DNA of 45,399 nt from a virus (lineage: Duplodnaviria; Caudoviricetes), in IMG/VR virus record IMGVR_UViG_3300020045_004936, positions 1-45,399 of that record. The stretch is one strand, 5' to 3'. Position numbers and translations under genes: made by a program. A model generated the notes under the pieces. That model was not told the origin of the DNA, did not search any database, and was given only the letters and a program-made list of their open reading frames with translations. Shown one piece after another: positions 1-45,399 of this stretch. Position 1 is the stretch's first letter, and each line of letters starts with the position of its first letter.

Positions 1-121
1 GGATGCTCAAGTAGCAGGGGCATCAGCCGTAACCGCCAATGATACCACCAACACTTTTACTTGCGCCGCAGGAGACAACATAAGCATTGTATCTCGCCCG
101 GCAGGAAGCCCTACAGCCGTA
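1..121. repeat. Terminal direct repeat, copy 1 (circular assembly overlap)
   Basis: GGATGCTCAA...CTACAGCCGTA is identical to 45279-45399; a reading frame runs straight through the junction. Confidence 0.97.
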
Positions 122-2965
122 TCAGTAGCCCTCGGCCTAACCGCTTACATTGTTCCATCATCTAGTTCGTCATCTTCATCGTCTAGGAGTAGTAGCTCGT
201 CATCATGCTCTAGCAGCAGCCGTTCAAGTTCATCCAGCTCAAGCAGCTGCAGAAGCTCTTCGTCCTCATCTCGTAGCTTTAACTATCCGACAATTACCTC
301 TGTTCAATCCAAGTATGTGCTTACCTCTCGTAACGATATCGCCCAAGTTACATTCACTAGTGCAACTACTAGTGGCAACTTCATCAAGCTCTACATTGGC
401 TCAAATAGCAGCTTGTCAGATGGTGGTGCAATCTCTATCTCAGACACCTATGGCAACACCTACTACGAAGATATGCCGTATAAGCAGAATAGCGGCTCCA
501 ACACAGAACACATCTGGAGCTACTATGCCAAAAATATAGTTGGTGGAGCCTCCCACACAGTAACAGTAACCTGCGTCCATGCTCCTGGTGAAGACCAAAT
601 GAATGTGGGTATGAGGGCGGAGGAGTTTTCAGGCGTAGACACCACTGCTCCTTTTGACAAGAGTAGCTCAGGCGAGAGTATCGTAAACAACACTAATCTT
701 GACTCAGGCGCAACAGCAGCCACCACCCAGGCAGATGAACTAATAATTGGCCTAGGAGCTTCTGGAAACTCCGGCTCAACCTTTACGCTATCTTCCGGCT
801 GGACTAGCGCAAGTCCTGGTGGTGGCATAGTATTTGCCAATAAGGTTGTAGCGTCTACTGGAGCCTATAACTTCACAGCAACGTCTTCTGCCTCAGCCTA
901 TTGGGTTGCTGGCATAGCGACGTTTAAAGCCAACTCAACCTCATCTAGTTCGTCTAGTAGCTCCAGCTCCTGTCGGAGTAGTTCATCCTCATCCTGTAGC
1001 TCTAGCTCACGCAGCTCTTCGTCTTCGAGCAGGTCGTCATCTAGCTCATCATCTAGCTGTAGGTCGAGTTCCTCAAGCTCAAGCTCGGTGTCATCTAGCA
1101 GCAGTTCATCTAGCTGTAGAAGCTCTAGCTCATCTTGCTCTAGCTCGTCCTCTACTTCATTGGCTCAATCCAATAAGTATGTGTTACCTAATGGAGCAGG
1201 AACAAGGGATGGTAACTCCTTTGCCAACGCCTACGATGCTTCACTTGGTGGCTTACAAACCGCTTGGGATGCAATAACAGAAGGCTCAACTGTCTATGTA
1301 GGCTCTGGAACCTATTCAAACGTTACACTATCTATTAGCTCAGGTGGCACAACCTTCTACAAGTATCTAGTAGGAGTCAATACTGGAAGCGGACTCCCTA
1401 GCTTTGTCGGCAACTGGGTGAAGACCTCGCCTGCTTCTGGCCTAAGTTTCATTACATTCCAGAACGACATCAACTATGTAGACATCTCCAACCTCAATAT
1501 TCAGAGCTACCAGCTTGTAATCCAGAATCGTGCAAGTGGAGGGCGCAATAAGCACCTGCGCTTTACTGACCTAACCTTAACCGACTACCGTAATGGATTT
1601 GAGTTCTATGGTGATGTAAACTGCACCTCTGCAAGCTGCCCAAATCCTACACTAGCCTCAAGCGACATAATCATCACACGCTGCAACGGAACAAACTATA
1701 CCAAGCGTCATGTACGTTTCAAATTTGGCTGCTATGATTCTCAAGTAATATCCTGCACAGCCGATGCTGGGGGCGTGTCATACGCCACAGAATTATTCCA
1801 ATCAGGTTTCACTTGCGGTGACGGCTCAACTCCTGACCATGACATCAGCTTCATAGACTGCGTAGCTCGTAACAACTATAACGATGCAGGGGCATCGGCT
1901 TATTGGAACTCAGACGGTTACACCACCGAGAACCAATGCTACAACATCACCTATCTGCGCTGTGAGTCTTACAATAATACTGATGGAGGTTGGGACTGCA
2001 AGGGAACAACAGGCTTCACCCTCACAGATTGTATAGCTCTCAATAACAAGCGTAATTTCCGCTTCTGGAATACAGGTAACACAGTCCTTACACGCTGCTT
2101 AGGTGCATATTCAGTATTCCCAGGCGGTATCGGCACAGCCGCTGGCCTGTGGGTCAATACCTCAGCTATCGTCACAGCCAACAACTGCTCATTCCACAAC
2201 AATGCTCAGTATCAGCTCCAGATAGAAACTAGCGGTACAGTCACATTCAATGACTCTATCCTCTCTCAAGACTCAACCGTAGCGGCGTCAGGCTCAGTCA
2301 TAGTCTTTAACGACGGAACATTCACAGAGAATAGCTCAGTTAGATGGAATGAGGGTGTAGAGGGAACCAATCCTCAATACGTTAACCCAAACAACGCCTA
2401 TGAGGGAGAAGATACAGACTTCAACAACGTGCTATATAGCACAGCTAAAGGCTATTATAACAACACGCTAACTAGCTCATCTAGCAGCTCTTGTCGCTCA
2501 AGCAGTAGTTCTTCATCATCTAGCCGGAGTAGCTCTAGCTCAAGCTCAAGTTCTAGCTGTAGGAGTTCTAGCTCAAGCTGTAGCTCAAGCTCCTCATCAA
2601 GCCTGTGTTCCTCCAGTAGCTCGCTGTCTAGCTCTAGCTCAAGTAGCTCATGCAGGTCATCTAGTTCATCGTGTAGGAGTTCATCATCGTCCTCCAGCTC
2701 ATTCTCTCTTCGACCTGTGATACAGGAAGCCATCGTAAAGACTTCAACCACAACAACGTTTGTAACTGGCAATGAAGCCGCCTATGTCCATGATGTAGAC
2801 ACCGACCTTATGGCTATCATAGATGTAATCAACAAAGGTTTTAAGCCGCCTCGCTACACTACAGCTCAAAGAGATGCGCTTACAGACTTATATCCTGGTT
2901 TAATTATCTATAACACAACAACAAATCAGATGAATGTATACACTACATCTTGGGGAGTTCTTTAA
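2..2965 (+). CDS. 3' part of junction-spanning tail fibre/spike protein (starts at 44266; about 1325 aa) with poly-Ser linkers and a right-handed beta-helix domain
   Basis: Frame is open from base 2 to TAA at 2965 and in frame with ORF 317..2965. Beta-helix-like repeats (WNSDGYTTE..C..NNTDGGWDCKG), Ser tracts at 158-277, 935-1159 and 2474-2707, C-terminal TTAQRDAL..GLIIYNTTT fibre-type motif. Confidence 0.8.
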   Translation, partial: DAQVAGASAVTANDTTNTFTCAAGDNISIVSRPAGSPTAVSVALGLTAYIVPSSSSSSSSSRSSSSSSCSSSSRSSSSSSSSCRSSSSSSRSFNYPTITSVQSKYVLTSRNDIAQVTFTSATTSGNFIKLYIGSNSSLSDGGAISISDTYGNTYYEDMPYKQNSGSNTEHIWSYYAKNIVGGASHTVTVTCVHAPGEDQMNVGMRAEEFSGVDTTAPFDKSSSGESIVNNTNLDSGATAATTQADELIIGLGASGNSGSTFTLSSGWTSASPGGGIVFANKVVASTGAYNFTATSSASAYWVAGIATFKANSTSSSSSSSSSSCRSSSSSSCSSSSRSSSSSSRSSSSSSSSCRSSSSSSSSVSSSSSSSSCRSSSSSCSSSSSTSLAQSNKYVLPNGAGTRDGNSFANAYDASLGGLQTAWDAITEGSTVYVGSGTYSNVTLSISSGGTTFYKYLVGVNTGSGLPSFVGNWVKTSPASGLSFITFQNDINYVDISNLNIQSYQLVIQNRASGGRNKHLRFTDLTLTDYRNGFEFYGDVNCTSASCPNPTLASSDIIITRCNGTNYTKRHVRFKFGCYDSQVISCTADAGGVSYATELFQSGFTCGDGSTPDHDISFIDCVARNNYNDAGASAYWNSDGYTTENQCYNITYLRCESYNNTDGGWDCKGTTGFTLTDCIALNNKRNFRFWNTGNTVLTRCLGAYSVFPGGIGTAAGLWVNTSAIVTANNCSFHNNAQYQLQIETSGTVTFNDSILSQDSTVAASGSVIVFNDGTFTENSSVRWNEGVEGTNPQYVNPNNAYEGEDTDFNNVLYSTAKGYYNNTLTSSSSSSCRSSSSSSSSSRSSSSSSSSSSCRSSSSSCSSSSSSSLCSSSSSLSSSSSSSSCRSSSSSCRSSSSSSSSFSLRPVIQEAIVKTSTTTTFVTGNEAAYVHDVDTDLMAIIDVINKGFKPPRYTTAQRDALTDLYPGLIIYNTTTNQMNVYTTSWGVL

Positions 2966-2981
2966 TGAAAGGTTTAGCATA

Positions 2982-3929
2982 ATGTCGACTATTACGAAGC
3001 CGAATACGTTTTCTTCGAACACTACTGCCTCATCTTCTGAGGTCAACGCTAACTTCGATACCATCTTTAACGACTACAACGGTAACATAACCAATGCCAA
3101 TGTATCGTCCTCAGCTGCAATCGCCGCATCTAAGCTAAACCTTGCCACTATCGCTCAGGCTATGACAATGTCAGGGGCTATATTCATCACAGGTAAGGGT
3201 GCGGATGTAGCCTCAACAGCGGCTATGACGCTAGGCTCTGACGGCAACGTGTTCGACATTACAGGCACAACAACAATTACCTCCATCACAGCTAAGACAG
3301 CAGGCACCATAGTAGTCCTACAGTTCGACGGTATAGCAACAGTAACGGACGGTTCAAACCTCAAACTTGCCGGAAGCTTCACCTCTGCGGCTGAATCAAC
3401 TCTTACATTGTTCTCAGACGGCACTAACTGGTATGAAATATCAAGGAGTCCTGCCTATACTTCATCTGTTTCTAATGCTTTAACAGGCAGCACAGTACAG
3501 AAGGTGTACACCGAGACTACAGCCAACACTACCGGGACTACTGCTCTGCCTGTAGACAATACTACTCCATTAATAACAGAGGGTGTACAAGTCTTATCGA
3601 GGGCTATAACTCCAAATAGTGCCACAAACCTTATACTCGCCAAGGTAACACTACTCGTTGGTACTGCAGGAAGTGGCCTAGTAGGAGCGACTCTCTGGCA
3701 GGACTCAAGCTTGATAGAGTCTAAAGCAGTAGAATTCTCTGGTGCTGGCTCAGTGACAACAATCTACTTTGAAAGATACATTGTAGCTGGTGGAACATCA
3801 GCACAGACTTGGACTGTACGTTGCGGGCATACTAGCGGAACACAGATTATACTCAATGGAACGAATGGGTCTGGACTGTTCAACGGCTCCTCTCGCTCCA
3901 CCATCATTCTTGAAGAGGTTAAAGTTTGA
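2982..3929 (+). CDS. Putative tail fibre protein
   Basis: ATG 2982 after GAAAGG; N-terminus TITKPNTFSSNTTASSSEVNANFDTI resembles fibre attachment segments; Thr/Ser/Gly-rich beta composition; lies in the tail module. Confidence 0.65.
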   Translation: MSTITKPNTFSSNTTASSSEVNANFDTIFNDYNGNITNANVSSSAAIAASKLNLATIAQAMTMSGAIFITGKGADVASTAAMTLGSDGNVFDITGTTTITSITAKTAGTIVVLQFDGIATVTDGSNLKLAGSFTSAAESTLTLFSDGTNWYEISRSPAYTSSVSNALTGSTVQKVYTETTANTTGTTALPVDNTTPLITEGVQVLSRAITPNSATNLILAKVTLLVGTAGSGLVGATLWQDSSLIESKAVEFSGAGSVTTIYFERYIVAGGTSAQTWTVRCGHTSGTQIILNGTNGSGLFNGSSRSTIILEEVKV

Positions 3930-4357
3930 ACTTAGTAGATAAACTAACAGACATATATCTTAACCATGAGACATGGCACACTACAAAACTATCCAAAGAG
4001 GAGGCTGACCGCTACCATGAATACTTGCTCAATAACGGAAACATACTCTCAGTTTCAGATGGAGACATTCTACTTGGATATGTCGAGTTTTGGAGACTCA
4101 GCTACGAGCAGTTCGGGAGAGTAATATGCGGAGAGCCTTTCTCAGCCATGCATGAGAATGTGATTAATGGGCAGATAGCGTATGTGGCTAATACCTACAT
4201 AGTGCCGGAACATAGGAAAGGTAACGTGTATAAGCTTCTACGCAACATGTTCTTTGAGACTAACAAGCTATGTACGCATTTCTGCGGAGAAGCAAGACGT
4301 AAGTCCTGCGCTCCTGTTAAAGTTTTCAAACGTAACCAAGCACTAGAAAGGGTTTAA
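3926..4357 (+). CDS. GNAT-fold acetyltransferase-like protein (position analogous to T7 gp13)
   Basis: ILLGYVEF strand and YVANTYIVPEHRKG motif-A-like segment; sits just before the ejection proteins. Confidence 0.55.
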   Translation: MNLVDKLTDIYLNHETWHTTKLSKEEADRYHEYLLNNGNILSVSDGDILLGYVEFWRLSYEQFGRVICGEPFSAMHENVINGQIAYVANTYIVPEHRKGNVYKLLRNMFFETNKLCTHFCGEARRKSCAPVKVFKRNQALERV

Positions 4358-4358
4358 T

Positions 4359-4964
4359 ATGGGTAAGGAAAAAGCCTCAACAACTACAGTTCAGAATACT
4401 ACCTCCACTCCTACCCCTACGGCGGAAGAGACGAAGCTTAATCAGTTAGACCTCCAACTTAGGGAGCAGAATCAAGGAGCTATGGGAGATATTCAAAAGA
4501 ACTCCCTTAACCTTGGAAACCTTCTACTTCAAGGTCTACAGCTTCCTGGGTATCTAAGCGGATTGCCTGGTGGAATAGATGAAGGAGTAACGAACTCTCT
4601 TGTACAACAGTCTTTGAGAGACATTAAGCCAAGCTTCCAGCAGGGCGGCATACTTGATTCAGGCGTTGCTGCTTCAATCGGTGCTAGAACTGCAGGTGAC
4701 ATTAGGATGAATTCTGCTCAGTTCAACTTACAGAACCTTCAGCAGTTGCTAAATCTCGCAGTTGGTGGTCAAGCTCAAATCCAACAGCCTCAGATATCAC
4801 AGGCTGGGATGTTGGGACAAAGGCTTGCAGGGCTTCATACAGTTAACCAAACAGGTACAACTAATCAGACTACTACTTCTATGAATCCATTTATGAAGAG
4901 TTTTCAGACTAGCCTCGGTAGTAGCCTAGGCTCTGGCAGCTTCGGCAACTTCAAAGCATTTTAA
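4359..4964 (+). CDS. Putative DNA ejection/internal virion protein (small)
   Basis: MGKEKASTTT start, Gln/Gly-rich helical sequence, podovirus gene order. Confidence 0.55.
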   Translation: MGKEKASTTTVQNTTSTPTPTAEETKLNQLDLQLREQNQGAMGDIQKNSLNLGNLLLQGLQLPGYLSGLPGGIDEGVTNSLVQQSLRDIKPSFQQGGILDSGVAASIGARTAGDIRMNSAQFNLQNLQQLLNLAVGGQAQIQQPQISQAGMLGQRLAGLHTVNQTGTTNQTTTSMNPFMKSFQTSLGSSLGSGSFGNFKAF

Positions 4965-4976
4965 GGAGATAGATAA

Positions 4977-6149
4977 ATGTTACCTATAATACCTTCATCT
5001 ATGATGCCTCCACCTCAACAACAAGGTGGCATGAACCAAATGATGTCTGGGCTGCCGCCTGATTTAGTTCAGAAGATACTGAAGGATGTGACGAAAGGTG
5101 TATCTCAAACTCTTACTGGAATGGCTTCTCAAGCTATTGGCGCTGGTGTGCCTTGGGGCCATGTAATGGGAGAATTAGCTAAAATGGCTCCTCCTGGCAT
5201 GGCTTTATCATCCAGTGGCGGTCCTGGTGGTCCTAATCCTATGAATGGAGGCGGTGGAAACAACCAGCCTCCTCAGCAGCCTGGTGGTACAGCTAAACAG
5301 GATACTCAGCAGACTCCACCTGCTATGGGAGATACTCAAAATCTTGGCCCTATGCTTGCTCAATCTGCTCAACCTCAGCCAATGCAACAACAAGCTCCTA
5401 TGCAGCAGTCCTACATGTCTGGTCCTACACAAGTTCCTACTCAAGGCTTCTTCGACCCAGGTGGATTCAACGCTCAGGACAACTCTGTACGTATGCCAGG
5501 CGGTTTCATGAACGGGTGGGGCACACAGCGCATTAAAGACCAGCAAGAGATAATGGGTAAGCAACCTATTCAGCCAACAAATCAGCTTACTCAGGATGTA
5601 GAACTTGCTAAGAATAAAGCTACTCTTGCGAAAGATGAAAAAACTAGGATGGACGCTTACTTCAAGAACATTAATGAGCCTCTCAGCTCAGCCAAGGACC
5701 TTTCTCTAGTTGAGAGCGCCCTGACAGGTATAGATGACATTACTAAACTACTTGGTGTTCAATCTGATGCTAATGGTAATGTTACTCTGACCAACGAGAA
5801 GCTTCTACGCAATCCGAACTTCCTTAGTAAGAATCGTCAGCAGCTTCAACGTGCTCGTGACCTTTACATCAATAAAACTCTGCGTCGTGATTCAGGTGCT
5901 GCCATAGGTAAGAAGGAAGAAAATGACTTCAAGAATATAGTCGGCTTCGAGATAGGTATGAAGTCCTTCATGCAGAACCCAAAGGTCATAGCCAAGGCAA
6001 TGCTTGAGTCTAAAGACCAGCTTATCAGAGACAGAGGCAGACTCTCTCCTAATGAGAAACAGAGGAGCCTTGTTACTGGTCTTCGCGCTAAAGGTTTCAA
6101 AGACCCTGAGATATACGCATACCTTCAAAGAAGCGGAGAGGTGTCCTAA
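4977..6149 (+). CDS. Putative DNA ejection/internal virion protein
   Basis: Low-complexity Q/P/M/G N-terminal half, helical basic C-terminal half; AAGGAG RBS; gene order. Confidence 0.5.
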   Translation: MLPIIPSSMMPPPQQQGGMNQMMSGLPPDLVQKILKDVTKGVSQTLTGMASQAIGAGVPWGHVMGELAKMAPPGMALSSSGGPGGPNPMNGGGGNNQPPQQPGGTAKQDTQQTPPAMGDTQNLGPMLAQSAQPQPMQQQAPMQQSYMSGPTQVPTQGFFDPGGFNAQDNSVRMPGGFMNGWGTQRIKDQQEIMGKQPIQPTNQLTQDVELAKNKATLAKDEKTRMDAYFKNINEPLSSAKDLSLVESALTGIDDITKLLGVQSDANGNVTLTNEKLLRNPNFLSKNRQQLQRARDLYINKTLRRDSGAAIGKKEENDFKNIVGFEIGMKSFMQNPKVIAKAMLESKDQLIRDRGRLSPNEKQRSLVTGLRAKGFKDPEIYAYLQRSGEVS

Positions 6150-8077
6150 TGCCTAGTATAGAAGAAGCGGCGCAGGAGATATTGAATGGACAGCAGTCTC
6201 AAGTCTCTCAACAGCCTAGCATAGACCAAGCTGCTCAAGAAATACTAGGCTCTCAGCAACAATCTCAGCCTTCCGAGGCTTCTACTGGCTCATTCGGTCA
6301 GTCTCAGTACAACATAGACTCTCCAGAAGATAATGGACATGGTACATTTCTTGAGCGTCTGTACCTTGGTGCGTTAGCCGATGACAAGGGTAAGGAGAAG
6401 TATTTCAAGGATAAAGGATACCAGATAGTCACTAGGGATGCTCAGGGCAACCTGTTCTATGGGAATACTGCTAAGGACCTTCGTCCATTTGACCCTGTGG
6501 GCCTGGAGAACGATGTATTAGGAGAAACTGCTGACCTAATGGCTCAGATACCGCAAATAGGAGCTTCTGTGCTAGGAGCTATAGCTGGAGCGCCTGCTGG
6601 ACCTATGGGTGCTATGGCTGGAGCTGGTGCAGCTGCGGGTGCAGCTGAACTAGGCATGAAGGGTATTGGAAAGGCAGTTGGACTTAACTCTCAAGACCCT
6701 TACGAGGTTGGTACAGATGTGCTGTTGTCGTCTATCGCAGGTGCTGCTGGTGAAGGACTTGGGCAGGCTCTCAAAGCTGCTACGACTAGAGAAGTAGCTA
6801 AGAAGTCTTTCAACATGATTGAGAAGAGCATGGCTAAGGACTCCTTTGCTCCTGAGAAGGCTAAGACAGCTAAGTTCTTTGCAAAACTGTTTAATGTCAC
6901 ATCTGGTGTTCCGGAAGAGAAGACGCTGAATGTGTTCAAGTATGGGGCAAATCAAGTATTCGAAAAAGGTGCTGGAAGTCCTGAGAAACTCCTCGGAATC
7001 GTTGATGAGTTCTCTGGAAATGTCATAGCTCAGGAGAAGAACCTTGGCACAGCATTGGGTGCTGCTGAGAGACAACTGCTTCAACACGCCAGTGAGTACA
7101 AGGTCAACACAGCTCCTCTCCAGAAGAGTGTTATGAAGTCATTGAATGAGCTTGGCCTTATTGATGAGAATGGCCTGCTTACCACCAAGCCTATTTCTGG
7201 AAGCTCTGAGCAAGGAGTCTTGGTAAGAGCATTTGAGAAGCTAAATCAAGGCGCCAGGGAAGTCTCTTCCGGTAGGCCGACATACGATACAGCAGGCAAC
7301 CTAATAAGACAGGATAGGATACCTGTGCTCAATGTCAATCCTAATGCTGAAATTTCGACCAAGGAGCTTTTATCCATCAGAAACCAGCTCCAGACAGTCA
7401 AGGATTCTTCTAAGTCTAATAACTTCCAGAGACTATTGGGTGACATCCTTCATGGTAACCAGGATAGAGGAGTTTACGGAATAGCTGATGAAGTGTCTAA
7501 GATAGCTGGACAAGTAGGTGACTCATCCTACATGGTTCACAGGAAGGCATTTGCCAACTACAAGTCAATCTTGGACAACCTTACGGCTATGGGGCTTAAT
7601 CCTAAGACTAATAAGCTGAGTGTCGAAAACATCACTAAGGGTTCTACTGAGATGGCTAATGTGCTTAGAAGAGAGATGACGAAGCTCGACTCATTCAACG
7701 GCTCACAGTTCCTCAAGAAGATGGATATATGGGATACAGCTCAGGCGTTCACTAGCACCAATCCTAACTTCCTGAGATTCAACACAGTGGCTGGTCTAAT
7801 AGGCGGCGGGGCCTTGGTAGGCGGTAGGACTCCAGAGGAGAAGGCCCTGGGATTTGCAGGAGCTTTCACACTCGGAACGCCTGTAGGTATCAAGCTAGCT
7901 CTCAAGACTATGCAGGCTGGTGAGAAAGGAGCATTTAGAGAAGGCGCTAAGGCTTCCGTAAATGCTGTAAAAGACAAGTTCTCAAAGCTCGGCAACCAAA
8001 GAGCCACTCTTCAAACTCTCTCACATCTATCCAAATCAAAAGTATTTGGCAATAACTCCAAGGACAATAAGAAGTAA
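6149..8077 (+). CDS. Putative large DNA ejection protein with glycine-zipper segments
   Basis: GASVLGAIAGAPAGPMGAMAGAGAAAG glycine zipper; last gene of the late module; TAATG coupling. Confidence 0.55.
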   Translation: MPSIEEAAQEILNGQQSQVSQQPSIDQAAQEILGSQQQSQPSEASTGSFGQSQYNIDSPEDNGHGTFLERLYLGALADDKGKEKYFKDKGYQIVTRDAQGNLFYGNTAKDLRPFDPVGLENDVLGETADLMAQIPQIGASVLGAIAGAPAGPMGAMAGAGAAAGAAELGMKGIGKAVGLNSQDPYEVGTDVLLSSIAGAAGEGLGQALKAATTREVAKKSFNMIEKSMAKDSFAPEKAKTAKFFAKLFNVTSGVPEEKTLNVFKYGANQVFEKGAGSPEKLLGIVDEFSGNVIAQEKNLGTALGAAERQLLQHASEYKVNTAPLQKSVMKSLNELGLIDENGLLTTKPISGSSEQGVLVRAFEKLNQGAREVSSGRPTYDTAGNLIRQDRIPVLNVNPNAEISTKELLSIRNQLQTVKDSSKSNNFQRLLGDILHGNQDRGVYGIADEVSKIAGQVGDSSYMVHRKAFANYKSILDNLTAMGLNPKTNKLSVENITKGSTEMANVLRREMTKLDSFNGSQFLKKMDIWDTAQAFTSTNPNFLRFNTVAGLIGGGALVGGRTPEEKALGFAGAFTLGTPVGIKLALKTMQAGEKGAFREGAKASVNAVKDKFSKLGNQRATLQTLSHLSKSKVFGNNSKDNKK

Positions 8078-8116
8078 CGCTCCGAAGAAGCAGTATACGC
8101 CTATATCATGTAGCAT
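8036..8116 (-). CDS. 26-aa membrane microprotein (MLHDIGVYCFFGALLLIVLGVIAKYF)
   Basis: Translated by hand; single hydrophobic helix; AGGAG upstream; overlaps the convergent gene end. Confidence 0.4.
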   Translation of the reverse strand: MLHDIGVYCFFGALLLIVLGVIAKYF

Positions 8117-8158
8117 TGTTTATTAGAACTCCTATGAATATGAGTAACATTATCTCTA

Positions 8159-8263
8159 TCATGTCCCATCCTCCTCATGCCAACACCCACACCAGGTCTC
8201 CGTACACTCATCATGCTTACCCTGCTTGCATGCTCCACACCAAGTAGACTTTGGGAAGCTCAT
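8159..8263 (-). CDS. 34-aa Cys-rich microprotein (CGAC..H..C....CGC)
   Basis: Translated by hand; coupled to neighbours by TGATG and ATGA overlaps. Confidence 0.5.
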   Translation of the reverse strand: MSFPKSTWCGACKQGKHDECTETWCGCWHEEDGT

Positions 8264-8385
8264 CACTTCTCTTCCATCAGCGATTTAAATTGAGTTGTTC
8301 GACGCATAAGCTCTATTAATGAGGCATTATATTCTTTTGTAACCATTTCCAAATACCATTCTTCTAGTGGCGTCCTCTCATCCAT
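8263..8385 (-). CDS. 40-aa hypothetical protein
   Basis: MDERTPLEEWYL..., GGAG RBS; translated by hand. Confidence 0.5.
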   Translation of the reverse strand: MDERTPLEEWYLEMVTKEYNASLIELMRRTTQFKSLMEEK

Positions 8386-8387
8386 TT

Positions 8388-8537
8388 TTAGGTTCTCCAG
8401 TTTAAAAACTCATCAAACAAATATACTGAAATATTCTCAAAAGTTGTCATACGAAATACCTCAAATGCCATACACGGCCTTCGATATGATGGAACTCCTG
8501 ACCAATGAAGATAGTTGCCGTATAGCTTATCCCACAC
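8388..8537 (-). CDS. 49-aa hypothetical protein
   Basis: GTG start after GGAG; fills the gap in the chain of minus-strand genes. Confidence 0.4.
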   Translation of the reverse strand: MWDKLYGNYLHWSGVPSYRRPCMAFEVFRMTTFENISVYLFDEFLNWRT

Positions 8538-8584
8538 CTCAAGCTCCCACACGATTCACCTTTTAGGTTCTCCAAGTGTGCGCG

Positions 8585-8734
8585 TCATCTTCTTTTAGTA
8601 GCCGAAGTAAAATCTTCCCAAATAGCGATAAGGATGCTAAGACCAAATAAAAATACAATTATGTCTGGCTGTTCAACTGATTTTGCTTTGCCGAATGTAT
8701 AACACCACGCGGCCATCGTTATTGCCAACCTCAC
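8585..8734 (-). CDS. 49-aa hypothetical membrane protein
   Basis: GTGA overlap with the upstream gene; hydrophobic IIVFLFGLSILIAIW segment. Confidence 0.45.
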   Translation of the reverse strand: MRLAITMAAWCYTFGKAKSVEQPDIIVFLFGLSILIAIWEDFTSATKRR

Positions 8735-9099
8735 GCTCCACCCCCTCTAATGGCGTTGGCTTTGGCCGCAACAACAACCTCCTCCAATTTTGACAAAGGC
8801 TCACGCTTATAATCCCAAAGCCCGAACTTCATGCACTCCGAGCATTGCATTTCACCGTCATCACCGTATTGTCCAGAGTGTCCGTGATTGAGCCAGAGCT
8901 GTTTACGATATTTCATTTCCAAAACTTCGTAATCGGCTCTCGCCTCTTTAGCTGTGGTGGAGAGGGCTTGGGCGATTGCATTGTAAGACTCATCATCAAG
9001 CATCGGATTAATCCTTAGCCCAAATTGTTCTCCACGACCAAAAGTATAGAGAGGTAGATTTCTAGCCATCTCCTCATGCGTGGGGGAAGGGGAGGTCAT
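8731..9099 (-). CDS. Hypothetical early protein (WLNHGH..YGDDGEMQC..C..DYKR motif)
   Basis: ORF track; ATGA coupling. Confidence 0.65.
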   Translation of the reverse strand: MTSPSPTHEEMARNLPLYTFGRGEQFGLRINPMLDDESYNAIAQALSTTAKEARADYEVLEMKYRKQLWLNHGHSGQYGDDGEMQCSECMKFGLWDYKREPLSKLEEVVVAAKANAIRGGGA

Positions 9100-9386
9100 A
9101 CAGAACCCTCTGCTTTGTCGGTGTATTCCAACTTAAACTTCTTTCTTTCTTCCTCCCATTCGAGATAGCCTTTGATAACGTCACAAATACACCGCCAATG
9201 CTTCTGTCTGTTTTTGTAGGTGAAGTGGCAGTACCCGTAATGGCTACCAGTCATTACCTCGCCACTTTTGAAGCCCCCACAAGAACAGGTCTTGCAAGGC
9301 AAGTGTCCGTTACCGATAAGGTCATTTACTGGTTCGTGCGCGGCGGCAATATGTCCGCATTGACATTTCTCTAGTTGCTCATTCAT
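9096..9386 (-). CDS. Hypothetical Cys/His-rich protein
   Basis: CQCGH...H...C..CSC motif; GGGAGGGG RBS. Confidence 0.6.
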   Translation of the reverse strand: MNEQLEKCQCGHIAAAHEPVNDLIGNGHLPCKTCSCGGFKSGEVMTGSHYGYCHFTYKNRQKHWRCICDVIKGYLEWEEERKKFKLEYTDKAEGSV

Positions 9387-9420
9387 ACCCCCTCCCCTTT
9401 ATCTTGTTCGGTGTGTGCGT

Positions 9421-9570
9421 TCAATAATGTGCCCCTGTGTGCGGGTCAAAGTCCGATACCGTTCCGTCACAGTTTTCGCACTCCCCGCGTTCGCAGTATA
9501 CGCATTGACAAATACACCTGTTGCCTTTGCGTAGACCTGGATGCTCCCTCTCCTTCTTCTTGCGCTTCAC
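9421..9570 (-). CDS. Small basic Cys-rich protein
   Basis: Likely GTG start overlapping the upstream stop; CICQCVYC....CENC. Confidence 0.5.
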   Translation of the reverse strand: MKRKKKEREHPGLRKGNRCICQCVYCERGECENCDGTVSDFDPHTGAHY

Positions 9571-9905
9571 GGCTTCTCCTTTAAGGCGTCTAGTGAGGCG
9601 AGAGCTTCTGAAGCTACGTTCTTCATAGAGCATAGCCAATCGGTTTGATTCGTGTAAATTGTTTGCCCGCCCATGTGTTTTACCCTTTCAAGGGCAGACA
9701 CCGCCACCGACAGAGCCGAGGAGGTTTGGGCGATAGTCTTAGCTTGCTCCTCTATGACCTTGCGCGACTCGGCATAGTTTCCGTCAAGCAAAGTCAGGAG
9801 ATTCCTTTCGTGAACACCAGGAGCGCAGACGCATCGCGCTGACTGTGAAAGTGTTGAACAATACGCCCACCCAGATTTCTCCCTCGTATCTCTCGGCTGA
9901 GTCAT
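9567..9905 (-). CDS. Hypothetical protein
   Basis: ATG 9905 after GGAGG, ATGA overlap. Confidence 0.6.
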   Translation of the reverse strand: MTQPRDTREKSGWAYCSTLSQSARCVCAPGVHERNLLTLLDGNYAESRKVIEEQAKTIAQTSSALSVAVSALERVKHMGGQTIYTNQTDWLCSMKNVASEALASLDALKEKP

Positions 9906-10147
9906 TTCGTTACCTCCGGCGTAAACGACCCACACGCTTCAAAGTTTGACTTCCAGTTCTTCTTGGGATACAGCTTGCACCGCCGATAGACCTTCGCTCT
10001 CTGGTCGTAGTAGAAGTTCTCGCAATCCTTGCACTTCTTTCCTGGCGTAAATCCAATTAGAGTAACTTTGCGTCCATCAGCGTCTTTCAAATTCCGAACC
10101 GACCCGCCATTCCTGAAAGACGTAGGCATATCAAATAGCTCGTTCAC
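9902..10147 (-). CDS. Hypothetical Zn-binding protein (CKDC..F...RCKL...W...ACG.F)
   Basis: ORF track; coupled overlaps at both ends. Confidence 0.6.
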   Translation of the reverse strand: MNELFDMPTSFRNGGSVRNLKDADGRKVTLIGFTPGKKCKDCENFYYDQRAKVYRRCKLYPKKNWKSNFEACGSFTPEVTK

Positions 10148-10381
10148 TTCGCCCCACTCGCTAAATACTGCGCCAACACGTTGATGACCTCGGCTATCTC
10201 GTCTGGTGTAAGCCTCTCACCCTTTACCAGCATGACCTTGACACGCTCTAGGGCTTGGTCGATGGTGGCGGTCATGGGCCGAATCTCCCAAATTTAAAGT
10301 ATGAGTACCATGACAGGCCCGATACAAAGCCCCATGCAACGGTGTGGAAAATAGCCAGGAACAGGTTGTCTTTGAATAGCG

Positions 10382-10573
10382 TCATGGCTTATTCCTCTCG
10401 GAGAGCATGGCGTCTGCGTAGGCATATCGAGCTTCGACGCGAGAGCATCCTTGGCCGCCGTAGACTTTCATATCCTCTTCGCTGCAATGAATAGCGAAGT
10501 AGTCACGGAGGGTCATGCCATCTTGGCCTGGTATCGCTCTTGGAAAAGCCGGCCCACCATCAGGCTTACTCAT
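10382..10573 (-). CDS. Conserved phage hypothetical protein (GGPAFP...GMTLRDYFA family)
   Basis: Motif GGPAFP-GMTLRDYFA-AY..ADAML is familiar from early regions of tailed phages; function unknown. Confidence 0.75.
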   Translation of the reverse strand: MSKPDGGPAFPRAIPGQDGMTLRDYFAIHCSEEDMKVYGGQGCSRVEARYAYADAMLSERNKP

Positions 10574-10749
10574 TTCTTCTTCCCCCTCTTGCGTGAGATT
10601 GGACGAATCTCTACTTGCCCAACGTAGCAAGCTTTACATTCTGGCTTGAGAAGTCTGTGGCGATAGCTCTCAATCTGCCTGACTGTATTCCAATCGCAGT
10701 CTATTACCGCCCACGCCTTCACCTTCCGCGCACTAGGCTTAGTGGTCAT
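10570..10749 (-). CDS. 59-aa hypothetical protein
   Basis: MTTKPSARKVKAWAV..., ATGA overlaps at both ends; translated by hand. Confidence 0.5.
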   Translation of the reverse strand: MTTKPSARKVKAWAVIDCDWNTVRQIESYRHRLLKPECKACYVGQVEIRPISRKRGKKK

Positions 10750-10967
10750 AGCAACTCCTTCTCAATCTTTTGGGCGATAGACTCTGCCACATCATACCTA
10801 TCTTTGATTCGCAACTCGTATCCCTTAACTATCTCCACACACTCCCTCACCTTCGCATCGAGGAGGGCGGCTATGTTCTTCTCAAGGGCTACATAATTGC
10901 TATGGACAGAGCTTTTCTCCATCACCTTCCGCGCCTCCTCAAGACTTCTTTTGGATGGGGTGGTCAT
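10746..10967 (-). CDS. Hypothetical protein
   Basis: ATG 10967 after GGGAGGGG. Confidence 0.55.
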   Translation of the reverse strand: MTTPSKRSLEEARKVMEKSSVHSNYVALEKNIAALLDAKVRECVEIVKGYELRIKDRYDVAESIAQKIEKELL

Positions 10968-11069
10968 GGCCCCTCCCATCCACCAGCACAATGATAGAGA
11001 ACAAAGCTGGCTATCATTCCAGAAATAAAGCCAACCAAAAACCATGTCGCCCCGCCAAAACTGCCAGGG

Positions 11070-11240
11070 TCAATTACTATTGGTTCCATCGTTTCCTCCC
11101 CTAACCTTGAGTAGAGCGGCTACAGAAATACAGACAATACAATGACACTTATGGTCTCTGGCACGAATAGCCGCCTCTATCACATCCTGCTCTGCCTGAT
11201 ACTCCCTCTCAAGCTTCTTCAAGTCTCCGCGCTTCTTCAT
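11070..11240 (-). CDS. Hypothetical small protein (CHCIVC)
   Basis: ATG 11240 after GGAGGGAG; the longer start called at 11348 would run through the structured RNA. Confidence 0.5.
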   Translation of the reverse strand: MKKRGDLKKLEREYQAEQDVIEAAIRARDHKCHCIVCISVAALLKVRGGNDGTNSN

Positions 11241-11256
11241 TCTCTCACTCCCTCCA

Positions 11257-11570
11257 TAAACTTGTGTTGGATAGGCAGGCTTTTCACCCGCTCCACGCCG
11301 TCCACCGAAACTGATTACAGACTTCGGCATCTTCTTGGAATGGCTCAAGTCCCCGAAGGGCCATGAGAACGTCTCGTATGCTATCCAACCTAGCCTTGCG
11401 GCTAAACTTGTTGCCTATCCTGTCCGGTTCAGGAAAGAAGTAGGTATACACCTAACTATCCTTGTCAGCAATCTTACCCAACACCCCAGTTCCTCTGGGC
11501 GTCTCTGCCCTTTTAATGAGTCATAGCCTTCATAGCTCACCGCGTGTGAGACAGTGTTGGTAAACTAAAC
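11257..11570 (-). ncRNA. Candidate multi-domain structured RNA with tRNA-like 3' domain
   Basis: Gap of about 350 nt in a tightly coupled operon; many stems, cUUCGg and GCAA tetraloops on the minus strand, perfect 9-bp closing stem plus a 5-bp/7-nt T-arm-like hairpin. Confidence 0.6.
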
Positions 11571-11593
11571 CTTCTCCTTCTCCGGCTTCCTAA

Positions 11594-12640
11594 TTAATTA
11601 CCCTGCGAATCAACACCCAAAACAGACGCCCCAATAGATACTAGCTCTGATGGGAGTATCTTTACGTCCTTAAACAGTCCAGCCACTATCATGGCTCTTT
11701 GAGTCTCTATTTCAACCTGAGCCTTTCTCTGACCTGACTCTCCGGCATACTGAGCGTCCCTATTAAGCTGTGCGACCTCTGCCCTAGCCTTACCAATAGC
11801 TAGTTCTCCTGCAGAACGCGCAAGGTTTGAATCACGCTCGGCTTCGGCGTCAAGAACGGTCTTACGCGCATTCGCCTCTGCCGCTGTAACCATCTGAATC
11901 TTTCTTGCCTCAGCTTCCTGCCTAACTTGCTCAACCTGTGCCTGGCTCATAGCAAATATGCGCTTGGCTTCCTGCTCGGCGGCCTTAGTTTCTTCCTGTT
12001 TACGCAAGACTTGTTGCTGTGCTATCTGTTTCTGCGCTATTTCATTCTCATACGCAGGGTCAAGATGAACTCCATAGATAATGGTATTCTCTACATCAAT
12101 GCCCCTATCTTTTAAAACAGAGTTATTCTTGAGCGCATCATCGACCTGATTCTTGAATTTAACAAACCCTGTACCTGAGTAAAGCTCAAGAGCCGACTTA
12201 TATGGTCTGGCTATTTCATTAACTGTATCTACTATTTCTCTCTTTAGCACTACAGATTCATACGTATGACCAATACCCTGTTTGTGAAGCTTCACTATGT
12301 CCGTAGGATTAAGATGATAGTTTACTGATATTGAAACCCATGCTTTCTGACCACCATTTTCACCGACCTCAACAGGAATAGTCTCGTACTCCGCATCGGC
12401 GTTCCCTGTCTTTGCATCAAACGTAATCTTCTGTGTTCCAATCGGATACACATGAATGTCCTGAATAAAGTTATTGAACATATGTGTCCCCGCACCAAGG
12501 CTCTGCTCCTTAACGCCACCCCAGTCCTGAACAACCCCTATCTCGGAACCCTCTATCTTGACGAAAGAAAAGAACCCCATAACCACAATGATAATTACGA
12601 GTGTTATTACCCCACCTATCCCAATAAGAATCTTATTCAT
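11594..12640 (-). CDS. SPFH/Band 7 (prohibitin-like) membrane protein
   Basis: N-terminal TM helix, IEGSEIGVV..WGGV...L.AG.H motif, SVNYHL strand, Ala/Glu/Gln coiled coil. Confidence 0.88.
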   Translation of the reverse strand: MNKILIGIGGVITLVIIIVVMGFFSFVKIEGSEIGVVQDWGGVKEQSLGAGTHMFNNFIQDIHVYPIGTQKITFDAKTGNADAEYETIPVEVGENGGQKAWVSISVNYHLNPTDIVKLHKQGIGHTYESVVLKREIVDTVNEIARPYKSALELYSGTGFVKFKNQVDDALKNNSVLKDRGIDVENTIIYGVHLDPAYENEIAQKQIAQQQVLRKQEETKAAEQEAKRIFAMSQAQVEQVRQEAEARKIQMVTAAEANARKTVLDAEAERDSNLARSAGELAIGKARAEVAQLNRDAQYAGESGQRKAQVEIETQRAMIVAGLFKDVKILPSELVSIGASVLGVDSQGN

Positions 12641-12735
12641 TTTTTTCTACCCCTCAATTTTAGAACCATGAGAACCGCTAACCACCCCACAAACAGAACA
12701 ACGATTAAATCAGCAAATACAGTTAACCTTTGCAT
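12637..12735 (-). CDS. 32-aa membrane microprotein coupled to the SPFH gene
   Basis: MQRLTVFADLIVVLFVGWLAVLMVLKLRGRKK; GGAGG RBS; ATGA overlap. Confidence 0.55.
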   Translation of the reverse strand: MQRLTVFADLIVVLFVGWLAVLMVLKLRGRKK

Positions 12736-12822
12736 TTATCCTCCTTTGGCTTCCTCGAAAAGTAGCAAGGGTCACAAATAAACAGCGTCTTATCAATCTC
12801 TTGGCCGCAGTCACGACAATGG

Positions 12823-13275
12823 TTAGCTAGTAGGTTCATGTTTATAATTCCTCTCCACAGCACTGAACAAGTCCACTATCCTCCGCGCCATGACTCTGCG
12901 GCTCTCACAATACCAAGTCTGCAAGTCATATCTCACCTGCATCACAGCCAGCTTCTTCACCATGCTGTGGCCTTCAAACTGGCTGCGCTCGAATCCGTTC
13001 CACACATCTGTATATGTACCTTCTACTGCTAGTATGAGCTGCATGTTGGCCGACTTCGCCCTCTCCATCTCGCGCTTGAAGCGGTCGTAGCCGCTAGTCA
13101 TAGTGCCCCACAGGTCGCCGATTCCCTTTCTCTCTATGACTATTGGAACTGGTTTATCGTGGACTATAGCTGTGTAATCTCCGAAGCTTAGTGCCATATT
13201 CTCCACTTTATCCACACCCTCAATCCCTTTGAAGTCTAAAACTCTTTGCTCTCTTGTGTCAGTCACGATTACCAC
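12823..13275 (-). CDS. ERCC4-domain nuclease (probable junction resolvase)
   Basis: DTREQ, L.FGDY and IERKG..DL motifs; GTG 13275 fits RBS spacing better than TTG 13278. Confidence 0.88.
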   Translation of the reverse strand: MVIVTDTREQRVLDFKGIEGVDKVENMALSFGDYTAIVHDKPVPIVIERKGIGDLWGTMTSGYDRFKREMERAKSANMQLILAVEGTYTDVWNGFERSQFEGHSMVKKLAVMQVRYDLQTWYCESRRVMARRIVDLFSAVERNYKHEPTS

Positions 13276-13376
13276 CAATTCTCCTTAAAAGTTTGGGCAG
13301 TTTACTCAGAGATGCCCAGCTCTGTCTTTGGTTCCTTGCCAAACCCGGTCAGAAAGGAAGGGGGACCAAAGAATTG

Positions 13377-13901
13377 TTAGAGGGGATGACCAGCTTTCTT
13401 AATCTGCTTCTCAGCCTCTTTGGTGGCATTCTTCTCAGTCATAAAAGTGAATCCCTGCTTATACTCACCCTCGACCTCTTCAAACTCCTCACCAACCTTT
13501 TTCATCTTCTGCTTTTTGTAAGCCTTGATATAGACCTCGGCAGAGCCTTTGAGACTATTCAGGCTATCCATCAAGCTTTCATCACTCGTAGTGTCAACCT
13601 TGACACCGACAGAGAAGAACCCATTGAGTAACTTGGCTAAGCCACCTGACTTAGAGCTGGCATTCTCTCCATCCGTTTTGTAGTAGTCCCTAAACTCCGA
13701 GAACGTAGAGCGTGACTCACTCCCAGACATGCGCTCGGTTATCTTGAACTCGGCCATCAACTGTGGGCCAAACTTCCCATCCGGCTCATTCTTAAAGTCA
13801 ATAAACATTGACTTATAAACGCCTTCCAATATTGGCTTATCACCAATAGTGGAAACTTCTTGCTTGTACCCTGCCGCCTTCAACGCTTCAGATATAGACA
13901 T
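13377..13901 (-). CDS. Putative single-stranded DNA-binding protein (DUF669-like)
   Basis: LEGVYK strand pattern; follows a Sak4-like ATPase, the usual position. Confidence 0.5.
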   Translation of the reverse strand: MSISEALKAAGYKQEVSTIGDKPILEGVYKSMFIDFKNEPDGKFGPQLMAEFKITERMSGSESRSTFSEFRDYYKTDGENASSKSGGLAKLLNGFFSVGVKVDTTSDESLMDSLNSLKGSAEVYIKAYKKQKMKKVGEEFEEVEGEYKQGFTFMTEKNATKEAEKQIKKAGHPL

Positions 13902-13953
13902 TATCCTGTCTCCTTGTTATGTTTACCTTCACTCCACCGTCAACAACACTCAT

Positions 13954-14754
13954 CTAATCTTGGAAGAAAGACCTCAACTTGACATAGTTGGCCTTAGCTG
14001 CTTCTTGCATAGCCTCTTTAGTCCTGGCCTTAGGATTCTCAAGCACCCACTTGTCAGGGATACATAAACCTCTTGACCCGGCTTCAACAGTCCCAGTCCC
14101 CAATGCCCTAACTGTCCTAGTTATCATCCCATCCGGCTCAACTTTGGAAACTATATTAAGAATATGGTGGGAGTATCGCAGATAACTCTTACCCAGTTGC
14201 CCACCAATATCTATGGTACTCATGGTGACATCGGCCCCAAGGTCATTCTTAACTTTCTTATTGTCAGTATGCGCTATTATTGCCACGGCACACTGCAACT
14301 GCTTTAGCTTCCCAAGGATATTATCAGCCAAGTTATTACGCTGGCTCCATCCAGGGCTACCCTTATCGCCGCCAAGATTAATCTCCTCTATCGTCTCCCA
14401 CTCTTTATTTAGCTTCCTATTGAATATCTCAACGGTCTTGTCAGATAGGAGCGACGTAAACCTTGTGGCTGTATCCAGTACTATAGTGTCAATATTTTTG
14501 GGGAACGTTCCTTTGTGCTTCATAGCCACAAGCTCATCAATAACTTTTTCCATCTCATCATAATCAAGGAATGGGCGGTCTTTAGGAAACTTCACAACAT
14601 CAAGGTGAGAGAGCCCACCCTCTATATCAAGAAATATTGTTCCTTCGCCAACTGAGAATAGTTCCGACTTCCCTATTTTCGGTGCACCAAGCACACAGAA
14701 CGTCTGTTCTCTCCACTTCTTATTACTCCCAGATTTATCAAAGTTCATTTCCAT
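13954..14754 (-). CDS. Sak4-like/AAA_24 P-loop ATPase (ssDNA annealing recombinase)
   Basis: GAPKIGKS Walker A, FLDIEGG, IVLDT Walker B, IIAH. Confidence 0.82.
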   Translation of the reverse strand: MEMNFDKSGSNKKWREQTFCVLGAPKIGKSELFSVGEGTIFLDIEGGLSHLDVVKFPKDRPFLDYDEMEKVIDELVAMKHKGTFPKNIDTIVLDTATRFTSLLSDKTVEIFNRKLNKEWETIEEINLGGDKGSPGWSQRNNLADNILGKLKQLQCAVAIIAHTDNKKVKNDLGADVTMSTIDIGGQLGKSYLRYSHHILNIVSKVEPDGMITRTVRALGTGTVEAGSRGLCIPDKWVLENPKARTKEAMQEAAKANYVKLRSFFQD

Positions 14755-15307
14755 TGCCCGTCTCCTCTTTAGCCAACACATAATTAATCAACAATCCACA
14801 CCACGCATCAACAAATTTGGGGTTAAAAGGAGCTTGCCAATATTCATAACCACCCAACGCTCTATCACATCTAAGTATTCCAACATTATCATTTGGCTTA
14901 AGCCCATTAAGCCGTCTTAGATGCTCATAAACATTCACTTGAATTTTATAACTAAGCGATATTCTCGCCGCACCCTTTAAATCAATAGTAGTATTTGGTA
15001 TCTCAAAGTCTGGCTCGCCAGAGACTTCATACCCAAGAATTACTGCATTAGTCCTCTCGCACGTTCTAATATACTCTGGCTGATAAATTTTCTTCCACTT
15101 CATAAAGGCTTCATAGGCGAACACCGTATCAGGTTTTGCTTTCTTTGGAAGCTCTCCACCACTCTTTACTATCCCATCAAGAATAGTTCCAAACTTTAAT
15201 CCCTGCTTACTCTTTCTATTAGCTTCTGCTAGTCCCACTCTACATACCCATTTCACGTACCATTCTTCTTTAAAATGCCCAAGGACTTCAGTCACTCTTA
15301 TTGGCAT
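14738..15307 (-). CDS. PD-(D/E)XK exonuclease
   Basis: VTEVL, GT, SGEPD...IDLKG and Q...Y motifs; adjacent to the recombinase. Confidence 0.78.
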   Translation of the reverse strand: MPIRVTEVLGHFKEEWYVKWVCRVGLAEANRKSKQGLKFGTILDGIVKSGGELPKKAKPDTVFAYEAFMKWKKIYQPEYIRTCERTNAVILGYEVSGEPDFEIPNTTIDLKGAARISLSYKIQVNVYEHLRRLNGLKPNDNVGILRCDRALGGYEYWQAPFNPKFVDAWCGLLINYVLAKEETGNGNEL

Positions 15308-15582
15308 TCAGACTCCGTAGAAACATTACGCTCCAAGTCCTTCATAAACTGGTCTAACTGTGCCTGCTCAATAGACCGCACAATACCAATGGCTAGGTGC
15401 TTCATGTCTATATCTGTCACCTTACAGCCCAACACAATCCCATCATCAATCATCACCTTGCGCCAGTCCATCAACTCAGCTAGCGTCACCGCCATCATTA
15501 CTTCGTGTTCACTTTTCAACGGAAGCCCCTTTCCACATAAGTAGCTTATTATCTCTACGCGATGTCTTGAGCTTAGACCCAT
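15298..15582 (-). CDS. Hypothetical protein
   Basis: ORF track; start uncertain (overlaps the upstream gene). Confidence 0.5.
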   Translation of the reverse strand: MGLSSRHRVEIISYLCGKGLPLKSEHEVMMAVTLAELMDWRKVMIDDGIVLGCKVTDIDMKHLAIGIVRSIEQAQLDQFMKDLERNVSTESECQ

Positions 15583-15727
15583 ACTTAACCCTTACCGCCG
15601 TCACTATTCCGGCCTCAGACCCATTAGCATCTACCTCTAACGCCTGCATAGCCCTAAGCTTCGTAAACGCCCTAACTACATCCTCATACTTACTCGGTTT
15701 CCCTACCACCCTAAATGTATAGCTCAT
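15509..15727 (-). CDS. Hypothetical small basic protein
   Basis: GGAGGGG RBS, ATGA overlap. Confidence 0.6.
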   Translation of the reverse strand: MSYTFRVVGKPSKYEDVVRAFTKLRAMQALEVDANGSEAGIVTAVRVKYGSKLKTSRRDNKLLMWKGASVEK

Positions 15728-15899
15728 TTGACTATCCCCTCCGTTAATTGGTTAACATGCCCCGCAAAGTGATGTGCCGCCTCAAGCTCCATCAAGCTCC
15801 ACTCATACGCCAATGTCTTAGGCCGAAAGAAGGCGGTGGCAAAGTCGCACCGGATACTCCAAAGCTTCCCGCATAGCTTGCAGGTGTGGTGGAGGAGAA

Positions 15900-16034
15900 T
15901 CACTTGTCTAGGTACTCCTCAAGTATCATCCTAATCTGGGCCGCAAGCGTCCTATGGCCTTCTTCCGCAAGCTCCTTTAACTGCGAGTGCGTCTTGGAAT
16001 CCATATCAAAAGTGTAAGTTATATTTCCACTCAT
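15900..16034 (-). CDS. Arc/CopG-like ribbon-helix-helix regulator (44 aa, absent from the ORF track)
   Basis: MSGNITYTFDMDSKTHSQLKELAEEGHRTLAAQIRMILEEYLDK fits the RHH pattern; AAGGAG RBS; first gene after a consensus promoter. Confidence 0.8.
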   Translation of the reverse strand: MSGNITYTFDMDSKTHSQLKELAEEGHRTLAAQIRMILEEYLDK

Positions 16035-16059
16035 ATTGTATTTCTCCTTTGTGAGACCA

Positions 16060-16088
16060 AGTATAATTGAAGTGTAATTCTATGTCAA
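16060..16088 (-). promoter_or_regulatory. Sigma70-type promoter TTGACA-17-TATACT
   Basis: Near-consensus boxes with ideal spacing upstream of the RHH gene. Confidence 0.8.
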
Positions 16089-16128
16089 GGTATTTCTTTT
16101 GCTTTATTTTGCTATCTTTAGATTTCCC

Positions 16129-16156
16129 TTGCAATAGATTTTCTATTTGCTATAAT
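16129..16156 (+). promoter_or_regulatory. Promoter TTGCAA-16-TATAAT with extended -10 (TG)
   Basis: TGcTATAAT upstream of the helicase RBS; inverted repeat AATAGA-TTT-TCTATT in the spacer. Confidence 0.7.
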
Positions 16157-16181
16157 CTCCATACTTAAACTAGGAGAATTG

Positions 16182-17138
16182 GTGTCGAAACTGTCTGGCA
16201 AATATTTAGCTTCCGAACTTCTCACCATCGACCTAAAAGGCTCCGAAGCTCTAATAGACCAAATACTCTTTGAACGCGACAACACGATTCTCCTGGGAAA
16301 AGAAAAGGCTGGCAAGTCTATATTCTCCATGCAAATGGCCTGTTCGCTGACTTCCGGCTCTCCCCTCCTAAACGAATACAAAGTCAAGGCTCCTTGTGAT
16401 GTAGTCTATATCCAAGCTGAGGGCAAGCTCTCCGGAACCCGTGATAACCTGAAGAACATGACCAAGGTTATAGACTGTGATTTCTCCAAGCTCCTATACC
16501 TTTATTATCCATCCATCCCGCTTGACACCGAGCAAGGTTATAACGAAATTATCGCCCAAATAAGCTCATGGCGCAGACCAGAAGTAATATTCATTGACCC
16601 TCTATATATGTCTATGTCGGGCGATATGAAGGATGATGTGGCTTCTAAGAAGATGGTCGAGAACCTCCGTATGCTATCTGAAATTTACCAAGCCACCATT
16701 GTGGTCGTCCACCACGCCCATCGCCCTATACGTATGAAAGACCACAGCATTGTAGATGAAGGCGATGACTCCATATTCGGCTCATTCGTCTGGAAAGCCT
16801 ACCCCGACAACATCATCCTTATCCAAAAAGTCACAGGGAACAAGTATCAGCGCAAAATCTCCTGCTCCACCCAACGCTCCGGCAAGACTATTGAAGGTAT
16901 AGACATCATGTTCATAGAGCCTACCCCTCTATACTTCAAGATTAAAGATGATTCCCGCCCGATAGATGACCTAGTTCTTGCCAATACCACCAAAGAAGGT
17001 TGCAACGCAGAGGACATTAGAAAAACTATTGATAAGTCCTATAAGCACACTTTGGATGCCTACCATAGGCTCCAAACGGCTGGAAAAGTAGCCCGTTTGA
17101 ACCCTCATAAAAACCCTGCTATTTTTGGCCTAGTTTAA
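16182..17138 (+). CDS. RepA-like (AAA_25, RecA-fold) helicase, possible C-terminal winged helix
   Basis: GKEKAGKS, VVYIQAEG, IFIDPLY, IVVVHH and GS..W motifs. Confidence 0.85.
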   Translation: MSKLSGKYLASELLTIDLKGSEALIDQILFERDNTILLGKEKAGKSIFSMQMACSLTSGSPLLNEYKVKAPCDVVYIQAEGKLSGTRDNLKNMTKVIDCDFSKLLYLYYPSIPLDTEQGYNEIIAQISSWRRPEVIFIDPLYMSMSGDMKDDVASKKMVENLRMLSEIYQATIVVVHHAHRPIRMKDHSIVDEGDDSIFGSFVWKAYPDNIILIQKVTGNKYQRKISCSTQRSGKTIEGIDIMFIEPTPLYFKIKDDSRPIDDLVLANTTKEGCNAEDIRKTIDKSYKHTLDAYHRLQTAGKVARLNPHKNPAIFGLV

Positions 17139-17173
17139 ACTTTTATACCTAGCTATTTACCCTTACATATAAT

Positions 17174-17210
17174 AGAGGGGTAGGTACAAAAGTTCCTACC
17201 ATCTCTTTTT
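17174..17210 (+). terminator. Possible intrinsic terminator between convergent genes
   Basis: AGAG-GGTAGG / CCTACC-CTCT stem followed by a T run. Confidence 0.45.
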
Positions 17211-17439
17211 ACAGCTTCTTCCCACAAAAATAACAGTAGTTAAATACATCCTCTGGATATTCTGGGGTAGTTTGCGCGTTGTGCGGACACGCCCCATGAA
17301 GCTCCGTCAAGAGCTTCTCAAAGTAGACCCTCTGCTCCAGATGCTCATAGAGGCAAGTCTTGGAGTAAAGATAGCCGTAGCGGTCTATCTCTCCAGCCAG
17401 TAGCTCTGCCGTCTCTTTGATAACCCTATCGGTTAGCAT
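17209..17439 (-). CDS. Hypothetical protein with C-terminal C..CGKKL knuckle
   Basis: ORF track, GGGGG RBS. Confidence 0.6.
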   Translation of the reverse strand: MLTDRVIKETAELLAGEIDRYGYLYSKTCLYEHLEQRVYFEKLLTELHGACPHNAQTTPEYPEDVFNYCYFCGKKL

Positions 17440-17447
17440 AATTCCCC

Positions 17448-17870
17448 CTAGTCCGCATTAACTGTATCTATCTCAAATGAGGAGAGAGCAGCTCCGGCCT
17501 TAAGCTTTCTTCCCTCATGCTTCCCATTAGTCCTATAGCTACAGAACAGATGAAGCAATCCGCTCCTATTGAGACAGTCTATAGACCAAGAGCGTGGAGC
17601 TACCTTATCTGGCGTAGTACCGAATCTCTCAAACCAATCCCCATAGCCACCAATACCATCTATATGTATAACATCCGAGCAACCAGAAAGCCTTGCTATA
17701 GGTTTACCATCTTTAACGGCTACAAAGTCCATGCACCGATAACCGCTATCATGCTTGCGTTTGGTAGGAAGTATAACAAGAGAAGTAAAAGTTCCTACGT
17801 TATCGTTCCAGCCCCTAACAGGCAAAGCCTGAAATTCCTTAACAGTCATCTTGTTAATATCAGTTTCCAT
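17448..17870 (-). CDS. Conserved phage hypothetical protein (HDSGYRCM..SGCSDVIHIDG)
   Basis: AGGAG RBS; globular composition. Confidence 0.7.
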   Translation of the reverse strand: METDINKMTVKEFQALPVRGWNDNVGTFTSLVILPTKRKHDSGYRCMDFVAVKDGKPIARLSGCSDVIHIDGIGGYGDWFERFGTTPDKVAPRSWSIDCLNRSGLLHLFCSYRTNGKHEGRKLKAGAALSSFEIDTVNAD

Positions 17871-18033
17871 AGCTCCTCCTATCTGCCTGCCGTCTATCCA
17901 ACAGCTTCAAGGCTTCGTTAACGTGTTCTAAGGCTCTCTTGGCTTGGCTCTCGGTTATGTCTAAGGCCCTGTCGTTACAGAAGTCTGCTAGAAGCCCACT
18001 CCGATGGATTAGCTCATCCGCTTGTCTTGTCAC
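17860..18033 (-). CDS. Hypothetical protein
   Basis: GTG 18033 after AGGGGG. Confidence 0.5.
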   Translation of the reverse strand: MTRQADELIHRSGLLADFCNDRALDITESQAKRALEHVNEALKLLDRRQADRRSYGN

Positions 18034-18256
18034 TTGTGACCCCCTTTTTAGCTTGATAATACGCCTGATTCCTAACCTTCCTCTGACCTCGACACCCCCC
18101 ACAGAGCGTCAGGTATATCCCCGATGTAGCTTTCTCTGCCTCTTTCCCACAGACCCCGCAAAGCCCGTTAAGCACCCTATTGATATACATACGATACTGA
18201 GCCGATTGCTTTGCTATCAAGTCCTCCGTCCAGTCCGTCCTTCTACGCCTTCCCAT
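18014..18256 (-). CDS. Basic Zn-finger protein (GLCGVCG...LCGGC)
   Basis: Two CxxC pairs. Confidence 0.6.
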   Translation of the reverse strand: MGRRRRTDWTEDLIAKQSAQYRMYINRVLNGLCGVCGKEAEKATSGIYLTLCGGCRGQRKVRNQAYYQAKKGVTSDKTSG

Positions 18257-18434
18257 GCTTCCCCCTTTCAAAGTTAAGCGGAAGCCTTAAATGCTCCGCA
18301 TTATGCTTATTAGCCGGCCTAAAACACTCATGGCCCTGATATTGTAGGAGTCTGCACCTTACACAGAAGTAACGGCACTTCTTATCACTCCCTAGACTAA
18401 AGTTAGACATCCAGCCTTTACGCTTCTTTGGCAT
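18243..18434 (-). CDS. Small basic Cys-containing protein
   Basis: MPKKRK start; CVRC....HEC. Confidence 0.45.
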   Translation of the reverse strand: MPKKRKGWMSNFSLGSDKKCRYFCVRCRLLQYQGHECFRPANKHNAEHLRLPLNFERGKHGKA

Positions 18435-18690
18435 CTGGTTCCCCAATCTGTTGGATATAGCTAATCTGGCAAGGCTCACAAAAGAGCTGTAAGCTAGGCT
18501 GTAAACAGATGACGCAATAGAACGGCCTCGGCTCAGTCATCCTCATCCCCATCATAATCCAAATACTCTTCGCAATCCTGGCACTGTACCTTCCCGCGCC
18601 CAAAGAGCCTCGCTATGGGCCTTGTATGCTCGTGTTCGCATTCTCTAGGCTCCGTATAACCCCCGTCAATCTCCGGTATTTGACCGCCCA

Positions 18691-18825
18691 TTAGCTTATC
18701 CCCTCATTAAGCGACACTCTCGGATGCTTCTTTGCCCATGCCCTAAATTTGCACTTCTTAGAACAGTATTTATGAGTAACCCTATTTACCTTGAAATTCT
18801 TGCCACAATCCAGGCATTTTGCCAT
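18691..18825 (-). CDS. 44-aa Zn-finger microprotein (CLDCG...YCSKKC)
   Basis: Translated by hand; GGAGG upstream. Confidence 0.6.
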   Translation of the reverse strand: MAKCLDCGKNFKVNRVTHKYCSKKCKFRAWAKKHPRVSLNEGIS

Positions 18826-18879
18826 ATTCCTGACCTCCCATGATTTAAACGGCTATTTTGAAGCCTACAGACCCCACTT

Positions 18880-19101
18880 TTAGGCCGTTGTAGGAATTTG
18901 CCTATAGGGGCTATACGGCCACAAAGCACAAGTTTGAATCTCGCACGTTCCAAGCTCTCCCATACCGTTGCAATCAAAGCACTTAGCGCGTATAGCTTGT
19001 CTTTGTGTCAATCTTTGGCCTTTTAAGTGCTTAATCAGGTCGTTTTTACCCTTCCTAAGTGGCCCACGTTCTGCGCTCTTAATAATTTCGTCATTAGGCA
19101 T
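18880..19101 (-). CDS. Conserved Zn-binding phage protein (AIRAKCFDC...C...C.LWPY)
   Basis: AAGGAG RBS, four-Cys motif. Confidence 0.7.
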   Translation of the reverse strand: MPNDEIIKSAERGPLRKGKNDLIKHLKGQRLTQRQAIRAKCFDCNGMGELGTCEIQTCALWPYSPYRQIPTTA

Positions 19102-19149
19102 AGATAAGTCTCCTTTTTGAGACTATTATAACAACGTTGCCAACGGTAG

Positions 19150-19503
19150 TCAACGCTTTAGATAATGATGCAAAACATTCCTAAGCCAATTTACGTTAAG
19201 CCCCGTAGGGTCATTCTCTGCCCCAATCGGACAATACCTATCCCTCAAACACGTCCAGTAATCCTTCCCGCAAGCGTGTCCAGCGTGTCGCTTCCATTGG
19301 TTCCTAACCGTATTCAAACACGCCTGCCTCGGTGTCGTGGTCTTATACTTGGTCAATATGCCGTATGGATGCGCCGTCCTAGCCCCGCCCTCTGCCTTGT
19401 AAATGGCATCCGCAAGGCGTTCAAAGTCTGGTATAGGCTCCGCCCTCCCAATCCCCGAAAGAGCTATTAACCCCAAGCACACAAGGAACGCTAGGCGCTT
19501 CAT
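19150..19503 (-). CDS. Secreted lysozyme-like (muramidase/glucosaminidase-fold) protein
   Basis: Sec signal (MKRLAFLVCLGLIALSGIGRA), AI..AEGG catalytic-Glu helix, PYGI, RYCPIGAENDPTGLN.NW..NV motif. Confidence 0.65.
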   Translation of the reverse strand: MKRLAFLVCLGLIALSGIGRAEPIPDFERLADAIYKAEGGARTAHPYGILTKYKTTTPRQACLNTVRNQWKRHAGHACGKDYWTCLRDRYCPIGAENDPTGLNVNWLRNVLHHYLKR

Positions 19504-19718
19504 GCTATCCTCTTTTCATACTCTGTCAGCTCCTTGCCCGTCATGCCCGCCTTGAGCCGCTCTAAGTCAGGGTAAAGCTTGTCAAACGAATAGAGCGAAG
19601 TCGTGCGTCTATCCATTCTTAGCTTAATTTTGACAGCAGCATTAACGCGCTTTTGGTCAAATTCTCCGGCAAGCACTCCCTTACTCGCTGTCGCTTTGTC
19701 TTTACTCATGGGACACAC
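19500..19718 (-). CDS. Hypothetical protein
   Basis: ORF track; start may be 19709. Confidence 0.55.
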   Translation of the reverse strand: MCPMSKDKATASKGVLAGEFDQKRVNAAVKIKLRMDRRTTSLYSFDKLYPDLERLKAGMTGKELTEYEKRIA

Positions 19719-19869
19719 TCCTTTAGTTTTAACTCGCCTCTGTTGTAAGCCTTTCTAACTAGGTCAGTCACACAATGGACGCAATCAATCGCCTTTTCTG
19801 CTTCTTCATGCGGACACCGCATAGCTTTTAATGCCCATGTTTCATTGTCTGCCCAGTCTGGACGCTCCA

Positions 19870-20589
19870 TTATGCAAGCTTTGCCTTTAACCGCTTGATT
19901 TTAGTTGATACGCTCGTCATTTGATACCCTGCAAAGCCTATCCGGTTACAGAAATCAGGCTTTAATATCTCCCCCGCTTTATCCCTTGTAAACATAGTAT
20001 CGACGGCCATAATCGCTTTAATCTGTGCTTCTTGGCCGTCTTTCTCATACTTCCTTATTGCCTTGTTGACATCCCGCATAACGCGCCCCGTCTTTTCAAG
20101 TTTGGCAATATCGGCCTTAATAGCCTTGACGCTCGCGCTGTCAGTCTCTTTGATAGCGTATTTGTCAACTTCGGCAACCTTAACGGCTTCTTTCTGTGCC
20201 TTTTCATCATCAGAAAGCACCGGAACAAGCGTTAAATGGTTATCGTCTATCTTGAAGCTATAAGCCTTCTTCAACATCGGTTTAAGCGTCTCTATAGCTT
20301 TCTTCATCGGCTCCCCGTCAAAGCACTCAAAAGAGAACGTAGGCGAGCCATAATAGCCCATAGGTATTGACGGCTCTGCTTTGCTCGTCTGGAATACCCG
20401 AAAGCGCTTATGTTTGCCCCTGGTATAAGGGTCTAAAGCAGCAACATAGAAATAGCTCCATTTCTCCTCTAGCGCTTTCTTGATAGAAGTATCCTCGTCT
20501 AATCCATTTATTGAGAAGTGAGCTATCCCCAAGCTATGAATACGCGCTTTCTCGGTGTCAATCTCCGCTTGCGTGATATTCTTTGTCAT
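19870..20589 (-). CDS. Early protein with DUF3560-like C-terminal region
   Basis: M..VNKAIRK...PDFCNRIGF..Y......IKRLK resembles that family from memory; near the start of the early operon. Confidence 0.5.
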   Translation of the reverse strand: MTKNITQAEIDTEKARIHSLGIAHFSINGLDEDTSIKKALEEKWSYFYVAALDPYTRGKHKRFRVFQTSKAEPSIPMGYYGSPTFSFECFDGEPMKKAIETLKPMLKKAYSFKIDDNHLTLVPVLSDDEKAQKEAVKVAEVDKYAIKETDSASVKAIKADIAKLEKTGRVMRDVNKAIRKYEKDGQEAQIKAIMAVDTMFTRDKAGEILKPDFCNRIGFAGYQMTSVSTKIKRLKAKLA

Positions 20590-20622
20590 GGCATCCCCAT
20601 TATTTGTGTAGGTTAAACAGCC

Positions 20623-20766
20623 TTAATTGAATACGCTTACTTCCCATTTGTAGAACGCTTTTTGACATTGGACAGAGCAGAAATTTTGCCCTTTGTCATC
20701 ACAAATAGATGCTGATTCCTTGTTATCGCAATTCAGACACTCATAAAACGGCTGTTTATTGTCCAT
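20623..20766 (-). CDS. 47-aa Zn-finger microprotein (CLNC...FCSVQC), first early gene
   Basis: Translated by hand; AAGGGGG RBS. Confidence 0.55.
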   Translation of the reverse strand: MDNKQPFYECLNCDNKESASICDDKGQNFCSVQCQKAFYKWEVSVFN

Positions 20767-20815
20767 CTCATCCCCCTTTGTTATCCGTCCTTTGTCATTC
20801 CCTACTTACATAGCC

Positions 20816-20844
20816 AGTATAAAGGATTATATAGGATTAGTCAA
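20816..20844 (-). promoter_or_regulatory. Early promoter TTGACT-17-TATACT
   Basis: Near-consensus boxes at the head of the minus-strand operon. Confidence 0.75.
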
Positions 20845-21018
20845 TATCTTTATTTAAGCGTAATTAAGCGCATTTAACATACTATATATGGTATAGGATT
20901 AAACCTTGCCACAATAAACATAAGCAGAATACTCAGGTATACTTCAAGTGGTTACTGTAAGTGCAGTAAGTCTGATAAGTGTTAAAAGTCCCGCAATTAT
21001 CGTGCTTACTTTATTCGC

Positions 21019-21047
21019 TTGACAAGCGGCTTATTGTTGACTAAAAT
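21019..21047 (+). promoter_or_regulatory. Promoter TTGACA-17-TAAAAT upstream of the terminase genes
   Basis: Consensus -35, near-consensus -10, each embedded in a palindrome. Confidence 0.7.
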
Positions 21048-21090
21048 GGTCAACATTAGTATTTGAACTCCAACTATTTAGGGTCATTTT

Positions 21091-21363
21091 ATGGCAGGCC
21101 GAAAAGGACGCTCTGGTCGAAGGATGGATTTAGATGGCATCACCATTGGAGAAATTGTTGCTGGTGCTATTTCTCTGACTTATCGTTTTATGAATGATGA
21201 AACTCAACCACTAGATAAACGTGCTGAAGTCGCATCCAAATTTGTTTTGAAGCGCATCGCGGATAAGATTGATATTGAGGTGCAGCATCAATTGACACCG
21301 GAACAAATGGCCCTTATTAATGAGCGCATCAACACTCTCTTCGCTACAAAGCTTATCGCCTGA
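21091..21363 (+). CDS. terS: Putative terminase small subunit
   Basis: MAGRKGRSGRR N-terminus; directly upstream of and overlapping TerL. Confidence 0.6.
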   Translation: MAGRKGRSGRRMDLDGITIGEIVAGAISLTYRFMNDETQPLDKRAEVASKFVLKRIADKIDIEVQHQLTPEQMALINERINTLFATKLIA

Positions 21364-23251
21364 GCAGATACTAGCCGCGCACAAACAAGGCGCGTTGACA
21401 GATAATGAGCTTGTCCTACTAATCGACACGCTAGAGCGCGAACGCTGCAAGTCAGACCTTTTTTATCTCGCGCATGATATACTTGGCTATTCCGACCTAA
21501 CCGAATCAATCCACCGCCCGTTGTGCCAACTAGTCGAATCAATCAATCTACTTATCATCGAGCTTAGAGATAAGGCACTTAAGGTAACTACCGTAATTAC
21601 TGCAAGTGCGGTAACTACTTCAACTATCGAAACTCATGCGGATAATTTAGCGTCGTGGTTTGGATATACGGCGCGGGATGCTTTCGGGGGTAGTGGGGGT
21701 GGGGGTGAGAAGGGGTTATCCACCAAACAAAATTTCATAAAAAATTTCTCTCTGCCAAATAACAGTTCTATTAACAAGCTGGTAGAGCAGAAGATTATTC
21801 AGTTTAACCCCGAAGCGCGGACCCGCCTGTTCCTCCTATTTCGCGGCGCGTTCAAGTCCACTATCATCACCATCGCCCACACGATTCAGCTAATGCTGAT
21901 TTGGCCTGACATCCGCATACTCATAGCCAGCCACAAAAAAGAGGGCGGCTCTCAGAAGTTCCTCGGCTCCATCAAAGACCACTTTATCCGTAACGAACGC
22001 TTTCGCAAACTCTTTCCAGAATATTGTCCAAAGCCTAATTCCACAGGCCAGATGGAGTGGGGAACATCTGAGATGGTGACGCTTCCAAATAGGTCCTCTA
22101 CGGCGATTTACCCAGAAGCCACGATAGAGATAGCAGGTAACACAACTGACGTCACAGGTCGCCACTATAACTATCTCAAGATAGATGATATTGTTACCAG
22201 AGAGAGCGTCACAAACGAACAGATGCTGGAGAGAACGGAAGAGTTCAATGCGCTTCTAACATTCCTCTTCGACAACCCAGAATGGGGCATAGCAGACTAC
22301 GCAGGCACCTGCTACCACTTCGCTGACCTCTATGCCCAACTGCGTGACTCTGACCAGATTACAAAATTCATACTGCCTGTCTGGGATGAGAATCAGATAC
22401 CCAACGTGCCAGAACGTTTCACAACCAACGGCATCGAAGCCATCAAGAATCACCCTTCTATGACGAGCTATCAGTTCTCAGCCCAGTACATGATGAATCC
22501 AGTTCCAGAGGAGGACCAAACGTTTCGTCCAGCCTGGTGGAAGCGCGAAGGGTTCTACTACGAGGAAGGTGGACTGCCTCAGAATCTCAAGGTCGCTATC
22601 TTCGTAGACCCTGCAAACTCACAGAAGAAGAAGTCGGACTACACAGCACTCTTTGTTGTGGGAGTAGATGAGGATGGAGAATATTGGGTGCTGGACCTTG
22701 TGCGCGATAAGCTAGATGTAGAAGGTCGCGCTCTTCTCGCAATCAAGTTCGCCATGAAGCATGGGACGCATAAGATAAACTATGAGAGCGTTGGATTCCA
22801 GAACACAGATGCATACATTATTAAGAAGCTATCCAAGGAAGAGAATTACTACATTGAAGTAAATGAATTGAAAGGAACAGCGGCTTCAAAAGAGGATAGG
22901 ATTCGCGCCCTCCAACCAATCTTCGAGCGTGGCATCATTCACTTCCCAAAGAAGTATGAGTATTACTCTGATTATCATAAGAGAAGCCTCGATATGTTGT
23001 CCCTATTCAACCGCGAAGCTTGGATGTTCCCCAAGAACGAACACGATGACATGATTGATTGTCTCTCTCAGCTTTGCCGTGTGACAATCTACTCTCCATC
23101 CAAGTCAAAAGAGTCTAAGCCGGACAATATGTTTGAACAGGCTCGTGACTATGCTATAGAAGCCAAGAAACCCAAGCAAGTATTTCATGGTTTCGGCAAC
23201 AAACAGAACTCTCGGCAGAGGGGAATACCTGCGAGAAAGACGTTTCTGTAA
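21320..23251 (+). CDS. terL: Terminase large subunit
   Basis: RGAFKST Walker A variant, GRHY...IDD Walker B, GT.YH coupling motif, VDPA..SDYTA and HDD..D nuclease motifs. Confidence 0.95.
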   Translation: MSASTLSSLQSLSPEQILAAHKQGALTDNELVLLIDTLERERCKSDLFYLAHDILGYSDLTESIHRPLCQLVESINLLIIELRDKALKVTTVITASAVTTSTIETHADNLASWFGYTARDAFGGSGGGGEKGLSTKQNFIKNFSLPNNSSINKLVEQKIIQFNPEARTRLFLLFRGAFKSTIITIAHTIQLMLIWPDIRILIASHKKEGGSQKFLGSIKDHFIRNERFRKLFPEYCPKPNSTGQMEWGTSEMVTLPNRSSTAIYPEATIEIAGNTTDVTGRHYNYLKIDDIVTRESVTNEQMLERTEEFNALLTFLFDNPEWGIADYAGTCYHFADLYAQLRDSDQITKFILPVWDENQIPNVPERFTTNGIEAIKNHPSMTSYQFSAQYMMNPVPEEDQTFRPAWWKREGFYYEEGGLPQNLKVAIFVDPANSQKKKSDYTALFVVGVDEDGEYWVLDLVRDKLDVEGRALLAIKFAMKHGTHKINYESVGFQNTDAYIIKKLSKEENYYIEVNELKGTAASKEDRIRALQPIFERGIIHFPKKYEYYSDYHKRSLDMLSLFNREAWMFPKNEHDDMIDCLSQLCRVTIYSPSKSKESKPDNMFEQARDYAIEAKKPKQVFHGFGNKQNSRQRGIPARKTFL

Positions 23252-23314
23252 AGATTTCTGTTGACATTAGTTAAAATTGGTGCTAATAACTATCTCATAA
23301 CTTTATAAACATCT

Positions 23315-23416
23315 ACAGTAGGCCTCATGAACCTGCTGTCCTGACAAGCAATACTCCCTCGCGAAGGAAGTAGTAAGCCTTACCCATGGCTTCTGCTTCC
23401 TTTTTTGTTTGTCAGG
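23315..23416 (+). promoter_or_regulatory. Structured leader / attenuator-like RNA upstream of the portal operon
   Basis: Hairpin 23315-23339, outer 12-bp stem 23340-23351/23405-23416, inner terminator-like stem plus U run; TTGACA at 23261. Confidence 0.55.
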
Positions 23417-23434
23417 AAACTTTTAAGGAGACGT

Positions 23435-23608
23435 ATGACTGATTCGGAGTTCATTGATTTCCTGTCGAAACATGAAGGAGCAGTGACTCTTGATAAGCAG
23501 TCTTACATGAAGTTAGAGACTCTCAACCCTCCCTACTTAGATATAGACACTGGCGTTATTCGCTTCGAGTACAAAGGTATACCTATTTTCTGGGAGAATC
23601 GTGGCTGA
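23435..23608 (+). CDS. Small hypothetical protein
   Basis: ATG 23435 after AAGGAG. Confidence 0.55.
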   Translation: MTDSEFIDFLSKHEGAVTLDKQSYMKLETLNPPYLDIDTGVIRFEYKGIPIFWENRG

Positions 23609-25658
23609 TAAATTAAGTCCAATGGAACTCTCTAACATTAAGAACCAGCTTCTTATGGCGAAGCGTCTTAATGAAGACCAGCTCCAACAGCAGATGAGAG
23701 AAGCCGTTGAGCGCTACACAGGCGTCTTCATCCCAAACATCGGGGCCAACTGGGACGTTGTCCTCAATGAAATCTACCCCATTATCCAATACAATCTCCC
23801 TTCCACTTTCTTCCGTAACCCCAGGGTATTTCTCAAGCCACGCAACAAAACGTTCATAGCGAAAAAGCGAAATCCACTCTCAGGGGCTATGGAAGAAATA
23901 GAAATGGATTCGGCTAAATCAGCCGCTACTCAAGAAGCAATCCTTAACTACGTCTTAGGAGAGATACGCTTCAAGCAGGAAACTCGCAAGGTGCTTATGG
24001 ATGCCCTCATGTTTAAATTCGGGGTCCTCTGGTGCGGCTACAAGGGTAACTTCGGCATGACGGACGAACTTAGTCTCCATATCAAAGATGATAATGTCTT
24101 TGTGAAGAGGCTCAACCCTATGCGCTTCCTAAAAGACCCTGCCACCAATATGTCGAATCTCGACGAAGCTCGCTGGGTTGCCCGTTCCTTCGACTATCCT
24201 CTCCAAGACCTATATGAAGATGACCGTCTTGATGTTGATAAGAAGTTGATTAAGGGCAAGGTTGGGTTCGGGGATAAGGTATACACTGGTCAAGATAAGC
24301 TGATGCCTGGCGATATCCTTATGCCTGTAACTCAACCTCTCATAGACTTTGCCGATAAGGAATATAAGGACCAGACTGGCTCGCGCTTCGTAGAAATCTT
24401 CGAGATATTCATGAGACCCACACCAAAACAGAAGCGAGACGGAGAGAAGGGGAAAGTAATTCTCTATACCTTCGAGCAAACTAAGCCACTGCGCGAATCC
24501 AAATGGCAATACAAGGCTGAAGGCTGGCCTGCACAGATACTCCAATTTAATGAGTTGAATGATTCACAGTTCGGCTTAGCCGATATTGATACCTATCGCC
24601 AGGACGCCGACCAAAAGAACGCGATAATTAATCTTCAGCTTCGTAACGCGCAGGAGAACTCTAAGGTCTGGGTCGGTCTATCCAAAGAGGGTGCCAATGA
24701 GGAGGACTTAGATGCCATCAAACAGGGTGACCAAACCATCGTGCGCTTTGAAGGTGGCAATCCTCGTGACAAGATGTTTGTTGCGTCGGCAGGAGGCCAA
24801 GCAAGCTCTGAACTCTATCTCATTGACCAACGAATTGATAAGAGCTTGCAGGATAAGAGTGGGGTAAGTGACCTGAAGAAGGGTTTCATACAGTCTGGTG
24901 AGGAATCAGCCACATCCGTCAAGATTCGGTCGGCTGGAGGCTCGGCTCGTCCTAGTTATCGCCAGGATATTATGCAGGAGATGCTCAAGGACTCTTGCCA
25001 CTTCCTCAATCAACTACTCAAGCAATACTTCCCAGTAGATAAGGCTGTTCGCATAGTTGGGAGCCTCGATGTCCAATGGTCTAACAACCCTAGTGAGGAA
25101 GAAGTCCAAGCGGATACAGACGTTGAGATAGACGTTATATCAATGCTCCCTGAGAATCCTGAGCAGGAGTTGAAGGAACTTCAGACTGTCCTCTCCCTCA
25201 TGGTCCAAGGCATCCAAGACCCTGCAATCAAGCAGAAACTGTCAGAAGAGGGCAAGACAATCGAACTCAGCCCAATCATTGAGCAGATTCTTACTCGTCT
25301 CAAGATAAAGAACAGCCAAATCTTCCGCAACATCAAGCCTGAGGAGTCACATGGCTTCGTATCAGTCTCTGAGATTAGGGCAGCGAAGGACAACGTGAAT
25401 GCCGCCCTCGCTGGCAACCCTCAAATCCCCTCTCCCCCTGAGATTCAGCAAGACCACATGGCCAGACTTGAGATTTACACAGAGATTGCTGGAATCGTAG
25501 GCGAGGTTGCTCCTGATTCTCAAGCTGTACAGATACTCCAGCAGTTGATTCAGATACACACAGCCCTATTAGAGGAGCTACAGAAGCAAGAAGCCAAGCC
25601 AGGCGTAAATGTGGGACTCAAGAAGCCTTCAATGGTAGTAGCCGGAGCACAAGAATGA
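23601..25658 (+). CDS. Portal protein (P22-like, long form)
   Basis: 685 aa after TerL; DALMFKFGVLW.G and P..FL.DP.A.....ARW motifs; Gln-rich C-terminus. Confidence 0.88.
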   Translation: MADKLSPMELSNIKNQLLMAKRLNEDQLQQQMREAVERYTGVFIPNIGANWDVVLNEIYPIIQYNLPSTFFRNPRVFLKPRNKTFIAKKRNPLSGAMEEIEMDSAKSAATQEAILNYVLGEIRFKQETRKVLMDALMFKFGVLWCGYKGNFGMTDELSLHIKDDNVFVKRLNPMRFLKDPATNMSNLDEARWVARSFDYPLQDLYEDDRLDVDKKLIKGKVGFGDKVYTGQDKLMPGDILMPVTQPLIDFADKEYKDQTGSRFVEIFEIFMRPTPKQKRDGEKGKVILYTFEQTKPLRESKWQYKAEGWPAQILQFNELNDSQFGLADIDTYRQDADQKNAIINLQLRNAQENSKVWVGLSKEGANEEDLDAIKQGDQTIVRFEGGNPRDKMFVASAGGQASSELYLIDQRIDKSLQDKSGVSDLKKGFIQSGEESATSVKIRSAGGSARPSYRQDIMQEMLKDSCHFLNQLLKQYFPVDKAVRIVGSLDVQWSNNPSEEEVQADTDVEIDVISMLPENPEQELKELQTVLSLMVQGIQDPAIKQKLSEEGKTIELSPIIEQILTRLKIKNSQIFRNIKPEESHGFVSVSEIRAAKDNVNAALAGNPQIPSPPEIQQDHMARLEIYTEIAGIVGEVAPDSQAVQILQQLIQIHTALLEELQKQEAKPGVNVGLKKPSMVVAGAQE

Positions 25659-25948
25659 AGACGCCTAAGTTTAAGCCCCACTTTAACAGAGAAATGGGCA
25701 AGCGTTACTACACAGCTAAGGATTATTACTCCGATATGAAGAAGGTTGGAGTTGAGCCGTACAACCCAGATACTGTAGCAAAAAGGGACACCTCAAAGCC
25801 TTATGAACGTTCTGAGTGGGCGCGAGAGATGCTAAATGATATTAGGAACCGTAAAGGTAGAGCACCTGGTGATAGATTCATTAAGGAGCTTGAGAAACGT
25901 GGGTATACACAAGAACGGGCTGAACAGGCCAGGAGACTCGCACAATGA
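25655..25948 (+). CDS. Hypothetical basic protein
   Basis: ATGA coupling at both ends. Confidence 0.7.
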   Translation: MKTPKFKPHFNREMGKRYYTAKDYYSDMKKVGVEPYNPDTVAKRDTSKPYERSEWAREMLNDIRNRKGRAPGDRFIKELEKRGYTQERAEQARRLAQ

Positions 25949-26133
25949 AAGGTAATGTGGTTAAGGTTAGCGGTAGGACGCCTTCAATGGCGACTCCTAC
26001 GAGAGTAGGTAAAGGTGGTAATGTCACAGGGGTAACGAACAAGGGTTTGAACCATATCTCCAAGACTAGCTCGGCAGGCGGCTTCGTAGCCTCCCGAAAG
26101 AAAGGCTCTGTTCGCGGCTCTCATGTGGCTTGA
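25945..26133 (+). CDS. Small basic Gly/Lys/Ser-rich protein
   Basis: AGGAG RBS, ATGA overlap; no acidic residues. Confidence 0.55.
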   Translation: MKGNVVKVSGRTPSMATPTRVGKGGNVTGVTNKGLNHISKTSSAGGFVASRKKGSVRGSHVA

Positions 26134-26359
26134 AGTATCAGAAGACCTCAGTATTGTAGTTAAATCTGTTGTGGCTGTTGAAGCCGTTGACCAAATGAAC
26201 AGCATTGTGTACACAGATGGGCGCACATTCAAAGTCCCTATGCCAAAGGGCGTTATTATGAGCATGATAGCTACACGCTCAAAAGGCGTAGATTCTATGA
26301 CTAACGTAGAACGTTTATTGACGGACTTATATAAGACTCAATCAACACCAAGACCATAA
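26123..26359 (+). CDS. Hypothetical protein
   Basis: ORF track, overlapping start. Confidence 0.6.
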   Translation: MWLEVSEDLSIVVKSVVAVEAVDQMNSIVYTDGRTFKVPMPKGVIMSMIATRSKGVDSMTNVERLLTDLYKTQSTPRP

Positions 26360-26402
26360 TGCTACCCCAACGGCTTAGCCAGGGAGCTTAACAGGAGAAA
26401 CA

Positions 26403-27323
26403 ATGGACATACCGCAGAGCATCGCCGATAAAGTAGTACCAGTAGCACCTAAACCCACACTGATGAATACGTCTCAGCAGGTGGCGACTGCCAAGCCTAT
26501 GGAAACACCCCAGGTCATGGTCAAGGAGACTCCCAAGGTAGAGTCTCCTGTGGTGACTTCTGCGGACATCCTAAAGCGCACCTATACTCCTGTGCCAGAG
26601 GCTACTGCCACCTCCGAGGAAACCAACTATCGCCAAGACTTAGACAAGATTACCGACCCGGCAGTTCGCGCAATAGCAGAGAAAGCTCTCAAAGATTTTG
26701 AATCCGGATACAACAAAAAGTTTCAGACTTTGGCTCAACAGAAGAAAGAGCTTGAGTCTATGCAAGCCAAGATTTCTACTTGGACACCACAGAGACTTCA
26801 GGAAGAACTGAAGAACCCTGCCTTCGTCCAAGCCATGCAGATACTCCAACAGCAAGCCCCACCGAGTAACTTCGAGGGTTCTAGCGAAGAGTGGTCTGGT
26901 CTTAACGACTCCGAGAAGAACCGCATCTTGAACGCCGAGAGGGAGACTCAATCTCTACGCTCTCAGGTGAACCAAATGCTTCAATCTCAGGAGGACACAC
27001 AAATCAAGCAACTCTATCCCGACTATGAACCCAAGATTGTCGATGAAGCCATAGAAGGACTCCGAACAGGGCAAATTACCGCCTCACGCGCGGATATCTG
27101 GAAAGTGGTCAACCACGATAAGAATGTTGAGAAAGGGTATCAATTCGGCTACGAGGACGGTTACAAAAAAGCTTTAGAGAAACTTAACGGAAGCTCTATT
27201 CTGCCCAACAATGGGTCTGTCACAAGTGCCGATTCGGTTCCAGATGAAGTCAGAAAGGGCGGCTTTTCCTCAATAGCCATCTGGCGACTTGGACAATCTA
27301 AGAATGGCGCAGGAAAAAAATAA
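26403..27323 (+). CDS. Capsid scaffolding protein
   Basis: Disordered N-terminus, Y.KK.Q.LA coiled coil, directly upstream of the capsid gene. Confidence 0.75.
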   Translation: MDIPQSIADKVVPVAPKPTLMNTSQQVATAKPMETPQVMVKETPKVESPVVTSADILKRTYTPVPEATATSEETNYRQDLDKITDPAVRAIAEKALKDFESGYNKKFQTLAQQKKELESMQAKISTWTPQRLQEELKNPAFVQAMQILQQQAPPSNFEGSSEEWSGLNDSEKNRILNAERETQSLRSQVNQMLQSQEDTQIKQLYPDYEPKIVDEAIEGLRTGQITASRADIWKVVNHDKNVEKGYQFGYEDGYKKALEKLNGSSILPNNGSVTSADSVPDEVRKGGFSSIAIWRLGQSKNGAGKK

Positions 27324-27335
27324 GAGGATACTAAA

Positions 27336-28286
27336 ATGGCAGGTGAATACTTTTTACAAACATCTTTAGACCAGGTGCTTGTCACCTCACTGGCTGACTA
27401 TGGCAAGCAAGTGACGGACAACGCCTATAACGGAAATACGCTATTGGCTTTGCTTAAGGCCAATGGACGCAAGAAGATGATTAATGGCGGAACGTCCATT
27501 ATCCGTCAGCTTGTGGACGAGGTTCAGAACAATGGTGGGTTCTATCTCGGTAACGATACCCTCTCGACCAACCAGACCGACACTCTGAACGCAGTTGAAT
27601 ACAAGTGGCAGAATGCTTACGAGCCAATTCAGATATCGCGTGACGAAGAGCGTCAGAACAGCGGAGATGAGCACAGGCTTATCAACCTGCTTGAGACGAA
27701 GATTAAGCTGAGCGAGCTAGCTATTCAAAAGCGCATGGAACAAGCCATGTCTACGCCTACTGGTGGAGCCAATAACTTGATTGACCTTGAAACCTTGGTC
27801 AACACAGGTACTCTTGGCACTATCGCAGGTGCTTCTCAGACATTCTGGCAGTCTACCGTTACGACCTCGGGAGCTTTCGCTACCCAGGGTTTGTCCGACA
27901 TGACGACGGCCTACTACGCGGTATCAGGTTCGCAGATGCAGGAGAATCCTACTCACTTCTTGACGACGAAAACGGTCTTCATCAAGTTCGAGCAGACTCG
28001 TCTTCCTCTCGAACGCTTCCAGAACACGATGACGGCTAACGCTGGATTCGAGAACCTGACGTTCAAGGGCAAGCCCATCACATACGGTAACTTCATTAGC
28101 TCCGGCCTCCTGTTCGGCCTGAACCTGAACTATATCGACTGGGTGGTTGATACGGAGACGGACTTTATCACGACTCCGTTCATAGTCCCTACGAACCAAA
28201 CCTCGAAGGTAGCCTTCATCCTGGTTCGTGGCAATATGATAACTGATAACCGCCGTAGGCACTTCAAACTTACGTCGATTTCTTAA
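27336..28286 (+). CDS. Major capsid protein
   Basis: 316 aa; DN...N.LL..L, GG..I, A.Y.W, GFENL.FKG.PI motifs typical of this capsid class; biased codon use. Confidence 0.9.
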   Translation: MAGEYFLQTSLDQVLVTSLADYGKQVTDNAYNGNTLLALLKANGRKKMINGGTSIIRQLVDEVQNNGGFYLGNDTLSTNQTDTLNAVEYKWQNAYEPIQISRDEERQNSGDEHRLINLLETKIKLSELAIQKRMEQAMSTPTGGANNLIDLETLVNTGTLGTIAGASQTFWQSTVTTSGAFATQGLSDMTTAYYAVSGSQMQENPTHFLTTKTVFIKFEQTRLPLERFQNTMTANAGFENLTFKGKPITYGNFISSGLLFGLNLNYIDWVVDTETDFITTPFIVPTNQTSKVAFILVRGNMITDNRRRHFKLTSIS

Positions 28287-28304
28287 TAGAAAGGGACTAA
28301 TCAA

Positions 28305-28592
28305 ATGGCAGCCGTTGTCCCTTCTTCAGTCAGGAATGCTGGTGCTATGGGAGATACGACCTTACTTGTCGTTACCCTCCCTAACACTATGGATGACACA
28401 AACACTTGGGATTCGGGTCTCGGAACCAGGGTCGTTGACTACTGGACAGCCGATACGAACAACCCCTCAACCCAGGCAAGTGTCGGAATCGCAGTTGTTT
28501 ACTCCGCAACGACAGGAACGGGTACATTCACCTTCTATCCTGCGGAAGATAACAAGGGCGGGTTCCTCTTCATCCGAGTAATTGGTTCGTAA
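28305..28592 (+). CDS. Putative capsid decoration/minor head protein
   Basis: Small beta-rich protein right after the capsid gene. Confidence 0.5.
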   Translation: MAAVVPSSVRNAGAMGDTTLLVVTLPNTMDDTNTWDSGLGTRVVDYWTADTNNPSTQASVGIAVVYSATTGTGTFTFYPAEDNKGGFLFIRVIGS

Positions 28593-28604
28593 GTAATCTT
28601 AACC

Positions 28605-28638
28605 TCCCTGGGGCTTGTATGCCTCAGGGGGAACTTTA
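28605..28638 (+). terminator. Hairpin after the capsid genes
   Basis: CCCTGGGGC-TTGTAT-GCCTCAGGG stem; weak T tract. Confidence 0.45.
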
Positions 28639-28683
28639 AACCGCCCGATATGTTGACGCTAGCAGAGGGGCAAGGAGAATAAA

Positions 28684-29478
28684 ATGGCTCTTGATTCAAC
28701 TCGTTATTTTTCTAACCAGGCATCAGTTGGTCTTGGTGGTGCAACGGCAGGTCAGTTTGATAAGTTTGACCTTCATGCGACTGCTAAATATCCGCTTGGC
28801 TTCAAAGTCGAACAGTACGATGGTTCTGTCTATCGCTATTCCCACATGGGCGCGGCAACCAACAGAGGCATCGTTGTTTCCCAGGATTTATCAGAAACGT
28901 CAGTAGTTGATACGGACAATGCAGTTATTGCTCCTGCCTCTGCCGTAGCTGTTCCTGATGAAACCATGCGCCCTGGTGCAATCGGCTCCCATTATGTTGA
29001 ACTGACTCTTGCCGCAGTTACGGCTAATCAGTTTTCCGGTGGAAAGTTTGTCACTACGGATGACACAGGTGAAGGCTATACCTACGATATCCTTGGTAAC
29101 ACAGCTACGGATAACCCCGCAACTGGCAACATTCGTTTGACTCTTGCCCAGAAACTGCAAGTAGCCCTTGATACGACTACAGACGTTGCAATTACTGGTA
29201 GCATGTATTCAGACCTTGAAGCTACGACAACGACAGACGAGGCTCCCGCTGGTGTAACTTGTTCGACCACGACCTCTGCTCTACCTTATGGCTGGATTCA
29301 AACCAAAGGTACGGTTGGTATACTACAGTCAGGTACTGTAAACATTGGTGATGTGATTACATCTGGTGGTGCTGGTGACGTTGCTACAGCCACTGTATTT
29401 ACTTCTCCGTTTATGGGCTTCTGTATTGACCCGGGTGACACAACTGGTCACGGAACCTTCCACATCAACTTAGAATAA
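28684..29478 (+). CDS. Putative capsid cement/decoration protein
   Basis: YPLG....DG..YRY and YGWIQTKG motifs, Thr/Ala-rich, AAGGAG RBS. Confidence 0.6.
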   Translation: MALDSTRYFSNQASVGLGGATAGQFDKFDLHATAKYPLGFKVEQYDGSVYRYSHMGAATNRGIVVSQDLSETSVVDTDNAVIAPASAVAVPDETMRPGAIGSHYVELTLAAVTANQFSGGKFVTTDDTGEGYTYDILGNTATDNPATGNIRLTLAQKLQVALDTTTDVAITGSMYSDLEATTTTDEAPAGVTCSTTTSALPYGWIQTKGTVGILQSGTVNIGDVITSGGAGDVATATVFTSPFMGFCIDPGDTTGHGTFHINLE

Positions 29479-29485
29479 TGAAGAA

Positions 29486-29513
29486 GCCGGGGAGGATTGG
29501 ACTCTTCCCCGGC
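29486..29513 (+). terminator. GC-rich hairpin (terminator or stability element)
   Basis: GCCGGGGAGGA-TTGGAC-TCTTCCCCGGC; poor U tract. Confidence 0.5.
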
Positions 29514-29533
29514 ATATTCTAAGGAGATAGCTT

Positions 29534-30124
29534 ATGTACCAGGATGGTTTAGTCGGAGATATAGTTAAGCGAGATTCTGGCCAGGTTCCATTTGGCGTAG
29601 CATCAGGCCAAAGGGCTAACGAAGTCAGAATCTGGCACGTTCATATCATTTCCACAGGTTCTGCTGGAGAGGTAAAACTCTACAATGGAACTTCTACATC
29701 TGGTGAACTTCGTTATCAGCTAAAGGGAACTGCAAGCACAGGAGTAGACTTTGACTTTGGGACAAATGGGGCTTTATTTGAAAGTGGTTGCTACTGCGAG
29801 TTTGTTACTGATGCTAACATTACATCCGTAACTTTCTCCTATTATGGCACAGCAAACATTTCTTCAAGTTCCAGCTCTAGCTCCAGGTCAAGCTCCTCTT
29901 CTTCGTCCTCAAGCTCTTGCAGAAGCTCGTCTAGTTCTTCTAGGAGTTCTTCTAGTAGTTCTATGTCAAGCTCGAGTTCTTCATGTAGTTCATCTAGTAG
30001 TTCTTGTAGGAGTTCTTCGAGCAGTAGCTGTAGCTCGTCTAGTTCTTCAAGCTCTAGGTCAAGTTCGTCTAGCTCTTCAAGCTCTTCTTGTAGAAGTAGC
30101 TCTAGTTCCTCAGCAAACCTTTGA
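29534..30124 (+). CDS. Small beta-sandwich-like virion protein with 84-aa Ser/Cys/Arg tail
   Basis: About 109-aa globular domain, tract 29861-30112, ends SANL. Confidence 0.75.
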   Translation: MYQDGLVGDIVKRDSGQVPFGVASGQRANEVRIWHVHIISTGSAGEVKLYNGTSTSGELRYQLKGTASTGVDFDFGTNGALFESGCYCEFVTDANITSVTFSYYGTANISSSSSSSSRSSSSSSSSSSCRSSSSSSRSSSSSSMSSSSSSCSSSSSSCRSSSSSSCSSSSSSSSRSSSSSSSSSSCRSSSSSSANL

Positions 30125-30180
30125 TGCTACTACTAAACCTGGATAACCCAGGAAGTGACGCAAAAGGAAAAGGAGAATAA

Positions 30181-30594
30181 ATGCCTCGATATGTGTCAAA
30201 TGATGGTAAATGGACACCCGCAAAGGAAAAGGTAGCAATCACCAATTCTAAAGGTGAGCCGGAAATCTATGATGGGCCTGACCGCGCCGCCTTGGAAGAA
30301 ATGAAGGCAGGCAACGTTGAATCCCGTTATTTCTGGGAAGATACCGAGTGGGTGAATAGAGTGCGCCAACTCCACAACATGTCCATGAAAGAATACATGG
30401 ATTCTGTTGGCTTCGATAAGACTGTCTCTGAGACAGATTTTAAGAAGAAGTTGGAAGTCGTCAACACCCACAAGGAAGAGGGGCGTAAGCCAGCTTCCAA
30501 GTTCGCCTCTGGCGGCAAGAATACAGCCGGAAGTGGTGGCTCCCTCGAAGGCGATTTCGGTGACCTCGCCGACGCAAAGGCAAAGGTGAAGTAA
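30181..30594 (+). CDS. Hypothetical protein
   Basis: AAGGAG RBS; charged composition. Confidence 0.7.
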   Translation: MPRYVSNDGKWTPAKEKVAITNSKGEPEIYDGPDRAALEEMKAGNVESRYFWEDTEWVNRVRQLHNMSMKEYMDSVGFDKTVSETDFKKKLEVVNTHKEEGRKPASKFASGGKNTAGSGGSLEGDFGDLADAKAKVK

Positions 30595-31086
30595 TTGTCA
30601 ATAAGCCTTGACTCCCAGGTAGTCAAGCAAGCAAACATAACTGCTTCCTCTAGCGGTAACAACACAGTTGTTTCTGCCGTTCAGGGGAGGCAGATATGGG
30701 TGCTGAAGTGTGTAATGATTTCTTCTGGAGATGTCAACGTCAAGTTCCAATCAGGTGCTAGTGGACAAGATATTACAGGTTTATTCTACCTTACTGCCAA
30801 CACAGGCTTCGCTATGGCCCAGGATGACGGTATGTATGCGGCTCCTTGGTGCAAGACTCGTACAGGAGATTTGCTAAACCTAAACCTCTCAGGTGCTACA
30901 GCCGTAGGTGGCGTTCTAAGTTATATAGAGGTAGAATCTGGTCAGTATTCTTCAAGTTCCTCAAGTTGTCGCAGCAGTTCATCCTCATGTTCATCTAGCT
31001 CTTGCCGCAGTTCATCGAGTTCGAGTCAGAGTAGCTCATCTTCAAGCCGCTCTTCCTCTAGCTCAAGTTCTTCGGCAAATCCGTGA
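30595..31086 (+). CDS. Small beta-sandwich-like virion protein with 42-aa Ser/Cys/Arg tail
   Basis: TTG start right after the upstream TAA; tract 30949-31074; ends SANP; GTGA overlap with the aminotransferase. Confidence 0.72.
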   Translation: MSISLDSQVVKQANITASSSGNNTVVSAVQGRQIWVLKCVMISSGDVNVKFQSGASGQDITGLFYLTANTGFAMAQDDGMYAAPWCKTRTGDLLNLNLSGATAVGGVLSYIEVESGQYSSSSSSCRSSSSSCSSSSCRSSSSSSQSSSSSSRSSSSSSSSANP

Positions 31087-32144
31087 TAGACCTATTCCGT
31101 CCATTCGTTACGCAGGAAATGCGTGATGCGGTGAACGAAACTCTCCATTCTCGCTTCGTCGGTCAAGGCCCAAAGGTAGACCTATTCGAGAAAGACTTCT
31201 GCTACAAGTTTAACCTAGACTACGCCGCCTCTATGAACTCCGGCACATCGGCTCTTGAGACAGCCTATGATTTGATTGGGCTGAAGGAAGGTGATGAGGT
31301 AATCTCCACCCCTCTTACTTGTACCGCCACAAATCTTCCTCTAATACGCCGAGGCGTTAAAATAGTCTGGGCCGATATCCTCGAAGACACTCTCTGCATC
31401 AACCCCGTAGATGCCATAAAGAAGATAACGGAGCGTACTAAGGCAATCGTCCAAGTCCATCTTGGCGGCATAATGGCAAATGTTGGAGATGTAGGTGTGC
31501 CAGTCGTTTCAGATGCCTGCCAAGCCCTCGGTATCTTTAACGGTGACTACACATGTTGCTCCTTCCAAGCCATCAAGCACATTACAACTGGTGATGGCGG
31601 CATGCTTGTTACAGGTGACGCGGAATCCCACCACAAAGCTAAGCTCCTGCGCTGGTTTGGAATAGACCGCGAGAAGAAGATAGCTAACAACTGGCAGGCT
31701 TACGCCAAGAGGGCTATGACTTTCGACATTGAACTACCCGGTTGCAAGCGTCAAATGACCGACATCGCCGCCTCTATGGGTATCGTCGGACTTAAGCACT
31801 ATGACGACATCATGGCGCATCGCTCAAACATATATCATATCTACAAGGCTGAGTTAGCAGGAGTCCCAGGAATTAGGCTGGTTGATGGTGAGATAAACAC
31901 CTACTGGCTAGCGACCGTCTTAGTCGAGAAGCGTGATGACTTCGCCCGCATGATGTTTGAGGCCGACATCGACACTAACCTTGTCCAAATTCGTAACGAC
32001 ATCTTCAAGATATTCGGCGGTAAGCGAGTAAATCTACCAGTAATGAATAGGATAGAGGATAAGTATATCAGTATTCCTCTAAACATGAACGTAACCGAAG
32101 ATGATGCAGTTTATATCACACGGCGCATAAAGGGAGGGTGGTAA
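31083..32144 (+). CDS. DegT/DnrJ/EryC1/StrS-family PLP-dependent sugar aminotransferase
   Basis: NSGTSAL, GDEVI, DACQALG and SFQAIKHITTGDGGML (catalytic Lys) motifs. Confidence 0.95.
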   Translation: MIDLFRPFVTQEMRDAVNETLHSRFVGQGPKVDLFEKDFCYKFNLDYAASMNSGTSALETAYDLIGLKEGDEVISTPLTCTATNLPLIRRGVKIVWADILEDTLCINPVDAIKKITERTKAIVQVHLGGIMANVGDVGVPVVSDACQALGIFNGDYTCCSFQAIKHITTGDGGMLVTGDAESHHKAKLLRWFGIDREKKIANNWQAYAKRAMTFDIELPGCKRQMTDIAASMGIVGLKHYDDIMAHRSNIYHIYKAELAGVPGIRLVDGEINTYWLATVLVEKRDDFARMMFEADIDTNLVQIRNDIFKIFGGKRVNLPVMNRIEDKYISIPLNMNVTEDDAVYITRRIKGGW

Positions 32145-34955
32145 ATGTCTAAATGTGGATTCTGCAAGGCCGAAGTTAAACAATGGGATAGTGAGAGAGC
32201 CGGATACCTCATAGCCTCACTCAACAAGAATGGTGATGAGAGCTACCATACTCACGTTCATGGGACTCTGACTGACAAGAATATTGCTGAAGACTTGATA
32301 GATGCCCAAATCAAGGAAACTGGCCTTGTAGACCTATTCAAGCAGAAGTATGGAAGTACAGATAAGCTCTCCGGCATCAAAGAGATAATATTTCATAACC
32401 GCCAGCGAATTGGTGACATGATTATGTTTACCTGCGGAGTGCGGGACTTCAAGAAAGCCTATCCCGATATCAAGGTAAACATCATTTCCACATGTGGTCA
32501 CTTATGGGACTACAATCCCAATGTTGATAGGACAATAGTGCCGTTCTACAAGGACGGTGTAACACTAGAGAACGCCAAGCCAATAGACCTCCTCGAAGGT
32601 CGCACTAACGTCCTCAAAATTGGCCCATCCAAGCTCACCAACAAGTCCAACAGCCTTGATTGGCACTTTGCAAATGCCTTTAGGATGTCAATAGAAGATA
32701 ACCTCGGTATCCATATACCACAAGGTGAATCACGCGGTGATGTATGGCTGACTCAAGAGGAATACGACGCTCCTCGTATCACAGAGAAACCATACTGGAT
32801 TATCGTTACAGGCGGCGAAAAGGGTTGGGGCTGCAAGATGTATCCCACCGTCCGCTGGCAGGAGTTTGTTGACCAGAATCCAGAAATCCTCTTCTACCAA
32901 ATAGGCGCAAAAGGTGATGAGCATGTGAGGTTAAAGGGTGCTAATGTCGTTGACCACGTTGGTAAGACGGAGGACAGACAGACTGGTATCCGAGACCTAA
33001 TCAAGCTATTCCTCAATGCTGAGGGTTCCATCGGCCTGGTCTCCTTCCACATGCACCTGTCTGGCGCACTCAAGAAGCCATGTGTAGTAGTGGCTGGAGC
33101 TAGAGAACCAGTAAGCTTCACTCGCTATGCAGGTCATCAATACATCTCTACTGACGGTACTCTACCCTGTGCCACAACCGCCTGCTGGCACTGCGACATC
33201 AAAGCCTGCACCAATCCTGTTACCGTAGCTGGCGAGATTGTCCCCAAATGCGTAGACATGATTGAGCCTAGCGAGGTAAGTCGCTATCTCAACCGATACT
33301 ATTTAGGTGGCCGTCTAGCCAAAGACAAGCCCTCTCTAAAGCCTGTCCTCAAGAACATCGTTGAGACACCAGAGAAGCCAGTAGAGGTTCCCAAGACAGT
33401 TCACAACACCTACGGCCTTGAGTTCAATGGTGGCGCACTGACCGAACGCGACTGGGAGTTCATCTCAGGCATCATAGATAAGTATAAGGTTACTTCTGTG
33501 CTTGAGTTCGGAGCTGGTCTCTCCACTCTCCTTCTTAACGACAAGCTAAAGTATGTAGTTACCTATGAGGACAAACAGGGCTGGATAGATAAGCTAAAGA
33601 AGCTTAAGCCATGCAATATCAAGTTATGGAACGGTAAATCTACAGAAGGATTCACTGATGAAAATTTTGATATGGCCTTTGTTGATGGGCCTAGTGGGGA
33701 TTCTAGCCGTGAGCTTTCTACTCGCCTCGGGTCGGAGAGGGCCAAGATAGTAGTAGTCCATGATGCGGGGAGAGAGTTTGCTAGGAAGTTTCAGGAACAG
33801 TATCTAGCTCCAACCTTCAACGGCCCGTTCAAAGGCGGTCACCGCTGTCATGCTTGGATAGCTAAGTCTTTAGACCCTAAGCCTGAGCAGAAGCCTGATG
33901 TTCCAGCCACTCCTGACTGGCCTGCTATGACTATACCTGTCAACCGTATCAAGACAGTTAAGTTTGTTTCCACTGCTCGCGGATGGGGAGGCTGCGCTCG
34001 TAGCGTCACTACCTTGATGAAGCTACTACTCGCCCAAGGTCACAAGGTTGAGTTCGTACCATTCCGCAATCAAGTTAGCTCATCTGAGTTCAAGCAGATA
34101 CTCCAAGGTGAGTTGAAGGATGTGAAGGTAACAAACTCCTATGACATTCTCAAGGAACCATGCGACATCCTCTTCATGTACGCCGATGACTACATTTGGG
34201 AGTTCTCCAAGCCCGAAATAGCCGAAGCCTTCAGCCACATCAATGCTAAGAAGAAAATTATGGTACTCAACTATAGGCGTGGCGACGTCGGCAAGGCGGA
34301 ATGGACCAAAGGTTGGGACAAGTACATGTTCCTAAATAGTGGACAGGAGAAAGAGCTGCTTGGACTGCTGCCTACAGCCAAGACTAAAGTCCTCGCTCCT
34401 TGTACAGACCTTAGTCCATTCTTCCTCTCTAAGCCTGACTTCTCAGAACCATTCCACAAGGAGACAGCCATAAGGATAGTGAGGCACAGTTCTCAAGGCG
34501 ATACAAAGTTCGCCAAGGACTTCGGAACAGAAGTAGATGCGGTGTTAGCTTGTCGTCCTGATGTGCGTATGTCCATGCTTCCTGGGCCTAGCTTCGTTCA
34601 GGACTCCGACAGGTTCAAGAAAGTAGCTAGAACAGCTACTCCTTCTGTCATAGCCGACTTCCTAGAAACAGGCAACCTATTCTGGTACTCACTACCTACT
34701 GGCTACATGGACATGGGGCCGAGAGTAATCCTCGAAGCTATGGCTGCTGGCCTACCTATCCTAGCTGACAACTGGGGTGGAGCAGTAGACCGCGTCACTA
34801 CAGACTGCGGCTGGCTTTGCGACACCAAGGAACAGATGGTGGACATCATCAAGAATGTGACATTGGATGAGCTTAAATCAAAAGGTGCTGCAGCTCGTCT
34901 TCGCGCCAAAGAACTCTTTCACATGGACAACTGGATTAAGGAAATAGTCGAATGA
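32145..34955 (+). CDS. Multidomain enzyme: GT9-like glycosyltransferase + class I SAM methyltransferase + GT4-like glycosyltransferase
   Basis: RIGDMIM, K.YP..RWQE, S..MHL..AL.KP.VVV.G and Cys cluster (GT9-like); VLEFGAGLST, FVDGP, VVVHD (methyltransferase); GGCARS and PRVILEAMAAGLPI...GG (GT4). Confidence 0.85.
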   Translation: MSKCGFCKAEVKQWDSERAGYLIASLNKNGDESYHTHVHGTLTDKNIAEDLIDAQIKETGLVDLFKQKYGSTDKLSGIKEIIFHNRQRIGDMIMFTCGVRDFKKAYPDIKVNIISTCGHLWDYNPNVDRTIVPFYKDGVTLENAKPIDLLEGRTNVLKIGPSKLTNKSNSLDWHFANAFRMSIEDNLGIHIPQGESRGDVWLTQEEYDAPRITEKPYWIIVTGGEKGWGCKMYPTVRWQEFVDQNPEILFYQIGAKGDEHVRLKGANVVDHVGKTEDRQTGIRDLIKLFLNAEGSIGLVSFHMHLSGALKKPCVVVAGAREPVSFTRYAGHQYISTDGTLPCATTACWHCDIKACTNPVTVAGEIVPKCVDMIEPSEVSRYLNRYYLGGRLAKDKPSLKPVLKNIVETPEKPVEVPKTVHNTYGLEFNGGALTERDWEFISGIIDKYKVTSVLEFGAGLSTLLLNDKLKYVVTYEDKQGWIDKLKKLKPCNIKLWNGKSTEGFTDENFDMAFVDGPSGDSSRELSTRLGSERAKIVVVHDAGREFARKFQEQYLAPTFNGPFKGGHRCHAWIAKSLDPKPEQKPDVPATPDWPAMTIPVNRIKTVKFVSTARGWGGCARSVTTLMKLLLAQGHKVEFVPFRNQVSSSEFKQILQGELKDVKVTNSYDILKEPCDILFMYADDYIWEFSKPEIAEAFSHINAKKKIMVLNYRRGDVGKAEWTKGWDKYMFLNSGQEKELLGLLPTAKTKVLAPCTDLSPFFLSKPDFSEPFHKETAIRIVRHSSQGDTKFAKDFGTEVDAVLACRPDVRMSMLPGPSFVQDSDRFKKVARTATPSVIADFLETGNLFWYSLPTGYMDMGPRVILEAMAAGLPILADNWGGAVDRVTTDCGWLCDTKEQMVDIIKNVTLDELKSKGAAARLRAKELFHMDNWIKEIVE

Positions 34956-35563
34956 GGTCATCATACACAATCAACGACTACGGCCCTCTAATCGAGGAAT
35001 ATGTCCTCACCTGGCAACCATCAAGCTATGTAGAGCTTGGCGTCCTAGATGGTTACTCAACACTCCATATAGCCAAAGGACTTAAGCGTATCCATCAGCT
35101 TCGTGGATGGAAACCTACTCTTGACGCCTACGACCTCTTTGATGATTACCAGTTCAAGCATGGTAACAAGGAAGAAGTCGCCGACCTTCTAAAGTCCGAA
35201 GGCGTAAGCGATTACGTCAACCTCCAATCCGGTGACGCCTACAAGGTTCACGCTAACTATCCTGACGTAACCTTTGACAAGCGTGGAGTAGAGTTCCTCC
35301 ACATCGACATCAGCAATACAGGCAAGGTCTTGAGCGACATCATGGCTCTCTGGCACCCTAAGATAAGCGGACGCGCAATAGTGATGATAGAAGGCGGCTC
35401 TGAGGAGCGCGACAACGTTGGCTGGATGAAGAAGTTCGACAAGCCATCAATCAAGGCCGAGATAGAGTCGAGCGAGCTAATCAACAAGTATTATCACTAT
35501 GGGACATATTTTAGGTATCCTTCCCTCACAGTTCTTCTTCGCAAATGGTGGGATGTAAAATGA
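34952..35563 (+). CDS. Class I SAM methyltransferase (Methyltransf_24-like)
   Basis: YVELGVLDGYST, AYDLF, FLHIDISN motifs. Confidence 0.85.
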   Translation: MRSSYTINDYGPLIEEYVLTWQPSSYVELGVLDGYSTLHIAKGLKRIHQLRGWKPTLDAYDLFDDYQFKHGNKEEVADLLKSEGVSDYVNLQSGDAYKVHANYPDVTFDKRGVEFLHIDISNTGKVLSDIMALWHPKISGRAIVMIEGGSEERDNVGWMKKFDKPSIKAEIESSELINKYYHYGTYFRYPSLTVLLRKWWDVK

Positions 35564-36279
35564 CCTTTGGTCCTAACTTCTTCTCAGACGGACGGCACCC
35601 TGGGAGCCAAGAAACCTATGACTTCATAGCAGACTGGAATGGCAACAGACTTCCATTCTCTCATAAAGACGGATGGGGACGCTTCGGTATATTAGGCGTC
35701 CTAGGCGATATGGTTCTCACATCTCTTCCTGGCACCCACATAGTCGAAATAGGCACAGGAGAGTCATCAATCTACCTAACCCAACTCGCTCGTCTACACA
35801 ACAGACGCATATTCTACTGTGACGAAGCTCGCGGCAAGATAACCAACCCTCTCACCATCAAAGGTTATCTCCATGAAGACACCGTCCTGCTCAACGGTGA
35901 CGCCGCTATGCACAACTACATGAATAGCCAGGCTGTTGCCTATGTCGGCACATCGGATGACTTCTTTGCCAACATCAATCTCCCCAAAATCGGCTTAGCC
36001 TTCATCGACGGCGAACACCATTACGAATACGTCAAGCGCGACTTTGAGAACATCTTTGAGAGGCTCGTACCAGACGGTTACATCTTTATCCATGATACAT
36101 ACCCTTATGAAGAAGGACTAGTCTTGGGCGACTATTGCGCTGACTCCTATAAGATACGCCAGGAGCTTGAGAAGGACGACCGCGTAGACACCTTCTGCTT
36201 CACCAAGATGGTTGCCTGTAACGTAGGCATGTTTATGGTTCGCAAGAAACCACTCAATCGGCCTTATTATCAACAATGA
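35560..36279 (+). CDS. Class I SAM methyltransferase (Methyltransf_24-like)
   Basis: IVEIGTGESS, AFIDGEHHYE.V..DF, L.PDGYIFIHDT; ATGA overlap gives start 35560. Confidence 0.88.
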   Translation: MTFGPNFFSDGRHPGSQETYDFIADWNGNRLPFSHKDGWGRFGILGVLGDMVLTSLPGTHIVEIGTGESSIYLTQLARLHNRRIFYCDEARGKITNPLTIKGYLHEDTVLLNGDAAMHNYMNSQAVAYVGTSDDFFANINLPKIGLAFIDGEHHYEYVKRDFENIFERLVPDGYIFIHDTYPYEEGLVLGDYCADSYKIRQELEKDDRVDTFCFTKMVACNVGMFMVRKKPLNRPYYQQ

Positions 36280-37316
36280 ATGAGATAACCGAACTAGACC
36301 AGATGCTCTGCGGAATTCTGCCTAACAACTTCTCGGGCATGGACTATGACCGCACCAAGTCTAAGTACACTTGGAATGACTGTGAGTTCAATATGAACCC
36401 TCGTCCTCTCCAGGGCGACACAGCCATCATCGTCACTAGCTATCAAGGTCAGCTTGGCTGGCTAAGGGCTACACTCGAAAGTTACAGGAAGTCTGGTGCC
36501 TATGTTATCCTAGCTTACGATAATCCAGCTTTCATCTGGAACAACATAGATGACTCCGACTACATGCAAAAGATGTTTCCGCGCCCAATTCACTATCTCT
36601 TAGCCCACTCTGTAGTCACCAAGCATAAGACCTACGATGCCGATAAGCGCACAGGCTGGTTCTGGGACGTATGGCATGCCCAAGGGATAATCCGCAATAT
36701 GCCCAATATCAAGTATGTCTACTGCACAAATGGAGATTGCATCATAGAACGGCCTGAAGGCATAGCCGAACTCCCATCAATCCTAGCTGATGGCGACTTC
36801 ATGTCAGGCCAATCAATGCCTGGTGGCACAATTCACACCGCCAACATGTTTCTCAAGGTAGACACATTCCACAAGATACTAGACTACATGACAGGCCGGA
36901 TGAAGCACTCCATCATGGCCTCATGCTCCCCGGAAGGTATGCTGAGGGACGCAGTAGATGAGATTAAGCTCAAAGAGACTTTCGTTAGTCAGCCCATCCT
37001 GCCTGACGGCTCAATAGACTACTACTGCATCCAGAACCTAGACTCCACCTGGAAGAATGTGCTTGGCTTCCGCAATCTCTATGGCGAGTTCGAGTACCGA
37101 GAGAACAACGGCCTAGAACCTCTCCCATCCAAGTATCTAGACCCATTCCGCGACTACTTCTACTTCCGCGAGGACTGGCGCGAGACAGTCTGCATGTACT
37201 ACAAGACAGGCGACCGCCGTTATCTCGGTATGTTCTGGGATAGAGGCAAAGACTCAGACTACGACCGCAAGTATCTCCCACTCGAAGCCTATGGAGGGTC
37301 GCCAATATTGGTGTGA
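36276..37316 (+). CDS. Putative GT-A-fold glycosyltransferase
   Basis: AIIVTSY...LRATLES...VILAYDN and YVYCTNGDC (DxD-like) pattern; paralog of the next gene. Confidence 0.6.
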   Translation: MNEITELDQMLCGILPNNFSGMDYDRTKSKYTWNDCEFNMNPRPLQGDTAIIVTSYQGQLGWLRATLESYRKSGAYVILAYDNPAFIWNNIDDSDYMQKMFPRPIHYLLAHSVVTKHKTYDADKRTGWFWDVWHAQGIIRNMPNIKYVYCTNGDCIIERPEGIAELPSILADGDFMSGQSMPGGTIHTANMFLKVDTFHKILDYMTGRMKHSIMASCSPEGMLRDAVDEIKLKETFVSQPILPDGSIDYYCIQNLDSTWKNVLGFRNLYGEFEYRENNGLEPLPSKYLDPFRDYFYFREDWRETVCMYYKTGDRRYLGMFWDRGKDSDYDRKYLPLEAYGGSPILV

Positions 37317-38266
37317 CACCAGAAGACCTCATACGCACAGGCCGCTACCTTGATATGCCTGATGAAGACTGGATAGCGGAGCTAGCCACCCGTAAGTATG
37401 TCCTAGGCTGCTACGAGGCCAACGACGCCTGGGCTACTAAGATTCACAAGAATGTGGGAGTGCTGCTCACCTCCTCAGTCTATGGACGCCCATACCTCAA
37501 GGCTTCATTAGAATCCCACAAGAAGCTCGGCTACTGGACTGTCCTCGCCTATGACAACTTCATCAACCCAGAATGGCAGGCAATAGACTATAACGCCTGG
37601 ATTCCCCCAATCGACGTAATGAACATGGTGGATACTTTCCTAGTCCCTCACCATCAAACCTGGGGTGGGGTGAGCTATCCATTTATATGGATGCTGAGAT
37701 TGGCCTCCGGCATATTTCACTCAATGGACTACGTCCTCGTCAACAACGGCGACATGGTGCTTGAGAAACCAGAGAACTTTCAGCTACTTCTCGATAAGAT
37801 GGGCGACGCTGACTTGATGAGTAGTGGGCCATCGTTACCTCGTGAAATAGGTACTGCTGGCATCCTAATGAAATCCTCAGCATTCATCGCCATAGCCAAG
37901 CATATGAGCGACCACATGGTGCCAGCAACTGCTTACTACGCCTCAACTCAAGAATTTGGTAACACCGAAGGCCGCCTAGCCGTAGCCGTCAGAGAACTTG
38001 GCCTAAAACAAGTAATCTGTACCCCGGGCTTCTGTCCTAACCACCCAGTCTGCGAGCAACTTCACACTCCTGGCGGTGAATGGTACGACACTATAGGCAT
38101 GCGCCATATTCACGGAGAGCTTAATGCGGCTTACCGCTACAAGCTCATGCCTCCTCCATCACGCTACCTCGACCAACGCTTCTGCGGAAATGAGGACTGG
38201 AAGGCGGCTCTAGCTTATGAAGCAGGAGATATTGAAGCAGTTAAAGCATGGTGGGCTAAAGATTAA
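37313..38266 (+). CDS. Putative GT-A-fold glycosyltransferase (paralog)
   Basis: GVLLTS...LKASLES...TVLAYDN and YVLVNNGDM pattern. Confidence 0.6.
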   Translation: MTPEDLIRTGRYLDMPDEDWIAELATRKYVLGCYEANDAWATKIHKNVGVLLTSSVYGRPYLKASLESHKKLGYWTVLAYDNFINPEWQAIDYNAWIPPIDVMNMVDTFLVPHHQTWGGVSYPFIWMLRLASGIFHSMDYVLVNNGDMVLEKPENFQLLLDKMGDADLMSSGPSLPREIGTAGILMKSSAFIAIAKHMSDHMVPATAYYASTQEFGNTEGRLAVAVRELGLKQVICTPGFCPNHPVCEQLHTPGGEWYDTIGMRHIHGELNAAYRYKLMPPPSRYLDQRFCGNEDWKAALAYEAGDIEAVKAWWAKD

Positions 38267-39306
38267 TGGCACTAGCAGTTGTACAGACCAAGACTGGCGT
38301 CACCACAACCAACGACACCATAGCGGTGACTTTTGATGCCCCTACTACGGCAGGGAACCTCATAGTTGCTCAAATCATGGCATACGGTCTTGCTGCAGGC
38401 TCCACTGACGCCGCCTCCTTCTCATCCTGCACAGACGGAACCAACACCTACTCCATCGGACATGCTTATAAACAGAACTCAGGGTCTAACTCCGAGCATG
38501 TTTGGCAGAGATACACTGCTAACGCCTCATCTGTAAGCACCGTAACTGCCGTAGTCATCCACGCGCCTGGCGAAGACCAGATGAACGTAAGGATGACTAT
38601 ATTTGAGATTTCAGGAGCCGCTACATCTACACCGTTAGATAAGACCGTCACCGCTGAGGGTACTGGCACAGCTGTAGCCTCTGGAAGCACAGGCACATTA
38701 ACTCAAGCTGATGAAATAGGCATTGGCGGCGCGATGGCTGGGTCCGCAGCCACCTATACCGCTGGCACAGGCTGGACTGAGATACAAGACGCTAGTAATG
38801 CAACCACAGGCCATAAGATTGTTGCTGCCACAACCGCTATTAACTTTGACCCTACCGCAAGCGCGTCTGTCAACTGGGTAGCTGGTATTGGCACATTTAA
38901 GGCCGCTGCGGCTAGTAGTTCATCTAGCAGCAGCTGTCGAAGTTCTAGTTCATCCAGCTCTTCAAGCTCTAGTAGGTCTAGCTCCTCATCTTCTAGGTCA
39001 TCAAGCTCTTCTAGCTATAGTAGCTCTTCTTCGTCATGCAGGAGTTCAAGTAGCTCTAGTTGCAGTAGTTCAAGTTCTTCTTGTAGGAGTAGCAGCAGCA
39101 GCAGTAGCTGTAGCAGCTCAAGAAGTTCCAGTTGTAGTAGTAGCTCATGTAGTTCTTCTAGCAGCTGTATCAGCTCTAGTAGCTCATCAAGCACTAGTAC
39201 GAGGCCAGATATGCCGCGCATTACAGCGAGTCAGTTCGAGGCTCTTCTTGGCGACAGGTTGTCTGGAAGCGTATTAACTTATAGAGGAAGATGGTCTAAA
39301 CACTAA
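38266..39306 (+). CDS. Virion adhesin-like protein: beta domain + 95-aa Ser/Cys/Arg tract
   Basis: Domain homologous to the tail protein domain at about 290-930; tract 38914-39198. Confidence 0.75.
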   Translation: MALAVVQTKTGVTTTNDTIAVTFDAPTTAGNLIVAQIMAYGLAAGSTDAASFSSCTDGTNTYSIGHAYKQNSGSNSEHVWQRYTANASSVSTVTAVVIHAPGEDQMNVRMTIFEISGAATSTPLDKTVTAEGTGTAVASGSTGTLTQADEIGIGGAMAGSAATYTAGTGWTEIQDASNATTGHKIVAATTAINFDPTASASVNWVAGIGTFKAAAASSSSSSSCRSSSSSSSSSSSRSSSSSSRSSSSSSYSSSSSSCRSSSSSSCSSSSSSCRSSSSSSSCSSSRSSSCSSSSCSSSSSCISSSSSSSTSTRPDMPRITASQFEALLGDRLSGSVLTYRGRWSKH

Positions 39307-40622
39307 TGGCGTTTGCAGCAGTACAAAGTATAACTCAGGTATCTGGCAATCAATCCACTGTTCCTGGTGTCGCTACAGTAGCGTCAACAGGTGCAAATAA
39401 TTTAGTTGTTGTACATATTAAACTAAATTTAAGCACTAGAACAGTTACTTCCGTTACAGATGATATCGGTCATGTCTATGCTTTAAGCGCTGCCTTAGAC
39501 TCTGGTACTACCAATAGGTTATATCAAGCTTACGGTGTTCAAACAACAGGCGGCGCAACACAGATAACTGTAAACTTTGGTGGCACTGGAAATTTTGCCT
39601 GGAGATTCGGAGTCGATGAATACAGCGGTGGAGAAACCACAAACGCGGCCATCTATGATACCGGGAACACGGGCACAGGTTCCACAGGCACAAGTCTTGC
39701 TGTTGGCAGTTTCACACCCGCGGCCACTGGTGAATTAATTGTTGCTACCTACGCGACGACTGCTGCAAAAACCTGGACAGCCGGAACAAACTATACACTT
39801 TACAACGGCGCGTCGACGACCGTACAAAGTGAGTATGACCTAGCAGGAACAACATCAGAGACAGCCCCAATTACCATAAGCTCCAATGGAGTTTGGGCTG
39901 GAATTGCATCAGCGTTTATACCACTTTCTGCTTCTTCGAGTTCTAGCTCCAGTAGAAGTAGCTCCTCGTCCTCATCTTCATGTAGAAGTAGTAGCTCCAG
40001 TTCTAGTAGTAGAAGTTCCAGTTCTTCCTCAAGCTCAAGGAGTAGCTCGAGCAGTTCCTCTAGCTCCAGCTCTCGAAGTAGTAGCTCAAGTTCATCTAGC
40101 AGGAGCAGTTCTTCTTCTAGCAGTAGTAACAGTAGCTCGTCTTCATCTTCTAGTAGCTCATGTCGTTCGAGTTCATCGAGCAGCAGTAGTCGGAGTTCAA
40201 GCTCATCAAGTTCATCTAGAAGCTCTAGCTCAAGTAGTTCGTCCTCTTTATCGAGTTCATCGAGTTCAAGCAGCAATTCATCTTCTAGCTCATCGTCTAG
40301 TTGTTCGAGTTCTAGTAGCTCTAGTTCATGTCGGTCAAGTTCTAGTAGCTCAAGTAGTCTTAGTAGCTCATCATCTAGCAGCTGTCAGAGCAGTTCTTCT
40401 TCATCCTGCTCTAGCTCCTCAAGTTGTAGGTCATCGTCATCAAGTAGCTCGGCTTCTACAGGAAGTAGCTCATCTAGTAGCTCCTGTAGTTCATGCAGCT
40501 CGTCTTCTTGCAGTAGTTCATGCAGTTCTTCATCTTGTTCAAGCAGTAGTAGCTGCAAGTCGTCGAGTTCTTCAAGCTCATTTAGGAAGATACACAATCT
40601 ACCATTGTTAGGAGTAGGATAA
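39306..40622 (+). CDS. Virion adhesin-like protein: beta domain + 218-aa Ser/Cys/Arg tract, C-terminal LPLLGVG
   Basis: Related beta domain; tract 39927-40580; TAATG coupling at both ends. Confidence 0.75.
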   Translation: MAFAAVQSITQVSGNQSTVPGVATVASTGANNLVVVHIKLNLSTRTVTSVTDDIGHVYALSAALDSGTTNRLYQAYGVQTTGGATQITVNFGGTGNFAWRFGVDEYSGGETTNAAIYDTGNTGTGSTGTSLAVGSFTPAATGELIVATYATTAAKTWTAGTNYTLYNGASTTVQSEYDLAGTTSETAPITISSNGVWAGIASAFIPLSASSSSSSSRSSSSSSSSCRSSSSSSSSRSSSSSSSSRSSSSSSSSSSSRSSSSSSSSRSSSSSSSSNSSSSSSSSSSCRSSSSSSSSRSSSSSSSSRSSSSSSSSSLSSSSSSSSNSSSSSSSSCSSSSSSSSCRSSSSSSSSLSSSSSSSCQSSSSSSCSSSSSCRSSSSSSSASTGSSSSSSSCSSCSSSSCSSSCSSSSCSSSSSCKSSSSSSSFRKIHNLPLLGVG

Positions 40623-40921
40623 TGCAGAGCGGGTTAATAAGTATTGGAATATTCTTAGTAATACAGCTGGTAGCAGCTGTCTGGTGGGCATCTGCCATGA
40701 ATACCAAGATGTCTTTTATTCTTAAACAGACATCTAATACGCAGTCAATGTTCGACAGTCATGTTGCACATGATTCAGCAACATATTCAACAAAGAGCGA
40801 AGTTGCTCAAGCTATAGCTTCAAACGAAAAAGACGTGTCGGTGGCTTTAGCATATAGTTCCAAGGAGATTCTGGCTATTTGGAAGCAGATAGATAGTTTG
40901 AAGGCTAAGATAGGAATTTAA
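40622..40921 (+). CDS. Putative holin-like membrane protein
   Basis: N-terminal TM helix plus coiled coil; next to a spanin-like gene. Confidence 0.45.
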   Translation: MQSGLISIGIFLVIQLVAAVWWASAMNTKMSFILKQTSNTQSMFDSHVAHDSATYSTKSEVAQAIASNEKDVSVALAYSSKEILAIWKQIDSLKAKIGI

Positions 40922-40934
40922 CAAGGAGGTACAA

Positions 40935-41030
40935 ATGCAATACATCACCATAGAAACACTAGTTGCCGGACTCTTAGGAGCCGCGACTGTTTATATCCTA
41001 AGCTCGCTTAAAGTCATACGCTATAAATAA
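40935..41030 (+). CDS. 31-aa membrane microprotein (MQYITIETLVAGLLGAATVYILSSLKVIRYK)
   Basis: Perfect AAGGAGGT RBS; fills the gap exactly; absent from the ORF track. Confidence 0.7.
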   Translation: MQYITIETLVAGLLGAATVYILSSLKVIRYK

Positions 41031-41031
41031 C

Positions 41032-41529
41032 ATGAGATACATACTTGCTTTTCTGATGTGTTTGAGCCTAACTGGATGTGCTACTAACCCTTTCTCTGGG
41101 ATACTACGTCCTCCTAGCGAACCTAGGAAGATAGCCAACTACTTACAGTCAGAGAAGCAAGTACCTCTCAAGGTCGGTATAACACCAGATGGTAAAGACG
41201 TTATAGCCTATGCGACTGAGCGCACCTATGTGGCTAACTCATCCGAAACACCCGAGAAACTAAGCTTTATTCAGCGACTTGGACGGTGGATTGGTAGCCT
41301 ATCTTTATTAGCTGCCCTGTTCATCATGGCTAGTATCGCCTTCTTTGGCGGCGCACCAATACTCTGGGCAGTTAAGAAATACTACACAGTTAAGAACGCT
41401 TTAAAGAATACAGTCGCAGCTATAGACAACATTGACCCTGCTGACTTTGAGAAGATTAAGCCTAAACTTGCAGCCGAGCAAGACACCACTGATAAGAAAC
41501 TTATCGCCAAACTAAAGGCGGAAATATAA
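41032..41529 (+). CDS. Lipoprotein with internal TM helix, possible unimolecular spanin
   Basis: Lipobox LTGC at residues 13-16; hydrophobic LSLLAALFIMASIAFFGGAPILWAV segment. Confidence 0.55.
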   Translation: MRYILAFLMCLSLTGCATNPFSGILRPPSEPRKIANYLQSEKQVPLKVGITPDGKDVIAYATERTYVANSSETPEKLSFIQRLGRWIGSLSLLAALFIMASIAFFGGAPILWAVKKYYTVKNALKNTVAAIDNIDPADFEKIKPKLAAEQDTTDKKLIAKLKAEI

Positions 41530-42746
41530 TGTTCACATTCTCAGACCTTCAAGAAGAAGTTAAGCGCAGGGCGACTAAAGACCAGGGTGGTACACAGTTC
41601 GACACCGCTATCAAGAATGTCATCAACACATCACTATTTAGGATTGCAAGGGAATGTCCTTGGAGAGTATTGCGACGTAAGAGTTTCTTCACTACCGAAA
41701 CTAGCTATTCTACTGGAACTGGCGCAGTAACTGTTACAGCAAGTTCTGCTTCATTCTCAGTAGTAGGCGCAACATTTGGTGTCAATAATATCCAAGTCGG
41801 GCGTAGGATTAAGTTTGGAACAGATTCAAACTACTATACCATCCGCACAATTACCTCAGAGACTGCTGGAACACTCGATAGGCTCTATGCTGGAACAACG
41901 TCTACCACGACTTCTTATGAGATTCTACCTACTGAGGAATATAACCTCCCAATCCAGGTTAACCCTCAGCGCGACTTCCTATGGCACACAGCCTACGGAT
42001 ATCCTACTCAGCTTGAATATATCACTGACCAAGACTTCCGCAGCTACAGCGTAAACGAAAACCAAGTTGGTATACCCATAACTTATCGTATGTGGGGTCA
42101 GGATATGATAATTACGCAGCCTGCACAGCCATCAACTATGAGAGTAACATCCAGTTCCTCAGCCGACACAGCAATACCTATTACAGTATTCGGTATAGTA
42201 TCTGGCTATCCTGATTATGAAGTAATAAGCACTAATGGAACTACGGAGGTATCAGGCTCTAAGATATTTAGCTCTGTAGAGAGAGTGTCTAAGGGGCTGA
42301 CAAGTACCGGACGCATCACAGTTGATGCAAACTCAGCAGCTGATACTATCGCCGTTATGCCTGTAGGTGATACAACTGCAGGTATCATGTACTCCAAGTG
42401 TCAGCTCTGGCCTCTCCCTGACGGAATATATCCTATAAACGTCAACTACTACAAAGACCCATATAGACTAGTTAACAGTAACGAAATACATGAGCTTGGG
42501 CAAGAGTTTGATGAGGCCATCATACTGTTAGCTACTGCTAAGATTAAGTATGAGAGTTCCATGAATGAGGACGGTGACAAGTTCTTTGGACTCTATACAG
42601 ACGAGGTTAAGACTCTTCGCCGCACCAACATGGATAAAATTGATTGGCTTCCTACTCTACAGAAGCCTAGAAACTCTAGGATTACTGGCAGAGGTATAAC
42701 TTACGGTCAAGTCGGGCCTAATTATGGCCCAAGTGGGTATAGATAA
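41529..42746 (+). CDS. Head-tail adaptor (tail tubular protein A-like) with inserted beta domains
   Basis: MFTFSDLQEEV..R, IN.....I....PW..L, LWPLPD..Y.I...YY motifs. Confidence 0.7.
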   Translation: MFTFSDLQEEVKRRATKDQGGTQFDTAIKNVINTSLFRIARECPWRVLRRKSFFTTETSYSTGTGAVTVTASSASFSVVGATFGVNNIQVGRRIKFGTDSNYYTIRTITSETAGTLDRLYAGTTSTTTSYEILPTEEYNLPIQVNPQRDFLWHTAYGYPTQLEYITDQDFRSYSVNENQVGIPITYRMWGQDMIITQPAQPSTMRVTSSSSADTAIPITVFGIVSGYPDYEVISTNGTTEVSGSKIFSSVERVSKGLTSTGRITVDANSAADTIAVMPVGDTTAGIMYSKCQLWPLPDGIYPINVNYYKDPYRLVNSNEIHELGQEFDEAIILLATAKIKYESSMNEDGDKFFGLYTDEVKTLRRTNMDKIDWLPTLQKPRNSRITGRGITYGQVGPNYGPSGYR

Positions 42747-44269
42747 TGGCTGGTATAAAATTCACAACGCCCTCAGCTCCACTTAGTATTAAGAAGCTAA
42801 ACGGAGGACTTAACTCTACAGCCGGGCCTCTTGGCCTTGAGCAGAATGAGTTCTCCGATTTACTCAACATTGACTTCGACAAGTTTGGGAGTTTCCTAAA
42901 GCGCAACGGCTACACTACTCTCAACACATCCGTCTTCAACTCCTCTGAACGTTGGACTGGTCTAGCATGGTTTGAACTAGCTGATGGCACACGATACATA
43001 GTAGGCACCTGTGGAAACAAGTTGGCTAAGATGGATAGTTTGGACGGGACTTGGGATGACATCACAGGTGCGCTGACTATCACAGCCGGAAATCTGACCA
43101 ACTTCACCATATTCAGGAATAACTTGCTCGCTACAAATGGTGTAGACGTACCATTCCTTTGGACTGGAACAGGTAACGGGTCTGCTATGACAGTTCCGAC
43201 TGGCCTAACTACAGCCAGAGCCATAGAAGTATTTCAATCATACACCTTCCTAGCTAACGTAACAGTAAGCGGCACAGCCTACAAATCTCGCCTCTACTGG
43301 TCCGCTTTAGACGAAATAGCCACCTGGGACTTAGCCGACTTCAACGATGTTGCTAGGGACGATGGACAAACTATAGTCGCCATCAAGACTCTTGCTGACC
43401 GCCTGGTAATCTTCAAGGAACGCTCAATTCACCTTGCCTTCTTCACAGGCGACGCAGATGTACCTTTCCGCTTCCAGAAGTCAAACAGCGCAGTTGGCTG
43501 CATAGCCCAATTCAGCGTCCAAGAGGTAGAGAACGGCCTAGTGTTCCTTGCCACCGACGGCCTCTACTACTTTGACGGCAATAACTCCAACAAGATAAGT
43601 GACCGTATCTCCACCACCATCCAAGGCTACAACACTACCCAGTTTGATGAAGCTTGCTCAATGTATCAACACGCTAAGAACCGCTACTGGCTTGCGCTCC
43701 CAGGAGCCTCATCTAGCACAAATAACAGGGTAATTGCTTGGGACACCTTCAACAACGCCCTCTCAATCTACAGTGGTATGGCGCCATCTTGCATGACTAC
43801 TATCTACAATTCCGGCATAGATGAAAGGCCGTACTGGGGAGATTACTCAGGCTTTGTATATAGAGGTGATGTTGGAGATAATGATAGCCCTCTTGGAGTT
43901 TCTACAGCTGTAAACGCCTACGCCTACACCCGCTGGATAGACTTCGATGACTTGGTGGACAAGAAGGGTATCCCTAATGTCTACATCTACCACAAGATTG
44001 AGAGTGGAACTCTCTCCTACTCCTACTCCTACGACTTTGAAGAGGGCGACCAGTATACCCTCACCTTCTCCATGGACACTAGCACCTCACTCTGGGACGC
44101 ATTTCTCTGGGACGTAGGCAAGTGGGCAGGAAGTGGCGGTAAGGAGAAACGCTTGGACTTAACAGGCAGAGGGCGTGTAATACGATTCAAGTTCGCCAAC
44201 AACGCCCTAGATGAACAATTCAGAATCGACGGCATAGGTGTGTTTGGACACCTTCAGACAAACGTATGA
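42746..44269 (+). CDS. Tail nozzle / tail tubular protein B-like (P22 gp10-type) beta-propeller
   Basis: GGLN, N..FD..G...KR.G, RLYWS, LVIFKE.SI, VGCIA..SV, FLA.DGLY.FDG motifs. Confidence 0.8.
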   Translation: MAGIKFTTPSAPLSIKKLNGGLNSTAGPLGLEQNEFSDLLNIDFDKFGSFLKRNGYTTLNTSVFNSSERWTGLAWFELADGTRYIVGTCGNKLAKMDSLDGTWDDITGALTITAGNLTNFTIFRNNLLATNGVDVPFLWTGTGNGSAMTVPTGLTTARAIEVFQSYTFLANVTVSGTAYKSRLYWSALDEIATWDLADFNDVARDDGQTIVAIKTLADRLVIFKERSIHLAFFTGDADVPFRFQKSNSAVGCIAQFSVQEVENGLVFLATDGLYYFDGNNSNKISDRISTTIQGYNTTQFDEACSMYQHAKNRYWLALPGASSSTNNRVIAWDTFNNALSIYSGMAPSCMTTIYNSGIDERPYWGDYSGFVYRGDVGDNDSPLGVSTAVNAYAYTRWIDFDDLVDKKGIPNVYIYHKIESGTLSYSYSYDFEEGDQYTLTFSMDTSTSLWDAFLWDVGKWAGSGGKEKRLDLTGRGRVIRFKFANNALDEQFRIDGIGVFGHLQTNV

Positions 44270-45399
44270 AAGCACCCCTATTCGGCTGTTCTCAGACTAA
44301 TCCTGCAACAAGCGGCATAACCTACATTCCTCTTTCTGCTGGAGGTGTGACAGAGAATGCTACAGAGGCGAAGGTTGAGCAGGTCATACCTTTTAGCGGA
44401 GGCACTCTAAAGAACTTCTATTTAGCCTTAGGCACAGCTCCTGGCGCAGGCAAGAGTTGGACATACAAGCTTAGGGTGAACGAAGCCTACGCATCACCAG
44501 CCGTAACACTCACTATCTCAGATACTTCCACAACGGCTAATGACACTACCAATGAGGTTAGCGTCACTGCAGGAGATAGAGTGTGTTGGGAAATTACTCG
44601 CTCAGGCACTCCGGCAACTTCCGCACATCGTTGGGGTCAGACCTGGATAAGCGGAACATCTAATCAAGCTCCAATACTAGGTGGAACCTCTGCCAACGCT
44701 CCTACGGCCTCTGCCCAATACTTCAACATCATGGGTGGCCCAAATCGCTCATGGAGTTCAACATTACTTGACCGAGACGGTATATGCTCTGTCCCTGGCA
44801 CACTACAAAGGTTCTACATCAGCCTAGACTCCGCGCCAGGCATAGGTAAAAGCTACCTATTCAAAGTATTCGTTAATGGCGTAGCCTCCGGTATTCAAGT
44901 AACAATAGCAGATGCAGCTACTACTGGTAACGACATAACCAATACAAAGGCTATCGTAGCGGGCGACTCAATCTGCGTAGAATGTACACCTTCAGGCACA
45001 CCCACAGCAGTAGCTGCTTGTTGGGGATTAGGACTTGCCCCCACTACAGACGGCCAAACTCCTCTAATCTACGGTGACTTTGGCGTAAACTCAGGCTCGG
45101 CAGATAGATACGTCCAGCCTCTTGGTTCTAGCTCATGGAGCAGTACCTCTACAAACCGTCTCCCTCTCTGCTCTGAGATAATTACATTTAAGAACCTCTA
45201 TGTTAGGACAAGTGCTGCAGCAGGAGCAGGAAAGTCATTCGACTTCATAGCACGTTTAAACACTACCGAGCAAACAATGGATGCTCAAGTAGCAGGGGCA
45301 TCAGCCGTAACCGCCAATGATACCACCAACACTTTTACTTGCGCCGCAGGAGACAACATAAGCATTGTATCTCGCCCGGCAGGAAGCCCTACAGCCGTA
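44266..45399 (+). CDS. 5' part of junction-spanning tail protein; three tandem repeats of about 125 aa
   Basis: ATGA overlap with the nozzle stop; open to the window end; repeats GTLKNFY..APGAGKSW / GTLQRFY..APGIGKSY / TFKNLY..AAGAGKSF, each with ND.TN....AGD. Confidence 0.88.
   Translation, partial: MKAPLFGCSQTNPATSGITYIPLSAGGVTENATEAKVEQVIPFSGGTLKNFYLALGTAPGAGKSWTYKLRVNEAYASPAVTLTISDTSTTANDTTNEVSVTAGDRVCWEITRSGTPATSAHRWGQTWISGTSNQAPILGGTSANAPTASAQYFNIMGGPNRSWSSTLLDRDGICSVPGTLQRFYISLDSAPGIGKSYLFKVFVNGVASGIQVTIADAATTGNDITNTKAIVAGDSICVECTPSGTPTAVAACWGLGLAPTTDGQTPLIYGDFGVNSGSADRYVQPLGSSSWSSTSTNRLPLCSEIITFKNLYVRTSAAAGAGKSFDFIARLNTTEQTMDAQVAGASAVTANDTTNTFTCAAGDNISIVSRPAGSPTAV
45279..45399. repeat. 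Terminal direct repeat, copy 2 (circular assembly overlap)
   Basis: Identical to 1-121. Confidence 0.97.

Follow-up and report, generated by a model that had tools for sequence, protein, structure and literature searches.

Organization of the locus

Why does this phage carry a set of putative sugar-modifying enzymes amid its particle genes, with serine-tract genes on either side? The window, i.e. the whole stretch of 45,399 nt that was analysed, has an exact 121-nt repeat at its two ends and was therefore taken to be a complete phage genome, with a circle of 45,278 nt. The features relevant to the question are:

27336..28286, + strand, major capsid protein (phrog_9953, E 3e-39), query for the capsid control set
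29534..30124, + strand, protein A, 196 aa, phage domain of ~109 aa followed by a C-terminal Ser tract (29861-30112; 84 aa, of which 72 are Ser)
30181..30594, + strand, conserved 137-aa gene without a tract, homologues in most capsid relatives
30595..31086, + strand, protein B, 163 aa from a TTG start, domain of ~118 aa followed by a C-terminal Ser tract (30949-31074)
31083..32144, + strand, DegT/DnrJ/EryC1/StrS NDP-sugar aminotransferase (PF01041, E 2e-66)
32145..34955, + strand, 936-aa fusion, predicted soluble, with the three domains that follow
32370-33320, + strand, GT9/TibC-like GT-B domain of the fusion (predicted fold; PF01075 in homologues)
33414-33869, + strand, O-methyltransferase-like domain of the fusion
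33954-34952, + strand, GT4-like domain of the fusion (weak Pfam GT4 match)
34952..35563, + strand, class I methyltransferase (Methyltransf_24, E 3e-10)
35545..36279, + strand, class I methyltransferase (Methyltransf_24, E 1e-16)
36276..37316, + strand, X1, GT-A-fold protein by structure comparison (model pLDDT 94)
37313..38266, + strand, X2, paralogue of X1 (28% identity over 288 aa, E 2e-28)
38266..39306, + strand, protein C, 346 aa, ~216-aa domain and Ser tract (38914-39192)
39306..40622, + strand, protein D, 438 aa, ~209-aa domain and the longest tract (39933-40580, 182 Ser)
41529..44269, + strand, head-tail adaptor-like and nozzle/head-closure-like genes (phrog_10775, phrog_3287, phrog_578)
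44266..45399, + strand, protein T, 5' part, tail region, continuing across the terminal repeat
122..2965, + strand, protein T, 3' part, with tracts at 158-271, 941-1153 and 2474-2701

The enzyme cassette (31083-38266) occupies 7,184 nt, or 15.9% of the circle, with no intergenic gaps, in agreement with the ~7.2 kb and ~16% of the genome given in the initial annotation. The gene content and order described there were also borne out, with one addition: the tract-less 137-aa gene separates the small serine-tailed genes A and B, and is predicted to be part of the ancestral structural module. When recomputed, all nine junctions from 30594/30595 to 40622 were overlapping or abutting, as had been claimed (gaps, in order, of 0, -4, 0, -4, -19, -4, -4, -1 and -1; then -1 at 40622). 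This gene packing suggests that the enzymes and serine proteins are co-expressed late. Promoter and terminator scans gave site counts below those of shuffles, and an Rfam scan of the window gave no match.

Serine tracts as added tags

Five proteins carry serine tracts, with a total of 522 serines in 616 tract residues; in the 16 other genes examined, the longest serine run was 1-4. The fifth, a tail protein for which three tracts had been proposed, proved to be a 1,325-aa product (protein T) encoded from 44266 across the junction to 2965. Its three tracts separate a C-like domain, a right-handed beta-helix (PF13229, E 3e-5, under the cut-off) and an 87-aa C-terminal domain. In a close relative, L001, a LamG domain is found in place of the beta-helix, and the C-terminal domain is also preceded by a tract in both L001 and L028. 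No homology was found between this C-terminal domain and a 123-aa post-nozzle protein of L007. The domain of protein C and the middle one of protein T share 44% identity, and the protein D domain has a weak similarity to that of C (E 4e-4).

The Atlas neighbours of protein A are viral proteins of 107-109 aa, and its match, phrog_28102, is annotated as being of unknown function; a sequence search of solved structures found nothing for it. Because the protein A orthologues, which occupy the same slot in 16 tract-less loci, all end without the tail, the tract is an added tag. The protein B orthologue in L006/L007 (46%) also terminates directly after the domain, so that both small proteins exist untailed in relatives lacking the cassette. 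Four of the five tagged proteins have the tract at or close to the C-terminus, with little or no sequence beyond it to be joined. The tagged domains matched no annotated virion family in Pfam, PHROGs and further searches, and their location in the particle therefore rests on gene position.

All six serine codons are used in the tracts (AGY accounting for 220 of 489 counted codons), as are both CGN and AGR arginine codons, and the longest exact DNA word shared by the seven tract regions is at most 17 nt. Slippage or an assembly artefact was ruled out by the mixed codons, the presence of only short degenerate arrays and an orthologous tract of the same length in L001. The tracts are thus a product of protein-level selection. 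A genuine gene in another frame over the tracts was ruled out by the orthology of the N-terminal domains. The even lengths of the serine runs in the window (6 and 8) did not reflect a general bias: among 24 close loci, even runs outnumbered odd in 7 and odd outnumbered even in 13.

Enzymes of the cassette

Profile and fold matches agreed with the four GT-like domains, three methyltransferases and one aminotransferase of the initial annotation, X2 being assigned by its paralogy to X1. The aminotransferase has an SFQAIK motif at residues 160-165, which we take to supply the PLP lysine, and scored under the cut-offs of the PseC, LegC and ArnB models. The methyltransferase domains match small-molecule or sugar O-methyltransferase types; the enzyme at 35545 also gave partial matches to PHROGs that carry the label 'DNA methyltransferase'. 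There are no membrane segments among the cassette enzymes and no hydrophobic segment in the 936-aa fusion. X1 matched no Pfam family. Its model aligned with GT-A folds at Z 13-14 (rmsd 3-4 A, ~170-190 residues aligned), compared with Z 11-12.7 for nucleotidyltransferases of the same fold, and an invariant N152-x-D154 lies at the DxD position of GT-A enzymes. X2 would be expected to share the GT-A fold.

In the TibC-like domain of the fusion, residues G90-D91 and C342, C347, C355 and C369 are invariant across a set of 18 homologues whose identity goes as low as 32%. Of 24 homologues, 12 matched PF01075 at E<=0.1. TibC was the top Foldseek match to the domain model (E 2.4e-11, TM 0.64) and scored Z 20.8 by VIA (rmsd 2.8, 261 aligned). 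GT9 heptosyltransferases tied with TibC in the VIA comparison, at 21.9 and 20.5, and there were weak sequence matches to LPS heptosyltransferase models; the modelled fold alone does not separate TibC from LPS heptosyltransferases. The window domain did not match the Aah/TibC model TIGR04414 (cut-off 200 bits), and two of three scanned homologues scored 21.3 and 15.7 bits. TibC is a serine O-heptosyltransferase, described as modifying serine and not threonine and as having a four-Cys finger (PMC4358343). The spacing of the four cysteines is 5/8/14 in the phage domain, near its C-terminus, versus 3/16/12 in TibC. No Pfam match was obtained for the 75 residues N-terminal to the domain, and nothing was found with its profile in a sequence search of solved structures. 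Homologues at L153 and L210 are stand-alone ORFs of 338-346 aa. Judged from its model, the TibC-like domain is the likely priming enzyme.

Tracts and cassette occur together across phages

Random assortment of tracts and enzymes among relatives had been named as an outcome that would refute the proposed glycosylation; when this was examined, the association held. With X1 as the anchor, a tract was present in 22 of 26 informative clusters, every one on the cassette strand, and the pooled tracts were 87.7% serine and 0.14% threonine. With the TibC-like domain as the anchor, a tract lay within 10 kb in 48 of 69 clusters, and in 10 of the remaining 21 the record had tracts, or a Ser-rich protein, at another place. 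Tracts in the large phages G083, G073 and G077 are tens of kb from the enzyme and still co-occur with it. One record (G092, 93% complete) has a TibC-like gene and no poly-Ser. Five X1 records gave no TibC-like domain, but at 12-21% completeness they are uninformative.

In the capsid-anchored control, 33 of 34 relatives had neither tracts nor cassette and one had both; of those with neither, 13 are at least 90% complete. This pattern may reflect a single gain. Of 16 tract-less relatives, 9 have GT2, GT4 or Maf-like genes; sugar genes are thus often found close to capsid genes in this group. This specific cassette and the tracts, by comparison, are present or absent together in the capsid relatives and co-occur across unrelated phages, as the initial annotation would predict. 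Proteins B, C and D are absent from L001. At L107, on a contig binned with a bacterial genome, a related cassette adjoins genes for terminase and portal proteins.

Searching from the tracts, we found the TibC-like domain in 8 of 33 records, often adjoining the tract gene, and the matches were located among capsid, baseplate and tail genes. No transferase was found in 18 of the 33 records, 17 of which are at most 53% complete. G039, a complete, inovirus-like genome with a 40-aa tract, gave none. The five loci from a first tract pattern were set aside (two known cassette contigs, two antisense Thr/Gly repeats and one without a tract), and none of 604 pattern matches obtained with the tract as a protein query was confirmed by tblastn. 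A Maf-type transferase was rejected as the primer, PF01973 being detected, among 49 records, only in tract-less G001 and under the cut-off.

A proposed glycan coat and its alternatives

The co-occurrence, the tracts as appendices and the TibC-like fold all support the glycosylation that was first suggested. The probable explanation, in our view, is that enzymes of the phage O-glycosylate the poly-Ser tags of particle proteins, so that the phage probably sugar-coats its own particle; the enzyme activities, order of steps, particle location and purpose that follow are those we infer. In the cytoplasm of the infected cell, the TibC-like domain would prime the tag serines with a first sugar, possibly a heptose, from a host nucleotide-sugar, after which X1, X2 and the GT4 domain would extend the glycan. 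The aminotransferase would convert a host keto-sugar nucleotide to an amino-sugar, and the three methyltransferases would methylate the glycan. On the particle, the tagged proteins (the small A and B, encoded close to the capsid genes, the added C and D, and a tail-region fibre) would form stiff glycosylated stalks and brushes, serving in protease or adsorption shielding, fibre extension or host-surface mimicry. A broader version, to which we give slightly less than an even chance, is a transferable, genetically encoded glyco-tag: the TibC-like enzyme would prime any exposed poly-Ser, and a phage that acquired the cassette could coat whichever particle protein had grown a Ser tail, the result being a bottlebrush of methylated amino-sugars. 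The Cys-Arg punctuation, strictly ordered in this clade, may set the modification register or cross-link the brush.

The tracts could instead be unmodified flexible spacers, possibly Cys cross-linked, with a cassette that acts on small molecules or on different virion proteins and owes its linkage with the tracts to hitch-hiking in one mobile block. Bacterial polyserine linkers are described as flexible spacers (PMC3542200), the protein T tracts sit between domains, and generic transferases are common without tracts. We regard this as unlikely since the terminal tails of A and B join nothing, the contiguous block includes neither the A tail nor the tracts of T, which is 3.6 kb beyond it, and co-occurrence is kept in the three large phages with distant tracts.

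Some or all of the tagged proteins might also be glycosylated by the cassette and yet be outside the particle, as lysis-released decoys or host-acting accessories. The tagged domains' lack of annotated virion-family matches, and the absence of B, C and D from L001, would fit such a role. It is nevertheless distinctly unlikely, given that the five tagged genes are all inside the capsid-to-tail gene run, protein A keeps its slot in 16 loci, T follows a nozzle-like gene and has a beta-helix (or, in L001, LamG), and tract-first matches fall among structural genes.

Remodelling of host LPS or another surface glycan, as in serotype conversion or superinfection exclusion, would be consistent with the VIA tie, the use of DegT aminotransferases in O-antigen pathways and the bacterial-bin contig of L107. 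We judge it very improbable, as the cassette has no membrane protein, is gap-free among structural genes rather than a separate unit, and would be left without a reason for its association with tracts. Sugar hypermodification of phage DNA is extremely improbable: phage GT-A/GT-B enzymes put hexose, HexNAc or heptose on 5hmC from clusters that can be near structural genes (bioRxiv 10.1101/2023.12.21.572611), and there is the PHROG label at 35545, but the methyltransferases are of small-molecule/sugar types, a comparison of 58 ORFs with PHROGs revealed neither a cytosine methyltransferase nor a 5mYOX/TET or thymidylate-synthase-like gene (many small ORFs having no family), and the tracts would not be explained.

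Novelty and comparison with known systems

Neither X1 nor the TibC-like domain had a match among 50,697 GenBank phage records, and the TibC-like profile matched 1,058 clusters at E<=1e-30 (50%-identity representatives). We found no description of poly-Ser acceptor tags in phages in a literature search that mostly covered sources outside subscription journals. To call the system categorically new would be an overstatement: phage enzymes that glycosylate virions are known, and so are Ser-rich acceptors encoded next to their transferases. If the proposed glycosylation is correct, many uncultured phages of differing types wear a glycan coat on dedicated tags, which would affect particle stability, adsorption and environmental host recognition, and the tract would provide a soluble, sequence-simple bacterial O-glycosylation tag. 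The phage is a compact test case: its complete genome is 45 kb long, the cassette comprises six enzyme genes, two of the tagged proteins are small, and orthologues that naturally lack the tag can serve as controls.

Serine-rich repeat adhesins have regular short repeats. The phage tracts, in contrast, are near-pure serine with Cys/Arg punctuation and tag five separate proteins; none of the genes scanned with Pfam, NCBIfam and PHROGs matched SecA2/SecY2/Asp export genes or GtfA/GtfB. The systems are alike (PMC7661464) in encoding a Ser-rich acceptor together with core (GtfA/GtfB in the adhesins) and accessory transferases in one locus; the cytoplasmic O-glycosylation of the adhesins, and their Ser-rich stalk that projects a binding domain, would have counterparts in the phage.

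The bacterial autotransporter heptosyltransferases, or BAHT enzymes (TibC, AAH; PDB 4RAP/4RB4; PMC4358343), transfer heptose from ADP-heptose to serine and form a dodecamer. With them the phage domain shares a GT-B catalytic fold of GT9-like type and a gene beside a presumed Ser-containing protein substrate. Its four conserved cysteines, differently spaced, may correspond to those of the iron finger in the C-lobe insertion of TibC, and its 75 N-terminal residues compare with a 97-residue beta-barrel (1-97) in TibC. It differs in being fused to methyltransferase and GT4 domains, in scoring far under the TIGR04414 cut-off, in the extending and methylating enzymes that accompany it, and in its presumed acceptors, which are homopolymeric Ser tags rather than beta-helix loops.

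Mycobacteriophages (Che8, Corndog, Myrna) decorate their own particles with phage-encoded transferases (PMC12363180, PMC12619734, PMC12582341), as is proposed here, and PMC12619734 describes capsid and tail tube subunits modified at their C-termini. Here, by contrast, the capsid protein is tract-less, and the long tags are borne by accessory proteins. Bacterial polyserine linkers (PMC3542200) are similar in that long runs of Ser separate or flank folded domains, whereas the phage tracts are often terminal, reach 182 Ser and are tied to a specific transferase family.

The serine tracts and the proteins that carry them

The window's cassette probably O-glycosylates poly-Ser tags on the phage's own particle proteins. 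The genes concerned are:

29534: protein A
30595: protein B
31083–38266: enzyme cassette, with aminotransferase (31083), 936-aa fusion (32145), methyltransferases (34952 and 35545), X1 (36276) and X2 (37313)
38266: protein C
39306: protein D
44266, across the terminal repeat, to 2965: protein T (1,325 aa)

Tracts (long, near-pure serine runs) had been claimed for five proteins in the initial annotation and were borne out for A, B, C, D and T, the last of which has a reading frame that crosses the terminal repeat. The 616 tract residues contain 522 serines; the longest serine run in 16 other window genes is at most 4. All six serine codons are in use, as are both CGN and AGR for arginine, and the longest DNA word common to the tracts is at most 17 nt. 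Cys-Arg occurs 20 times in these tracts and Arg-Cys never (2.7 expected for each), and 24 close loci gave 149 versus 0. No Cys-Arg was present in the tracts of more distant groups.

Judged by sequence comparison, the tracts are additions to proteins. At 16 loci without a tract, the domain of A is encoded in the corresponding position by a protein that stops no more than 20 residues past the matched domain, and the B orthologue in L006 and L007 stops directly after its domain. In L001, the closest relative of the window, T has a LamG domain in place of the N-terminal domains and keeps the same tract and C-terminal domain, a swap that would fit a stalk joining an anchor to an interchangeable head. 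The C domain and the middle domain of T are 44% identical. Within L001:11165–13140, X2 seems to be shortened (272 aa), and the next ORF, in the place of the window's C and D, is one that we take from its motif to be HNH-like.

Direct terminal repeats of 121 nt mark the window as a complete phage genome (circle of 45,278 nt). PHROGs matches identify terminase, capsid, adaptor-like and nozzle-like genes; no gene of tape-measure length is apparent in the genome, suggesting that the phage is short-tailed. Between 30595 and 40622 neighbouring genes always abut or overlap, and the enzyme block spans 7,184 nt (15.9% of the genome), both as initially described (no gaps; about 7.2 kb and 16%). Elsewhere lie an AAA_25 helicase-like gene (16179–17138, plus strand), inside an early region otherwise on the minus strand, and an SPFH/Band 7 membrane protein gene (11594–12640, minus strand). 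By eye, a second SPFH/Band 7 gene adjoins the TibC-like gene of locus L318.

Enzymes of the cassette

The first product is a DegT-family aminotransferase and the fusion has three domains. For the first, TibC-like domain, a model built from 24 sequences (pLDDT 87.5) had TibC as its top Foldseek match (E 2.4e-11, TM 0.64). VIA gave Z-scores of 21.9 for a Veillonella GT9, 20.8 for TibC and 20.5 for WaaF, and of the three TibC superposes with the smallest rmsd (2.8 Å). Eighteen homologues, at identities down to 32%, all keep a Gly-Asp pair and four cysteines. TibC transfers heptose onto serines, not threonines, and binds iron via four cysteines (PMC4358343). Because the window's domain did not reach the Aah/TibC model, we do not class it as a bacterial autotransporter heptosyltransferase; at best, it would act like one.

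The profile of the middle domain matches O-methyltransferases (best E 4e-7) and, weakly, TIGR01627; that of the third domain finds GT4 enzymes, BshA and PimB' among them (E 7e-9). The 34952 and 35545 products are Methyltransf_24 proteins. X1 gave no Pfam family in 99 homologues; its predicted structure is GT-A (pLDDT 94, a confident model), with an invariant N-x-D, and X2 is its paralogue. None of the cassette proteins has a membrane-like segment. No genes making nucleotide-sugar precursors were found in the window, so the sugar donors would have to be host-derived.

Co-occurrence of tracts and cassette

The initial annotation had proposed looking for co-occurrence across phage genomes, and this was done from three directions. 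X1 relatives, for which the metagenome scan contributed the best 80 of 233, formed 71 clusters at 90% identity, and 45 with less than 3 kb of flank were set aside. Of the 26 that were left, 22 have a tract, in every case on the same strand as the cassette; the four tract-less clusters all have less than 600 nt of upstream sequence. For one of these (L102), a viral-collection contig that equals it in length and GT identity (G083) has tracts 30–55 kb away. The record of another (L017; G002, 63% complete) has antisense poly-Asp only and no tract; its contig begins within the cassette, and L017:2–8706 holds the full cassette, then non-structural genes including an AAA ATPase.

The best 80 of 237 TibC-like relatives formed 69 clusters. 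A tract lies no more than 10 kb away in 48 of them, a count biased upward by five homologues found via tracts in the search alignment. Among the other 21 clusters from this best-80 list, seven records have 36–472 tract-pattern matches on one strand only (tract sequence inspected in G073 and G077, G080 known from locus L090, the remaining four judged by counts), a further two carry tracts, and in one a degenerate, Ser/Cys-rich protein of 1,261 aa is encoded immediately upstream. Ten lack a tract and are 3–51% complete. The last, G092, at 93% completeness, truly departs from the pattern: at L339:9983–16475, its TibC-like gene and another gene, probably also for a transferase, adjoin genes for collagen-like proteins with Gly-Pro-Thr repeats, and poly-Ser is absent; this may be a variant with a Thr or short-Ser acceptor. 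Contigs with X1 or TibC-like relatives range from 41 to 548 kb; among them are phages with a P22-like portal, tape-measure phages and one contig in a bacterial genome bin. A TibC-like cassette variant at L183:4343–9498 (minus strand) lacks X1 and has at least four methyltransferase genes together with genes for an epimerase and a radical SAM protein.

A Ser-codon pattern search gave at least 124 stretches; the matches listed comprised 79 loci, in 46 of which the tract reaches 30 aa or more. Removing duplicates, short and single-codon-type tracts and adding L210 (tract cut by the contig start, enzyme match already known) left 34 loci, and the records of 33 of them were analysed. Among these listed matches, the TibC-like domain was found in 8 of 33 records (7 of 32 without L210; two near-identical pairs), usually in the neighbouring gene and without X1, and other transferases in seven more. 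Tracts therefore pair with several transferase sets, with the TibC-like domain the core of the set here. No transferase was found in 18 of the 33; 17 of these are at most 53% complete and the other, an inovirus-like provirus, is complete and has a tract of 40 aa. At L153:9982–11913, a stand-alone TibC-like gene and a Ser-tailed gene are transcribed divergently; this phage has a family A DNA polymerase.

A related capsid protein was present in 34 records, 33 of which had neither tracts nor cassette; only G006 carried tracts, the TibC-like domain and X1 (Fisher tests, p about 1e-12, kinship ignored). Two others had one Thr/Ala-type chance pattern match each, and the 13 records at least 90% complete had neither tracts nor TibC-like domain or X1. 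The window and G006 may represent a single gain within the capsid clade. Since nine of the 16 tract-less relatives with the highest completeness have GT2, GT4 or Maf-like genes, only the specific cassette, not sugar genes generally, tracks the tracts. That the tracts are unmodified linkers, comparable to the polyserine linkers of PMC3542200, is improbable in our estimate. In G001 (complete, tract-less, capsid 76%), a Maf/MptE-like gene follows a 264-aa post-capsid gene (L007:12167–12841), which we read as another glycosylation strategy within the same clade.

A proposed glycosylation pathway

Under O-glycosylation of the particle's own tags, the TibC-like domain would prime tract serines, the GT4 domain and GT-A enzymes would lengthen the glycan, the aminotransferase would supply an amino-sugar and the methyltransferases would methylate the glycan, with all of these steps cytoplasmic, before or during assembly. 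It is slightly less probable still than the linker reading that the tracts are glycosylated on proteins that are not virion components. Remodelling of LPS by the cassette seems very unlikely, and DNA modification even more so.

Virion glycosylation encoded by mycobacteriophages has been described (Freeman 2023, as cited in PMC12363180, PMC12619734 and PMC12582341). The literature searched describes no phage that pairs poly-Ser tags with a TibC-like enzyme, and GenBank phage records gave no match to X1 or the TibC-like domain; what the window adds is a small genome that is complete and for which there are corresponding orthologues without tags. The proposed pathway resembles that of streptococcal serine-rich adhesins in priming followed by extension: there, according to PMC7661464, GtfA/B prime and accessory enzymes extend, producing protease-resistant stalks.
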